Of a stretch of 64,000 nt of DNA, positions 1 to 64,000 are shown piece after piece (the stretch's first letter is position 1; every line of letters begins with the position of its first letter). This stretch comes from Callorhinchus milii. Lineage: Eukaryota. The stretch spans positions 13,950,001 to 14,014,000 of the forward strand of contig NW_024704754.1 in the NCBI RefSeq assembly GCF_018977255.1, in the 5' to 3' direction. Under the pieces are notes generated by a model, which was not told the origin of the DNA, did no database searches, and saw only the letters and a program-made list of their open reading frames with translations. The position numbers and the translations under genes were made by a program.

Positions 1-479
1 GATACACAAAAATAAATTAGAAGCAGCTGCTATTCCAGAGAACTCACAGATTTGGTTATTTGTAACAGAGTGAAGATGGAATGCAGTGCGAGCAAGTCCT
101 GGTTACTCACGGAGCCGTGAGCTGTCTCTGTGTCGATCAGGTCAATGGCTGCATCGTAGCTGGGATTCAGGAAATCATGAGGTATGATTTTATACAAATC
201 TAATCTATAGGGACATATTATATAACATAGAGGAACATATATAATAGATAGAGGGATATGCATGACCAGAACAAAATACTACCGGTGGGCACCATCGCTC
301 AGCATCTCACATACCTTCCCTTCACTGTCTAAATAAAATCGATTTCCCTCTTCACTGCCCACACTATCTGCCTCCACTGCCTTCTGCGCAACCTGTTCCA
401 CATGATAACAATCCTCTGTGTAAAGTAGTTAAATGGAAACTGTCTGTTCCTATTCCCTCTGTGTTACCCCTTTCCTAAG

Positions 480-1990
480 AACACAAGAATTTGGTAGGCA
501 AAAGAAGACCAAGGTCCAGTTCGCCTTCCACCATCCTGACAGTCGCTTGGCAGGGCATGTCCCAAATTATATATTGTATCCCGAGATATTATTTTCTAAC
601 AGAAATCTGTCTAATTTATTCTTAAAACAAACAACACTTCCTGCTTTCACCCTAGGGAGTTTGAGCCATACGTTTCACTACTCGCTCACTGAATTAGTGT
701 TTCCACAGATTTATTCTGAATTTATCTCTCTTCAATCACAGGCTGTGTCCTCTGGTTCTACTGTTCAGTACATGATAAAACAGCTTATCATGGTTTACAT
801 TATCTAGTCCTTCAGAATCTTAAAAACCATGATCATGATCATATTGCCCCTAAACCTTCTCTTCTCCAGTGTGAACATACCCAGTTAACCTAATCAATCC
901 TCATAGTCCAGTCCCTCCATCCCCTCAATCATTTTGGTTGTCCTCCTCTGTATCCTCTCAATTGCTGCAATATCCTTTCATATTGCGGTGACCAGAACTG
1001 CACACAGTATTTCAAGTGCAGTTGCACCAGTTAATTATAAAGTGGCAGGATTATCCCACTATTTCAGTTCAATTTTGCCCTTTTAATGCAACCTAGCATC
1101 TGGTTTGCCTTACTCACTGCTACCGAACACTGTTGCAATGGCTTCAATTTATTGTCAATCAGGACTCCCGGGTCCTTTTCATTTTTCGTACAGATTATTT
1201 TCTTTCCATTTCAGTAATAGTCCCTTTCTGGATTTTTTTTCCCATTAAAGCACTTTGCATTTCTCTACATTGAATTTCATCTGCCATCCATCTGCCCAAT
1301 TCCCAAGTATGTTCAAGTCCTCCTGTAATCTCTAGACCGCTTGACCATATCTGGTAATCTTTCTCCTCCCCAGCCTCACAGCTTCCATCCCCAGCTCGGG
1401 TTCCCCCGCAGTACTGTTAAGCACTTTGGAAAGTCCTCCCAATGTGAAAGGCACCATATCAATTTCATTTTTTTAATTGTATTGTCTAGCTTCTCTATAC
1501 TCTGTAATCCAGAAGATTTCAATAAGATCACCCGTCATTGTCTCAATTAGATCCCAGTGTCTTTGTTCTGGTTAATTCTTACTGTGAATGCTTCCAGAGT
1601 TTACGATGCTGAGACGTTTATCCAAGTGCAGAGTAATACTGGACACACTGATTGTATCCGGACCATAATCCATATCCCCGAGAGAAAGCAGGTATCAGTA
1701 AACTTTCAAATCCAATTATTTTCATTTAAAGCCTTGTGTTCAGTACCAAAACATTCCTTAAACCTATGTCCTCTTGTTTTTTTTAAACTCAATTGATTTA
1801 GCAACATAGACCAGGATGCTGTTCGTCTTCTTTATTGCGGCCTCACACTGTTTTGACATACAGGCAACTAATACCCCTGGATCTCTTTCAGCTTTCCCAT
1901 TGACAAGTTCTTCCCATTGATGGAGTACTTGGGTTTTCTATTCTTACCTTCTATGTGTAGTACCTAGGATTTATTTGCATCGGAGGTAGA
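480..1990 (-). mobile_element. Degraded CR1 ORF2/3' fragments with a small L2 tail at about 1340-1470
   Basis: Reverse complement matches the CR1 C-terminal motifs seen in better-preserved copies in this window. Confidence 0.6.
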
Positions 1991-4598
1991 CCATTCCTTC
2001 GCTTGAAGAGTAGGCAAATTCATTCCTGGAAGGCAGAAAGAATAGACATCAGTGGGAATCCCATAGTCAGTGGTATTGACTGGTGGCAGGACAGAGCGGG
2101 TGAGGATGTGAAGGAGACCTGTTGAGGGGAAGGAGAGCCTGTCTATCCATCAGGTGGCACCAAACTCTTGATAAGTTTATCACGTTTTATGTTGACATGT
2201 TGAACAGACATACAATGAGTCTTAATGTAAATTGTGGGATCTAGAACAGTTGTTTGGGATTATTATTTTAGTTTGACATTGATTTTCTATGGTTGAAGGA
2301 GAAACAAAATCCTCTTTCCAGCCAAAAGATACACTTTTACCTATTAGGTCAAGGGCTAGCCTTGAGCCTTGCCCACCCGATCAGTAAAAGAATCATTTTA
2401 GACTGAGGAGAATGTGGTTCTCTCAGAACTATAAGTTCATAAGATGTCACTGGTGAGAGCTGAGCAGAAAAGCTTTGATTTTGTTAATATTTGACTGAAG
2501 GAAGTTAAGGCCCATGACTTGATGTCAGGCAAACATGTCAAGTAAAACCACCAATGCTTATCAATTGTCTCCTATGCCTTGGGACGCCCTCCCGATGTGA
2601 AAGGCGCTATACAAATGTAATTTTGTATTATATTTTGAATTGTTATTTCCTTTTATATTCTTTCCCTAGTACATATCTGCATCCTGGGATAACACTGTGC
2701 GTGTCTGGAATGCCTACATCAAATGTCTGCCCAGGACTAGAAACCCGACTGGAAATGCAATCTAACAAGTTGAGAGCCTGTAAAACAACTCAACATTTCA
2801 TTCCAAATTATTTAACACATATTTATCATGAAAAGCAGCTAATATTTAATACCAAAAAAGATAACAAAATTACATTTACATCCCTCTCCCAACTCTCTTC
2901 CCATTGCTCACATACAGAAGTACCAACATATTTATAGCATAATATAATAATATAATAAACATAAATACTTATATAGTAAAGAAAGACCTCCTGAAATAGG
3001 TGTTATTGTTGAATTACTAAATTGGGGACATGGGGGAAGGAAATTTCAAACATTAACTTGTTAATTTTTTAACAAAAACTGATAAGCAACAATTTTTAAA
3101 ACGTTTTTAAAAAGTTAAAAATTAAATTATTAAAAATGATTTGGGTTGATGGGCAGATTGCTTTCAGGGGATAATAATCCATGACTGTTTGTGGGACACT
3201 GCTGTTTGCAATTGGCTGCTGTATTTTATAATAATAAACCCGCAAAATACACAGTCAATTCATGTTAAATATATTCTGTGAAGCGCTTTGTGACGTCTCA
3301 ACGACATGATAAGGTGCTATATCAAATGCAAGGATTATTATTATTATTATTACCACATTTCATCCAAATCCGCCAGTGTCGCTCATGTGCATTGCTGGGT
3401 TTTTTCCCAACCTACGCTCTCACCTCGTTTCTCTGTCCCTGTCTTTAGAGGAGATTGAAGGGGAAAATTAGCAAACGGTAGCCCGGAGATTGTTGGGCTT
3501 TTCTCATTACATATACATGTGTTTCAGTCATAGGCATGATGGATGAGGGTGTCATAAAAATGCACCACAGCATTATTTGCCATGGCGGGGGGTGGGGTGG
3601 ACAAGACCTCACTGTTTGTCTCAGAGATTCGCCATTGTCACCAGAGAAGATGTTCATTGTACATTTCAATACACACCATCAGCATTACACGTCTAAAACA
3701 TTGACATCCTCAAAAACTCCCCCCCCCACCCCTCAACTCGCCCCCCCACATCCAGCAGTGCTTGGTGCCACATGTCGCCTCTAGTGTGTAATAATAAGCT
3801 GTTGAACCACTGCCAGATTCTTTGAAGGTGGATGGCCCTGAACTGCAGACATATTGGATGAACACAAGTCACAACAGCTGAGTGCTTCTGCACAATGGTG
3901 TTTCTCAATCTTCATCCGAGTTTTTTGCATCGCACAAAGGCTTCATACAGCACGTCGATATATTTCTACAAACAAGCCTTTAAAAAGGATACAAATTACT
4001 CAACAAGAACATTTTTCGTTTGCAAAACAAACCAAGCCAACAATGGAAGCAAAGATCATTGAACCTTGTCTTAACACTGAAGCCGCCTGACAATCAAGAG
4101 TCAAATGTTCAGTTGAGATGGCGAGGCTGGTTTTAGATCCAGTCCAGATGGGGGGAGGGGTTTCCTCTCTTTGCCACATGTAATAGGGAATTTAGGGAAA
4201 CTCACCCAGTTCCCAGGACTATTGCATTAGATCACTCCAAATTTGCATTCGCTGACAAAGAATGGATGCTTGACTCAAAAAGTCCATAAGGATTTGTTTG
4301 AATAGAAATGGAAATATTCCCACTGACGTAGAAGGAAGTTGAGGACTAAGCAACTGTTGGAGCAGAGTAATAATAATAATACACCTTGCATTTGGTATAG
4401 TGCCTTATCATGTCAGAAAGATGTCTCAAAGAACTTCACAGGAATTTCTGTGAAGTGGAGTGGTTGTGTATTTATAGGTAAACGTGCCAGCACAATTGCA
4501 CACAGCAATGTCCTACAATGATCAATATTATTTGGGGGATTGCTGGCTAGGACACCAGGAGAAACTCCCTTGTCCATCACCTCCGGAATATCGCCAGA

Positions 4599-5258
4599 TT
4601 ACGGCACTACCTCACCCCTCACGCTGCTGAAACTCTGGTCCACGCCTTTATCACCTCAAGGCTGGACTATGGGAACTCTCTCCTCGCCGGCCTTCCCGGC
4701 CCTCCCTCCACAAGCTGCAGGTCATTCAGAACTCTGCAGCTCGTGTACTGTCCCGCACCAGGCTTCGCAACCACATCACTCCCACCCTCACTCGCCTCCA
4801 CTGGCTCCCCATCCCCCAGAGGATCGAATTCAAGATCCTCATCCTCACCTACAAGGCCATTCACGGCCTTGCTCCCTCCTACCCCTCTGACCTACTATCC
4901 CCCTAGTTACCTGCCCGTAACCTCCGTTCCTCTGGCTCCGGCCTGCTCCACATCCCCCGCCCCAACCGCCCTACCATCGGTGGCCGGACCTTCAGCCTCT
5001 CAGCCCCAAGGCTCTGGAACTCCATCCCCCAGTGCCTTCGCCGCCTCCTCCCTTTCCTCCTTCAAGGCCGGTCTCAAGACCTTTCTCTTTGACCGTGCCT
5101 TCAGCTCCCCTCTCGACTCTCTACCCCTCCTCGCTCCCTCCCTTCCCTCCCCTCACCCTGACCATTTCCCCCTGCTCAGGTCCCGACCTAACTGTCCAGC
5201 GCCTTGGGACGTCCTCCCGACGTGAAAGGCGCTCTATAAATGAAATCTTGTTGTTGTA
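4599..5258 (+). mobile_element. L2-clade LINE 3' fragment with intact 3' stem-loop
   Basis: Encodes [21 protein letters not shown]...[27 protein letters not shown] (L2 ORF2 C-terminus). Ends with a stem-loop and (TTG)n. Confidence 0.88.
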
Positions 5259-7989
5259 GTAGTGCCATGGAATCTTTAACATCCACCTGAGCAGGCAGAC
5301 GGGACCTTGGTTTAACATCTCATCCAAAGGATGGCACCTCTGACCATGCAGCACACCCTCAGCACTGCATTGAAGTGTGAGTTCAAGTCCTGATGTGGGA
5401 TTTGAACCCACAACTTTCTGACTCAGAGATGCGGGTGCTGCCAGTGAGCCAAACTGATACACAAGCTTTTATTCTGTACCTAACCTATGCTGCACCTGGC
5501 CTGAAAGTACCAGTTTGGACAGTATAGAGGAAGCTTTACTCTGGATCAAGCTCACCAATCTACTTGTGAATTTTCCCTTTGAATAACTTCGCCCCCTCTC
5601 CTAAAGACACATATTGGGTTAGGTTTGAGCAGTGCAAGAAATCCTCTATACATGGGTTTTTAAACTGTGAGGTCCCTTTGGGGATATGACAAGCGAGTGC
5701 TGGGTGTTGAAATTGGGTGCCTAAAATGGGAAAGAGTTTCATTGGCTTCCTATCCCCCAGTGGATCGATTTCAAGATTTTCATTCAAGAAATAAACCATA
5801 TACTGTAGAAAAATTAAATGCTTCAAAAAGAAAACTGATATAGCAGGTTATTAGTAATCAGTATAAAACCTCATCGTGGTAATTGGAGTGATACCAAATA
5901 GTTTATTTCAGGGCTTTAAGGAGGAAATAGTTGGATTAGATTTAGTGGATTTCTGAATATAGAGCTCAGAATGTTACATTTGTGGTGAGAATTATTTTTT
6001 AAATACAGAACTAAATTGTACTCCATTGAGTTTGTCTGTGCCATAGATAATTTGACTTCTATACCATGCAGTTGTATCTGAATGCACATACGTGCATGTC
6101 AACAATCTCTTCAATATCCACGCACAATCCACATATTTTGAGGAATTCTCAGGTACATGACCTTCTGTGGGCCTGATGCACTACACGGATGGCTCCTTGG
6201 TAACAGGGGTTATGCCCTCAGTCTTTGGCTCCTTACCTCCATGACACACCCATGTACCCCAGCTGAGAAGCATTACAGTACTGCATATAAGCAAACTTGT
6301 GTCATCACTGAGGATATCTTTGAAACAATATTTTCTCTGCTTTGATCACTCAGGCTATGTTACTGTCCTACCCCATAAAGTGCGAAGATTGTGCTTCCTG
6401 CTATTTGTTGCACACCGGGAAGAAACATTGCACTGCTCACAAGTGCGGATGAATGTTGTAAACTTCTCGCTCGGGGGCTATTACCCAAGATTCAGTAAAT
6501 TTGCACCAGTGAGTGCTAATTATAGAATACCCATGTATGTCTTATCATCTACTCTTCACATTTGGTGATGTACAACACTGCAGGCCTGGCTTTTCACCTG
6601 GGTTTGTCAGTAATAATACAGAAAAATGTTCTGCGACACCTTCAAGTACAGTTTGTCAATCATAATATTATTGAGCTGGATGACCAAATCAACACTCATT
6701 GTTTGTTGCAAAAAGTTAAATGCAGCTCGCATAGTCCAGATTTCTTCTGCGCTCTCTGTGTGGGTAGGTTGGGGAGGAACTTTAGTTCCCGAGAAAGTAA
6801 ACAAAGTGGAGCCACAAACGAGCTTTTAAAAATATTTGTCAATTTTTTTTGTGTGCTCGGAATATTCAAGCGATAAGTAGCTGTCGCTAAAAGATTTCTT
6901 GTCAAGTTCAGATAGTGTTCTTAGCAAAACAAAGTTGTGTGGGGTTCTATGCAGCTTTAAGTTGTTGCAATAGCCCATGACAGCAGTGCTGTTCAGTGGA
7001 GATGACAATGGAGGCCCTTATTGATTAAATGGTAATGACTGTTCTGTGGTGTTCTGAGACCATAGTTCTTTCATTGGCTGTATTCGTTTACTGCAACAAT
7101 TCATTGATGTTATTGAAAGCATGAGTGGGATCTCGTGGTTCAGTCACCCAGCCCTGCAGCAAGAAACGGATAGTCCCTTAGGAGGGTTTGTTTAGGTTCA
7201 GATTAATATTTTGTGAATGAGGAACTTCACAAGTAAGGTGAAGACAATAGCAAGCGAGATTACTAAATATGTTTCTGGATGAATTAATGTTGTCTTGACA
7301 TTTATTAGTGTTTGAATCTCTCTCCCCAAATCCCTTTTGTCTTGTTCCTTTTTTTCTGACTTCAAATTTCTCTTAAAATTCTTTCTCCTTGACGGCTTTG
7401 GTGTGCAACCTTAAATTCCTTTTGCTCTCCATGCTCAATGCTCTCTTTGAGACATTCATCCAGCAAAGATCACAGAGCACAAAGGATGGGATAAAGCAAA
7501 CAATTGTACTTTTAAAAAAGTTACCCAAATGATTGTGAAAACTGTAATTCTTGACCCAATGTGTATGTAGTGCTTTTTCTGAATACAAAGAGAGTCTTGT
7601 TTTCAAGCTGTTATTCTTCTCATTCTCTTCTTGGCTGTGATGAGTCTTTTTAAACACCAGTTTTCTTTGAGGTGATTATTCATCATCCCAAAAGGCATCC
7701 CAAACAAATAAAATGGAACCTTGTTAAAGCAACCCGTGATATAGTGCGGCACAATAGCAGATTTGACAGTGTTAAAAGAGAAAATTGATTGCCCTATTTG
7801 TCTACAAATACACACTAACTACACTTCACTGTAAAATTCTGTGATGTGCTTTGAAGTGGTTTGATGATATGATAAGGCTCTATTTCAAATGCAAGGATGG
7901 TTTATTGCAGATGTAGAATAGCTGACTTTCGCATCATTGGAACACCACAAACTCACTTCCTTATTTTGTGTTTAGTTTATACCACAACA

Positions 7990-9890
7990 TCACTTCCTGG
8001 TTTCAGCACATGCACAAAATGGGAAAACCATCATGTTTATCAAATCTTATAGAATTTTTTGAGGATGTAACTAGCAGGTTAGATAGGGGGGAACCAGTAG
8101 ATGTGGTGTATTTGGATTTCCAGAAGGCATTCGACAAGGTGCCACATAAAAGGCTGTTGCATAAGATTAGAGCCCATTGAATTAAAGGTAATATATTAAC
8201 ATGGATTGGAGAGTGGCTAACAGGCAGAAAACAGAGAGTAGGGATAAACGGGTCCTTCTCAGATTGGTAGGATGTGACTAGTGGAGTGCCACAAGGATCA
8301 GTGCTTGAGCCTCAATTATTTACAGTCCGTATCAATGATTTAGATGAGGAAATAGAACTTAACATATCTAAATTTGTGGACGATATGAAGATAAGTGGGA
8401 TAGTAAGCTGTGAAGAATGCAAAGGGAAATAGACAGACGAGGTGAGTGGTCAAGAAGGTGGCAGAAGGAGTATACAACAACAACAACAACAAAATTACAT
8501 TTATAGAGCGCCTTTTATGTTGGGAGGATGTCCCAAGACGCTGGAGGGGTCAGGACCTGAGCATGGGGAGGGGTGAGGTAGGGGTGAGGGAAGACAGGGA
8601 GGTGGGAGGGTGACCGAAGGCATGATCGAAGAGGAGGGTCTTGAGAGCGGCCTTGAAGGATGCAAGGGAGGAAGCGAGGTGAAGGGACTGTGGGATGGAG
8701 TTCCAGAGTGTGGGGGTAGAGAGGCAGCCGCCGATGGTAGGGTGGGTTGGGCGGGAGACATGGAGCAGGCTGGATCCTGCTGAATGAAGGGAGCGGGCAG
8801 GTTGGTAGGGAGTCAGCAGATCCGAGTGGTAGGAGGGGGAAAGGTCATGGGTGGCCTTGAAAGTGAGGATGAGGATCTTGAATTTGATCCTCTGAGGAAT
8901 GGGGAGCCAGTGGAGTCAGGCGAAGGTGGGAGTGATGGGGTTATGGAGCCTGGTGCACGAGAGTACATGAGCTGCAGAGTTTTGGATGATCTGCAGCTTT
9001 TGAAGGGAAGAGTTGGGAGGGCCAACAAGGAGGGAATTTCCATAATCGAGCCTTGACGTGACAAATGCATGGGTAAGGGTTTTGGCAGCCTGAGGGGTGA
9101 GGCAGTGGTGGAGTCTGATGTGGGGAAGTGTGAAGCTATTCACCTAGGTAGTAAATATAGAAAAGCGGATTATTTTCTAGATGGGGAGAGACTAGGTAAT
9201 GTTAGTGATCAGAGGGATTTGGATGTCTTTGTACACCAGTCACAAAAAGTTAGTATGCAGGTACAGCAAGCAACTGGGAAGGCTATTGCCATGTTGGCGT
9301 TTGTTGCAAAAGGGTTAGAGTACAAGAGTAGGGCAGTCTTGCTGCAGTTGTATAAGACCTTGGTGAGACCGCACCTCACCAACTGTGTGCAGTTTTGGTC
9401 TTCTTATTTAAGAAAGGACATACTCGCCTTAGAGGGGGTTTTAGCGTAGATTCACTAGGTTGGTTCCTGGGATGAGGGAGTTGACCTATAAGGATAGGTT
9501 AAGTAAACTAGGCCTATATTCTCTAGAATATAGAAGAATTCAGAAGTGATCTTATAGGAACCTATAAGATTCTTAAAGGTTTTGACAGGGTAGATGCCAT
9601 GAGACTGTTTCCCCTGGTTGGAGAATCTAAAACTAGGGGTCATAGTCTCAAGATTAAGGGTCAGCCTTTTTGAACTGAGCTGAGGAAACATATCTTCACT
9701 CAGGGGGCAGTGAATTTGTGGAATACTCTACCCCAGAAGGTTGTGGTTACTCATTCCTTGAACATATTCAAGACTGAGGTTGATAGATTTCTAAAGAATA
9801 GAGGGATTAAGGGATATGGGGAAAGGGCAGGTAAATGGAATTAAGTTAGAAGATCAGCCATGATCTTATTTAATGGCGGGGGATCAAATG
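7990..9890 (+). mobile_element. CR1 LINE ORF2 fragment, interrupted by an L2 insertion
   Basis: CLSNLIEFFEDVT...VDVVYLDFQKAFDKVPH and ...YKTLVRPHL..CVQFWS..LRKDILALE are CR1 RT motifs. Confidence 0.88.
8474..9109 (-). mobile_element. L2 3' fragment nested in CR1
   Basis: Minus-strand L2 C-terminus ([20 protein letters not shown]). TSD GGAGTAT (8467-8473) / GGAGTCT (9110-9116). Confidence 0.85.
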
Positions 9891-10189
9891 GGAGCTTTAG
9901 GGGTTAAATGGCCTACTCCTGTTCCTAAGTCTTATGGTCTTATTAAATGGTGAGCAACGCAGCTGTGGTAACAAGAAATGAAAGTAACAAGAATTTGCAG
10001 TTCTCTGGTGACCTTTCGTTGGCACCATCATTCCAGCAGTATGAAAAGAAAATAATGAAGATTTTTTTTAAACTTTCGGATCAGTCAGACAGACCTCAAT
10101 GTTCACTTCTGATCCTATACAATCCTACAGTCCTTTGTAACACATTTATTGGGCCACTTTACTCTGCATGATTTCAGCCTGGCTGAGTT

Positions 10190-10560
10190 GGCAGCACCCT
10201 CACCTCCGAGTCAGAAGGTTTTAGGTTCAAGACCTATGTTGAGACTTTGAACTCACAGTCTAGGTTAACACTCCAATACAAGGGAATGCTGTAATGTTGG
10301 AGTTGCCATGAGATATTAGATGTTAAACCATGGTTACTTCTACTTGTTCATGTGAACATTAAATATCCCATGACACCATTCCAAAAGAGAAGGAAGTTTC
10401 CCTTGATGTCCTAGCCAACAATCCCCCAGATAATATTGGTCATTTACTTCATGACTATTTTTGGGATACCACTGTGCACTGTTTGAGTCCCACATTCACC
10501 GAAAATATACAGTTACTACACTTTACATTGTGAAAGGTGCTATATCAAATACAATGATCA
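10190..10560 (+). mobile_element. Older DeuSINE-type element (different head; related copies near 5270-5470, 22690-23010, 31890-32190, 34180-34560, 56700-57010)
   Basis: Head gagtcagaagg..ggttcaag, the long central domain (agatgttaaacc..aaatatcccatg..gtcctagccaac) and an L2-type tail. Family assignment is from recall of the DeuSINE consensus. Confidence 0.6.
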
Positions 10561-10799
10561 TTATTTTACTATGAGAGCTTCAGCTACAAATTCCCCAAAC
10601 TCTGAATTGGCAGCTCAGCTACAAATGGTGCTGTTGGGAGCTTGTCTTTTTGTACGGTCAATGCTTAGTATACTAGTTTACAATTAGGCTTTGTTTGCCA
10701 AAGGACTCAAAACAATGGTGTGTTTCAGTTTGGGAAATAAAACCATAGAAAGTTCACAATAGGAGGAGGCCATTGGCCCATTGTCTCTGGACTGAGGCT

Positions 10800-11670
10800 C
10801 GCTCTGCCACTAGAGTTTCCTGAGCCCATCCCTCTGAAAAGGGGTGTGGGGGAGAGGCAAGGCTGCTCATTGCCTCCCACCCTGTTTGATGTGTTCATTA
10901 ATGACGTGTTGGATGGCATCGAGGGGGAAGGACAGTGTATCTGGTCCAACCTCTCTGACAGGATTGTGGTGCTTCTGCTTGCGGATGATATTGTATTGCT
11001 GGCGGACTCACCTGGGGACCTTCTGCACTGCACCCGCCATCTTGAATACTGGGCCAACAGGTGGGACATGGTGATAGGAGCCTCAAAGTGTGGAATCATG
11101 GAAGACATTGATTGGAAGATATAAGGGGCATCAGTTCCACTTGTTGACTCTTACCGATACCTGAGGGTCGTGATGGACACCAGTTTCAGCCTGGACACCT
11201 GAAGGACCATGCTGAGAAGGGATAAAGGGTACTCTGCTCATCCCTCTTCAAGGACAACAAGATCCCAATGCAGATCAAGCTTGTGGTATACAAGCCCTGT
11301 GTGCAAACAGTCTTCCTTAATGGATCTGAGCTCCTGGGGATGCAGCAGAGAGGCTTCCTCTGATCCACTCTGCAAATTCCAGGATCATGCAGTGAGGTGG
11401 ATTTGTGGCAAACAAGAGAAGTGGCTACAGGGATGGAGGGCTCCGGCATACACTGACCTGTCATTGAGCACCCTGGAAGAGGAGGCGGCTTCAGAGCGGG
11501 CATGTCTATTTGCCAAGGCCCCTCGTATGAGGATCTGGATTGAGCAGCTGGTGCTGAGTAAGCCTGGTACGCAGCTTTGGGCTTGGACATCAAGGTGGCT
11601 GGCATGTCACAAGCTATCCTGTAAAGGTCCTACCACCATGCTGAAAGCAAAAGTCCGCCTGATAGCTGAT
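10800..11670 (+). mobile_element. Non-LTR retrotransposon RT fragment, RTE/RTEX-like (not CR1/L2)
   Basis: PIPLKRGV..RQGCSLPPTLFDVFIND...LLLADDIVLLA...WANRWDMVIGASKCGIM...VDSYRYL...KLVVYKPCVQTVFLNGSE, with frameshifts. Confidence 0.8.
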
Positions 11671-11676
11671 GAGGAA

Positions 11677-11910
11677 ATAATAATAATAATAATAATCCTT
11701 GCATTTGATATAGCGCTTTTCACATCGGGAGGACGTCCCAAAGCGCTTCACAGAACACACTGTAAAATGAATTGACTGTATATTTGTGGGCGAACGTGGC
11801 AGCCAATTACGCACAGCAATGTCCCACAAACAGTCATAGATTGAAAATGGCCAATTTATTATTGTTTTGGGTTTTGGAGGGATTATTATTAGGCGTGTGG
11901 AGTAAGGAAA
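11677..11910 (-). mobile_element. Headless SINE of the same family
   Basis: (TAA)n tail, stem-loop and Deu-like core on the minus strand. The tRNA head is missing. Confidence 0.8.
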
Positions 11911-11999
11911 CTGAGATTTGGAGCAACAGCTGCTGGAAGACATTACCTGAATAGACAGACAGGGCCTCAGTTTAACATCTCATTCCACAACAGCCATGA

Positions 12000-13620
12000 A
12001 ATGAGCATTTGGGAATAGTTGGCGAGGCCAGGGATGTTTAAAAGGGAGATGGAAAATGGGTTTGCAATAATGATTGCCCATCACTAAAAGGTGATGAATA
12101 TAATGCTCAATGGACTTTTCCCCCAAAGTGTATTAGATGATGTAGAGAAATGGGATTCAAAGGGGTTATATTCTTTAGATGAGAGGAGGTAATGGGGTGA
12201 TTTGATTCCGTATTTAAAATAATGAAAGAAATTGACAGGCTAGATAGTGGACACGTTTTCCCTTTGAAAGAAGGATCCATTACGAGGGAGCACAACTTTT
12301 AAATCAGAATTAAGTCAGTTGAACCTGAAGTCAGGAAATATTTCTTCACACAGAGGGTTTTGAAGTGGAATACTCTACCCCCAGAAAGCCATAGAGGATG
12401 AATTAGAAGGGATACTTAAAAGAGAGATGGACAAACATTTGGATATTAAAGTGTTAAGGGGTCTGGTGAAAGGTCGAATAGTTCAGCTCAAGTAATGTCA
12501 GTGTTTATGTTCCATATGAGCCTTCATGCCTTCGAATCTCCTGTCCCATACCCCATTTTTCCTTTCTCCTTCATGTATAGATCAAGTTTTCTTCCAAGTA
12601 CATGTTCTGCTTCAATCACAGCTTTTCCAGCCAATGAGTTCCAAATTCTAAGCATCTTTTGTGTAAACTTCCTTTTTAGATCTGCTACTTGCCATCTTAA
12701 GCCTCCTTGTTTTGGACTCACCAACCTATTTACGGCCGAGTTATCGAACCCTTTCATAATTTTAAACACTTCTATCAGGTCATCTCGTTTCCTGCAACAG
12801 CCTGCTCACCAGACTTCCCAGCTTCTCGCTACGCAAGCCCCAGCCTATACAGGATTCTGCAGCCCATGACCTCTCCTGCATTTGGTTTCATCAGCCTATC
12901 ATTCGCTCAGCTACACTTCTTCCCATCCCCCAAGGGATCAAATTCAAGATCCTCATTTTCAAATTCCTTCCCAGCCCCACTTCACCCTAAACCTGCAACC
13001 TCCTGCAACCCTACTGATCCAGGCACTCCTTTTGTTCAATGAATATCCTCCTCCCATCCGCTGTACATCAATGGGTGAGTTTCAGCTATTCTGCCCTCGC
13101 TCTCTGAAACTCCATCTCAAAGTCCCTCTTTTCTCACTTTCACAGTCCATCTCAAGACTTACCTCTGGTCATCTTTCCCCACCCTCTCCCACCTCATTAT
13201 CAATGATCTTCTGGAAGTTCATATACACTACATCCACTAACTTGTCTATTTATACTGTACTGTTACATTCTCAAAAAAAATCGATAAGGTAGGTCAAGTA
13301 TGACTTTCCTTTCATAAATCCATGCTGGCTGCTTTAAATTACACTCTCCTTCTCAAGATTTTTAGTTTTTTTTATATAGAATCCAATGTTTTACCCATCA
13401 CAAACATTAAGACAACTTGACAATTTTTCACTTTGATAGTGGAATGCTCTGAGCCTCAAAGCTGTAGAGGTGTAATCAATAGAGATGTTTAGAGGAGAAA
13501 CAGGCAGAGACTTGGGTAGTTGAGAAATTAGAGGTTTGGTGGAAAATATATTGGGAATAAAAGATCTACCAAGATCTAATAAACTAGTTTGAACAGGCTC
13601 GATGGGCTCTTCCTGTTCCA
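12000..13620. mobile_element. Mosaic of CR1 3' ends (+12000-12480; -12500-12790 and -13220-13420; +13420-13620) with an L2 fragment (+12790-13220)
   Basis: CR1 terminal motifs (FKIMKGFD...FFTQRV...W), plus an L2 FKIL-type motif between the minus-strand CR1 halves. Confidence 0.65.
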
Positions 13621-14574
13621 TGGCTTTTAATAGTTTGCCACAAAAGGACCAGCTGACAGATTGCCTCAACATTTGCTTGTTTTTGAATTGCTGGATGTGT
13701 AAGTGTTATTTGTCTTTTATAAACAACGATTTCTCCTCTCTTTTCTTTGTACAGTTTCATCTGTCAGCAAATAATTAAACAGAGCTTCCACATCACTGGT
13801 GAGGCGAGTGGCTCACAACACAACAGGCAGAGTGGGATGAAAGTTATCACTGTCAGAAACACAAGTGGGATAAAACGCGCAAGGCATTCAGAAACTGAAG
13901 TGCTTTGCTTGCTTAAAGGAGCACGATACTGTACGTTTTATTGCTGAATTTAAATATCCTTTTGCTTTCTCTTCAACAGATTTTGTAGGGGGGGAAATAA
14001 AGAACGATGATTTCGATTACTTTTGTTGATTGCTCTTTAATATAGTTAAAGCCGCCATCTGTCAGCTGGTAGGATTGGACAATGTCCTGCCAGTGGATTT
14101 TGCCCAGTGCCATGCACTGCCCGGGTGTTGAGGTCAGACAGCAGGGCGGCTGGAATGTGCAGCTGCCGCAACCTACATGCCCTGGCATTGCTCCAGCACA
14201 GCAGGCGTAGCACAGGCCAACAGCGTAGACCAGAAGATGTGTCATTTTAAGAGGGTTTTCAATTCCGCAGGAGAGAAAGCAAGGCAAAGAAGTTTTGGTC
14301 AGAGCTCCAGAGGACAGGGGTGAACCTTCGGTTGATGAGTATTGATGTTAACAAACACACGTTTTTCAAATACAGAGAGAAAGGAACTGAAATGAGGTGA
14401 ATGAGGAAACAGCTTGGCCAGATACACAAAAATGGGATGGGGGTGAACAGCAATGGAGGGAGGTAAAAGTTTATGAGTATTATAAACAAAACAGCTCTCA
14501 AACTACCGTCTCCTCTCCAACCTCCTTTTCCTCTCCAAGGTCCTGGAATGATTTTTGGACCAGCTGACAGATTG

Positions 14575-16170
14575 CCAGATTGCTTCGCTCCTTCCTCTTC
14601 TGCCACTTCCTTCATGAACCCCTCCAATCAGGTTTCCGGCCCGAAACCCTCATACACACATTCATTACATTGAGGCTTGACAATGCAAACTTATTGCTTG
14701 TCGGCCTCCCCAACTCTTCACTCCATAGGCTGCAGATCATCCAGAACTCTCAGCCCGTGTCCTCTCCACACCAGACTCTGTGACCCTATCACCCCCATCC
14801 TTACCCGACTCCACTGGCTTCCCATCACACAGAGGATACATTCAAGATCCTGGTCCTCACCTTCAAAACTCTCCAAGATCTTGCTCCCCCTAACTCTGCG
14901 AGCTCCTAACCCCCTACTATTCTACCCCCGCAGGTTCTGGCGGGCTCCAGCCTGCTTCGCATCGCCCACCTCACCAGGCCCACAATTGGTGGACAGGCCT
15001 TCTGCCACTTTGACCCCAGAGCACAGAAACAGCCCTGGTCAAAGTAACAAATGACATTCTGTCCATCTGCAACCAGGAATCCCTCTGCCTCCTCGTCCTC
15101 CTTGACCTCTCTGCTGCCTTCGATACTGTTGACTGCTCTATCTTCATCCACCGCCTCTCCTCTCAACCTTCATAGCTCTGCCTTTGACTGGTTCAGATCA
15201 TACCTCTCACACCACCTCCACTTCAGCTCCACAAGCGGTTTCTCCTCTGGGCCCCGCACCGTCTCGTATGGCATTCCTCAGGGCTCTGTCCTTGGTCCCC
15301 TCCTCTTTAATAACTATATGCTCCCTCTTGGTGACATCATCCGCAGACATGGGGTCAACTTCCACATGTATGCGAATGATACCCAACTGTACCTCTCTAC
15401 CTCCACCCTTGACTCCAGGACCACTGGTGTTTTGACAGAATATCTGTCAGACAAAAGTCCTGGTGAGAACCCTTCTGATTGGCTTCTGTCAGCGCTTCCA
15501 TACCTCAGGCACTGACAGCATCACCATCCGTGGATGCACACTCAAACTTATTAAGCAAGTCCGGAACCTTGGCATCTTGTTTGACCCTCAACTATCCTTT
15601 CTACCCCACATCTGTGCCATGATCTGCTCTGACTTACCCCACGTCCACAACATCATCCGGCTCCAACACTGTCTCACACCGCAGGTCGCCGAAACCCTCA
15701 TACACACATTCATTACATCGAGGCTTGACAATGCAAACTCCTTGCTTGTCGGCCTCCGCAAATCGTCCCTCCACAGGCTGCAGATCATCCAGAACTCTGC
15801 AGCCCGTGTCCTCTCCCCACCAGACTCTGTGACCCTGTCACCCCCATCCTTACCCGACTCCACTGGCTTCCCATCACACAGAGGATACATTCAAGATCCT
15901 GATCCTCACCTTTAAAGCCCTCCAGGGTCTTGCTCCCCCCTATCTCTGAGAGCTCTTAACCCCCTACTGTTCTGCCCCAGCCCCCCGCTGAGCGGGCTCC
16001 TGCCTGCTTCACATCGCCCACCTCACCAGGCCCACAATTGGTGGACAGGCCTTCTGCCACTCTGCCCCCACCATCTGGAACTCCATCCCGGTGTCCCTCT
16101 GCCTCACCCGCTCCCTCGCCTCCTTCAAGACCCATCTCAAGACCCTCCTCTTCGACTGTGATCACACTGC
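14575..16170 (+). mobile_element. L2 ORF2 fragment with an internal ectopic duplication
   Basis: [41 protein letters not shown] is the L2 RT core. Segment 14641-15012 duplicates 15686-16050. Confidence 0.88.
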
Positions 16171-19089
16171 TTTTTAAAAGAGCAATACTTTTCAGTCCCT
16201 ACCTTTTACCCATACCCTTGTAGTTTGATAGAATCATAGAAATTTACAGCACAGAAGAACTGATCAGAAAAATCTAATGTTATTCTGTAAAACCATTCTA
16301 TCCTACAATTTAAGACTGCATAATTTTAAGAGAAAAATGGTTTTCAGGCTAAGATTAAGTGAAATTTTAGTCTATATTAATGACTCTGATGCAAAAATCT
16401 CTATACCCCTCAGCCCATTTCTTCGCCAAATAACTGTCTTAATTCCTTCTTGAATTTGTTGACACAATCTAATTCCACCCCATTCTACATGTTCACCGTA
16501 ATTAAATCATAATTCTCTTTTCACCTGCACTCTTCTCACTTGGGAATCAGCACCTTAGGATGTCCTCCCAACGTGAAAGGTGCTATACAATTGTAATTTG
16601 TTGTTGTTGTGTCAATGATATATGGACTTAATGCATGTCAACAATAATAAGTCAAACAATATCCAGCTTCTGTAAGGCAGAGTTTACACCGTCATAAAGC
16701 CCACAACTTGTGTGGGAATCAACATTTTTTTTAAAAAATGCATTGCAAAAGGTCAGGCTTCTCTAAACTGGAAATTTACATCCCACACAAATATACTGTT
16801 TTATTGTAATTTGGCACCAACGAAAAGGACATAACACTTCACGTTTTCATATCAGCTAAAAAGTAATTGAAATTGCACCTTAAAAGGAAATGGGCCTATT
16901 GATTATTTAGGATATCACTGACAACCACTCAATGTAGATTTCTTTAATTGCAGTTTTGCTGCTGGAGGGTGTGCTGTTTGTGCTGAACAATAATGAAATG
17001 GAGTGGAATAATCAGTAAGGAGGGACTGACAACAGAGTCTGTATTGAGCCTCACTTTTCCAAGACCAGATAGGGGCTGACTTGCTCTCAGTCCTATCAGG
17101 GTTTGACTCCTTGGCAGGAGGGCTTGTGGAATGAGGAGTACAAACAGCTGATTGAAATCGATCATTCGCTCATGTTCACTCGCTATTGTGTGGTATTGTT
17201 CCATCTCTCAAGCTCTTGTTGTGTCTTCAGGCGACCCAGTGGGTAATGCTGACTGAGCACTGTGCCATGCGCAGCTCAGGTTTGTGATTGACTCCCTGCA
17301 ATACCTTCAGTCTACACAGACGGATTGGACTCTCTCTAAAACCCTCCTGTGCAGGTTGGACATTTCTTCTTAGTGCCTGTGGTGCCTTTTGCGTTGTGTA
17401 ACTTAATATATTATCTTAACTTTGAATAAATAATGAGCTTGAAATAAGACTGTACAACATGATATGCTTCTAAAAAAAAGTTGAAGTTGTAAAGGATGTG
17501 TTTAAAATTGGAGTTTTGAGAGGGTAAATAGACAAATTATTTCCAGACCTTAAACTGAGGATTATCACCAAAAGAAAAGAAAGTTAGAAGCATATTTTTG
17601 CACATAGAATGTGGAATGTCTCAGAATGTGGAGTTCCTTATCACAGGTGGCTATAGAAGTTGAGTTCCTAGAAGAATTTAAAGGGGATTAATAATAATAA
17701 TGATGCATTTTCATAAAGCACTTCAGAGGATATCCTTTTTTCGTATTTTGTTGGCAAATGGATTGGATAAATACATTTAGATAATTCAAATTAAGAGACT
17801 GTAGGGAAAAAGCAGGGGAATGGGATACAGTAGAGAAGCACAAACATGATGGACTGAATGATCTCCTGTGGTGTCATAAATAGATCTACAAGTGTTGAAC
17901 TGTAGGCATCAGTTTGAGCATTATGGCCACTAAAAGGTTAATGCAACCAGTCATTAAATGTTAATTGAGAATCCCTTGACTTGTTAATTAGTTTGAAATG
18001 GGGGGGGGAAATCTTTATGGATTTATTGAACAAATATTCTGCAACAATAAATAAATTGACTATGATTCCATTAAGTTGCAGACTGGAAAGAATAAGTCCT
18101 GTCTTTCAGCTCAGTGTTACTAAATGTCAACTGTCCGCGCAGTCTTACGATATCAAAGTCTTAATCAAATTGACATTTTCACGTTCTTGTGCTCACTGAT
18201 TTATGAATTGCTTCAATTCTTTGACCTTTGGAGATGTATTGAGTCGTTCATTAGTCATACATGAGTGTGTGCCTGTGAGGCTGTTTCTCTGTGCGTTGCA
18301 TTGTTTCTATTTTATTTTAATGCCCTTTCTTGGCGCTCCAAGCCCCCTGCACTAGTTTAACAAGAGTGAAGATCTTACTGTGCCAGCAGCTCTGCTTCTT
18401 TAGCTTAGTGTGAAGGAGCCCTGCTCTGGCAGAGGAATTAGAGCACAAAGAAGGTACGGAGTAACTGAACTGTCTGATTTATAATGAAAATGAAGCGCAG
18501 TGTTTTGTGTAAAGTGAGAATTAGCAATTCTGTTTAGGGTAATAGCAGAGTAATAATTAAAAGTAATATTGGGTCTAGCGGATTTCTGATTTTTGATTCT
18601 ATGACATATTTGTACTAACCAATATGTGAATATCTTTTGCTTCAACATCTGTGTTTGTGTGGTTAAGCCCGGCATTCGTTTCTAACTCATTAATGCACTA
18701 GCTGGTGTGAAACTGAGCCACACAGACCAGTTTCAACTCCTGTTTAATGCTGATCTCACTGATGACATTGCTCCAGGACTCTACCCCACGTGAAGGGTTC
18801 TATATCAATGCAAGTTGATGTTGTTGTTGAGGAAGGTGAGGGTGATGGTAAAGGAATATTGGAATCGAGCCAGCCTCCGTGGCGGTCTTGGTAGTCCGAT
18901 TCCTGAGCCAGGACGATCTGCAATATTCCATGGCACTGCTGACGACAGCACAGTGCTGGCTCATCGGCAGAACCCGGAAGGGCAGACCAGGGAGTCATCC
19001 CACTCAGCTCCTGTTAACCCTACTAGCCAAAGCCCTAATGGGTAAGGTGGTCCTAGCTGGATAAGCAGCGGCAAAACTTACCGGACAGC

Positions 19090-19410
19090 AATATCAATGG
19101 CAAGCTATGTGGTTTTAGCTGGTTAGACTCCAGCAGTTACCCCAACACAAACTCTAGGGTACCCAAGCCTTGACTCTTGCCAACCTGCGCCTAATACTTT
19201 CTGGAATTAGGTAACCAGTATGTGTCTCTCCAGGGAGATGGTACATATTCCATTCCAACAATCTACCTCTGGGATTTCATGTGTAGATGGGATGCATGGA
19301 AATCTCAGCTTGGTTTGGATACTCTTCAGTACGGTGATGTGTTTCCGCATGTATCAGACACCTGGCTGAGCAAAAAAAAAGTGATGGACAGGACACAATT
19401 GGTGTCCCTA
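19090..19410 (+). repeat. Unclassified low-copy repeat; inverted copy at about 63030-63340
   Basis: Shared blocks caatg.caagctatgt, ccaagccttg.ctcttg.caac, actttctggaattaggtaa and gatgggatgcatgga.atctcag.ttggttt.gatac. Confidence 0.75.
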
Positions 19411-19639
19411 AAGTTGAGAGGTGTGGGGAGGGGTGGGGAAAAGCGGGAAATCAGCCAGTGACCTTAGACCTGAGGAGGAAAGGGGAATCCCTTGTGGAAA
19501 TTGTGTGCGTAAACACTGGACAAGGACAGAATCAAAGCTCGGCTGTGAGCCGCCTTCAACAGTCACATCCAAACAGTCTGCCATCGCTCACAATGTTGTC
19601 ACACACATGAAGAGCAGACACAACAATAACAAACAAATT

Positions 19640-19900
19640 GCATTGATAATAATAATGAATAACAATCCTTGCATTTGATATAGCGCTTTTCACGTCTTCT
19701 AGACATCTCAAAGCGCTTCACAGAATATACTGTAAAGTGAATTGATTGTATATTTTGTGGTCAAAACACAGCAGGCAATTGCACACAGCAGTGTCCCACA
19801 AACAGTCGTGGATTGAGTGACCAAATTATTATTTAATTTTTTCTTGAGGGTTTATTATCCGGCATGTGAAGTAGGGAAACTTACCCAAGGTTTCGCTCTG
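19640..19900 (-). mobile_element. Headless SINE, back-to-back with the 19963 copy
   Basis: Tail and core on the minus strand. Confidence 0.75.
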
Positions 19901-19962
19901 CTATGTATTGTTATTCATTTTATCTTATTTCTGGTCCATTTACGAGAATCTTCAGCAGATTT

Positions 19963-20290
19963 GTGGAGTCCTGTAGCTCAGTGGTTAGAGCACTCGCTTT
20001 GCAAGTGAGAGACTTGAGTTGAATTCCAGGCAGAGGGCGAAACCTTGGGCAAGTTTCCTTACTCCACACAGAGCCTAATAATAATCCCTCCAAAACCAAA
20101 ACCAATAATAAATTGGTCATTTTCAATCTACGACTGTTTGTGGGACATTGCTGTGCGCAATTGGCTGCCGCGTTCGCCCACAAATATACAGTCAATTCAC
20201 TTTACAGTGTGTTCTGTGAAGCGCTTTGGGACGTCCTCCCGACGTGAAAAGCGCTATATCAAATGCAAGGATTATTATTATTATTATTAT
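19963..20290 (+). mobile_element. Full-length tRNA-Ala(TGC)-headed SINE with Deu-like core and L2-type tail (young subfamily)
   Basis: A-box TAGCTCAGTGG, anticodon arm CTCGC-TTTGCAA-GTGAG, B-box GTTGAATTCC, core gactgtttgtgggacattgctgtgcgcaattggctg, stem-loop tail and (TTA)n. Confidence 0.88.
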
Positions 20291-21111
20291 AGATAGATAG
20301 ATAGATCATACTGGGCAGGTGAAATAGGCTGAAAGTTGTCACTTTGATACAATTCTGTTTACTATAAACCTCTCCATTGTAGTAAGTAATGCTCCTTTTA
20401 CATTGGGAGGATATCCCAAGGAAGATATATAACTGGGTATGTGGGGGCGGAGGCTGCTGACTGTAGAACTATTCTCCCCAGCATGAGTCAGTGTTACAGG
20501 AACGAAACACATTTTGGTCCTGAGAAGCATCCTTCTCTACTGTATTATCATTACAGCATCAAGTAGTTTCTTAAATGAGTCTCCACCAACTGTTGAATCG
20601 TTTCAGCTCTGGATTATAATCTGTGTAAAGAAATATTTCCAGTGTGAGTCCTCTTCTCTGCCCTGCCCTGCACTCTGCTTCTTATCACACTGTCTTGGTG
20701 TATCTCAAAGTATTGTTCAGGGCTAATTGCTCAATCGCATTTATATACGATACAATCATAAGTTCCACTCTGAGAAGATGACAACCTGATAAACACTCCA
20801 TACTAGACTGACAATCACAGATTCTGATTTAAAAATTTAACTTACTGTCCTTTGATTCCCATCTTTTTAAAATGAAGCACAGTTCCTTATAGATAAATCA
20901 GCTCTGATAGCTGTTGCAAACATGTTTTGCTGCATTGAAGATGAATGCTCGGAAGATCTGTTAAGATTTGTTGAATGCATTTACATGATGTCAATTCCTA
21001 GTGTCAATTCATAGTGTCTTAAAAATAAAATAAGAAAGTTAAGATTATCTATCTATTGTAATCTATATAGACTAATTGAATATGTGTGCTGTGCAACTCG
21101 CAAAGGCATTA

Positions 21112-21348
21112 CTGAGCTGAGTTAATGTGCGAGAAGACAATGAATGGCCAGTGTCTCAGTCCACAGATGTAGGAGTTTACAGAGCAGTTCCTGCTGAACA
21201 AATGCAGCCCAGTTTCAATACTGTGTGTGTATGTGTGTGTGTGTGTGCGGACAGTGGTTCGTTGTCGATGGCTCATTGTGCAGGTATCAATGTGTCTGAT
21301 TGTTCTCTGCTCCTCTCTCCACGTTCTCTCCAGGCTGTGATCCACACA
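21112..21348 (+). promoter_or_regulatory. Putative proximal promoter/5'UTR of gene 1
   Basis: Directly upstream of the ATG exon and shared nearly base for base with 61790-62024. Contains an Ets-like CAGTTCCTG, an E-box CAGATG and a (TG)n tract. Function is inferred. Confidence 0.4.
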
Positions 21349-21400
21349 ATGAGTGCCTCTCACTGCATGCTGGCACTGCTGCTCGCGTGTCTCATCCAGG
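21349..21400 (+). CDS. Siglec-like gene 1, signal-peptide exon (MSASHCMLALLLACLIQ-G)
   Basis: ATG at 21349 with A at -3, hydrophobic leader, and phase-1 donor G|gtaagg at 21400/21401. It joins in frame to the V-set exon. A strong acceptor (...ttctctccag, 21333) lies just upstream. Confidence 0.8.
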
Positions 21401-21627
21401 GTAAGGCTGTTTCACCCTTTAACACTATTATCTCTCGGCTTTAACTCAGGCATCTGATGTTTTTTAAGCATTGACTGAGTGTACGGATGTGTTCTATGGT
21501 TCACTGAAGTTGTTAATTACCTGGCAATTGACTAGAATTTTAGATACAGCTCCTCCGATGGCTCAGTAGGTTTATTCAGTGAGGATCTGAATTCTATAAA
21601 CAGAGAAGGTCATGGTTCCCTGGTCAG

Positions 21628-21945
21628 TCAGGGCGTTTTGGACCTGAGCTGGGAGTTGGGGTCAGGAGGGGTGGAGTAGTGGAGGGGCAGGGTGTGGGGT
21701 GGTGGGAGTGGGAGGGTGGCCAAAGGCACAGTTGAAGAGGAAGGTCTTTAGATGGGACTTGAAGGAAGCAAGAGAGGGAGTGAGGAGGAGGGATTACAGG
21801 ATAGAGTTCCAGAATGTGGGGGCAGAGATGCTGAATGCTCGACCACCATTGATGGGCCTGGAAGCACGTGGGACCTGAAGCAGGCCGGAGTCTGCCGAGC
21901 GGAGGGAGCGGACAGGCTGATGTGGGGTTAGGAGTTTGGAGAATC
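21628..21945 (-). mobile_element. L2 3' fragment in intron 1
   Basis: Reverse complement matches the L2 3' region of 4599-5258. Confidence 0.7.
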
Positions 21946-23750
21946 ACACATGAAGATTAGCCACTTCAGCTTGATTTCTTGATAATTACATTTTCAGGAG
22001 AGAAAATATACATATTATACTGACATGTACATTAGTTTAATTTATTTTATCTTTAATAGGAAATAATTCACTTTTACGAGAATATTTTAGAATGTAAGTG
22101 GCTTTTATACCGTAAATGTTCTAAGTTTTGTTTCAATCTCATTGCCAATTCTCTGATGCTCTCAAACAGAGCTACAACTGCGAAGACTGTTTCAGGGCAA
22201 CCTTGTTACCACGTTATAAGTGCAGCACCAAAAATGCTGATTTGGGTTGTCAGGTCACCACTGAATATCACTTCCTGCAGCTGCGTGTTCATGGTATGTG
22301 TAAGAAGCATTCCTGCTGCCACTTCCTTTGTGTATTCATACATGCACAGAATTCAGGAAGTGATGTTAGTGGCATATTTCCTGTACATTCTGGCATATAG
22401 ATAGTGACCTGAAGTTGTACATTTTTAGTGCAGGAAGCATCACAGTCAGCTTGGAAGCCTAAAGTTTCTGCTCACTATAAGGCCATAGGACATCAATGCT
22501 ATAAGTGACGGCAACGCTATATCCAGGGTATTAGGACTTGGCGGCAATGTATTTTGATGAGCTTCTTATCTAAATGAAGCATCAGTTCAAATAAGGAAAA
22601 AAAAACTAAGTGCATACAACTGAATATTGTTAACTGACTCTGAAAAGACTGGGCATGATTGTAGCTGTGCAGCATGTTCTCTAGGACCTCCCTACCCAAA
22701 AGAGCTTTGATTTGCAGACTTCAGCTTGTAGTCTAGGCTGACATTCCAGTGCAGTATTATTGAGTAATGTTAGAGTTGTTTTTCCTTCAGATGTGATGTT
22801 ATTGAGCTCCCATCTGTCTGCTCATGTTAAAGATCCTCTGACAGTGTTTGAAAAGAAATTGGAGCAGGTGCTGGTGTCCTCGTCAACAATCCTCCAGCTC
22901 AATCGATTATTCACCTCATTGTTGTTGCGGCTCGGCATTGGGCTCTGCCACTGTTAAGCGCTCTGAGATGCCGTCCCTATAAAGGGCGCTTTATAACTGC
23001 AAGTTGTTGTTGTGCAACCCCTGTTTGTGCTCAAAACTGCTGCTGTATTTCTCCACAGAATTTCTCACCACACTTGACAATAATTACTTTGAGTCTTTTG
23101 ACATGTAAGGTATTATAAACATGTAAGTTATTTTTATCTTTCTATGGATATCTTTCCAACCGTGTTTGGATTATTTTAGAGCTGCCTGGCTTTGTCCAGA
23201 TCATAAGACCTTGTTGCATTTTTACATGTTTAATCCCAGGGAGACTTCCCCCAAAAGGATTTTATCAACTTGAAAACAATGACTGGGACCCAGAACCTTC
23301 AACCAAACGAGCCATTAATGTTCCATCAAATGCAAAAAAGGAATAATAAGAATCCTTGTATTTGCTATAGCACCTATAATTCTGAAACACCTCAAAGTAC
23401 TTCACAGGTAATTGTTGACATGTGTGGTGACTGTGTTCGTAGGTAAATGTGGAAACAAATGTCCCACAAATAAAAATGAAATGATTAAAAACAGAAGTCA
23501 CTGGGAACCCTTAGCAGGTCAGGTAGCATCTACAGAGAGAGGATATTTTGAGCTCATCGTCTCCTGTCCTCCACCTAATTATTTCCTGTGTCTTTCTTTC
23601 CCTGCCCCCTTCTCCGTTTGTCCTTATAAACTGCTCCCTTCCAACATCCCCCAGTTCTGATGAAAGGTCACCGACCTGAAACGTTAACTCACTTTTCTCT
23701 TTCCATAGATGCAATAACAGCCACTGATGTATGTGTCTCTCCTCTTGCAG

Positions 23751-24113
23751 GGTTAGTCTGCCAGTGGTCTGTCTGGGTTGATACTTCTGCGTCTGCTTGG
23801 GAAGGCGAAACTGTGCTTTTGAACTGCTCTTTTGAGTACCCGGAAACAGTCCGAGATACCCAAGCAATAACTGCCAGGTGGCTGAAGAACTCTCCTTTCC
23901 CCAATAACAATCAGGCTGCCGAAATATACAACAGCAGGAATACCAGGAGGCTCTCGCCTGACATAACATTGGTGGGGGATCTGTCTGAGAAGAACTGTTC
24001 CCTTCAGATAACCAACATTAACAAAGTTGACAGTGGGATTTACTACTTCAGGTTTGAAATGGGACAGGGCAACAACTGGTCAGGAGATCATGGCGTCAGA
24101 GTCTCAGTTTACG
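23751..24113 (+). CDS. Siglec-like gene 1, V-set Ig domain exon (sialic-acid binding type)
   Basis: Acceptor cctcttgcag|, donor G|gtaatt, 363 nt, phase 1-1. Translation GLVCQWSVW...VLLNCSFEYP...WLK...GDLSEKNCSLQI...DSGIYYFRFE...NNWS. Cys in strands B and E with YYFR instead of YYC is the established Siglec V-set signature. Arg codon at 24050-24052. Confidence 0.93.
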
Positions 24114-24201
24114 GTAATTGCTTCTCCTTGTCTTTTCTTTTAACTTACTGTTTGTTAACTTATTGACTAAAGGCACCTACCTCCCTTTCCAAATTGTACA
24201 G

Positions 24202-24510
24202 GTCAACCAACGAAGCCAGAGATATCCATCCCGATGGAACTGCTTGAAAGCGATGAGATGAGCACTATAACCTGTTCCACCTCCAACGTTGATCAACGTG
24301 GCAGAGCCCGGCTCAGCTGGGAGGGCATCTCTGAATTGACAGAAGATTTGCCAGTCATTGAAGAGCAATTGTCTGGATCTACCTGGACAGTCATCAGTAA
24401 AGTCATGTTCATCCCATCATACCAGCACCATCAAAAACTTATCAGATGTGCTGTAGACTACATCCCCTTCCCTTATTCAGAAGACACGAATGTCACACTA
24501 CAAGTGAAGT
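24202..24510 (+). CDS. Siglec-like gene 1, Ig domain 2 exon (C2-type)
   Basis: Acceptor ttgtacag| after an 88-nt intron, donor T|gtaagt, 309 nt, phase 1-1. GQPTKPEISIP...ITCST...LSW...IPSYQHHQKLIRCAVDY...VTLQVK resembles domain 2 of the CD22/MAG/sialoadhesin type. Confidence 0.9.
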
Positions 24511-24607
24511 GTAAGTTACTGGCTGAGATTACCTTCAAATAACCCAAATTTGGCATTCACATATTGAGGCATCTTATTGCAGTATAACTGTAATAGAATG
24601 GATAATG

Positions 24608-24676
24608 GATAATAAATTTGTGTATGGATCCCTATACACTATTCATGTATAGAGACCCATACACAAATTTATGATC
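24608..24676. repeat. 26-bp near-perfect inverted repeat (hairpin) in intron 3
   Basis: Arms 24612-24637 and 24647-24672 with 2 mismatches and a 9-nt loop. Confidence 0.9.
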
Positions 24677-26777
24677 AGTCCCACAGATAAATGTTCTGCT
24701 GCAGTAGACTGGATAAAAGTAAGAAAAATGTTGCATGCTACATCTGATGCTGCTTGTTCATTTCAGGCTGGTTCATTGCAGGGTTATGTTGGCAATGCAA
24801 ACCCTTAATGAAAAGAGTTTCCTGGTAGCAAACTTACCCCAAACGATTTTTGGCATCTGATCTCCCGTTGCCTTCACAATAAATCATGAAGCAAGATGAC
24901 ACACGTGGAACAATAAACCAGAATCCGACAAGGTTTCTGAATGTGAAGACTATGGCTGCTCTAAAGAGCTACACTTTGTGTCTGCTCTGGCAATGGAATA
25001 TAAAGCAAGAATGAAATAAATAAGACCACCTGAAGGGAAAGCAAAGAGCTCAGCCCATGGTAGAGCATGATTTGGTGGTTGGGTAGTCAACTAACTTCTC
25101 CAAAACATCAGGGAAGAACTACCAAGGATGAAGAAATATGTGATACAAAATTTCAAAATGAAATAAATAAAATATTTTACACAAAGTTTAAAAGATGTCT
25201 GGAGCAAGTTATTAGGAAGCCCAGTGAAGCAAACACACTAAAAAGGATTCGAAAGGTGTTTGCTGAGAGAGGAGGGATTGAGGGATTTGGTCAGATGATA
25301 GAAAAGTGGGATTAAAACCTACCAAAAGGAAAAGCTCTGTAGTTTCCAATTACATTTCTCTTGTTACTAGTGGCACCAAAGTTTGTGGAACAATGCCATC
25401 CTAACTCACCAGGGAACAGGGTGATAAGAAGTGGGTTTGTGCTAGTAGTACACCCAATGAGTGCCCAGCTGTGGTATCATGTGGTGGCTGTCAGACATCT
25501 AAATTCCTCTCTGGGATTTCTGAGCCAATGGGTCAAAGCTGGCGAAGAAGATACCTGCTGCCCTCTAGTTTTGGGTCAAATGTATAGATAAGAGACAAGA
25601 AAAGGGGAAGAGAAAATAAAATGACCTAAAATGGGATGCAAAAGTGTTTTTATAGGGTGGTTGACTATGCGATCAAATAATTCCATGATTTTACCTCTCC
25701 ATAAACCAGTGAAAATAATCTATTGCTATTTATCCTGTCATTACCTTTAAAAGGCTAACGTGACCACATCCACCCCCCTCTCCTGAGCCGTAAATGAAAC
25801 CTCTCATCCCTAGTAATGTCTGTGGTCAAGCAGGTTTACGTGGACTGTGTAGAAAGAGGGCTTAATGTACCCGATGGCCTTTCCTCAATCCATGTGCCTT
25901 CTTATGTCTTTAGGTCACCTCCACCTTTCAACACTCTTTGATTGACTGTGCAAACAATGTGTCGCCCACACCATCGATTCCTGCAGAACACAAACCATTT
26001 ATCGCACGGAGGCATTAGCTCATCCCATTCTGTACTTTCAATACTGTCCCCAATCAACTCTTTCTGAGGCATTCCTATTTTCATAGAATAGAATTGTAGA
26101 ATTTTACAGCATGGTGCAGGCCATTCAACCAACCATTGTTTCTTCCGACTCTTTGAAAGAATTCATCATTCAATCTACTCCTCCATTCTTTACTCACACC
26201 ATTTAATTAGGTCAAAATTCCTTAATGAATAGCACTAGTATCAATTAAGATGTACCACACAATTTGGACAGTAAGTGAGAATGGTGATTTTTAAATAACG
26301 TTGATAATTCCTGTGAGAAGTAAGCATTTATTTTTTTAGGATACAGTACCTGTGTGCAACCTATGAAAGCAATAACAAAGCACATATTCCCTATTGAACA
26401 TCATAGCGCTGACCAGGAACAGTTATGCCTTTGATGAGTTATAGCTACATACTCAATTAGTCTGTGAACTTTCCAGAAATTAACACTCACAAACTGCAGG
26501 TTTCTAACGTTAACATAACGTTTTAAGATGTACCTCTTTGACCAAGATGTCATCTTTCCCCTCCCTACCTCTCGGCTCCCACCTCCAGCTTAGGTGCCCA
26601 TCCAGCATTGCCAAGTGCTTTGAGAGATCCTCCTGACATGAAAGTAAATTGTATTGTATTGACATTTTGGCTTCAGAAAAAGAAATGATGTCCATGTAAA
26701 CAGAATTTCAACCTTCAAATGTCTGGACAACTAACACATTGATGTGCTTTCTTTGGCGCCTATTTTTCTGCTTGCAG

Positions 26778-27056
26778 ATGCTCCAAAAAATACAATGGTT
26801 TTAGTGAATGGAACGCAGGAAGAAATCAAAGAAGGGAATTGTGTGACCCTGGCTTGTGCGAGTAACAGTCACCCTGAATCCAATTACACCTGGTACAAGA
26901 AAGATAGAATCACGGAGAACACAGAGATCTTAGATACCACAAGCAACGTCATGTTGTTCCATAAGATATCCAGGTTAGATTCCGGGTTCTACAGCTGCTT
27001 GGCAGCGAATTATCTGGGAAGCAACATCGCCACAGAAGTAGAAGTCGACGTTCAAT
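26778..27056 (+). CDS. Siglec-like gene 1, Ig domain 3 exon (C2-type)
   Basis: Acceptor tttctgcttgcag|, donor T|gtgagt, 279 nt, phase 1-1. (Y)APKNT...EGNCVTLAC.SNSHPESNYTWYK...DSGFYSCLAANYLG. Confidence 0.92.
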
Positions 27057-27491
27057 GTGAGTATTTGGCTTCCAATGTTACCAGTGAAGACATTCTGTAT
27101 TTTAAGGTTAATAAAAGGCACTTATAACGTATTACTCCACACAGCATGCACAGCCAAGAAATGGGCTATGCTTGCATGTAGACAGTTTCTGAATATGTAG
27201 GAATTAGGAGAAGATGAAAAAAATGAGAAATGTTCACACCGGAGAAGAGAAGGCTCAGAGGAGATGTTATTGAAGTATTCAAGATCCTAAAGGATTTAGA
27301 TAATAAACCTGGAGGAGTGGAGGTTCATGTGGAGTATAAACACCAGCATGGACTACCTGGGGTGGATGGCTTATTTCCATTCTGTACACTGATCTATGTA
27401 ATTTAATGCAATATGTTTGCCTTATTAACAAAAGTGGACTTGACATCAGAAAAAGAAACACAATTCAGATTGAATTATTTTACATAAAGTG

Positions 27492-27876
27492 AATAATAAT
27501 ATACTAATAATAATCTTACCATTTGATATAGCGGCTTATCGCATCGTCGAGACGTCTCAAAGTGTTTCACAGAATATACTGTAAAGTGAATTGACTGTAT
27601 ATTTTGTGGGCAAAATGCAGCAGCCAATTCCGCACAGCAGTATCCCACAAACATCTGTGGATTGAGTGACCAAATTATTATTGTTTTTTAAGGGATTATT
27701 ACCCCCGGAAAGCAATCTGCCAATCAACTAACAATCGTGTACCTACTTACTGCTAGGTAAACAGAAGCGTGTGGAGCAAGAAAACTTAGCCTAAGATTTT
27801 GCCTTACCCGGGAATTGAACCTGGGTCCTCTCGCCTGCGAGGCAAGTGCTCTAACCAATATGCTACAGGACTCTAC
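27492..27876 (-). mobile_element. tRNA-Ala(CGC)-headed SINE, older subfamily (intron 4)
   Basis: Reverse complement shows the tRNA head with a CGC anticodon, the Deu-like core and the tail. Confidence 0.82.
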
Positions 27877-28054
27877 AGGTGCTAGTTTGCAGCACATAGG
27901 ATGTTGGTCTGGTAACATGGAGTGGGACATGAAAATGATCCCAATGATTCTCAATTAACATTTAGGCAGAAGGAGGCCATCTGGCCCATTACACTCTGAG
28001 ACTCCACCTGGCGTGGAAGGCGCTATATAAGTGCAAGTTGTTGTTGTTGTTGTG

Positions 28055-28435
28055 TTGGCTCTTTAAAACAGCTACCCAACTAGTCCTACTCCAGTTCTTA
28101 CTCCAGAGCGCTGCAATTTTTTTCCTTTTTAGGTACCTATCCAATTCCCTTTTGAAAGCTGTTATCAAATTTGCTTCCTTCACCCTTTCAGGCAAGTTCA
28201 TTCCAGATCTTAACAACTCGCTGGGTAAAAAACTTCTCCTTGTTTCCCCTCTGGTTCTTTTGCCAATTATCTTAAATCTGTGTCTTCTGGTTACTGACCC
28301 ACCCACCAGAGGAAACAGTTTTTCCCGATCTACTCTATCAAAACCCCTCATAATTTGGAACACCTCTATTAAATCTATCCTCAACCTTCTCTGCTCTAAG
28401 GAGAATAATCCCAACCTCTCTTGTCTCTCCATATA
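28055..28435 (-). mobile_element. CR1 3' end (intron 4)
   Basis: LGLFSLEQRRLRIDLIEVFQIMRGFDRVDREKLFP...FKRELDRYL. Confidence 0.85.
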
Positions 28436-28666
28436 ACGGATTACATAATAGATTGTGTAGCAACTTGAAGAGGAAATTAGATAATTATTTGACAAAAGAA
28501 ACAATTGAGCATTCTGAAAGTTATAATGCCTGGTTATTTTTATGTTTTGCTTTATTTTGGGGTCAGAAGGACCATAATGCCTTTTCCAGTCCTTTATACT
28601 CCTAAATTCCAAAGGTTACCAGACCTCTGCTGTTGTTTCCTCTGTGAATGGAAAAGCCCAGTTGCA

Positions 28667-28732
28667 TCCCTGATTCTCAACTGACATTTAAGCACCTCAG
28701 GATGATTAAATGTCAGTTGAGAATCACAGGGA
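28667..28732. repeat. Perfect 21-bp inverted repeat (hairpin)
   Basis: tgattctcaactgacatttaa (28671-28691) and its exact reverse complement (28706-28726), with a 14-nt loop. Confidence 0.9.
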
Positions 28733-28929
28733 TAATTCCTCACCTTCCATTTCATGTCACCATCCCACTACTCTGTGTCCTGCAAGCTAGATTGCTCTCT
28801 GTTGATACACAACTGCCATAGCACTATACAAAGCATTGCTCTGTTGCAATCTGATGTGCATGTTCTCCCACACAATATAGTTCATCCCCTTGACAGTATA
28901 TCTATCTACACTTCTGCAAACATTTTTTG

Positions 28930-30540
28930 CTCCCGCCCCCACCAGGTCACCTGCTGCGCATTCCAAGTCTCCATCCTTGGCCCCTCCTACTCCTCATTTA
29001 CATGCTTCCTCTCAGTGATGTAATCCGCAGACATCAGTCAATTCCATCTGTATACAGATGACACCCAAATCTACTTCTCTTCCTCCAGCCGTAACCCCAG
29101 GTCCACCAATGTTGGGTCCTTTTGCTTGTCAGACATCAAGGTCTGGATAAGCATCACATTTCTGCAGCTGAATGTTGACAAGATCAAAGCCATCCTTCTT
29201 GGCTCCTGTCAATGTCTTCTCATCTGTGACTCCAGCCTCCTGAACCTCCCCTGCCTATCCCTTAGACTCACTGAACCTATGCGCAACCCAGTGTCAGGTT
29301 CAATCCTCAGCTTTCCTTCCTTCTCCACATCCGATCCCTGACTAAGACTGTATTCCTCCACCTCAGTCACATTGCCCACCTCCAACTGTATACCTCACAC
29401 CCAATGCAGCCAAAGCCCTTCTCCATGTATTGTGGGGATTTTGAAGTCGATCCGTTTGGGGATGGGGAGCCAATAGAACCTGGCCAGAAAATGGTGAGAT
29501 GTGGGTACGGAGTTTGGTCCGGGTCAGTATGCGGGTGGCAGAGTTCTGAATGAGCTGGATCTTGTGAATGGTGGAGCTGGAGAGACCGGCGAGGAGTGCA
29601 TTGGAGTAATCCAAGCGGGAGGTGACAAACCCATGCACAAGAGTTTCGGCTGCATTTGGGGTAAGGTACGGTCGGAGGCAGGCAATGTGGCCGAGGTGGA
29701 AGAAGGCAGTCCTAATCAGGGACCGGTTGTGGGGGAGAAAGGACAGCTAGGGGTTGAACCAGATGCCTAGGTTGCGCACTGGTTTGGTGAGTCTGAGGGA
29801 GAGCCCAGGGAGTTGAGGAGTTTAGATCCGCAGGAGCAAAGACGTAAGGAATATGGCTTTCGTCTAGTCCATATTCAGCTGCAGAAAGTTTACGCTCATC
29901 CAGGCCTTGAGGTCTGCCAGACAAGCTGATAGAACATTGGTGGGCATGGAGTTGGTACTAGAGGAGGCAAAGTAGATTTGTGTGTCATCGCACACACGTG
30001 GAAGTTTACCCATGTCTGCGGATGACATCACCAAGAGGGAGCATATAGATGAGGAAAAGAAGGGGGCCAAGAATGGATCCCTGGGATACCCCCAAGTGAC
30101 CGGGAGGGGGACGGGAGGAGAAACCATTTGTTGAGATGAAATGGAGGCGGTTGATTAAGGAGGACTTGAATCGTGTGAGTGTGATCCCACTAAGGTAGAT
30201 GATGGAAGAGAGTCGATGGAGGAGGATGGCATGGTTGACTGTGTCGAATGTGGCAGAGAAATCCAGGAGGACGAGGAGGCAGAGGGAGCCCTGGTCACAG
30301 ATAGAGAGAATACCATTTGTGACTTTGACAAGCGCTGTCTCTGTGCTGTGGGCAGTCGGGGCGAAAACCAGACTGCAGGGGCTCGAGGAGGGAGTGGAGG
30401 GAGAGGTGTGACCGAAGTTGACCTGCAACAATGCATTCCAAGATTTTGGCAAGGAAGGGTAGGTTGGAGATGGGATGGTAGTGGGAGACCTTTTCACAAA
30501 CCTTTCTCTACAACCAAATGAATTGATTTTCACAATGGTA
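28930..30540. mobile_element. Two L2 RT fragments tail-to-tail (+28930-29425, -29430-30540)
   Basis: [11 protein letters not shown]...LLDFSATFDTVNH...GVSQGSILGPLLFLIYMLPLG on the minus strand, and a diverged + copy of the overlapping region. Confidence 0.8.
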
Positions 30541-33500
30541 ACCAACAGCAAAACCTATCTTTAAATTGGAATGAGATCACTGTGATTATTGCAGAAAATA
30601 AATACTCGGGCTATAGCAGTACAAATTGCAGTGTGCGAGAAAGTGGTCTGAAACGCTGTACACTGTCCAACGCCTTGGGACATCCTCAAGACGTGAAAAG
30701 CACTATACAAATGTAATCTTGTTATCGTTGTTGTTACCTACACCAAATTTCCAGCAGTAACAGCCAGGAACAGTAAATAATTGATTAGAAATGAGGAGTA
30801 TTAATATTCACAAGGGGCAGTTGTGGTTTCAGTTGAAGTTGAAGCCTGTGGGTGCAAAGAAGACAGAGTGGTAAACTGTTATCGTTTGTCAGCGGTACTA
30901 CCCTGTGAATTTGATACCCATGTGACATGTATACTTGGGTTAATATGCCAATCAATTGGGTCACATTCATCATATATTCCTCTCTGCTTTAGGTAGTCAT
31001 TTCAGAAAGATTGTGTTTTTACTAGTTGAACAAATGGCTCTGCCTAAAGTCTGTGCAGTTTAATACCAGACCGGTTTTATAGCGGAATCCTGCTAACCAC
31101 AGGCCTGGAACACAACTTGCGCAATTATGCACTGAAGTTGTCCTGTTGTCAGTGAGCCCTGAAACATGTTCACACACAATTTGTCTTTCCCATCGGTAAC
31201 ATACTATATTTATATTTCTACTCAATATGCATACAATGAATAGATTGAGTTGGACCGTGCAGAAATTACAGGAACATATTAGCTGTATCCTTTGGTAAGA
31301 AAGGTTTCTTTCTCTTGCTGTCATTACAAGTTGCAGCTTCACATTTTGTTTTAAATTACCACTCTTATCAGTTTATATATTGATCACAGAAAGCCCTGCT
31401 CTATTGCTGACGGCCACTTATTAGTAACAACATCAGTATGATGCTTCAGGTATTTTTCGTCAGTTTAGCTAGCAGTAAGTAGGAACCCGGTTGTTAGTCG
31501 ATTGGTAGGTCGCTTTCTGGGGGGTAATCCTTCCCCCCAAAATAATTATTATTTTGTCAATCACTCTATGACTGTTTGTGGGATACTGCTGTGTGCAATT
31601 GACTGCTACGTTTCATCCCACAATACAGTCACTCCACTTTACAGTATATTTTGTGAAGCGCTTTGAGATGTATCGAAGACATAAGGCCTATATCAAATGC
31701 AAAGATTATTATTCATAAAATCCAATTCAAAACTGCGCTACTCATATCCTCACCTGGACAGAATTCCATAACCCCATCACCCCAGTAATGCCCGACTCCA
31801 CTGGCTCCCTACTGCAGAACGGATCAATTTCAAGATCTTCACATTCACATGAAATCACTTCATGCCCTGGTACCCCCTACCTCTCCAACTTGCTTACACC
31901 CCAATTTATGCTTAGCAATGACCCACAAACAGCCATGGAGTGAATGACCAATTTTACTGGGAGAATTGTTGGCCAGGACACCAAGAGAAACTCTTCTCTT
32001 TTCGAATGGTGCTGTGGGATCTTTAATGTCCGCCTGAACAAGCAGATGTGACCTTGATTTATCATCTCATCTGAAGGGAAGCACCTCATACAGTGTAGAA
32101 CATTGTAGTGTCAACTTGGCTATGTCAGTTTAAAGTCCCGAAGTGGGGATTGAACCCACAACCTTCCAACCCACAGAGCCAGACACAATGTTTAGCCCCA
32201 GTATCTTTGCCCCTCTATGTTCTGCCATTGAGCCAGGGTGGCTGGTCTGTCATCAACGGTGCTCTGAAGTCCTTCAAGAAGCAGACTAGTAAGCCCACCA
32301 CAGAGGGTTGACTTGATTCCAACATTCAGTTGCATGTCATCTTTGACATCTTTCAGCTCCAAATGCCCTGTTTACTTTCCCCCCGACCCCACCTCCCCAG
32401 AGGAGACTCATCATTTGGTCATTTATAAAGATATTTGAGATTTGTGCCCTCACGAGGTGGATAGCAGATATACTGCGACTTCCTGCAAGTTGTTAGACAC
32501 AGGAATTTATAAACTTCTTCATTCACATATAAAGTTCTTCTGTAAACTATACACTTACTACCATGCATCTGTAACCGTTGCCTGACCATTACAAAATTCT
32601 TTGCATAATTCCTGCAGTGAATTGTAATTTCAGCTTTTAATAGTAGACCATTTATTTCTACAAAAACACTGGACTTCAAGTCAGTGGGATTTGTTTCCAT
32701 TGCCTATCGTTTCAGCTAATTTCTATTTTTATTCATTTGAACTTGCACCAAACCATAAAGATGAAAACAGGAATGAGAAGCTCAGACTATATTTCTTCCC
32801 TTGGTGAATATCTAGACCACTTATGTCAGCTGGTTATATGACTGATTTTATCCACTTCCCAACTGAAGTTACTGGATAGTAATCTAGATCTATTATTATA
32901 CATAAAAATAATCCTTGCATGTGATACAGTGCAATGTTGAAATGTCTCAAAGCACTTCATAGGATATAATGTAAAGTGATGTGACTGTGGATTTTCTATC
33001 TTCTTCGCCTCTCCACCTCCCCACCTACCCCAGTGACGGTCAAGCCATTCATCCTGAATGAATTAATTTAGAAATCAGAATGATTTGGGGGAAAATAGAA
33101 GAAAATTCTTCCCACAGAGGGTGGTTGGAATGTGGAATTTGTTGTTGAGGCAGAGTCCATAGATTCTTTCAAAAGAGAATTAGATAGATGCTTGAAGAGG
33201 AGGAATATTAAAAGGGCAAGGGTACGATTCTATGATTTCCCTAAAAATACTGAAGTTGCAATTGAAAGAGAAAGAGGTTTTAAGCATAAGCACTCAGCCA
33301 TTTACCTTCACTCTGAAGATTAACTGCAACTTCACAAGTAGGAAAGATCAGAGAGAAGCGCTGGTAACACCCTGTGAAGTTACTAAGATCAGGAAGATTA
33401 AGAGAAGGGAGTTCCACTTAGTGTCGTGGCCAAAATCCCCCAGAAAAAAACTCACTCATTCATGGCTGTTTGTAGCACACTACTGTCTGCAAATTGGCCT

Positions 33501-35908
33501 TTGTGTTTGCGCATAAAATAAACAGTTACTCCACTTTACAGTGTATCCTGTGAAACACTTTGAGGCATCTTAATCTGATAACAACAACAACTTGCATTTA
33601 TACAGTCTCCCTCACGCAGGGTAGCGTCCCAGAGCGCTTGACAAAGACGGAGCACAATGCCGAACCAGGGGAGGGGGCAGGTGACCATAGCCACGGTCAA
33701 AGAGGAAGCAGGCGACCTGAAGATGGGGAAGGAGGGGGCAAACCAGAGAGATGGAGATGAGGCACTATGTATCAAATGAAAAGATTGTTATTACTATATT
33801 ATTAAGATAGATTTATATTAAAAAAAATAAAAACTTTTCGTATTGCACCTTTCATGTTGGGTTTACTGTGAAGTGGAGTGACTGTATTTTCTGTGCAAGC
33901 ACAGCAGCCAATTTGCACACAACAGTGTCCCATAAAGAGTGGAGTGTCACACTATGTGAGTTCAAAACGTGTGGCTTCTGACTGAAGAGGCGAGAGTGAG
34001 CTAGTCTGATACACACAGCCTGTGATATTGGTAAAATTTCACATAATTGTCACATGGAATCTGTTATGAATTGTTGCTTATTTCCATCCTTTTCCAAAGA
34101 ATGGGTGTGGAACTGAACTCTGTGCTTCCCCCGACTGTAACACGATGGTTGTCTGAGGATCGCTTTGCTGCCTAAACTCAGTCAGGTTCCTATGAATCAG
34201 ACAAGAGACTCCAGCATGGAAAAACAGTGTCCAATGCAGTTTGGGAATGCACTGCATTATTAAAGGTGCCGTCCTTCGGATGAGACATTAAACCAAATTC
34301 CCATCTGCCTCGTTAGGTGACCGGTGAAGATCCCATGGCACTGTTCAAAAAGAAAAGGGAGTTCTCCCAGCGTCCAGGCAACAATCCCCCAAATAAAAGA
34401 AAATGGTCACTTGTTTCATAGCTATTTGTGGAACATTGCTTTGTGCAAATTGGCTGCTGTGTTCCCCTACAAATACAGTCATTACACTTCACAATAAAAT
34501 CACGTGAAGTGCTTTGAGATATCTCAACATAATAAAGCACTTTGTCAAATGCAAGGATTATGTTTTATTAATAATAATAATGAAGCCGCTCTGCTCATTC
34601 AGTGGGATATGCGTGCCCAGGAATGCCAATCAGAATGGTATCTTCAGGGGCCTGTGAGAGTGAAGGTGGACAGATAGAGTATTATATGCTCATGCGAAGA
34701 GAATATGTACCAGGATTGGCAATCAGAGAGGCATGCCATGGAGAATCTGATTCACTCTATCTGAAGCCTCCTCAGGGAGAAAGGCAGTACCTTCTGTAGA
34801 CTAAATAAAGAGTTGAACATTCTTTGTTGATAATAATAGTCCTTGCATTTGATATAGCGCCTCATCATGTCCTTGAGACATCTCAAAGCGCTTCACAGAA
34901 TATATTCTAAAGTAGACTGACTGTGTTTTTTGTGATGCTGTCTGGCATAAGAGGTGCTATACAAGTTGTTGTTGTTGTTGTCAAAATGTGGTCTGTTTAT
35001 AACAAGAAATCCTGCAAAGAAACCAGCAAAGAAAATCCAGTTATTTTTTAGTGATCAGAACATGATTAACCCCAATATCAAGCCTCCTCCACACCCAAAT
35101 CACTCCTCAAAAAAACAGATTGGTACCTTCAGGAGACAGCTCTGGAGATGCTTCATCCCAATTTGACAATAAGGTGATAAATCAGACCTCCTTAACCTGA
35201 GGCTAATGGGATCCTGCCTGCTCTTTGGACCATAATATCACTGTTATAGATTACCAAAACAACATAACAATTCTTGCATTTGATATAGCGCCTTATTATG
35301 TCATTGAGACGTTTGAAAGTGTTCACAAGATATACTGTAAAGGATGTAACTGTGCAAACGTGCCCACAAATGTGACTGATGCCTTGTGGCTGTTTGTGGA
35401 CAGCTTTGTGTTGCTATAGCTGATACTTGCAAGGTGCTGGGTACTGCAAATCTGCAAGTTGTTCTATTCTATAAGCTAGTTCTCTTCAACCTTAACAAGA
35501 AATGTCACATGGGGGATGTTCTAGATACACCATGTGTCAGCCTTAGTTGGTAGCACTGTTGCTTCTGGGCTAGAAGACTGTGTTCAAGCTCCACGTCAGG
35601 ACTTTGAGCCCCTAGTCCAGACTGACATCTTGTGCAACACAGTGGGTGGCTAGGGCTAGAAGGGGCTCAGCTCCCCTCTTCCCCCCCCCACCCCGTCCCA
35701 GCCAAAAAATCTATCGACAGTCACTTATTGAAGGGGAGCTGGGAGAGGAAAGCCCTTAACCCTGAGGAGGACCACAGCCAGTTCTCTGAGCAGCCCCAAC
35801 CAGTGCACTCATGGGTCCTCTTTCCCCTCTCCCTAGTAATCGACAGTGCCCACCTACGTCTGGCTGCTCATCAAATATCAAATGCAATGTTTATCATTAT
35901 ATAGAAAT

Positions 35909-36260
35909 GTGGAGTCCTGCAGCTCAGTGGTTAGAGCATTCGCCTCGCAAGCGAGAGAGCTGGGTTTGATTCCCTGCACGGCAAAATGTTGGGCAAGTTT
36001 CCTTACTCTTTCCTTATGCCTCTGTTAACCTAGCAGAAAGTAGGAACCCGGTTGTTAGTGGATTGGCGGATTGCTTTTCCGGGGTTAATAAGTCCTTCAA
36101 AAAAATATAATAAATTGGTCACTTAATCCATGACTGTTTGTGGGACACTGCTGTACGCAACTGGCTGCCGTGTTTCATCCACGAAACATACAGTCAATTC
36201 ACTTTAGAATATATTCTGTGAAAGACACTATATCAAATGCAAGTATTATTATTATTATAT
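35909..36260 (+). mobile_element. tRNA-Ala(CGC)-headed SINE (intron 4)
   Basis: gtggagtcctgcagctcagtggttagagcattcgcctcgcaagcgag head, followed by core and tail. Confidence 0.82.
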
Positions 36261-36645
36261 TAGAAGACAAAGGATGTAAATCCAGAATACATTCAGATAT
36301 GCTAAGGCAGCAGGACAAGGTTCAGGATACCAGGAAATATTTTTTCACGCAGAGAAATCAACAGTGGTAACTAAGAAGGGAAGTAGAGGCCATAACAGTG
36401 ATTCTTTTAAGAAAGGGCTTGATACTGCAATGGTATGGAGAGAAAGATGAGATCAAATAAGCTGAAGAGCCTGCTTCATCCAAATCTTTTCTAATAACAT
36501 GAAACAAAAGAATTCTAGCTGCAGATATTGTTAAAATATACAATTATATCTGTATAGCGCCTTTCACATCGAGAGGACATCCTAAGGCGCTGGTACAAGT
36601 ATTATTTCTGAAGCTGTAGTAACCAAATTTAATTTGCTTTTGTAG

Positions 36646-36900
36646 ACAAACCCGATAAGGTCACCATCACCCAAGACTTGATGTATACGTGTGTGGCTGA
36701 GGCCAGCCCTCCTGCGAAGATCACATGGAAGATCAGTGACCCCAGTATAAATCTCACTAATCCTGCGGTCAGTATAATGCAGGACGTCAATGGCACTCAT
36801 TCAAGTAGCACACTCAATCTGGATACAACGGCCAACTTTTGTGTATCCTGCCTTGCTCAGAACAAACATGGGGTCACAGTCTCAGAGAAATGTCCACCAG
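36646..36900 (+). CDS. Siglec-like gene 1, membrane-proximal Ig domain 4 exon
   Basis: Acceptor ttgcttttgtag|, donor G|gtaagt, 255 nt, phase 1-1. (Y)KPDKV...YTCVAEASPPAKITW...SSSTLNL...VSCLAQNKHG...KCPP resembles the short proximal domain of MAG and CD33-related Siglecs. Confidence 0.88.
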
Positions 36901-38009
36901 GTAAGTGTAAATGATATTCTTCCAGTTACTAAAGAGTTACCTACAGCTAGAATTATTTTTTTCAATTGATGATTGTCACCAGGTTCAGGGAATTTCTGTT
37001 TCCAGGTTTTTATACAGTTTTTATAAACAAACCCAAGTTTTAGCTATGCAACAAACATTAATATTATATTAATAAAGCTGCTTAGATACCCAAGGACCCA
37101 AATTTTACCTAATCTAAGCCTTCGGACAATTTTTTCTTATTGAAAATTTGAGTTTGTGCAGAGATCTGAACGTATTTTAAAATTCAGCAACAACAACAAC
37201 AAATTGCATTTGTGCAGTGCCTTCCACATCAGGAGGATATTCTGAGGCGCTGGACAGTCAGGGATCTGAATTCAGTCTTAATTCGGAATTTGGTTCTTTT
37301 TAAGGACCGTGGAAAACCGACTTTCAAATTAATACTGAATTTACGAATGTTCCACAATTTTCCACTGTCTTAAAATTTAAGTCAAATGATCTACAGGCTA
37401 AAACTAGGTAGAATTTCATGTCTCTGCGTCTCAAATTCCTCAATAAGGCCTTAGCCTTGAAAGACTATTGTCTTAAGATTTAAGATAATTTAGAACTTTG
37501 TTAAATTTAGTGTGAATTTTGAAGCCAGTTTTCTAAATTCTGCTAAATTAAGACTGAATTGAAAAATTTTACAACAATCTTAAATTTAAATCATTGACCT
37601 TAAGCATAAGACCAGGAGAAATTTCAAGTGTCTGGAGTAGTTTTGTTATTGCAATATTAACAAAATATAACGGACATTTAAACAATTTTAAGTAGAATTT
37701 GGGTGGTTTAAATAATCTACTTCTATTTAATTCCGTATTTCCTCTCTTTGTAGAGTTATTTTGATTTAAATTGTTCTTTCTAACACAAGTTCTTTCTAAC
37801 TGATAATCCCTATTCTAATGTTCTATAACTTTCTAGTTATAACTATAAAGTTTATAACTTTATAGCACTGATGAGAATGGGGGACTAGGAATTTCATGTA
37901 GAAAGTTTCTCCCACCGCTGGATATCCCACTTCAGTCTGTTGCTCAACTTCCCTAGCTCTAGGGAGCAATTAATGCTGCTGGACCTCTTGCAAACCACTT
38001 TCCTCATGG

Positions 38010-38240
38010 TGAGACCTGGGTTCGATTCCTGGCAGGGCGAAACCTTGGGCAAGTTTCCTTACTCCACACACCTAATAATAATCCCTCAAAAAAAAAAATA
38101 ATAAATTGGTCACTTCAATCCACGACTGTTTGTGGGACACTGCTGTGCACAATTGGCTGCTGCGTTTCGCCCACATAATATGCAGTCAATTCACTTTACA
38201 GTATATTCAGTGAAGTGCTTTGAGACGTCCAGAAAACGAT
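38010..38240 (+). mobile_element. 5'-truncated SINE of the same family (intron 5)
   Basis: Starts at the T-arm gagacctgggttcgattcc and continues through the core and part of the tail. Confidence 0.78.
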
Positions 38241-38365
38241 AAGGTCACCACTGATATCACTTCCTGCGTGCGGCACATGAGCAGAAAGTGTTGCTGATGT
38301 CACTTTGGGATGGAATAGAGCACATCCACATTACCCAGGAAGTGACATTATTGTCACCCCCACAG

Positions 38366-38840
38366 ATGGTTGTCAACTCTGGTTGGACATACTGAGTTAC
38401 CCTGAAACAAATTAACTGTGGAGCGACGCTAAAATTATCCATTTTGAGAAAAGGGTTCTGTTCCTTTGAAAGTGCAAAAGGCATGTGAGCCCGGGTTATG
38501 TTTGGTCGCCATCATAAAGTGAAACAGCAATGACTTGACGGTAGTTAGATAACATAAGTCGCAGCACCAGTGGACCAATAAGATGGTTGAGAGAGGGCAA
38601 GAGTGCATTGGCTTGACATTTCAGATGGATTGTAGAGTCTCCAGGTGGGGATGAAACAAATGAGAAGTTGATAACACGATAAATCTGATTCACCAAATGC
38701 CAATAAATATTACATTTTGAGAATTCCCTATGACGGATCTCATGGATTAGTTGCAATATTGTCCGGGCGATTAATATTTAATACCTGGAGATGCCCGGAC
38801 AATCCTGGAGTCTAAGCAACCCCAACCCTACTGCACTGTC
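38366..38840. mobile_element. Probable non-autonomous DNA transposon (MITE) in intron 5
   Basis: Degenerate terminal inverted ends (atggttgtcaac... / ...gcaacccc(aaccc)ta) and a subterminal 11-bp inverted repeat at 38758-38768 / 38793-38803. Confidence 0.45.
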
Positions 38841-39012
38841 CAGTAAATGCATGTGTGCCAAGTGCATTTACACTGTAGAGAGATGAAGCTTCTTCACTCC
38901 CACCAACATGGAATCCTCCTCCCCACGCTATCTGGCTGCGAAAAAATTATCTCCTGCACCTTATCAGAACTCACCACGTGAAGAAATTATTCTGATCTCA
39001 TTAATTTCCAAG

Positions 39013-39186
39013 CTGTAACCTGCTGTATTGATGCTTGCGATAGCTCTGGCCATAATGGCACCATGTTGTCACCAGGCTCCTATACCAGGATGCTGCTGCT
39101 GATTGTGGGCCTCATTGCTGGGACTACCGTAGCCATCATAATCTTTGTTATCGTGTCATGGAAACGGAAGAAGCAAGTCATCGAAG
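39013..39186 (+). CDS. Siglec-like gene 1, stalk/transmembrane exon (acceptor at 39012 or 39075, both in frame)
   Basis: Uncharged hydrophobic run MLLLIVGLIAGTTVAIIIFVIVSW followed by the stop-transfer KRKK, and donor G|gtgagt at 39186/39187. Either acceptor keeps phase 1. Confidence 0.8.
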
Positions 39187-39813
39187 GTGAGTGCTCAGCT
39201 TTCTATCAGTTATTTCTTTTTTTAAAAAACTCTAATTCCCTTACAATTTCTCTACCTGTTTCATAGGTGGACATTAAAAATCACACAACACTATTGGAAA
39301 AGAAAAGGGAGTTTCTCCCGGCCAACATTAACCCAGATAAACTGGTCTATTCACCTTATGGCTGTTTGTGGGACTTTGCTGTGTGCAAAATATAATATAA
39401 TTTTGCAAGTAATTACTTGCAAAACACTGAGCTGTTTCGATGCAATTACGTTTTTCACTTTTCACTCATTTCCAGTCTCTGGTCTTATTTTCCTGGTTTA
39501 GTTTGAACGTGATCAGAAAGTGTTGGAAGGTGAAATGGTATCAATCATCTTTGAGAAGATAAACTCTTAATTCTAACCATTTTGCAGCAGATGCATTGCT
39601 GGAGCAAACAAATGAGTCACAAGAATCAATGACAATGCTTGACAGTAATTACTATCTGATATTTTGACCCAATAAAGTGCTATGAAAATAGATGTTCTTT
39701 CTTTCTTTACAGGAAAGATCATTGTGAATCTCTTATCCATCAGTGGATTTTGAAGTGATAAAAGAAATATTTTGAATTCAAATGATTAATTGGTTCCTTT
39801 TGTGTTGTCTCAG

Positions 39814-39875
39814 GAAGAGAATTGGAAAATGAGGCACAGCCAGTGATGTACACTGAAGTGCAAACAGCAAAAAAG
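39814..39875 (+). CDS. Siglec-like gene 1, cytoplasmic exon with ITIM (VMYTEV)
   Basis: Acceptor ttttgtgttgtctcag|, donor AAG|gttagt. Phase-1 splice from the TM exon gives GRELENEAQPVMYTEVQTAKK. VMYTEV fits the (I/V/L/S)xYxx(L/V) consensus. Confidence 0.72.
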
Positions 39876-39973
39876 GTTAGTAAAGGTCCTCCTAAGAATA
39901 AAGTTTTTCCTTCTGAATCCAGGGATCTTCAACAGGGAGGAGGGGGCAGGAGGTGATGGTGGGAAGTTTCTAG

Positions 39974-40343
39974 ATAATAATATTCCTTGCCTTTGATACA
40001 GCACCTTATCACATCTTCAAGACGTCTTAAAGCACTTCACGGAATATATTGTAAAGGGAATTGACTGTATATTTTGAGGGCGTAACGCAGCAGTCAATTG
40101 TGCACAGCAGTGTCCCTTAAACAGTCATGGATTGAGGAATCAAACTATTATTTTTTTAAGGAATTATTACTCCCGGTAAAGCGATCCACCAATTGACTAA
40201 CAACCAGGTTCCTACTTACTGTGAGGTAAACAGAGACGTGTGGAGTAAGGAAACTTGCCCAACATTTCACCCTGCCCGGGAATCAAACCCAGGTCTCTCG
40301 CTTGCGAGGCGAGTGCTCTAACCACTGAGCTCCAGGCCTCCAC
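39974..40343 (-). mobile_element. tRNA-Ala(CGC)-headed SINE downstream of the ITIM exon
   Basis: Full head, core and tail on the minus strand. Confidence 0.82.
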
Positions 40344-41939
40344 AAAGATGACAATGATGAGGTCGGCCTGTAATTTATGTAGCGCTCCTCACGCAGGGTA
40401 TCGCCCCAGAGCTCAGAGCACGAGGCCGAGCCGGGGGGGTGACATTAGGCACGGTCGAAGTGGAAGGTCTAGAACCGCCACCTGAAGATGGTGAGGAAAG
40501 GCGCAAGACGGAGGGATAGAGGAAAAGTGCTCCAGAGTTTCGGGGCGCAGTGACTGAAAGCCCATCAATTTTCAATCAGTCTGTTGCATTTTCACATGCT
40601 TTTCAGTTCACCACAGAAACTTACCGACAGAACTATTCCTGGTGTTTTTACCACATCTGCTTGCAGTGGGTTCACATTAAATGAGAAGTGGCATTTCATA
40701 TTGTACTGTTGTTTCTCAATGTTTCTAACCAGTGCGCTCCTAACAGGGTGCCCAGGGAGCTCCAGCCGAGGCCCATGGCAGGCGGGATAAGGAATTTGCC
40801 TACGCCAACTTGCAGCATGAGCCAAACGGCAAGCAGCAGGTGAAAGGGCAGAGCGAGCTAGTGGAGTTTGTGGGCACAGTGTGAGGATCTGCTGGGAGAC
40901 TGCAGTGCACGCCTCCCTCCACTCTGTCAAACTATACTTGAGAAGATTGAAAACGGATTAAAATGTAAACAAAGTGTATGCGGCTATCTCGGGGCAAACC
41001 CATTTGGGAACAAAACTTGGACTTTGTGCGGGAGAGGGAGGGAGGGAGGTAATCTGTATTTTATTTGCTTTCTATTCCATTGGAAAAATTATAAAATGTT
41101 TCTAAATCACAGTTTAGAATCTCCAAAATCTCATACGTGTATGTATCAAACATCTCACGGAGAAGTACATTTAGTCTTTGTAAGTGATCCTTCCAGAGAG
41201 TAACGTTTTGAAGAACAAAGTGTTAAAGCAGAGAATCATTGAAAGCTGTAAAACTAAGATAACATTGAATGAAATGGAAAACATGTGCCCTTTTTTGTCC
41301 TGTTTCTCATGCTGTTATATTGAAGGTGACACCAAGACTGCAATCTAACCAATCGAGTTTGTGCATTATCTAGGATTGAGTTTGTTTTGGGGCAGAAAGG
41401 CCTATTTATGTGCTGTAATATTTCTATGATTCCATAATTGGCACATACAAAAATTTGTCAAATTCCTCCCCTTTGATACCAAATCTGTTTTACTATTTAA
41501 AAAAAAACTCGGTGTTTCATGCTGAAATCAGCTACAGCCATTGATGGTTGGGCATCTATTGCCAATGTTATACAGACCTGAAACCTGTACAGTATGGGAC
41601 CGGGGGGTGGGGGGGAATGATTCTCTTTAATACCCGCAGACATGTGGGAGATTTGTGAGCTATCTGTGCAGAGCCTAATACAAGCATGTAAACATCCTGA
41701 GTTATACTCAATGTTTTATTCTCATTGGGTTTAGTAGTACAGCAATATCACAATGACCACATGAACATACTTATCTGTCACTGTATGTATCTCATCTAAA
41801 CTCACATTACCATCAGTGAGTACTATTTGCTCCTTTGTTGATCTATTTATCCCTCCTGACTTCCCTCGCTTTGAACTGTTGTACTGTGTTTCTACAAACT
41901 TCACCCATTTCCTGGAATATTTTTTCTATCTCTCCCTCT

Positions 41940-42115
41940 TATTCTGTTTCTCTCTCTCTCTCTCTCTCTATCTCTCTGTCTTTCTCCCTGCTTATCTATT
42001 TCTCTCTCTCTCTGAGTCTTTCCATCTACCTGTGTGTCTCTCACTGTTTCTCTCTTTCCCTGTCTGACTCTCGTTGTCTGTGTCTCTCTCTAATTTCATC
42101 TCCTTTCTTTCATTT
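41940..42115. repeat. (CT)n-rich polypyrimidine tract
   Basis: Directly visible degenerate CT repeat. Confidence 0.9.
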
Positions 42116-42120
42116 ATAAG

Positions 42121-42154
42121 AGAGTATTATAACATCCCACACTTACATTGCTAA
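42121..42154 (+). CDS. Candidate terminal exon of gene 1 (uncertain)
   Basis: AG at 42119-42120 follows a roughly 180-nt pyrimidine tract. A phase-0 join gives RVL*. Another frame reads EYYNIPHLHC* but needs an unidentified phase 0-2 exon. Confidence 0.2.
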
Positions 42155-44320
42155 GCACTAAAGTATTACATCCATTTAGAAAATTTTAATTTAAAAAAAG
42201 CCGAGCTGACACAAAAATCGGGCTGAACGCATCAGATCCGGAATTTAAACACACTAATTCCAAAGTAAATTTCCATTTTCTTTTTAGAAATAATGACGAG
42301 GAATAACTTTCCAATAACGATTTTTCACCAAATTAATAGAAATAATCTTAAATTATTTTAATTTTGTTTATTATATGGAAATATTCAGAGTTCTAGACAC
42401 TGCTCCTCAGGAATGAAACATACACAGTGCTGGGAATTCATTCTCCAGCCTTTGTCAGGCACTTTCCCAGTGTTCAGAAATCACAATTGGCTGTTTTGAA
42501 TAATATTAGATGACTTTCAATATTTGCAAGCGGGAGAGTATTTATCACTGCCCATCCACTTTGCAAATATTGCAAGTTAGACCTGAATATTGTTATAATT
42601 CACAGCACATTTACAATTGAAAAGAATTGTCCTGTTAGTGCATAAGAGTTCGACAATTGAGAGTTCAATAAAAATATCCACAGCGGAGCATTTGTGGGCT
42701 CGAAAATGTTCAATTAAAATGTCATGAGCTTAATCACACATAATCTACCATTGTCTTCAACGAGTTTATATAGAGTAGGAAACTCGGGATCTGTGGTACC
42801 TTGATATAGGATAAGACTTGTGCAACACATAATGTTTACCAGGATAATTTTCCAATGAATACATTATGCAGTGTCACAAATTTGACCCCAGTGTCTTTTC
42901 ATCTATATATATTTAGTAATCTCTTTCTGACTGTACATCTGTGTTTATGAATTTTGCCTTGTTTATTGATTGTGTAAATGCAGTAATCATACATTAACTG
43001 CTAACCAGAAAAATAAACACGATCGGATTCTTAATCATCGCATGCATCTGGACTATCTGTGAGTTGTGATCAGTTCACGATCGCAAGTTATGACTTGCTG
43101 TGAATGGTATAATGTTAATTATAATATGAGTCAAACAACATTCAACCCTGAATGCCCTTTCTTTCCATGGATTAACTGATGTTGTGCACAGCCCTGCTCT
43201 CTAAGACTTTGAGTGCCCAATCTCTAAGGCAGTGCAGAGGAGATCATAGAGGCTGATAATAACAACTAACAATATGATAATATTGTTGCTAACGTAGCTC
43301 CTTTCATGTAAAATGAAGGTCTTGAAGCACTTTACAAAATGTTATTGATTAGAAATAACACCGACTGTTATACACGCAAATATTAGGCCAATTTTCACCA
43401 TCGGATAAACAGCAATGAGATGAGCAATTCATTTCAATTTGATGTAAATTTTCACAAGGAGAGGAATATAAACGAGGATAACAAAAAGAAAAACTCCATT
43501 TTTCTTTTTGAAATAGCAAATTACAAGGCGGGCGAACTGAAATCCATTAAAAAATGTGATGGTGATCTTAAAATAAATAATTAATAATGATCACCAGTGT
43601 TACAAGGATGAGCTCTGAGTAATGTTTAGATAAGATAGGGCTTCTGTTTAATGTGGACACTCCTAGCTCCTGGAACCTTTCTCTCAAATATTTTTGCGTA
43701 TAATCCTTACATTTAGTAAAATGCCTTATCGAGTCAGAAGAACATCTCAAAGGAATTGCTGTGAAAAGAAGTGACTGCATATTGGTAGGTAAATGCAATT
43801 GCTCACAGTAATGTCCCACAAACAGCCATGAAACAAATGACCAATTTTTATTTGTGGAATTGGCCAGGATACCTAGAAAAACTCCCTTAGTGCTATGACA
43901 TCTTTAACGTCCATCTGAACAGGCAGAAGGGACTTTCCATTTAATGTCTCACTCAAAGGATGGATGAATAGAGTTGCCCTTAAATTAATTTCCATTATTT
44001 TCCTGCACATTCGTCTGTTCCTAAATCTGTAAACATTTGAAAAATTGTTCCTTTTATCCTGAGTTTTTCATACCTGGTAAAAAGTGGAATTTGCCAGCAA
44101 GCCTGTCAGCTACACCTTACCTTCTCACCCTCGACCCAGAGGAAACAAACAAAAAGTTTTTTTATAGCACCTCATCACATTAAAATATATCAAAGTGCTT
44201 CACAGTAATAATTGTCAAATCTGGTGACCATATGTGTCGACCAAAATAGCAGCAGCAAAGTCCTACAAACAACCACGAGATGAATAGTCTAATGATAATA
44301 ATAAAAATAGTACTTATATT

Positions 44321-44563
44321 AATTATTAATATTAATATCGTAGTCCCTCCGCCTTACCCTCTCCCTGGCCTCCTTCAAGAACCATCTAAAGACACTCCTC
44401 TTCAAGCGTGCTTTCGATCACCCTTCTTCCCCCCCTGTTCTCCGCCCTTCCTGATCCCGACCCCCAGCTCGGGTCCGAAACTCTGTCTGTCTAGCGCCTT
44501 TGGACGTCCTCCCGACACGACTATAAAAATTTAATTTTGTTGTTGTTGTTGTTGTTGCTGCTG
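44321..44563 (+). mobile_element. L2 3' fragment inserted after the tandem duplication
   Basis: TSD TTATATT at 44314-44320 and 44564-44570. The single empty site is at 51675-51681. Confidence 0.88.
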
Positions 44564-45157
44564 TTATATTTGATTATAGGCCATTCACGTGGAGAAGATG
44601 CCGCAAAAGATTTACAGGATTTACTGTAAATTGGAGTGACTACTTTTGCTGGTAAATTCAGCAGTTAACTTGAACACAACAATATCCCACAAACAGTGAT
44701 GAAATAAATGACCAATTTTATCTGCCGTTTCCCCTGCCCCGGCATTGAGAATGATTCCGTGGAGGAAGGTGGGGAGGCAAGGTTTGTCTTTGCACATCTG
44801 GGCAATGTTTAAATGATAAGTTATCAATTCAAACCACATCAAAGGACTCCTCTCTGTATTAAATGCTCTAAAATGTTCACCTGATGAGAGAGAGAATCTC
44901 CTGAACTCTTGATCAAATTATAAGAATAACAATCTTTGCATTTGATACAGCATCCTATCACATCAAAGTGCCACAGAATATATCGTAAATTGAATTGACT
45001 GTATATTTTGTGGGCAAAATGAGGCAGTCAATTGCATACAGCAGTGTCCCACACTCTTGGATTGAGTGACCAATTTTTTTTTAAGGAATTGGTACCCTCA
45101 AAAAGCGATCTGCCTATCGACTAACAACTGGGTTCCTACTTGCTGCTAGGCAAACAG

Positions 45158-47645
45158 AAAGCCGAGCAGCGTGAGGAAGAAACTGAGTGAGGTGGAACAG
45201 AATGAGAATTCTGTTAAGGAATTTGGTGAGAATGGGAATTCTTCAGAAGAGAGATACCAAAGAGCAAGAGAGAATTCTTTCATTCAACAGAAGAGTAGGA
45301 AATCTTTCTTAAGGTGGAGGCAACCTTATATGTAAGCAGGCAAACAAGTCAATTAGCAGTTGATCATAGGCCAGGTGTTGGGATTAATAAATTTGCTGAT
45401 AAATTGAAACTGGGTACTTTTGTTTGAGTCCTATATAAAGGAGAAGTATTGTGAGAGCTCAGCAGCGTGAGGTGGAATGGAATGAGAATTCTGTTAAGGA
45501 AGTTGCATGGAGTGGACAAATAAGATTGGGGAGCTGCAGGCTCAAGTTGCCACATGGAGTTATGATGTAGTAGCAATAATGGAGACCTGGCTCAAACAAG
45601 GGCAGGAATGGGAGCTGAATATTCCTGGCTACAATGTATTCAGGACCAATGTCAGTTCCAAAACACAATCAATCAATCAATCAATCAATCAACCAATCAA
45701 TAAATCAATAAATAATGTATGATAAATGTCAGGTCCAAAATACAGAAGATAATCCAATAGAATATAGAAAGTACAGAGGAGAACTGAAAAGGGAAATAAG
45801 AGGGGCGAACATATTTTAAGAGAAAAGATTAGCGGGTAACATGAAAGAGAATCCTAAGATATGTTATAAGCATATAAAGAATAAAAGGTTAGTCAAAGAT
45901 AGGGTGGGTCCAATTAGGAACCAAAGAGGAAATCTTCTCGTGGAGGCAGAGGGCATGGCTGACATTCTGAATGAGTACTTTGCATCTGTCTTCACAAAAG
46001 AAGAGGATACAACCAATGCCACACTATCGGAGGAGGGGGTAGAGAAATTGGATAAGATAAGAATAAACTGAGAGGAGGTACTAAAAAGGTTGACAGTGCT
46101 CAAGGGAGGTAAGTCACCCAGTACGAATGGGATACATCCTAGGTTACTGAGGGAAGTAAGAGTGGAAATAACAGAGGCTCTGGCCACAATCTTTCAATCC
46201 TCCTTGGACACCGGAGTGGTGCCAGAGGACTGGAGAGTTGCCAATGTTAGACCACTGTACAAAAAGGGACAAAGGATAAACCCGGGAACTACAGGCCAGT
46301 CAGCCTAATGTCAGTAGTGGAGGAAACTTCTAGAGATTATAATCCGGGACAAAATAAATTTTCACTTAGAAAAATATTGATTAATAAAGTACAGCCAAAA
46401 CGGATTTGTTAAAGCAAATCGTGCCTAAGAAACCTGAAAGAGTTTTTGATGAATTAACGGAGAGGGTGGATGAAGGCAGTTGATGTAGTTTATATGGATT
46501 TTCAAAAGGCGTTTGATAAAGTGCCACATAAGAGACTTGTAAGCAAAATAGAAGCCCACAGTATTAAAGGGACAGTGATAGATTGGGTACAGAACTGGGA
46601 GACAGAAAGCAGAGAATGGTGGTGAATGGTTGCTTTTCTGCCTGGGGGAAATGTGCAATGGCATCCCCCAGGGATCGATATTGAGACCACTGCTGTTTTT
46701 GATCTACATAATTGACCTGGACTTGAGTATTGGGAGTACAATTTCCAAGTTTGCAGATGATACTAAAGTAGGAAACAGTGAGGAGGATAGTAGCAGACTG
46801 TAAGTGGATATGAACAGAATGGTAAAATGGGCAGACACATGGCAGGTGAAGTTTAATGTGGAGAAACGTGAAGTGATGCATTTTGAGAGGAAGAATGAGG
46901 AGAGGCAATATAAGCTGATGGTACAATCTTAAAGGGGGTGAAGGATAGGAAGGATATGGGGGTTCATATAAGTAAATGTTGGGGTAGCTGGACTGGTAAA
47001 TAGAGCTGTTAAAAAATGAATACAGGATACTAGCCTTTATAAATTGGGGCAAAGAATACAAAAGTCAGGAAGTTATGATGAATCTTTATAAAACACTAGT
47101 TAGGCCTCAGTTAGAAACTGTGTTCAGTTCTGGGCTCCACATTTTGGAAAGGATATCAAGGCATTGGAGAGGGTGCAAAGGAAATTTACCAGGATGGTAA
47201 CAGGAATGAGGGACTTCAATTATCAGGAGAGGCTAGAGAAGCTAGGGTTATTCTCCTCTCCTTAAAAGGAGATTTAATAGAAGTTTTCCAAATTATGAGG
47301 AGCTCGATAGGGTGAACAAGAAGAAATAATTTCCACTGGCGTGTGGATCAGTAACCCGAAGACACCAATTTAAATTGTTGTTAAAAGAAACAGAGGGAAG
47401 GGGAGGAGAATGTTTTTCACACAGTGAGTTGTTCAGATCTGGATGCATTGCCTGAAATGGTGGTGGAAGCCGATTCGATAACAACTTTTAAGAGAGAAGT
47501 AGATAATTATTTGAGGAGGACAAGTTTGCAGGGCTATGGGGAGAGAGCGGGGAAGTGAGATTGATTTAGATAGCTCTTTTCAAGGAGCCAGCACAGACAC
47601 AATGGGTCGAATGCCTTCCTCCTGTGCTGTATAAATCTATGATTC
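45158..47645 (+). mobile_element. Internally deleted CR1 element (5' region, EN and RT remnants, 3' end)
   Basis: GELQAQVATWSYDVVAIMETWL (EN start), ILNEYFASVFTKE, PEDWRVANV.PLYKKG, and the terminal ctatgattcta. Absent from duplicate unit 2. Confidence 0.85.
45666..45712. repeat. (CAAT)n microsatellite
   Basis: Directly visible tetranucleotide repeat inside the CR1 element. Confidence 0.9.
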
Positions 47646-48419
47646 TACTAGAGGTGTGTGGAGTAAAGAAACTTGCCCAATGTTTCGTCCTGCCTGGAAA
47701 CAAACCCAGGTCTCTCACTTGGAGGCGAATAGTCTAACCACTGAGCTACAGGACTCCATTATAGCCTTTTGATCATCAATTACATTCCACCAGAAACTTG
47801 TTGTAGGATATCCCTTTAATAAGTAAAAAGCAATTAAGAAACAGACCAAAGAGTGTACAATATGTGAAATAAAAGATCTCATAATCTTGTGTGACAGAAA
47901 TTGTTGCTTAGTTTCAACAGGAAATAATTGTCTCCTCTGTCACTATTGTTTCTTAATGCTTTTACTCAATACATTTCTCATCCGTTACACAATTCTGCAA
48001 ACACTGCAACCAGAAAGTGAACCCAGGAGATTTGGTTCCATCGAGATTAGTGCAATGTGTGAATCTGTTTTTAGACTGAAAACAAACAATTGCTTAAATA
48101 CAGTTCCTTATAAATACAGCTGCCTTGCTCTGCTTCTGAAAAAATTGGAAAAAATAAGTAGCTGAGTCAGGGAAAAGGAAGATGGTATAAGTATCTGTAT
48201 CAGGGAAAGGGAAGATGGAGTGAATGATTGAGAGAATGAGTGAGAGAGGCAGGAAGGAGAATACAGAGAGGGGGCGATCATTAAGAGAGAGCGAGAGAGA
48301 GAGAGAGGGTGGGGTGGGGGTTACAGAGAGAGAAGAGAGTTACTGGCAGAGACACAAATAGACGGAAAGAGAAAGAGTTACTAAGTGTGAGAGCAGAAAT
48401 GCTGAGGGTCAGAATGCTG

Positions 48420-49720
48420 TACTTGCAGTTAATGTTTTAGAAACAGGAGTAGGCCATTCAGCCCATCGAGCCTGTTCCGCCATTCTATAAGATCATGGCT
48501 GATCTATACCTCAAGTCCAATTTCCTGAAGTGCAGTGCCAAAAACTGAACACAGCAATCCTGATGGGGTCCGACCAAGCAAGGCTCCATACGGTTGAAGT
48601 ATCATTTCCTCTCCTTTATATTCCAGTCCCCTTGAGATAATGGCCGACATCCCATTAGCCTTTTTCATAACTTTTTATATCTGTGAACTAGTTTTTAGTG
48701 AATTGTGTAAGTGGACACAAAAATCCTCCACAGTTCTGAGTTTCTCACCATTTAAAAAATGTTCTGTTTTGAATTATTGGATTTGTATTATTGGATTCAC
48801 AGTGGATGATCTCACGCTTACCCACATTGAATTCCATCTGACACAGTTTTGCCCACTCACGTAATCTCCTTGGGACATCCTCCCGACTTGAAAGGCACTA
48901 TACACATGTAATTTTGTTTCTTTTGTTGTGTATGTCCCTTTATAACTTCCTGCTCCCATCTACACAATTTACTGTGTCCCCAACTTTGTGCCATTTGCAA
49001 ATTTTTACATAAAACTCTCTATTCCCTCATCCAGGTCATTGATGTAAATATGTGGTGAAAAGCTAAGGCCCCAGTGCAGACCCCTAAGTAAAAACACTTA
49101 TTACATCCCGCCAATCAGAGAATGTTCCCCCTATCCCTACTCGGCTTACTGCCTTTCAACCAATTACCAAGCCATGTTGCAAGTTTACTTCCAATTCCTT
49201 GCTATTTCATTTTTTCTGATAACCTTTTGTACGGAACCTTAGCAAATGCCTTCTGAAAGTCCATGAAAACAACATCTATAGACACTCTCTTATCCACCAT
49301 GTTAATGACCCCCTCAAAAAATTCAATTAGATTTGTCAGACGTGACCTACTCTTCTCAAATCCATGCTGACTCCCTTTGATTAGCTCGAAGTTGTCCGAA
49401 TGCTCAGTTACCTTGTCAATGATGAGAGATTCAGTAACTTCCCTACAACGCAAGTTAAGATGACATGTCTGCAGTTACCTAGTTTCTCCCTCCTTCCCTT
49501 CTTAAATAATGGAGTGACATTTGCAATTTTCAAATCCAAGGGCAAAATTTTCGAATATAGAGATTCGAGGGTAATTCGTATTACCCTTTTTATTCATGTC
49601 AAATCCATTAATTACTTCTCTTTGACTTATTTTTAGGTTCCACTGTACCGCTGGTATTTTGTCCTCTTCCTCTACTGGCTAAACAGAAGCAAACTATTCA
49701 TTCAATGTTTTGGATGACTC
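48420..49720 (-). mobile_element. CR1 ORF2 fragment (unit 1; paralog at 53285-54830)
   Basis: LIKGSQHGF...LTNLIEFFE...IDVVFMDFQKAFAKVP. Confidence 0.8.
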
Positions 49721-51061
49721 AGGATCCTTATTATGCAATGGTATCTACCTTGAGGAACAATACAAATTAAACCCCCAGTATCACAGTTGTTTAGGTTCCT
49801 TTGATCTTTGTGTTGAAATTTTACTGCCACCCATGGACTTGTACCTCAGCAAGGAACACTTCAACACAGAAGCTGAAGGTAAGAAGTAATCCTGGATTAA
49901 ATATCATTGCAAATCATTGAAAAATCAGGCAGTGGAATTCTGACCCCAGTTCAACATCTTATCCAAAGGCAGAACTCCAGAACTTCAGTGCTCTCCCAGT
50001 TCTTCACTGAAAGATCAACTTGAACAACCTAATCCAAGCTCAAAGCCTCAAATAGGACTTGCCCCTCTTGGGCTCGGAGCTCAAACAATGGTATAATCTT
50101 AACTGCAAAATGAGTCAAACAACATTCAACTCTAAAAGCCCCTTCTTTCCATGGATTAACTGATGCTTTGCACAGCCCTCCTCTCCAAGACTTTGAGGTG
50201 CCATTCTCTAAGGCAGTATAGAGAAGATCACAGAAGCTGATAATAACAACTTACAATATTAATAATATAGGATAATAAAGTTGATAACATAGCTCCTTTC
50301 ATGTAAAATGAAGGTCTTGAAGCACTTTACAAAATGTTACCAATTAGAAATAACACTGAATGTTATATAGGCAAATATGCAGCCAATTTTCACCATTGGA
50401 TAAACAACAATGAGATGAGCAGTTCATTTCAATTTAATGTAAATTTTCACAAGATGGGGAATATAAACGAGAGTAACGAGAAGGAAAACTCCATATTTCT
50501 TTTTGAAATAGTATCCACCCAAATTACAAGGCGGGCGGAACTGAACTTCATCCAAAAATGTGATCTGGAAATAAATAATTAATAATGATCACCAGTGTTT
50601 GCAAGGATGAGCTCTGAGTAATGTTTAGATAAGACAGAGTTTCTGTTTAATGTGGACACTCCTAGCTCCTGGAACCTTCTCTCCCAAATATTCCTTGTGT
50701 ATAATTCTTACATTTAGTCAAGTGCCTTATCACGTCAGACATCAGCTCAACAAAATTACTGTGAAATAGTGTAATTGTATATTTGTAGGTAAATGCAATT
50801 ACGCACAGCAATATCCCACAAACTGCCATGAAACAAATGACCAGTTGTTATTTGTGGGATAATTGGCCAGGACACCTGGATAAAGTCCCTTCTCTTTTCG
50901 AAAAGTGCCATGGCATTTTTAAAGTCCACCTGAACAGTCAGACAGGACCTTTGGTTTAATGTCTCACTCAAAGAACGGATGAACAGAGTTGCCCTTAAAT
51001 TAATTTCCATTATTTTCCTGCACATCCCTCTGTTCCTAAATTTATAAACATTTGAAAAATT

Positions 51062-51395
51062 CGTGGAGTCCTGTAGCTCAGTGGTTAGAGCACTCGCTTT
51101 GCAAGCGAGAGACCTGAGTTCAATTCCAGGCAGAGGGCGAAACCTCGGGCAAGTTTCCTTACTCCACACAGAGCCTAATAATAATCCCTCCAAAAAACTA
51201 AAAACAATAATAAATTGGTCATTTTCAATCTACGACTGTTTGTGGGACATTGCTGTGCGCAATTGGCTGCCGCGTTCGCCCACAAATATACAGTCAATTC
51301 ACTTTACAGTATATTCTTTGAAGCGCTTTGGGACGTCCTCCCGACGTGAAAAGCGCTATATCAAATGCAAGGATTATTATTATTATTATTATTAT
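51062..51395 (+). mobile_element. Full-length tRNA-Ala(TGC) SINE, inserted after the tandem duplication
   Basis: Nearly identical to 19963-20290 and absent from the paralogous site at 44046. TSD AAATT (51057-51061) / AAACT (51396-51400). Confidence 0.92.
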
Positions 51396-52926
51396 AAACT
51401 GTTCCCTTTATCCTGAGTTTTTTGTGCCTGGTAAAAATTGGAATTTGCTAGTAGGCCTGTTAGCTACATCTCACCTTCTCACCATAGACCCAGAGGAAAG
51501 CAAGTTTTTTTTTATATAGCACCTCATTACATTTAAATTTCAATGTGCTTCACAGTAATAATTGTCAAATCTAGTTACCATCTGTATAGGCCAAAACAGC
51601 CGCTATTTGCAGCAGCAAAGTCCTATAAACAACCATGAGATGAATATTCTAATGATAATAATAAAAACTAATACTTATATTTGATTATAGGCCTTTCACG
51701 TTGGGAAGATGTCTCAAAATGCTTTGCGGAATTTACTGTAAATTTGAGTGACTATATTTTTGTGGGTGAATTTGGTAATTATTTTGTAACATTGCAATAT
51801 CCCACTAACAGTGATGAAATAAATGATCAATTTTATCCACCAATTCCCCCGCCCCAGCATTGCGAATGGTTCTGTGGGGGAGGGTGTGGAGCCAGGGTTT
51901 GCACATCTGGGTAATGTTTAAATGATAAGTTATCAATTCAAACCACATCATAGGATTCCTCTCTGTATTAAATGCTCTAAAATGTTCACCTGATGAGAAA
52001 GAGGATCTCCTGAACTCTTGATATTATGATAATTATAATCCTTGCATTTGATATAGCGCCCTATCACATCTTCGATACATTTCAAAGCAACACAGAGTAC
52101 ACTATAAATTGAATTGACTGTCCATTTTGTGGGCGAAACACGGCCGCCAATTGCGCACAGCAGTGTCCCACAAACATTCATTGGTTGAGTGACCAATTTA
52201 TCATTCTTTTTAAGGAATTATTACCCCTGAAAAGAGATCCACCAATCAATTAAGAACTGGGTTCCTACTTACTGGTAGGTAAACAGACGTGTGGAGTAAG
52301 GAAATGAGTGCTGAGCTTAAGCCTCTAATATACTACCCTGCGTGGAGGGCGCTATATAAGTGCAAGTTGTTGTTGTAGCTACTGGACTCCATTATAGTAT
52401 TTTGATTATCAATTACATTCCACCAGAAACTTGTTGTAGGATATCCTTTTAATAAGTAAAAGGCAGTTAAGAAACAGACCAAAGAGTGTACAGTATGTGA
52501 AATAAAAGATTTCATAACCTTATGCAACAGAATTTGTTAATTAGTTTCAATAGGAAATAATTGTCTCCTCTGTCACTACTGTTTCTTAATGCTTTTACTC
52601 GATACATTTCTCATCCGTTACACAATTCTGCAAACGCTGCAACCAGAAAGTGAACCCAGGAGATTTGGTTCCATCGAGATTAGTGCACAGTTCCTTATAA
52701 CTACAGCTGCCTTGCTCTGCTTCTGAAAAATTGGAAAAAATAAGTAGCTGAGTCAGGGAAAGAGAAGATGGAGTGAGTGAATCATTGGGAGAGGCAGGAA
52801 GGCTGATTACTCAGAGTGGGGTGTCACACAGAGAGAGATGGGGGAGATTACTGAGAGAGAGAGAGAGTGAGAGAAGGGGGGGGGGGGAGTCACTGAGAGA
52901 GAGAGGTGGGGGTTGCTGACAGAGAG

Positions 52927-53116
52927 NNNNNNNNNNNNNNNNNNNNNNNNNNNNNNNNNNNNNNNNNNNNNNNNNNNNNNNNNNNNNNNNNNNNNNNNNN
53001 NNNNNNNNNNNNNNNNNNNNNNNNNNNNNNNNNNNNNNNNNNNNNNNNNNNNNNNNNNNNNNNNNNNNNNNNNNNNNNNNNNNNNNNNNNNNNNNNNNNN
53101 NNNNNNNNNNNNNNNN
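52927..53116. other. Assembly gap (190 N) inside a GA/G-rich tract
   Basis: Run of n flanked by (GA)n. Confidence 1.
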
Positions 53117-53284
53117 AGAGAGAGAGATAGAAAAATGGGAATTACTGAGCGAAAGAGAGTGGGTGGGTGGGGGCTGCAGGGTTACTGAGAGAGCACGGAG
53201 AGGGTTACTGACAGATACACAAATAGATAGATGGAGAAAGAGTTACGAAGGTGAGATTAGAAATGCTGAGGGTCAGAATGCTGT

Positions 53285-54830
53285 ACTTGCAGTTCATGCT
53301 TTAGAAAGAGGAATAGGCCATTCAGCCCATCGAGCCTGTTCCGCCATTCTATAAGATCATGGCTGATGTGTACCTCAACTCCAATTACCCACTCTTGCCA
53401 CATATTGATTGATATTCTTACCTAACAAATACATTTTGGGTGGAAAACTGCCTCCTGATTTCACTCCTAAATGTCCTCGCTCTAATTTCAAGATGATGCC
53501 CCCTTGTTCTGGATTCCCCCCCACCAGAGGAAATAGTTTCTCTGTAGCCACCCTATCGAATCCCCTTATTATTTTAAAATCCTCAATTAGATTACCCCTC
53601 AACCTTCTAAACTCAAGGGAATATAGATCAAGTTTCCTGTCTTTAACCCTTTATGACCTGGTGTCATTCTGACGAATCTGCACCCACTCCAGAACCAATA
53701 TATCCTTCCTGAGGATATTCCAGTCCCCTTGAGATAAAGGCCAACATCCCATAAGCCATTTTCATAACGTTTTATATTTGTGAACCAGTTTTTAGTGATT
53801 TGTGTACGTAGACACAACAATCCTTTTGGCCCTCCACAGTTCTTAGTTCCTCATCATTTAGAAAATATTCTGTTTTGCTATTTTTGGATCCATAGAGGAT
53901 GACCTCACACTTCCCCACATTGAATTCCATATATCACATTTTGCCCACTTACATATTCTGACTATGCCCATTTGTCACTTCCTGCTCCCATCTACACAAT
54001 TTACTGAATCCCTAATTCTGTGCCATCTGCAAATTTTTACATAAAGCTCTCTATTCCTTCAGCCAAATCATTTATGTACGTGGTGAAAAGCTGAGGCCCC
54101 AGTACAGACCTTTAGGGAACACCACTTGTCATGTCCTGCCAATCAGAGAACGTTCCCCATGTCCCCACTCTCTGTTCCCTTCCTTCCAACTAATTACCAA
54201 GCCATGTTGCAAGGTTAATTCCGATTCCTTACATTACTCCTTCCTTATTTCATTTTGTCTGATAACTTCTTGTACGGAATTTTAGCAAATGCCTTCTGAA
54301 AGTCCAGTTAAGCAACTAAATTCATCAGACATTACCAACCCTTCCCAAATCCATGCTGACTCTCTTTGATTAGATCATACATGTATGAATGCTCAGTTAC
54401 TCTGTCCTTGATGAGAGATTCCAGTAACTTACCCACAACTCAAGTTAAGATGTCATGTCTCTAGTTATCTGGTTTTCTCCTTCCCTCCCTTCTTAAATAA
54501 TGGAGTGACATTTGCAATTTTCCAATCCAAGGGCACAATTCCCGAATATAGAGAGCTTTGAAAAATTATAACGCATCTCCAATTCCCACTCTACTTCTTT
54601 TAATATGCCAGGGTAGAATTCATCAGGTCCTGGAGATTTGTTTATCTTTAGTCCCATTATTTTCTCATTACCATTTTTATTCATATTAAATCCATTAATG
54701 ACTTCGCTTTGGCTTATTTTTATGTTCCATTGTACCGCTGGTATTTTGTCCACTTTCTCAACTGGCAAGACAGAAGCAAAGTATTCATTTAATGTTTTAG
54801 ATGACTCAGGTTCCTGATTAAGCAATGGTG
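53285..54830 (-). mobile_element. CR1 ORF2 fragment (unit 2)
   Basis: TLNEYFASV...LKINKSPGPDEFYPGILKEV and 3'-end motifs. Collinear with 48420-49720. Confidence 0.8.
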
Positions 54831-56015
54831 CCAGCTTTAAGGAACACTGCAAATTAAGCCCCCAGTAACACAGCTGTTTAAGTTCCTTTGATCGTTTTGT
54901 TGAAATTTCACTGCCATCCATGGAATTGTACCTCAGCAAGGAACACTTCAACACAAGAGCAGAACGTAAGCAGTAACCTTGCACCAAATATCAATTCAAA
55001 TCATTGAAAGAATCAGGGAGTGGAATTTTGACCCCAGTTCAACATCTTAACCAAAAGCAGAACTCCAGAAGTGCAGTGGTCTCCCAGTTCTTCACTGAAT
55101 CGTCAACCTAAACAACCTAACCCAAGCTGAAAGTCTCAAGCAGGAGTTGCCCCTCTTTGGGCTACATAGCCAAAAAAAACTGACAATTGTTAGATATTGG
55201 GGCAGAGTCATTTAAATAAGAATCATTTCTAAGTATTCTATTTGTCTAACACATGTGGGTGACAGATTGCTATCATTTGGTGGTGCAAAAGCCTGCCAGA
55301 TAGTGCTTGCAATGGCAAGCTGAGTAGTTTTAGCTGCTTAGACTGCAGCAGTAACCCCAACACACACTCTGTGGACCCAAAGCCTTCTTTCTTGCCTTGG
55401 TAACCTATGCCTGTTACTCTAGGAGGTGAGACAAGCAGGGTGCATCACTCCAGGGATTGTGTGAATTCCATTCCAGAAATAGGGAAATTTCTGTGTGTAA
55501 GTGGAATACATACGTGGAAATCTTATCATAGAATTATACAGCAGAGAAGGAGGCCATTCAGCCCATCGTGTCTGTGCCGGCTCTTTGAAAACAACTACCC
55601 AAATCAATCCCACTCCCCCGCTTTCTCCCCAGAGCCCTGCAAACTTGTCCTCCACAAATATTTATCTACTCTCTTAAAAGTTGTTATCGAATCGGGTTCC
55701 ACCACCCTTTCAGGCAAATTATTATCTGGTAAGTGATGAGTTTCCACATGCAACAAGCACCCAGCTGACTAAAATCTAGCGTAGTGTACTTCCTTTTTCT
55801 TTTCAGGATGCTATGCTCATGCAAGGATTATTATTAGACACATATGTGTGTCTGTGAGGTTATATTTCCTTTTGTCTCTGCATGTTGCTTTGATTAATTC
55901 TCGTTCTGCTGGTGTTTCCAGTCTCCTGCACAAGTTTAATAGAGTGAAGATCTTACTGGACACAAGAAAGGTACAGAGCACTGAGCTGTTTGTTTTACAA
56001 TGAAATGCGATGTTT

Positions 56016-56360
56016 AATAACCATAATCCTAGCATTTGATATAGTGCCTTATCAGATCGTTGAGATGTCTCAAAGTGCTTAACAGAATATACTGTAAAAT
56101 GGATTGACTGCATATTTTATGGGTAAAATGTGGCAGCTCATTGCACACAGCAATGTCCCACAAACATTTGTGGATTTAGTAACAAAATTATTATTTTTAT
56201 TTTATTTATTAATTTGAAGAAATTATTACCCACGGAAAGTGATCTGCCAATCGACCAACAACCGGATTGTTACTTACTGCTCGGTAAACAGAAGCGTGTG
56301 GAGTAAAGAAACTTGCTTAAGGTTTTGGCCCATCAGGGAATCGAGCCCGGGTCCTTTTGT
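56016..56360 (-). mobile_element. SINE of the same family, partial head
   Basis: Tail, core and T-arm remnant. Confidence 0.75.
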
Positions 56361-57535
56361 AAACCAAATCTGTTGGGAAACTGGTTATTTTTGAGAATCG
56401 TTACTTTGATAACAAACCACTATACAGAGGTTGCAAAGATTGCAAAGTTCCTTTGTGTGAAACAAACTATATCTGAATACAAGCTGTTGATGTTCTCCTT
56501 GCTGTGTGACCAAATTCATCAAAACTTATCAATGGAATTCAGTGAAGTGAAAGCAGCACTGCCTACGTACAGACTCCTGTGAGTTTCTGTTTTACTCAGA
56601 GAGTGGTAAATATGTGGAATGTCTGAGTCAGGGAGGCAGATTGTACAAGCAATTTCAGGAGGGAATTGGATATCTATTTGGTGAAGCAATCGATTATGCA
56701 GTTTCAGAGATGAAGTGGTGTACAAATGATACCAATTTGCGTACAGCAATGACCTACAAATACCATGAAGGAATGACCAATTTTGTTTGGAGATTGTTGG
56801 CCAGGACACTGGGAGAAGTGCTATAGGATCTTTAACGTCTATCTGAATAGACAGATAGGACCGCGGTTTAACATCTTATCCAAAGGATTGCATTCCCTCA
56901 ATGCAATGCTCCCTTAGCACAACATTGGAGTGTCCTCTTTGATGATAAAAGTTCCAAGTCCCAATGATGGGCTTGAACTCTCAACCTTAGAGGTGAGAGT
57001 GCTCCAAGCTAAGCCGGGATAACATGCATTTTTATATTCTTTAGTCTATACAAAGCTGGAAAGTAGAGCTTTCCGGGGCACAACAAACTCTGGACTCTAA
57101 AATGAGGATCGTCAGAAGATAGAAAAACAGGAACAGTGAACCCCTTGAGTTTGTTCAGCCAGTGTGGGGAAATGTTTTAATCCCAATGCCCATCTTTTCA
57201 CAGTAACCCTTTTTATCTCCATTAGTTACTACTAACAATAATCCTTGAATCTGTTATAGTGGCAATAACATCTCGAAGAGCTTAATGATTTCTCTGAGAA
57301 GTGTAGTATTTGAGTTCTTCTAGATGAACTTGGCAACTAATTTGCAAACAGCAATGTCCCACCAACCTTGAAGTGGATGGTTACCAACTGAACCCGGCTG
57401 ACATCTATTACCCACGTATCCATCCCGTTCTAAAATCCCTATTAATCGCTACAGCTTTCTGGGATCAAGCATTTCACCTCCTCGCAAATCTCTGTGTGAA
57501 TAAATGCTTCTGACTGCAGTACTAACCCCATATAA

Positions 57536-57859
57536 TGGAGTCCTGTAGCTCAGTGGTTAGAGCACTCGCTTTGCAAGTGAGAGACCTGAGTTCAATTCCA
57601 GGCAGGGCGAAACCTTGGGCAAGTTTCCTTACTCCACACGCCTAATAATAATCCCTCCAAAAAATAAAAACAATAATTAAATTGGTCATTTTCAATCTAC
57701 GACTGTTTTGTGGGACATTGCTGTGCGCAATTGGCTGCCGCGTTCGCCCACAAATATACAGTCAATTCACTTTACAGTGTGTTCTGTGAAGCGCTTTGGG
57801 ACGTCCTCCTGACGTGAAAAGCGCTATATCAAATGCAAGGATTATTATTATTATTATAA
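57536..57859 (+). mobile_element. Full-length tRNA-Ala(TGC) SINE
   Basis: Nearly identical to the 19963 and 51062 copies, with flanking TATAA as a probable TSD. Confidence 0.88.
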
Positions 57860-58189
57860 TGATGCTTCTACCAGAAGGAAGAGTTCTCCACTATCTAACC
57901 TGTCAATTTGTTTCATTAATTTAAATACTTCAATCAAATCATCCATTAACCTCCCCTACTCTAAGGAACAGTCTTTCTCTTCTACCCAGCCTTTCATTAT
58001 TACAAACCCAGTTAGCCCAGGTATTAATCGAGTGAACCATCACTGAATACCCTACAACGTTATTTTATAACCCACCCTATATCCTTTCTAAGAATTGGTG
58101 TCCAAAACCCAACACAAACTCCAAATGAGGTCTGACATCTGACCAATATTCTGTATAACTGGAGAAGAACTTTCTTACTTTTATACTAC

Positions 58190-58810
58190 AGACCTCTATG
58201 CAACGCTCTGCTCACCAGACTACCCAACTCTTCACCTCATGAGCTATCACAGTCACAGACAATCCAGAACTCTGCAGCTTTTGTCCCCTCAAGCACCAAG
58301 CTGTGCGAGCCTATCACCCTCCTCATCGGCTCTATTACCTTTACATCCAGAGTGGATCAAGTTCAAGATCCTAATTCTCACCTTCAACTCACTCCACAGT
58401 ATTGCCCCACCCCACCTCTGTGACCTTTTTCAACCCTACCGACCCTTTGCTCAACAGGCACGGGCTTGCTTTGTGTCCCTTACTCTATCTGCCCTATATT
58501 TGGCAGACTAGCTTTCAGATATTCTGCCCTTGCTGTCTGTAACTCCATCCCAGAGACCCTCTGACTCGATCCCTCTTTCACCTTGTTCAAGGTCCATCTG
58601 AAATCCTACCTCTTTGACCGCTCTTTCAGTCATCCCTCCACTGTTCAGCAAAATAAATTCCTTTCATTAGTGCCTTTCACGTCGGGAGAACGTCCAAAGA
58701 TGCTGAATAGCCCCCTTAGTTCCCACCCCTAACTCACCTATTCAACCAGCAGTGTCACGCACTTTGCCCTCCCAATGTGAAAGGTGCTGTATAAATGTAA
58801 ATTGCATTGT
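58190..58810 (+). mobile_element. L2 3' fragment with tail(s)
   Basis: IQNSAA...LHPEWIKFKILILTFNSLH-type motif and a terminal stem-loop. Confidence 0.7.
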
Positions 58811-58939
58811 ATATTGAATGATAAATTCCATCTTCCATAGTTTGTCCACTCTCTTAGTCTGTCTGTGTCTCTTTGCAATGTTTGCCTGTCTTGATGTAAG
58901 TTGATACTAGGATTTTCAGGGTAAATTGTTCTGCATTTT

Positions 58940-59165
58940 GTGCTGAATCCCCACCCTGTGCTGTGTTAGCTGATCTCAGGTGGGCAATAGCAGGAGCTCA
59001 ACAACTGGCCTGATTGTTCCTGGTTTAGGGAAAATCAGCCAGGATCCCTGCTCCTGATGGCTGTGCAGCAATGCCAACTGGAGGTGTGGATGTTAGATAG
59101 CAGAGTCAGCCACGGTAGCATCCTACAGTAAAAATAATCTGCTCACGTTCAATGTCAGGCTTCAC
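58940..59165 (+). mobile_element. LF-SINE-like element (related pieces near 19400-19615, 21545-21970, 60820-60940)
   Basis: gtgttagctgatctcag...ggaaaatcagccagg...ctcctgat motifs, and the tail motif cacacatgaaga in related copies. Assignment is from recalled consensus, not from a search. Confidence 0.5.
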
Positions 59166-61077
59166 ATCTCAGAATCATAGAATCTTACAACACAGAAGGT
59201 GGCCATTCGGCCAACTTTTGCCTGTGACGGCTCTTTCGAAGCGCTACCCAATCATTCCCATTCCCCCGATCATTCCCCATAACCCTACAAAATTTTTATT
59301 TTCAAGTACCTATCTAATTCCCTTTTGAAAGTTGTTATTGAATCTGTTTCCACCACCATTTAAGGCAGTGCATTCCACACCGTAACAACACTGTAAAAAA
59401 AATTCTCCTCATCTCCCCTCTGGTTCTTTTGCCAATTATTTTAAATCTATGTGTCCTGGTTACTGACCCACCAGCCAGTGGAAACAGTTTCTCCCTATCT
59501 ATTCTATCAAAACCTCTATGAAAATACATATGAATCATGATCACTTGGTTATGAAGTCACAGGGAAATGGTATACAATGAGAAGGAAGAGAGGATGGTGC
59601 AAGGGGAGAAAATTAAAAATGTAATGTTTGATTCATAATGAAAAATATAATCTTTGTTAAAAACTATATAACATCTCTCATCCCCATTTTGCAAAACTGA
59701 AGTAGTAATTTCCCGATAGCAAAAGGCTGCTTTGCGGCTGGAACTTTAGGGTTCACCTCCCTTTAACAAGATTATGCACATTTCCCTTCACTTTAATAAG
59801 ATTGCGCAGATTATTTGTTGTGGACACAACCCATAGTGTGAAATTCTGACGTGTTCCCAGAGTTTCAACATCAATTTCTCACTCACAAAGCACTGTGCGT
59901 TATGCAATGAATCAGTATTGAATGTCTCAAATTTTAACAGGGATGTTTTTGAGGCAATATAATAATAATCCTTGCATTTGATATAGCGCTTTTCTTGTCT
60001 TCTTGACGTCTCAAAGCGCTTCACACAATATATTGTAAAGTCAATTGACTGTATTTTTGTGGGCGAATAATAAGATACCTCTTGAATAGTTTTAATTTTG
60101 AAAACAATTTTATATTGGAAACAAGACAATACAGTTTACATTTACAAGTACCTTTCACGTCGAGATGGCTGGGCACCCGAGCTGGGGGTGGGAGCTGAAG
60201 AGGGTGGGAGGGGAAAGATGACTGAAAGCAGATGTCAACCTTGAAGCAGGTTTTGAATGTGGGCAGTTCAAGTATCTATACTAATTACCTGCTCACATTG
60301 GCCCATCATTTATCAACCCATCCTATCCTCTCTTTGTATTTTCTTCCTCTTTTCTTCTTTTTAACCAGTTTTAGTATTTTTTCCACCACTTTCTCGTTGT
60401 TTGTCATGTTAATGACCTTGAATACTTCTTTGTATTTTCCGTGATCAAGCTTTCACATCAGTTGGTAATCATCCTGGTTACCCCACTTGTTACTCGTAGC
60501 CCCAGTAAATAATAATAATCCTTGCATTTGATATAGCGCCTTATCACGTTGTTGAGGCTACAGTCCCGGACTTGAAGGCTGTTTCTCTCAGCGATCGCTC
60601 GTGCCCTGCTCCCGGTAGCTGGCGTGGCAGAGTGAGGGCTCGGCTCTGGGAAAGTTGGAAGAAATCCCGGGCGGGAGGTGAAAGGGAGAAATCAGAAAAA
60701 GCAACGGGGGCTGGTGGCAGGACCACCTATCTGTAGGATGATCCAGTTAGAGTGCGGGATGGGTTGTTGGACAGGTGGTTAGCTGAAAGGAAAAGCGTGG
60801 TTGCTGTGGCGAGTCCCTCACTGTGCTGAGTCCACAACCTGTGCTGATCTCTGCTGAGTGGTAGCAGGAGCTCTGCAACTGGCCTGAGTGTTCCTGATTT
60901 AGGGATGGGAAAATCAGCTGGGATCCACTAGGCTCCAGTTTGTGGTTGTTCCTCATGGAATTTCCCAATAAGGACTCATTTCGGTAACTTGAAGTATAAC
61001 AATGTGATCCACAGGAAACAAACCCCAACCCAATTTACTTCTAAGGAAGCACTTGACAATTCTAATGGGATAATCAT

Positions 61078-61372
61078 AATATTAATATTATATCCTTCAA
61101 TTTGATATGGGGTCTAATCACGTCTTTGAGACGTCTCAAAGCGCTTCATACAATATATTGTAAACTAAATTGACTGTCGTGGATTGACTGACAAAATTAT
61201 TATAATTTTTTTTTGAAGGGATTATTACCCACAGAAAAGTGATCCGCCAATCAACTAGCAACCGGGTTCCTACTTTCTGCAAGGTAAACAGAAGCTTGTA
61301 GAATAAGGAAACTTGCCCAACATTTTGCTCTGCTGGGAATTGAACCCACTTCTCTAACCACTGAACTACAAG
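61078..61372 (-). mobile_element. SINE of the same family, internally deleted head
   Basis: Tail, core and the head remnant ctaaccactgaactaca. Confidence 0.72.
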
Positions 61373-61789
61373 ACAACAGGCGTCTAATGCTTTAACTTAA
61401 ACTTCCGGTGGTAACAAGACTAGAATGGTCAAAGGGTGAGATATCACCAGAGGGAAGCTAACTTTGAAATTAACAGTTTTTTTCATCGGTCGAGTATTTG
61501 ACAAATGTAGAAACCCTTCACCATAGTTATTAAGAGTATTCAAACCAGACTGAGGGTTCCGTGCATGTTGTGTACAAATGGAAGTTCCCCTGTGAAATGA
61601 CATATGCACTCATTCCCAAGAGCGACCTCCGTCCTTACCTAATTCTGGAGAGAGACAAGGCTTTGGGACTCTAGAGTGTATATAAGACTACTTCTGGAGT
61701 TTAACCAGCTGCAACTGTATTACCACCTAGCAAGAAAAAATGGGAAAAATAATTTCAATCACTCCCTCCACATACAATTTATTATAATC

Positions 61790-62024
61790 CTGAGCTGAGT
61801 TAATGTGCGAGAAGACAATGAATGGCCAGTGTCTCAGTCCACAGATGTAGGAGTTTACAGAGCAGTTCCTGCTGAACAAATGCAGCCCAGTTTCAATACT
61901 GTGTGTGTGTGTGTGTGTGTGTGCGGACAGTGGTTCGTTGTCGATGGCTCATTGTGCAGGTATCAATGTGTCTGATTGTTCTCTGCTCCTCTCTCCACGT
62001 TCTCTCCAGGCTGTGATCCACACA
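61790..62024 (+). promoter_or_regulatory. Putative proximal promoter/5'UTR of gene 2
   Basis: Copy of 21112-21348 that differs only within the (TG)n tract. Confidence 0.4.
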
Positions 62025-62076
62025 ATGAGTGTCTCTCACTGCATGCTGGCACTGCTGCTCGCGTGTCTCATCCAGG
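62025..62076 (+). CDS. Siglec-like paralog (gene 2), signal-peptide exon (MSVSHCMLALLLACLIQ-G); rest of gene beyond window
   Basis: Identical to 21349-21400 except one C>T (Ala3Val), with the same acceptor and the same gtaagg donor. No Ig exon is found in 62077-64000, which fits a first intron like the 2.35-kb one in gene 1. Confidence 0.7.
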
Positions 62077-62244
62077 GTAAGGCTGTTTCACCCTTTACCA
62101 CCATTATCTCTCTGCTTTAGATCAGTGGTAATCACTAACCATGTGCAAGAGCTTTTCCCAGGAACCCTCTGTCACCATGAAGTGATGGGCTTTGAGGCAG
62201 ATCCTGATTCCCATAGAGAGAGCTTCTGGGCAGGTGAGACATAG

Positions 62245-62680
62245 TAATAACAACAACAACCACAACAACTTGCATATATATAGTACCCCTCATGCCAGGT
62301 AGCGACCCAAAGCACTTGACAATGGTGAAGCACGATGCTGAGCCGGGGGGGTGGGGGAGGTGACCGTAGGCACGGTCAAAGAGAAGGTCTTCTGGTGCGA
62401 TCTGAAGATGGGGAGGAAGGGGGTAAGGTGGAGGGATAGAGGAAGAGTGTTCCAGAGATTTTGGGCACAGTAGCTAAAAGAACGTCCACTGATGGTGGAA
62501 CAGGAGCGACATGCAATTGGCCAGAGCCAGTCAAGTGGAGGCAGCGGGTAATGGGTTGAGGAGTAAGCAGGTCGGAGAAGTAGGGAAGTGGCAGAGTACG
62601 AGGAGATTTGAAAACAAGTGTAAGTATCTTGAAATCATTCAGCGTTAAGGAGCCAGTGGTGATTGGCTAGTAGTAATATG
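62245..62680 (-). mobile_element. L2 3' fragment in intron 1 of gene 2
   Basis: (CAA)n tail and L2 3' region on the minus strand. Confidence 0.7.
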
Positions 62681-64000
62681 TGGTAAACACACAATATGGA
62701 ACTCGTGCAACTATGAGGACCCAGGACATTAGCATTTTGGCTCATGGGATTGACAGCATGTCTATGGCAACATGTTTCAATGATGAGCCATGTAGACTAT
62801 TTAACTTGGTTTCCTCAAGAGTTGTTTATCTTACCAGAATAAATTCTGCCCCAGGGGCCCCTCCATTCATCTCTCCTCTTCCGCACCTCTGGTTCTGAGG
62901 ACTTCATTTTAAACATACAATACAATACAAAATCACATTTGTATAGCACCTTTCACATAAAATATTACTCAAGTTATAGATGAAAACTAAGTGAGTCACT
63001 ATGATACAAACCAGATACTTCTCATCCCAAGTTAATTGATTGAACTACCTAAAACACTTTTTGGGGGGGTCAGCTGGATATCTGACACTTGCAGAAATCC
63101 AACACTGTGCTTAAGTGTATCTAAACCAAACTGAGATATCCATGCATCCCACTTACACATGGAAATACCAGAGATACATTGTGGAATGGACTGTATATTA
63201 TTGCCCTGGAGGAACGCATCCTGCTTACCTAATTCCAGAAAGTTTTGGGAACACGTTGTCAAGAGCCAAGGCTTGGGGATGCCAGAGTGCGCATTGGGGT
63301 ACATCTGCAGTCTAACTACATAGCTTGTCATTGATATCATTGTCTGGCTAGGGTCACACTACCGGTTAGGGCATTGGCTTGCAGTGTTAACAGGAGCTTA
63401 GTGGGATGATGCCCTGCCCCCAGTGACTGGTCTGCCCTTCCAAGTCCTGCAGATGAGCCAGACTGGCTGTGCTTCCATCAGCAGTGCCCTGGAATACGGA
63501 GGATTAACCTGACTCAGGAACCTGGCTTCTGAGACTGCCGCAGAGGATTGGCTCAATTCTAACATTTCATTACCAAACAGATCCTATTTTCCTTCCCTCC
63601 CAATAGAATAATCACTAGTTGGTCATTTGACATCCGCCAAGTGGGGGTTGGAGCCCTCACTAGGTGGATGGTAGCTACCAGGAACACCCTGTGAGCTTCC
63701 CTGTGGGCCACACATCTCAGCTGGATAATTATAGTGGACACTCGGACCTCAGGGAGGAAGCTGAGGAGGGAACCTGAGCTTTTTTAAAGAGGTGAGGAAG
63801 TCCCCCCCCATCCCTATGACTGGGGCTGGACTGACTCCATGGTTTGATGGTTAGAGCCGGTGGGGGAGGGGGGTATTATAAGAGGGGTGTCAGGTTCTGC
63901 CCATGTGCCCAAGTGTCTGCACCCCTCTGTGATTGTTGTGTTGCTGTTCCAGATTCTTCCTCCCCCACCACCCCCCCCAGATGTGTTATAGTGAGAATCT

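Follow-up and report, generated by a model that had tools for sequence, protein, structure and literature searches.

The locus in Callorhinchus milii

The DNA analysed here (the window) is a 64-kb stretch of the elephant shark Callorhinchus milii (MU249844.1:13950001-14014000, assembly GCA_018977255.1). It contains a Siglec gene, designated gene 1, and two copies of a short promoter and leader block, one at the 5' end of gene 1 and the other at a distance of 40.7 kb along the chromosome. Gene 1 (21349-40884) has eight coding exons and encodes a CD22/MAG-like Siglec with four Ig domains; a protein search identifies it as the C. milii 'myelin-associated glycoprotein-like' protein P0001 (522 aa), which the eight-exon model reproduces exactly. 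The coding exons are as follows.

21349-21400, plus strand: leader coding exon, MSASHCMLALLLACLIQ plus 1 nt, with phase-1 donor CAG/GTAAGG; exact match to P0001 residues 1-18
23751-24113, plus strand: V-set exon (sialic-acid-binding type) with the YYFRFE arginine; Pfam V-set 1.9e-11, Ig_CD22 1e-10
24202-24510, plus strand: C2-set exon (Pfam and exon model)
26778-27056, plus strand: Ig exon 3 (Pfam and exon model)
36646-36900, plus strand: Ig exon 4 (Pfam and exon model)
39076-39186, plus strand: transmembrane exon, with a membrane core free of charged residues (exon model)
39814-39875, plus strand: cytoplasmic exon with the ITIM VMYTEV (exon model)
40747-40884, plus strand: last coding exon, with a FAYANL motif and the stop codon (exon model)

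The open frames 3' of the first block copy encode a V-set, two C2-set domains, an Ig domain and a membrane segment (Pfam, including C2-set_2), and the predicted protein has the N-terminal V-set with its arginine, the C2-sets, the membrane segment and the tyrosine motifs by which a Siglec is recognised. Its orthologues in sharks and rays are 62-65% identical and are named CD22-like or MAG-like. The first intron is 2.35 kb long, and the V-set exon that follows it lies outside the block and has no second copy within the window. When P0001 is compared with the window by tblastn, only residues 1-18 recur, at 62025-62078, and no other exon is matched in 41-64 kb. The Ensembl/UniProt model of gene 1 (P0006) lacks the leader exon and begins in intron-derived sequence.

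A near-identical block at two positions

Self-BLASTN aligns 21112-21443 with 61790-62119 at 98.2% identity over 332 bp (E 1.9e-165), and these are the only two copies of the block in the 64-kb window. Their components are listed below.

21112-21421, plus strand: putative core conversion tract, copy 1 (gene 1), nearly identical to 61790-62097; made up of 237 bp 5' of the ATG, the 52-bp leader coding exon and 21 bp of intron
61790-62097, plus strand: putative core conversion tract, copy 2 (leader block of the presumed gene 2; self-BLASTN and alignment)
21422-21449, plus strand: 3' fringe of older homology, copy 1, differing from copy 2 at 5 of 28 positions
62098-62125, plus strand: 3' fringe of older homology, copy 2 (alignment and mismatch count)
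21222-21247, plus strand: microsatellite (TG)4TA(TG)8, copy 1, inside the tract (alignment)
61900-61923, plus strand: microsatellite (TG)12, copy 2, inside the tract (alignment)
62025-62076, plus strand: copy-2 leader coding exon, MSVSHCMLALLLACLIQ plus 1 nt, with an open frame and an intact GTAAGG donor

The near-identity of 21112-21421 and 61790-62097, claimed in the original prediction, is confirmed by MAFFT alignment and a count of differences, which leave a single substitution and a single indel (98.8% identity on core columns). The substitution is C at 21356 against T at 62032, turning GCC (Ala3) into GTC (Val3), and the indel is a 2-bp TA at 21230-21231 within the TG tract of copy 1. 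Mismatches are denser in the fringe (5 in 28 bp; Fisher p = 1.6e-5), giving two layers of divergence, 0.3% in the core as against 18% in the fringe. The copy 1 fringe aligns to the start of the intron in the elasmobranch blocks described below and has the same 'GCTTT' end point. Past 21449 and 62125 the two sequences are unrelated, and local alignment of 21450-21680 with 62126-62323 scores at the shuffled mean. On the 5' side about 3 of 12 positions match immediately upstream of the block, and local alignment of the 800 bp upstream of both copies scores no better than shuffled sequence. Of the predicted decay of identity over about 30 bp on both sides, the 3' part therefore stands, but the 5' edge is abrupt. 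No mobile-element termini, target-site duplications or poly-A were found at the block edges, and Rfam reports no RNA family over 20900-21700. A single N run occurs in the window (52927-53116), at a distance of about 9 kb from copy 2.

Upstream of both copies there is one further two-copy similarity, 18266-18489 against 55845-56005, which lies 2.8 kb 5' of block 1 and 5.9 kb 5' of block 2. The segments are 69-80% alike overall with a 61-bp indel, and share a 35-bp core of about 94% identity (CCTGCAC.AGTTTAA..AGAGTGAAGATCTTACT). Such a remnant was noted in the original prediction; it does exist, with only two copies in the window, but a link to the duplication is not sustained, and the segment is absent from the elasmobranch loci searched. 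Possible identities are a low-copy repeat and a regulatory element that was duplicated.

Several repeats populate the remainder of the window. Tail fragments of one abundant repeat family, in the same orientation and 65% alike, lie 200-230 bp 3' of both blocks (21680-21943 and 62323-62579). A shared ancestral insertion was considered for these fragments and rejected: the gene-1 copy is nearer to other members of the family (70-73%), and the intervening DNA is unrelated. Their placement is probably coincidence or insertion preference. A local tandem duplication lies between the genes (43103-45158 and 47744-50074 against 50087-55163), with collinear pieces that are offset by about 4.6-7.1 kb and match at 80-93% identity, and with the 52927-53116 N run inside it. 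A SINE-like element of about 330 bp is present at 11677-11912 (minus strand), 19959-20290, 51059-51392 and 57536-57857; these copies are 93-96% identical, and the family is therefore relatively young. Older relatives (80-88%) are scattered over the window. One copy of the element lies 0.8 kb 5' of block 1.

Copy 2 and the candidate gene 2

Copy 2 is on the same strand as gene 1, 21.1 kb 3' of its stop codon. The 62.1-64.0 kb segment behind it has no detectable Ig exon, and shark gene-2 proteins match no exon in 41-64 kb. Leader-directed protein searches for MSVSHCMLALLLACLIQG among proteins of 214-2145 aa returned gene-1 models only, and look-ups of P0008, P0020 and P0024 and of the minus-strand open reading frame 63035-63340 gave nothing beyond base 64000. 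A representative-protein search with the second gene (g2) of the basking shark Cetorhinus did find a C. milii protein, P0157 (UniRef A0A4W3K8J6), a 359-aa model that is 38-41% identical to the gene-1 exons and is not encoded within the window. The P0157 model begins in intron-derived sequence and has no leader exon. P0157 is thus a paralogue modelled without its leader, from which it follows that C. milii has a second Siglec paralogue with a model that lacks its first exon; current C. milii gene-2 models are likely to lack that exon, and the leader exon seems to be missed systematically in the Ensembl/UniProt annotation of both C. milii Siglecs. Synteny suggests that P0157 would be gene 2, situated just past base 64000, and that in C. 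milii copy 2 probably still serves as the leader block of a functional gene 2.

Orthologous gene pairs in elasmobranchs

The arrangement of g1 (the orthologue of gene 1) followed by g2 on one strand, each with a homologous phase-1 leader exon, is also present in the electric ray Narcine and the sevengill shark Heptranchias, which bears out the original prediction of an old duplication. The block is found at orthologous positions before the same genes in five other species, and a homologous g2 leader occupies the syntenic position in Narcine, Heptranchias, Cetorhinus and Hemiscyllium.

In Narcine bancroftii a multi-Ig gene with a product of 759 aa lies 8.3 kb 3' of the g1 orthologue P0004 and has the same orientation. 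The leader exon of this g2 is 52 nt long, is in phase 1 and codes for MSISQCILALVTMCLVQ; this exon and the g1 leader MSTAHCTLALIAMCLIQG are homologous, with an identity of only 75% over 99 bp. This diverged leader means that the target pre-existed, and hence that the duplication predates the chimaera-elasmobranch split. By keeping a homologous acceptor at the syntenic position, Narcine g2 also points to replacement of sequence and not to its insertion. The conserved TTGTGCAGGTATCAATG segment is missing from Narcine g2. In Mobula and Pristis the g2 leaders (MSISQY...) are closer to Narcine g2 than to ray g1. The ray lineage appears to have escaped homogenisation.

Heptranchias perlo has g1 (P0002, locus L005) and g2 (P0168, 'Siglec-14 X1', locus L006) in the same orientation on a single contig, with 33.4 kb between them. 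Here the predicted homogenised block recurs as an island of about 307 bp at 99% identity (L005:10357-10663 against L006:9785-10091, 3 mismatches), and similarity ends abruptly at both edges. The leader coding sequences (g1 at L005:10573-10624) are identical at 52 of 52 positions. The encoded proteins share their first 19 residues and are only 48% identical overall, with strongly diverged V-set domains. Aligned across species, the Heptranchias and C. milii islands have 5' edges no more than about 10 nt apart, and their 3' ends lie at a homologous intronic 'GCTTT'. The flanks are specific to the paralogue: the Heptranchias g1 upstream flank matches the g1 flank of Stegostoma (71% over 98 bp), and comparison of g1 flanks with g2 flanks yielded no match.

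In Cetorhinus the g2 leader is 17.7 kb 5' of its V-set exon, with no g1 exons between them. Recurring TG-rich matches in Cetorhinus g2 (L003, ~29000-68000, a locus that carries 200 N) suggest that a large simple-repeat or satellite array fills much of the first intron, of 17.7 kb or more, and of later introns.

Several motifs of the block are conserved in all of the species (CAGATGT.GGAGTT; TTGTGCAGGTATCAATG.GTCTGATTGT). A (TG)n insertion and a 7-bp insertion are common to both C. milii copies and absent from all elasmobranch blocks. The segment 21269-21334 (and 61945-62010) contains a deeply conserved CATTGTGCAG/GTATCAATG.GTCTGATTGT; some 50 nt further on come a pyrimidine tract and an AG, 15 nt before the ATG, and the arrangement resembles a 5'UTR mini-intron with its donor and acceptor sites. 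In one Heptranchias model the leader exon is entered 15 nt 5' of the ATG, at the homologous acceptor. A short first exon without coding sequence may thus be present in the block, together with a mini-intron. The NCBI model of Heptranchias g1 (P0002) starts instead in an extra exon, MRVCNPPAAQVSDGKPKAT (L005 10001-10058), about 570 bp 5' of the leader ATG, and reads through the 5'UTR from there. This extra start, which is outside the converted block, may be alternative or spurious.

Neither gene 1 nor any of the four elasmobranch g2 orthologues examined has a charged residue in its membrane core, and all five carry ITIM motifs (LVYASI, ILYACV and similar in g2); YxN motifs are present in the g2 proteins as well. 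The suggestion that the two genes form a co-regulated inhibitory and activating pair is consequently not upheld, since the elasmobranch g2 orthologues are ITIM-bearing with an uncharged membrane segment.

Block and protein phylogenies

A tree of nine block copies, built from the core columns, groups them by species. The two C. milii copies pair with support of 100/100 and the two Heptranchias copies with 80/91, and Stegostoma g1 joins Hemiscyllium g2 (99/97) with Cetorhinus g2 next to them (96/94); the Narcine g2 copy is on a long branch. Monophyly of the g2 copies is rejected (delta lnL 322, p-AU 8e-65). Within-species pairs come from three species, and the galeomorph comparison is of g1 from one species with g2 of others. 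Core identity within species is 98.8% in C. milii, 98.1% in Heptranchias and 55.9% in Narcine, and between species it is 59-85%.

The ectodomain protein tree is arranged by paralogue. The g1 orthologues form one clade (100/98), and the elasmobranch g2 proteins lie across the midpoint root from g1 with weaker support (84/96); P0157 is on a branch between the two groups. Divergence outside the tract is ancient, at 48% identity for the Heptranchias proteins and, in C. milii, 38-41% for the candidate P0157 as the one protein available for comparison. That blocks group by species and protein bodies by paralogue agrees with the predicted conversion of the promoter and signal-exon block.

Probable concerted evolution by gene conversion

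Because the block is near-identical within species and diverged between them, because flanks and gene bodies are specific to each paralogue, and because a homologous target was already in place, we interpret these data as concerted evolution by gene conversion. In all likelihood repeated interlocus conversion homogenises the promoter and leader block of two old tandem Siglec paralogues. Concerted evolution is confined to the promoter, the 5'UTR, the leader and the start of the intron. The intron and upstream DNA around the block are unalignable, which would stop conversion from spreading and most simply explains why distant species have the same tract edges.

We propose that both blocks are promoter, 5'UTR and signal-peptide-exon modules of tandem same-strand Siglec paralogues. 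The gene pair is at least as old as the common ancestor of chimaeras and elasmobranchs. The island of homology between the two genes, of about 310 bp, runs from roughly 215-237 bp 5' of the ATG to 70-100 bp past it. Non-allelic conversion would repeatedly copy this module between genes 40.7 kb apart, probably by homologous repair of a break templated by the paralogous block. The latest event in C. milii would have covered 21112-21421, and the 28-bp fringe, at 18% divergence, would be a relic of earlier events with a slightly different end point. The two layers of divergence accordingly imply more than one event, with differing end points. Both receptors would then share transcriptional control and an identical signal peptide, and hence would likely be co-expressed.

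A further reading is that the cassette of about 310 bp has been a self-contained conversion unit since before the chimaera-elasmobranch split, with near-constant edges and with only the rays escaping; we consider the case for this to be evenly balanced.

Other explanations of the C. milii block were considered. Copy 2 could be an orphan leader, a relic overwritten by conversion after the body of gene 2 was lost or moved in C. milii. The leader occurs only in gene-1 models among proteins of 214-2145 aa, the 1.9 kb 3' of copy 2 is devoid of an Ig exon, and the one candidate body, P0157, has no mapped position. Yet the open frame, the ATG and the GTAAGG donor of copy 2 are all intact, and the first intron of gene 1 spans 2.35 kb and that of Cetorhinus g2 17.7 kb, so the next exon should fall past base 64000. 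Position and strand, moreover, are those of g2 in Narcine and Heptranchias, and C. milii does have a second paralogue with a model missing its first exon, so that loss of the gene body is rather improbable. Still less probable, and given little weight here, is a single transfer of a 336-bp gene-1 5' piece to an unrelated site, by templated break repair or a mobile element and with no exchange since. The entirely non-homologous flanks, the abrupt 5' edge and the mobile-element fragments on both sides of copy 2 are what such a transfer would leave. It is difficult to reconcile with the two layers of divergence (0.3% against 18%, p = 1.6e-5), which require at least two events, with the syntenic homologous g2 leaders of Narcine, Heptranchias, Cetorhinus and Hemiscyllium, with the independent homogenisation of the same block, at the same edges, in Heptranchias, or with edges free of target-site duplications and poly-A. 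A related proposal, that copy 2 splits one mobile-element copy, was rejected, as the matches in the flanks belong to different elements.

An identity of the block as an interspersed repeat or mobile element is itself unlikely, given two copies only in 64 kb and the orthologous positions in five other species. The C. milii blocks are known from one assembly, in which a single real block might have been placed twice, but a substitution, an indel and a fringe with five mismatches tell the copies apart, their flanks are unique and different, the only gap (52927-53116) is about 9 kb away, and an independent assembly of Heptranchias has the same two-copy arrangement; very little credence can be attached to an artefact. 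Purifying selection acting alone on an ancient promoter and leader, with no exchange of sequence, would account for the conservation of CAGATGT.GGAGTT and TTGTGCAGGTATCAATG.GTCTGATTGT across ~400 My. Its probability is close to negligible, since the block is 59-85% identical between species as against 98-99% within C. milii and within Heptranchias, and since both copies share lineage-specific indels and the tree groups them by species. Repeated gene conversion between the two paralogues thus remains our preferred explanation.

Implications of the conversion tract

In cartilaginous fish, conversion covers only the core promoter, the 5'UTR and the signal peptide, and, to judge from the tails that are known, it links two inhibitory partners. 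If the exchange has been selected, co-expression or shared secretion signals would be the trait kept in step; if it is neutral, the pair shows for how long a 300-bp island of homology 8-40 kb from its partner sustains conversion. The ray lineage, in which exchange stopped, provides a natural control. Should the cassette reading be true, the tract would be among the smallest and longest-lived interlocus conversion tracts known, and it would be regulation and signal peptide, and not ligand binding, that are matched between two inhibitory receptors. A literature search, of incomplete coverage, found primate Siglec conversion and neither chondrichthyan Siglec pairs nor a tract restricted to promoter and leader. 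Conversion at the 5' end of primate Siglecs is already known, and the absence of an earlier account of the cartilaginous-fish tract is weak evidence of novelty.

Comparison with known systems

Gene 1 resembles the CD22/MAG-type (conserved, non-CD33-related) Siglecs in its Ig_CD22 V-set with the FRFE arginine, its C2-sets, its uncharged membrane segment and its ITIM. It departs from them in having only four Ig domains and a 76-residue tail. Its best non-chondrichthyan matches are 22-34% identical, and NCBI calls it MAG-like or CD22-like.

The human fetal globin genes HBG1 and HBG2 are tandem paralogues whose 5' portion is homogenised by conversion, with a poly(TG) associated with the tract. There the tract ends on its 3' side at the simple repeat, in intron 2, and takes in exons that code for the mature protein. 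In C. milii, by comparison, the (TG)n lies inside the tract, and the signal peptide is its only coding part.

Conversion at the 5' ends of primate Siglec genes has been read as matching the ligand-binding face of an activating decoy to that of its inhibitory partner. The C. milii pair is like primate SIGLEC11/16 and SIGLEC5/14 in that the 5' ends of neighbouring Siglec genes are homogenised, and the conversion mechanism is the same. The primate tracts are 97-99% identical inside with lower identity outside, and have arisen repeatedly and independently in several lineages (PMC5701461). Conversion of SIGLEC11/16 spans ~2 kb within a region of ~3 kb with 87-93% background similarity, takes in the upstream region and the V-set exon, and joins an inhibitory to an activating receptor (PMC5701461). 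The full analogy drawn in the original prediction breaks down at the sialic-acid-binding V-set exon, which is within the converted tracts of both SIGLEC11/16 and SIGLEC5/14 (PMC5701461) and outside the tract here. The C. milii tract, unlike these, is only about 310 bp long and ends 21-50 bp into the first intron, and it is set in an unalignable background between genes whose proteins are 38-48% identical and, as far as their tails are known, inhibitory in type.

Follow-up and report, generated by a model that had tools for sequence, protein, structure and literature searches.

A conserved arginine on the F strand of Siglecs pairs with the carboxylate of sialic acid. CD22 has seven Ig domains and several ITIMs. 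Siglec-5 combines a V-set domain and three C2-set domains with an uncharged transmembrane segment and with a proximal ITIM and a distal tyrosine motif encoded by separate exons. The CD33-related Siglecs form a tandem cluster whose paralogues differ in domain number, and the Siglec-5/-14 pair is known for gene conversion between neighbours. The Callorhinchus milii gene described here resembles Siglec-5 in its four Ig domains, uncharged transmembrane segment, proximal ITIM and distal tyrosine motif; like the CD33-related Siglecs, it sits in a tandem cluster of paralogues that vary in their number of domains. Fish reportedly lack CD33-related Siglecs (PMC7226832), and such likenesses would therefore be convergent. 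The preliminary description of the locus considered the domain count atypical for Siglecs, a judgement that came from comparison with four conserved Siglecs only; because Siglec-5 is itself V+3C2 with an ITIM, the family already includes this architecture. In our opinion, the locus is very probably an intact Siglec gene, the chimaera member of a group present in single copy in cartilaginous fish and sister to adjacent, variable paralogues, with predicted ligand binding and inhibition.

The window, by which we mean the whole stretch of 64,000 nucleotides analysed (NW_024704754.1:13950001-14014000; the scaffold is also MU249844.1), contains on its plus strand an intact gene of eight coding exons:

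21349..21400, plus strand: coding exon 1, start codon and signal peptide MSASHCMLALLLACLIQG (residues 1-18); GT donor, match to the N-terminus of P0001, AlphaFold helix 3-19.
23751..24113, plus strand: coding exon 2, V-set domain (residues 18-139) with W23xxW26, C43, the NSPFP loop, C100, R118, N125, W127 and S128; Pfam V-set 3e-15 and Ig_CD22 8e-13, alignment to mouse MAG.
24202..24510, plus strand: coding exon 3, C2-set domain 2 (residues 139-242) with C163-C221 and no interdomain Cys; Pfam C2-set_2 4e-13, alignment.
26778..27056, plus strand: coding exon 4, Ig domain 3 (residues 242-335) with C268-C315; Pfam Ig_3 6e-19, Ig_2 and I-set.
36646..36900, plus strand: coding exon 5, membrane-proximal Ig domain 4 (residues 335-420) with Cys 350, 400, 403 and 417; tblastn 100% to P0001, beta strands at pLDDT 79-94, generic Ig matches only.
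39076..39186, plus strand: coding exon 6, uncharged transmembrane helix (residues 425-448) and KRKK stop-transfer signal; AlphaFold helix 421-455; the 39013 acceptor (+21 codons) has no support from counterparts.
39814..39875, plus strand: coding exon 7, ITIM V-M-Y469-T-E-V; fits (S/I/V/L)xYxx(I/V/L), and is VIYTEV in four elasmobranch counterparts.
40747..40884, plus strand: coding exon 8, residues 478-522, EFAY496ANLQHE and stop codon TGA at 40882-40884; tblastn to P0001/P0002, full coding sequence equal to P0001, motif kept in four counterparts.

The eight-exon coding sequence comprises 1569 nt, and its translation is identical to the 522-residue database protein P0001, an NCBI prediction named "myelin-associated glycoprotein-like [Callorhinchus milii]". 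The splice structure is based on homology and on this database model. All seven exons previously described are present on the plus strand with AG/GT borders (canonical GT-AG splicing); exons 1-6 break after the first base of a codon (phase 1), and exon 7 closes on a codon boundary. Both earlier counts, 477 and 498 codons, can be reproduced from two in-frame acceptors of exon 6 (39076 and 39013), of which 39076 alone fits P0001 and the elasmobranch counterparts, all of which are without the 21-residue insert. The seven-exon model stopped at the splice donor at 39875 and thus missed the eighth exon with its FAYANL motif. A tblastn search at E values up to 10 found no additional Ig exon in the 9.6-kb intron 4 or the rest of the window. 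The exons and the gene are genuine, far beyond chance, as indicated by the Pfam E-values listed above and by 65-68% identity to elasmobranch proteins.

By sequence and predicted fold, the product belongs to the Siglec family and is a type I membrane protein. It consists of a signal peptide, an N-terminal V-set domain, three C2/I-type Ig domains, an uncharged transmembrane segment and a tail of 74 residues. The signal peptide, the domain order, the uncharged segment and the ITIM had all been anticipated, and Pfam, AlphaFold and Foldseek bear them out. The AlphaFold model (pLDDT 78.8) contains four beta-sandwich domains, a transmembrane helix and a disordered tail. Compared by sequence with solved structures, the whole protein matches MAG (1e-36), CD22 (1e-19) and Siglec-8 (8e-15) best, and the first two domains alone match MAG (2e-21), Siglec-5 (4e-13) and CD33 (2e-11); Foldseek ranks MAG first (1e-24) and CD22 next (4e-19). 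The membrane-proximal domain had been called MAG-like, which proved not to be specific: when domain 4 is queried alone, its best matches are generic Ig domains, contactin-2 among them, and MAG is absent among the matches listed.

The V domain carries the residues expected of a Siglec ligand site. R118 (YYFRFE) aligns with R118 of MAG and with the arginine of Siglec-5, CD33, CD22 and sialoadhesin, and it is kept in all five elasmobranch counterparts. C43 (LLNCSF) and C100 (KNCSLQ) align with the B-E cysteines of MAG and are predicted to form the intra-sheet disulfide. Trp occupies both ligand-site positions, W23 (QWSV) and W127 (NNWS); the latter matches the Trp of CD22. The earlier assignment of the arginine, the Cys pair and the two Trp positions agrees with the MAG alignment, in which the equivalents are R118, N125, W127 (MAG Y127), S128 (MAG T128), F67 (MAG Y65) and W23xxW26. 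The MAG residues are sialic-acid contacts, and W22 is a C-mannosylation site (PMC7226832). Most of the contact positions are retained; MAG Y65 is Phe here. Through R118, aided by N125, W127, S128 and W23, the domain would bind terminal sialic acid.

One typical Siglec feature, the disulfide between domains 1 and 2, is missing, since both cysteines are replaced: in place of the GxCxxIPC motif of domain 1 and the xxNCPxx motif of domain 2 are GETVLLNC and TSNVDQ. In the alignment, the same cysteines are replaced in all members of the sister group described below (group B) and present in MAG, sialoadhesin, CD22, Siglec-5 and CD33. We treat this disulfide as typical of the family and not as decisive for membership. 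It should be noted that an N-glycosylation sequon, N126-W-S, lies within the predicted ligand site on the G strand, where a glycan could hinder or tune binding. These three departures (the lost disulfide, the Phe at MAG Y65 and the sequon), together with nectins and nectin-like proteins among the strong Foldseek matches, are what would be expected of an Ig-superfamily adhesion protein or receptor that has lost sialic-acid binding, merely inherited the arginine and recognises a protein ligand instead. We regard this as unlikely: R118, N125, W127, S128 and W23 are unchanged in five of five species across the chimaera-elasmobranch split, a pattern scarcely to be expected unless selection has acted on the sialic-acid site.

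Apart from its ligand site, the Siglec proposed here has the organisation of an inhibitory receptor, with no charged residue in the transmembrane segment (425-448) and a canonical proximal ITIM, VMYTEV (Y469), in the tail. The distal conserved tyrosine motif, FAYANL (Y496), is neither a canonical ITIM nor an ITSM. VIYTEV and EFAYANLQHE are kept in four of the five elasmobranch counterparts; the Heptranchias model terminates upstream of both. Src-family kinases would be expected to phosphorylate Y469, and the phosphorylated ITIM would recruit SHP-1/SHP-2 and damp signalling in whichever cell expresses the gene. Y496 lies in a YxN motif, a possible binding site for Grb2-type SH2 domains.

A phylogeny, proposed as a check in the preliminary description, separates the gene from the MAG (100/99), sialoadhesin and CD22 clades. 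The gene and its counterparts form a group with 100/99 support and join group B in a clade, also supported at 100/99, that contains cartilaginous fish only. Judging by its position in the tree, the gene is not an orthologue of MAG, CD22, sialoadhesin or the CD33-type Siglecs. The deeper placement of the clade within the Siglecs appears ambiguous: the best tree puts it together with CD22 and sialoadhesin on one side of a 99/97 split, whereas pairwise scores favour MAG. In this split, human Siglec-5 and CD33 lie on the same side as MAG, far from the C. milii gene, which does not group with mammalian V-C2 sequences; with only two partial human sequences, this is a weak test. The scores of Siglec-5 and CD33 are likewise lower.

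The strongest resemblance is to MAG, and the gene might accordingly be read as a cartilaginous-fish MAG (Siglec-4) orthologue that lacks one Ig domain and serves myelin-axon adhesion, not immune inhibition. MAG is the top solved-structure match by both sequence and fold, the NCBI label is MAG-like, and the V domains have in common the Arg in YYFR, the B-E Cys pair, the MAG-specific WxxW and NSP[YF]P motifs, N125 and the T/S128 position. The tail order PV(I/M)YTEV then YANL resembles that of fish and coelacanth MAG (NPPVIYSSV then MDYANL), and fish MAG carries an ITIM (PMC7226832). Moreover, a clade of the gene's group, group B and MAG is not rejected by the AU test (p = 0.129). Nevertheless, the bony-vertebrate MAGs, to which the protein is about 27-28% identical, form their own 100/99 clade that excludes it, and it is not their reciprocal best match: gar and rat MAG prefer the shark proteins P0218 (209-210 bits) and P0196 (194-197 bits) to the group of the C. 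milii gene (127-134 bits). P0218 ("Schwann cell myelin protein-like") has the MAG-type C-terminus LHYACIDFS...TQYAEIKQE, whereas the C. milii protein ends in ...VEFVGTV and has no C-terminal motif of the form (T/S)(E/D)Y(A/T)EI, such as TEYAEI. In Heptranchias, the MAG-like genes lie on a different contig from the counterpart. The four Ig domains contrast with the five of MAG, and every aligned MAG keeps the interdomain disulfide. On balance, orthology to MAG is improbable.

Still less can be said for a short relative of CD22 (Siglec-2), that is, an inhibitory Siglec of the B-cell co-receptor type within the CD22 lineage, which we judge very improbable. Such a reading would account for the Ig_CD22 match of the first domain, the NCBI name "B-cell receptor CD22-like" of several counterparts, the placement in the best tree noted above and the CD22-like YENV and ITIM motifs in group B tails; CD22 is also the second-best structural match, with an apparently similar inhibitory tail logic. 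However, domains 1-3 of human CD22 cluster with turtle, newt and caecilian CD22-like proteins (100/97), with the C. milii protein outside, and sharks own a separate "CD22-like" clade of proteins of about 1,230-1,280 residues, to which it does not belong either. The score against CD22 is well under that against MAG, the domain number is four instead of seven, and the interdomain cysteines kept in human CD22 are gone.

Five elasmobranchs (Stegostoma, Heptranchias, Narcine, Rhinoraja and Pristis) each have one counterpart of the gene proposed here as a separate Siglec. The first four counterparts are 510-521 residues long and 65-68% identical to the C. milii protein across the full length. Length and architecture are the same in three full-length models; the other two are truncated or variant, the Pristis model being truncated. 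As far as sequences can tell, the gene is the chimaera representative of a group that occurs in single copy across the cartilaginous fish, and the founding duplication is therefore older than the chimaera-elasmobranch split. The lineage-specific expansion suggested earlier holds insofar as the clade is confined to cartilaginous fish; it is not recent.

Group B (P0008, P0009, P0139, P0142, P0147, P0171 and P0290) bears the automatic names Siglec-5/-10/-13/-14, CD22-like and sialoadhesin-like. Its members are 37-47% identical to the C. milii protein and, like it, have lost the interdomain cysteines; the signal exon is homologous, the membrane-proximal domain is the same and the genes lie on the same chromosome. 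One chromosome-scale contig carries both the counterpart and a group B gene in three elasmobranchs. Group B proteins differ in having 565-843 residues with extra repeated C2 domains, compared with 522 residues and four domains, and longer tails with YENx and several ITIMs, the homologue of exon 7 having His for the ITIM Tyr. A Cys pair in their V domain is also new, and the WxxW and NSPFP motifs of the C. milii protein are missing.

A paralogue had been placed 40.7 kb downstream. All that the window shows of it is a sharply bounded copy of a 338-bp segment around exon 1:

21112..21449, plus strand: copy 1, comprising 237 bp of upstream sequence (5'UTR/core promoter, in which a (TG)n run occurs), exon 1 and the first 49 bp of intron 1; 97.6% identical to copy 2 by blastn.
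61790..62125, plus strand: copy 2, likely the promoter and signal exon of the next gene (ATG at 62025, MSVSHCMLALLLACLIQ, GT donor kept); found by blastn, same layout in Narcine.

The existence of a neighbouring gene is likely from the equal tandem layout in the ray Narcine, in which a multi-Ig gene encoding 759 residues, with a homologous exon 1, lies 8.3 kb downstream. The remaining exons of the C. milii neighbour are likely located past the window end; the protein search found no second C. milii protein with the signal peptide of copy 2. The 338-bp tract hints that gene conversion has acted on the promoter and signal exon, as does the occurrence of one and the same signal peptide in P0003 and P0290 of Heptranchias. 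This homogenisation of 5' ends recalls the Siglec-5/-14 pair, with the difference that the C. milii tract stops short of the V exon.

The literature searched contained no description of this gene or its counterparts. Regarding novelty, which the preliminary description had made dependent on the lack of a described one-to-one orthologue with the same architecture, the outcome is divided: such counterparts exist and the gene itself is automatically annotated, and none has been described in that literature. What is new is a previously unstudied member of the Siglec family; the family itself, and the gene as an automatic NCBI prediction, were known. We tentatively suggest that cartilaginous fish may have independently evolved a tandem set of short inhibitory Siglecs, one conserved and its neighbours variable, that would fill a role like that of the CD33-related Siglecs of mammals, with co-expression maintained by gene conversion and the interdomain disulfide lost throughout the clade.

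The Siglec-family gene at 21349-40884 on the forward strand (GCA_018977255.1, scaffold MU249844.1, 13,971,349-13,990,884) comprises eight coding exons, all with canonical AG/GT borders.

Coding exons of the Siglec-family gene
21349-21400, +, exon 1, signal exon
23751-24113, +, exon 2
24202-24510, +, exon 3
26778-27056, +, exon 4
36646-36900, +, exon 5
39076-39186, +, exon 6, transmembrane (TM) exon
39814-39875, +, exon 7, ITIM
40747-40884, +, exon 8

Exons 1-6 each end past the first codon base, i.e., in phase 1, as is usual in Ig-superfamily genes. With exon 8 included, the coding sequence spans 1569 nt, and its translation matches exactly the 522-residue database model P0001, which is named "myelin-associated glycoprotein-like [Callorhinchus milii]". 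The preliminary description had placed the first seven exons correctly; it stopped at the 39875 donor and thus left out exon 8. Its two alternative lengths, 477 and 498 codons, reflect a choice between in-frame acceptors of the TM exon: 39076 gives the shorter form and 39013 the longer. The 39013 acceptor is not supported by P0001 or by any of the counterparts in five elasmobranchs. Read-through of the exon 7 donor into 39876-39953 would yield a hypothetical alternative form of 503 residues, which ends in ...VSKGPPKNKVFPSESRDLQQGGGGRR and has no YANL. A permissive tblastn search of the whole window (E up to 10) with MAG, CD22-like, and group B proteins (the second cartilaginous-fish paralogue group) returned no fifth Ig exon outside the known exons. 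For this reason, the four-domain ectodomain is considered real, with no exon missed in the 9.6-kb intron 4.

Apart from the Siglec locus, the window showed no protein-coding genes; its other content is limited to LINE reverse-transcriptase fragments and tRNA-derived repeat heads.

Other features of the window
10846-11124, +, broken reverse-transcriptase ORF (LINE remnant), Pfam RVT_1
15051-15515, +, broken reverse-transcriptase ORF (LINE remnant), Pfam RVT_1
30006-30551, -, broken reverse-transcriptase ORF (LINE remnant), Pfam RVT_1, within intron 4 of the Siglec gene
19971-20290, 35913-35984, 40276-40331 (-), 51071-51392, and 57539-57860, Rfam tRNA matches, heads of repeats
52927-53116, run of N, 190 bases, intergenic, assembly gap or mask

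The repeats headed by the tRNA matches are ~290 bp long, and the copies at 20001, 51101, and 57573 share 95-96% identity; the matches are probably tRNA-derived SINEs, not tRNA genes.

Domain searches place the protein among Siglecs. Pfam matches are V-set (3e-15), Ig_CD22 (8e-13), C2-set_2 (4e-13), and Ig_3 (6e-19). When ranked by sequence against solved structures, mouse MAG comes first (1e-36), followed by human CD22 (1e-19) and then by Siglec-8, CD33, and Siglec-5. The first two domains (d1-d2) alone match MAG (2e-21), Siglec-5 (4e-13), and CD33 (2e-11), with sialoadhesin (1.5e-9), CD22 (4e-9), and Siglec-15 (1e-4) ranking lower. In the AlphaFold model (27-row alignment, mean pLDDT 78.8), four beta-sandwich domains precede a TM helix spanning 421-455 and a tail that is disordered; with this model as query, Foldseek ranks MAG first (1e-24) and CD22 d1-d3 second (4e-19), followed by nectins. 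A MAG-like proximal domain, as had been proposed earlier, was not borne out: searched by itself, domain 4 picks up contactin-2 and further generic Ig domains, with MAG absent from the list. Domain 4 (36646-36900; aa 400, 403, 417) has two more cysteines than the canonical pair: C400 and, close to the membrane, C417 (EKCPP). The counterparts keep both, and in group B proteins, too, a Cys directly precedes the TM segment. These extra cysteines may form an additional intradomain bond or a covalent dimer. An architecture like that of the C. milii protein is present among CD33-related Siglecs, e.g., Siglec-5.

The ligand site of the V domain was aligned with that of MAG using HMMER and MAFFT. The MAG residues of this set are sialic-acid contacts, and W22 is a C-mannosylation site (PMC7226832).

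Ligand-site residues of the C. milii protein and aligned MAG positions
R118 (YYFRFE), MAG R118
N125, MAG N125
W127, MAG Y127
S128, MAG T128
F67, MAG Y65
W23-x-x-W26, MAG W22-x-x-W motif

The B-E cysteines have their equivalents in C43 and C100; these and the MAG-aligned ligand-site residues are conserved in all five cartilaginous-fish counterparts. The protein differs from MAG in having Phe in place of Y65 and in lacking both cysteines of the d1-d2 disulfide that is typical of Siglecs (GETVLLNC and TSNVDQ, compared with GTCVSIPC and PDNCPE in MAG). Both interdomain cysteines (aa 38 and 169 region; window 23751-24510) are absent across group B as well. Residues N126-W-S (exon 2, aa 126-128) form an N-glycosylation sequon within the predicted sialic-acid site, and the counterparts keep GNNWSG; a glycan at this position could mask or tune the predicted ligand binding. 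The V domain of group B has gained two cysteines (WLKxPC and YCFRFE), which could form a new bond.

The TM segment (residues 425-448) has no charged residues. Exon 7 encodes VMY469TEV, a canonical ITIM, and exon 8 encodes EFAY496ANLQHE; VIYTEV and EFAYANLQHE are conserved in four elasmobranch counterparts. The Heptranchias model P0003 has a different C-terminus, which ends without ITIM or YANL, and a 24-residue N-terminal extension, differences that probably reflect annotation or a splice variant and not real divergence. FAYANL is not a canonical ITIM. Its YxN core agrees with the Grb2 SH2 consensus, which suggests a candidate Grb2-SH2-type site. The motif order, a proximal PV(I/M)Y(T/S)xV followed by YANL, is like that of coelacanth and ray-finned-fish MAG tails (NPPVIYSSV ... 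MDYANL), although the C-terminal TEYAEI-type motif of MAG is absent. In six group B tails (P0008, P0009, P0139, P0147, P0171, and P0290), the segment homologous to the ITIM exon has the sequence QPV(I/L/F/T)H(T/N)..., in which His replaces the ITIM Tyr; the same six tails have other ITIMs and YENx/YDNx-type motifs farther downstream.

A word-index search identified proteins of 510-521 residues with 65-68% identity in Stegostoma, Heptranchias, Narcine, and Rhinoraja, together with a truncated model in Pristis. Three full-length counterpart models have the same domain plan as the C. milii protein, and their group is inconsistently named at NCBI (MAG-like, CD22-like, PSG7). Trees were built on domains 1-3 of sequences from a full HMMER scan, which covered 1.84 billion cluster representatives; names were assigned afterwards. 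The group formed by the C. milii protein and its counterparts is monophyletic (100/99, IQ-TREE). Its sister is group B (P0008, P0009, P0139, P0142, P0147, P0171, and P0290), which contains cartilaginous fish only, carries automatic names such as Siglec-5/-10/-13/-14, CD22-like, and sialoadhesin-like, and joins it in a clade with 100/99 support (IQ-TREE). This clade stands apart from bony-vertebrate MAG (100/99), sialoadhesin (platypus, lizard, frog), tetrapod CD22 (including human CD22 d1-d3), human Siglec-5/CD33, and a shark "CD22-like" clade of proteins of about 1,230-1,280 aa. Domains 1-3 score 480-517 bits with the counterparts, 180-289 with group B, and at most 137 with any bony-vertebrate protein. 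The best tree places the clade on the CD22/sialoadhesin side (99/97 split); an AU test does not reject its placement with MAG (p = 0.129). Orthology to MAG itself is rejected, since MAG queries score higher with two other shark proteins, P0218 ("Schwann cell myelin protein-like", 209-210 bits) and P0196 (194-197), than with the C. milii group (127-134), since P0218 has a MAG-type tail, and since P0218/P0196-type genes in Heptranchias lie on a contig other than that of the C. milii gene's counterpart.

The 5' end of the gene is present in two copies.

Copies of the 338-bp segment
21112-21449, +, copy 1, 97.6% identical to 61790-62125, abrupt ends
61790-62125, +, copy 2, ATG at 62025, one Ala-to-Val change, donor kept

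The segment comprises 237 bp upstream (promoter/5'UTR with a (TG)n run), the signal exon, and 49 bp of intron. A haplotig or assembly duplication is ruled out, because the match is confined to 338 bp and the flanking DNA is unrelated. Of the paralogue previously placed 40.7 kb downstream, the copied segment with its signal exon stands, and no further part of such a gene lies inside the window: tblastn found no Siglec-like sequence between copy 2 and position 64000. A word search with residues 1-140 returned P0001, P0006 (another model of this gene), and four elasmobranch counterparts, with no second C. milii protein sharing the signal peptide; therefore, either the annotation of the neighbour lacks that exon, or its length falls outside the range of 287-913 aa, or copy 2 is an isolated exon. 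Comparison with elasmobranchs favours a real neighbouring paralogue. In the ray Narcine, a 759-aa multi-Ig gene lies 8.3 kb downstream of the counterpart on the same strand, and at the DNA level its exon 1 (MSISQCILALVTMCLVQ) and that of the counterpart share 75.5% identity over 94 bp; a record lookup for group B protein P0008 as this neighbour found no such isoform. Heptranchias P0003 and group B protein P0290 share an identical signal peptide (MRTSHCTLALIAVCLIKG) and the same contig, and in Narcine and Pristis a counterpart and a group B gene share one chromosome-scale contig. No other genes were seen within 10 kb of the Heptranchias and Stegostoma counterpart loci. These data point to an old tandem duplication, earlier than the chimaera-elasmobranch split, with the promoter and signal exon most likely homogenised later by gene conversion.

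The protein is most likely a putative inhibitory sialic-acid receptor. Its V domain would bind sialoglycans via R118, the phosphorylated ITIM would recruit SHP phosphatases, and the YxN motif would possibly add an adaptor. Since fish MAG carries an ITIM and has been reported in blood cells (PMC7226832), an immune and a neural role are not separable by sequence alone.

The published fish Siglec set consists of Siglec-1, CD22, MAG, and Siglec-15, with short CD33-type inhibitory Siglecs absent (PMC7226832), a view based on bony fish. The C. milii protein does not represent a novel type of molecule; its gene is already automatically annotated, albeit under inconsistent names. Nothing relevant on cartilaginous-fish Siglecs was found in the searchable literature, according to which three results are new: the gene belongs to a conserved Siglec clade that occurs in cartilaginous fish only, this clade has no interdomain disulfide, and the gene probably has a tandem partner with which it shares a 5' end that appears homogenised. 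The locus shows that chimaeras, sharks, and rays possess an extra, old Siglec clade consisting of one conserved four-domain ITIM receptor and its variable paralogue neighbours. This is a modest but useful contribution to Siglec evolution: the clade informs Siglec diversification in early jawed vertebrates and is relevant to the possible ancestral status of MAG-like receptors with an ITIM and to the degree to which Siglecs depend on the interdomain disulfide.
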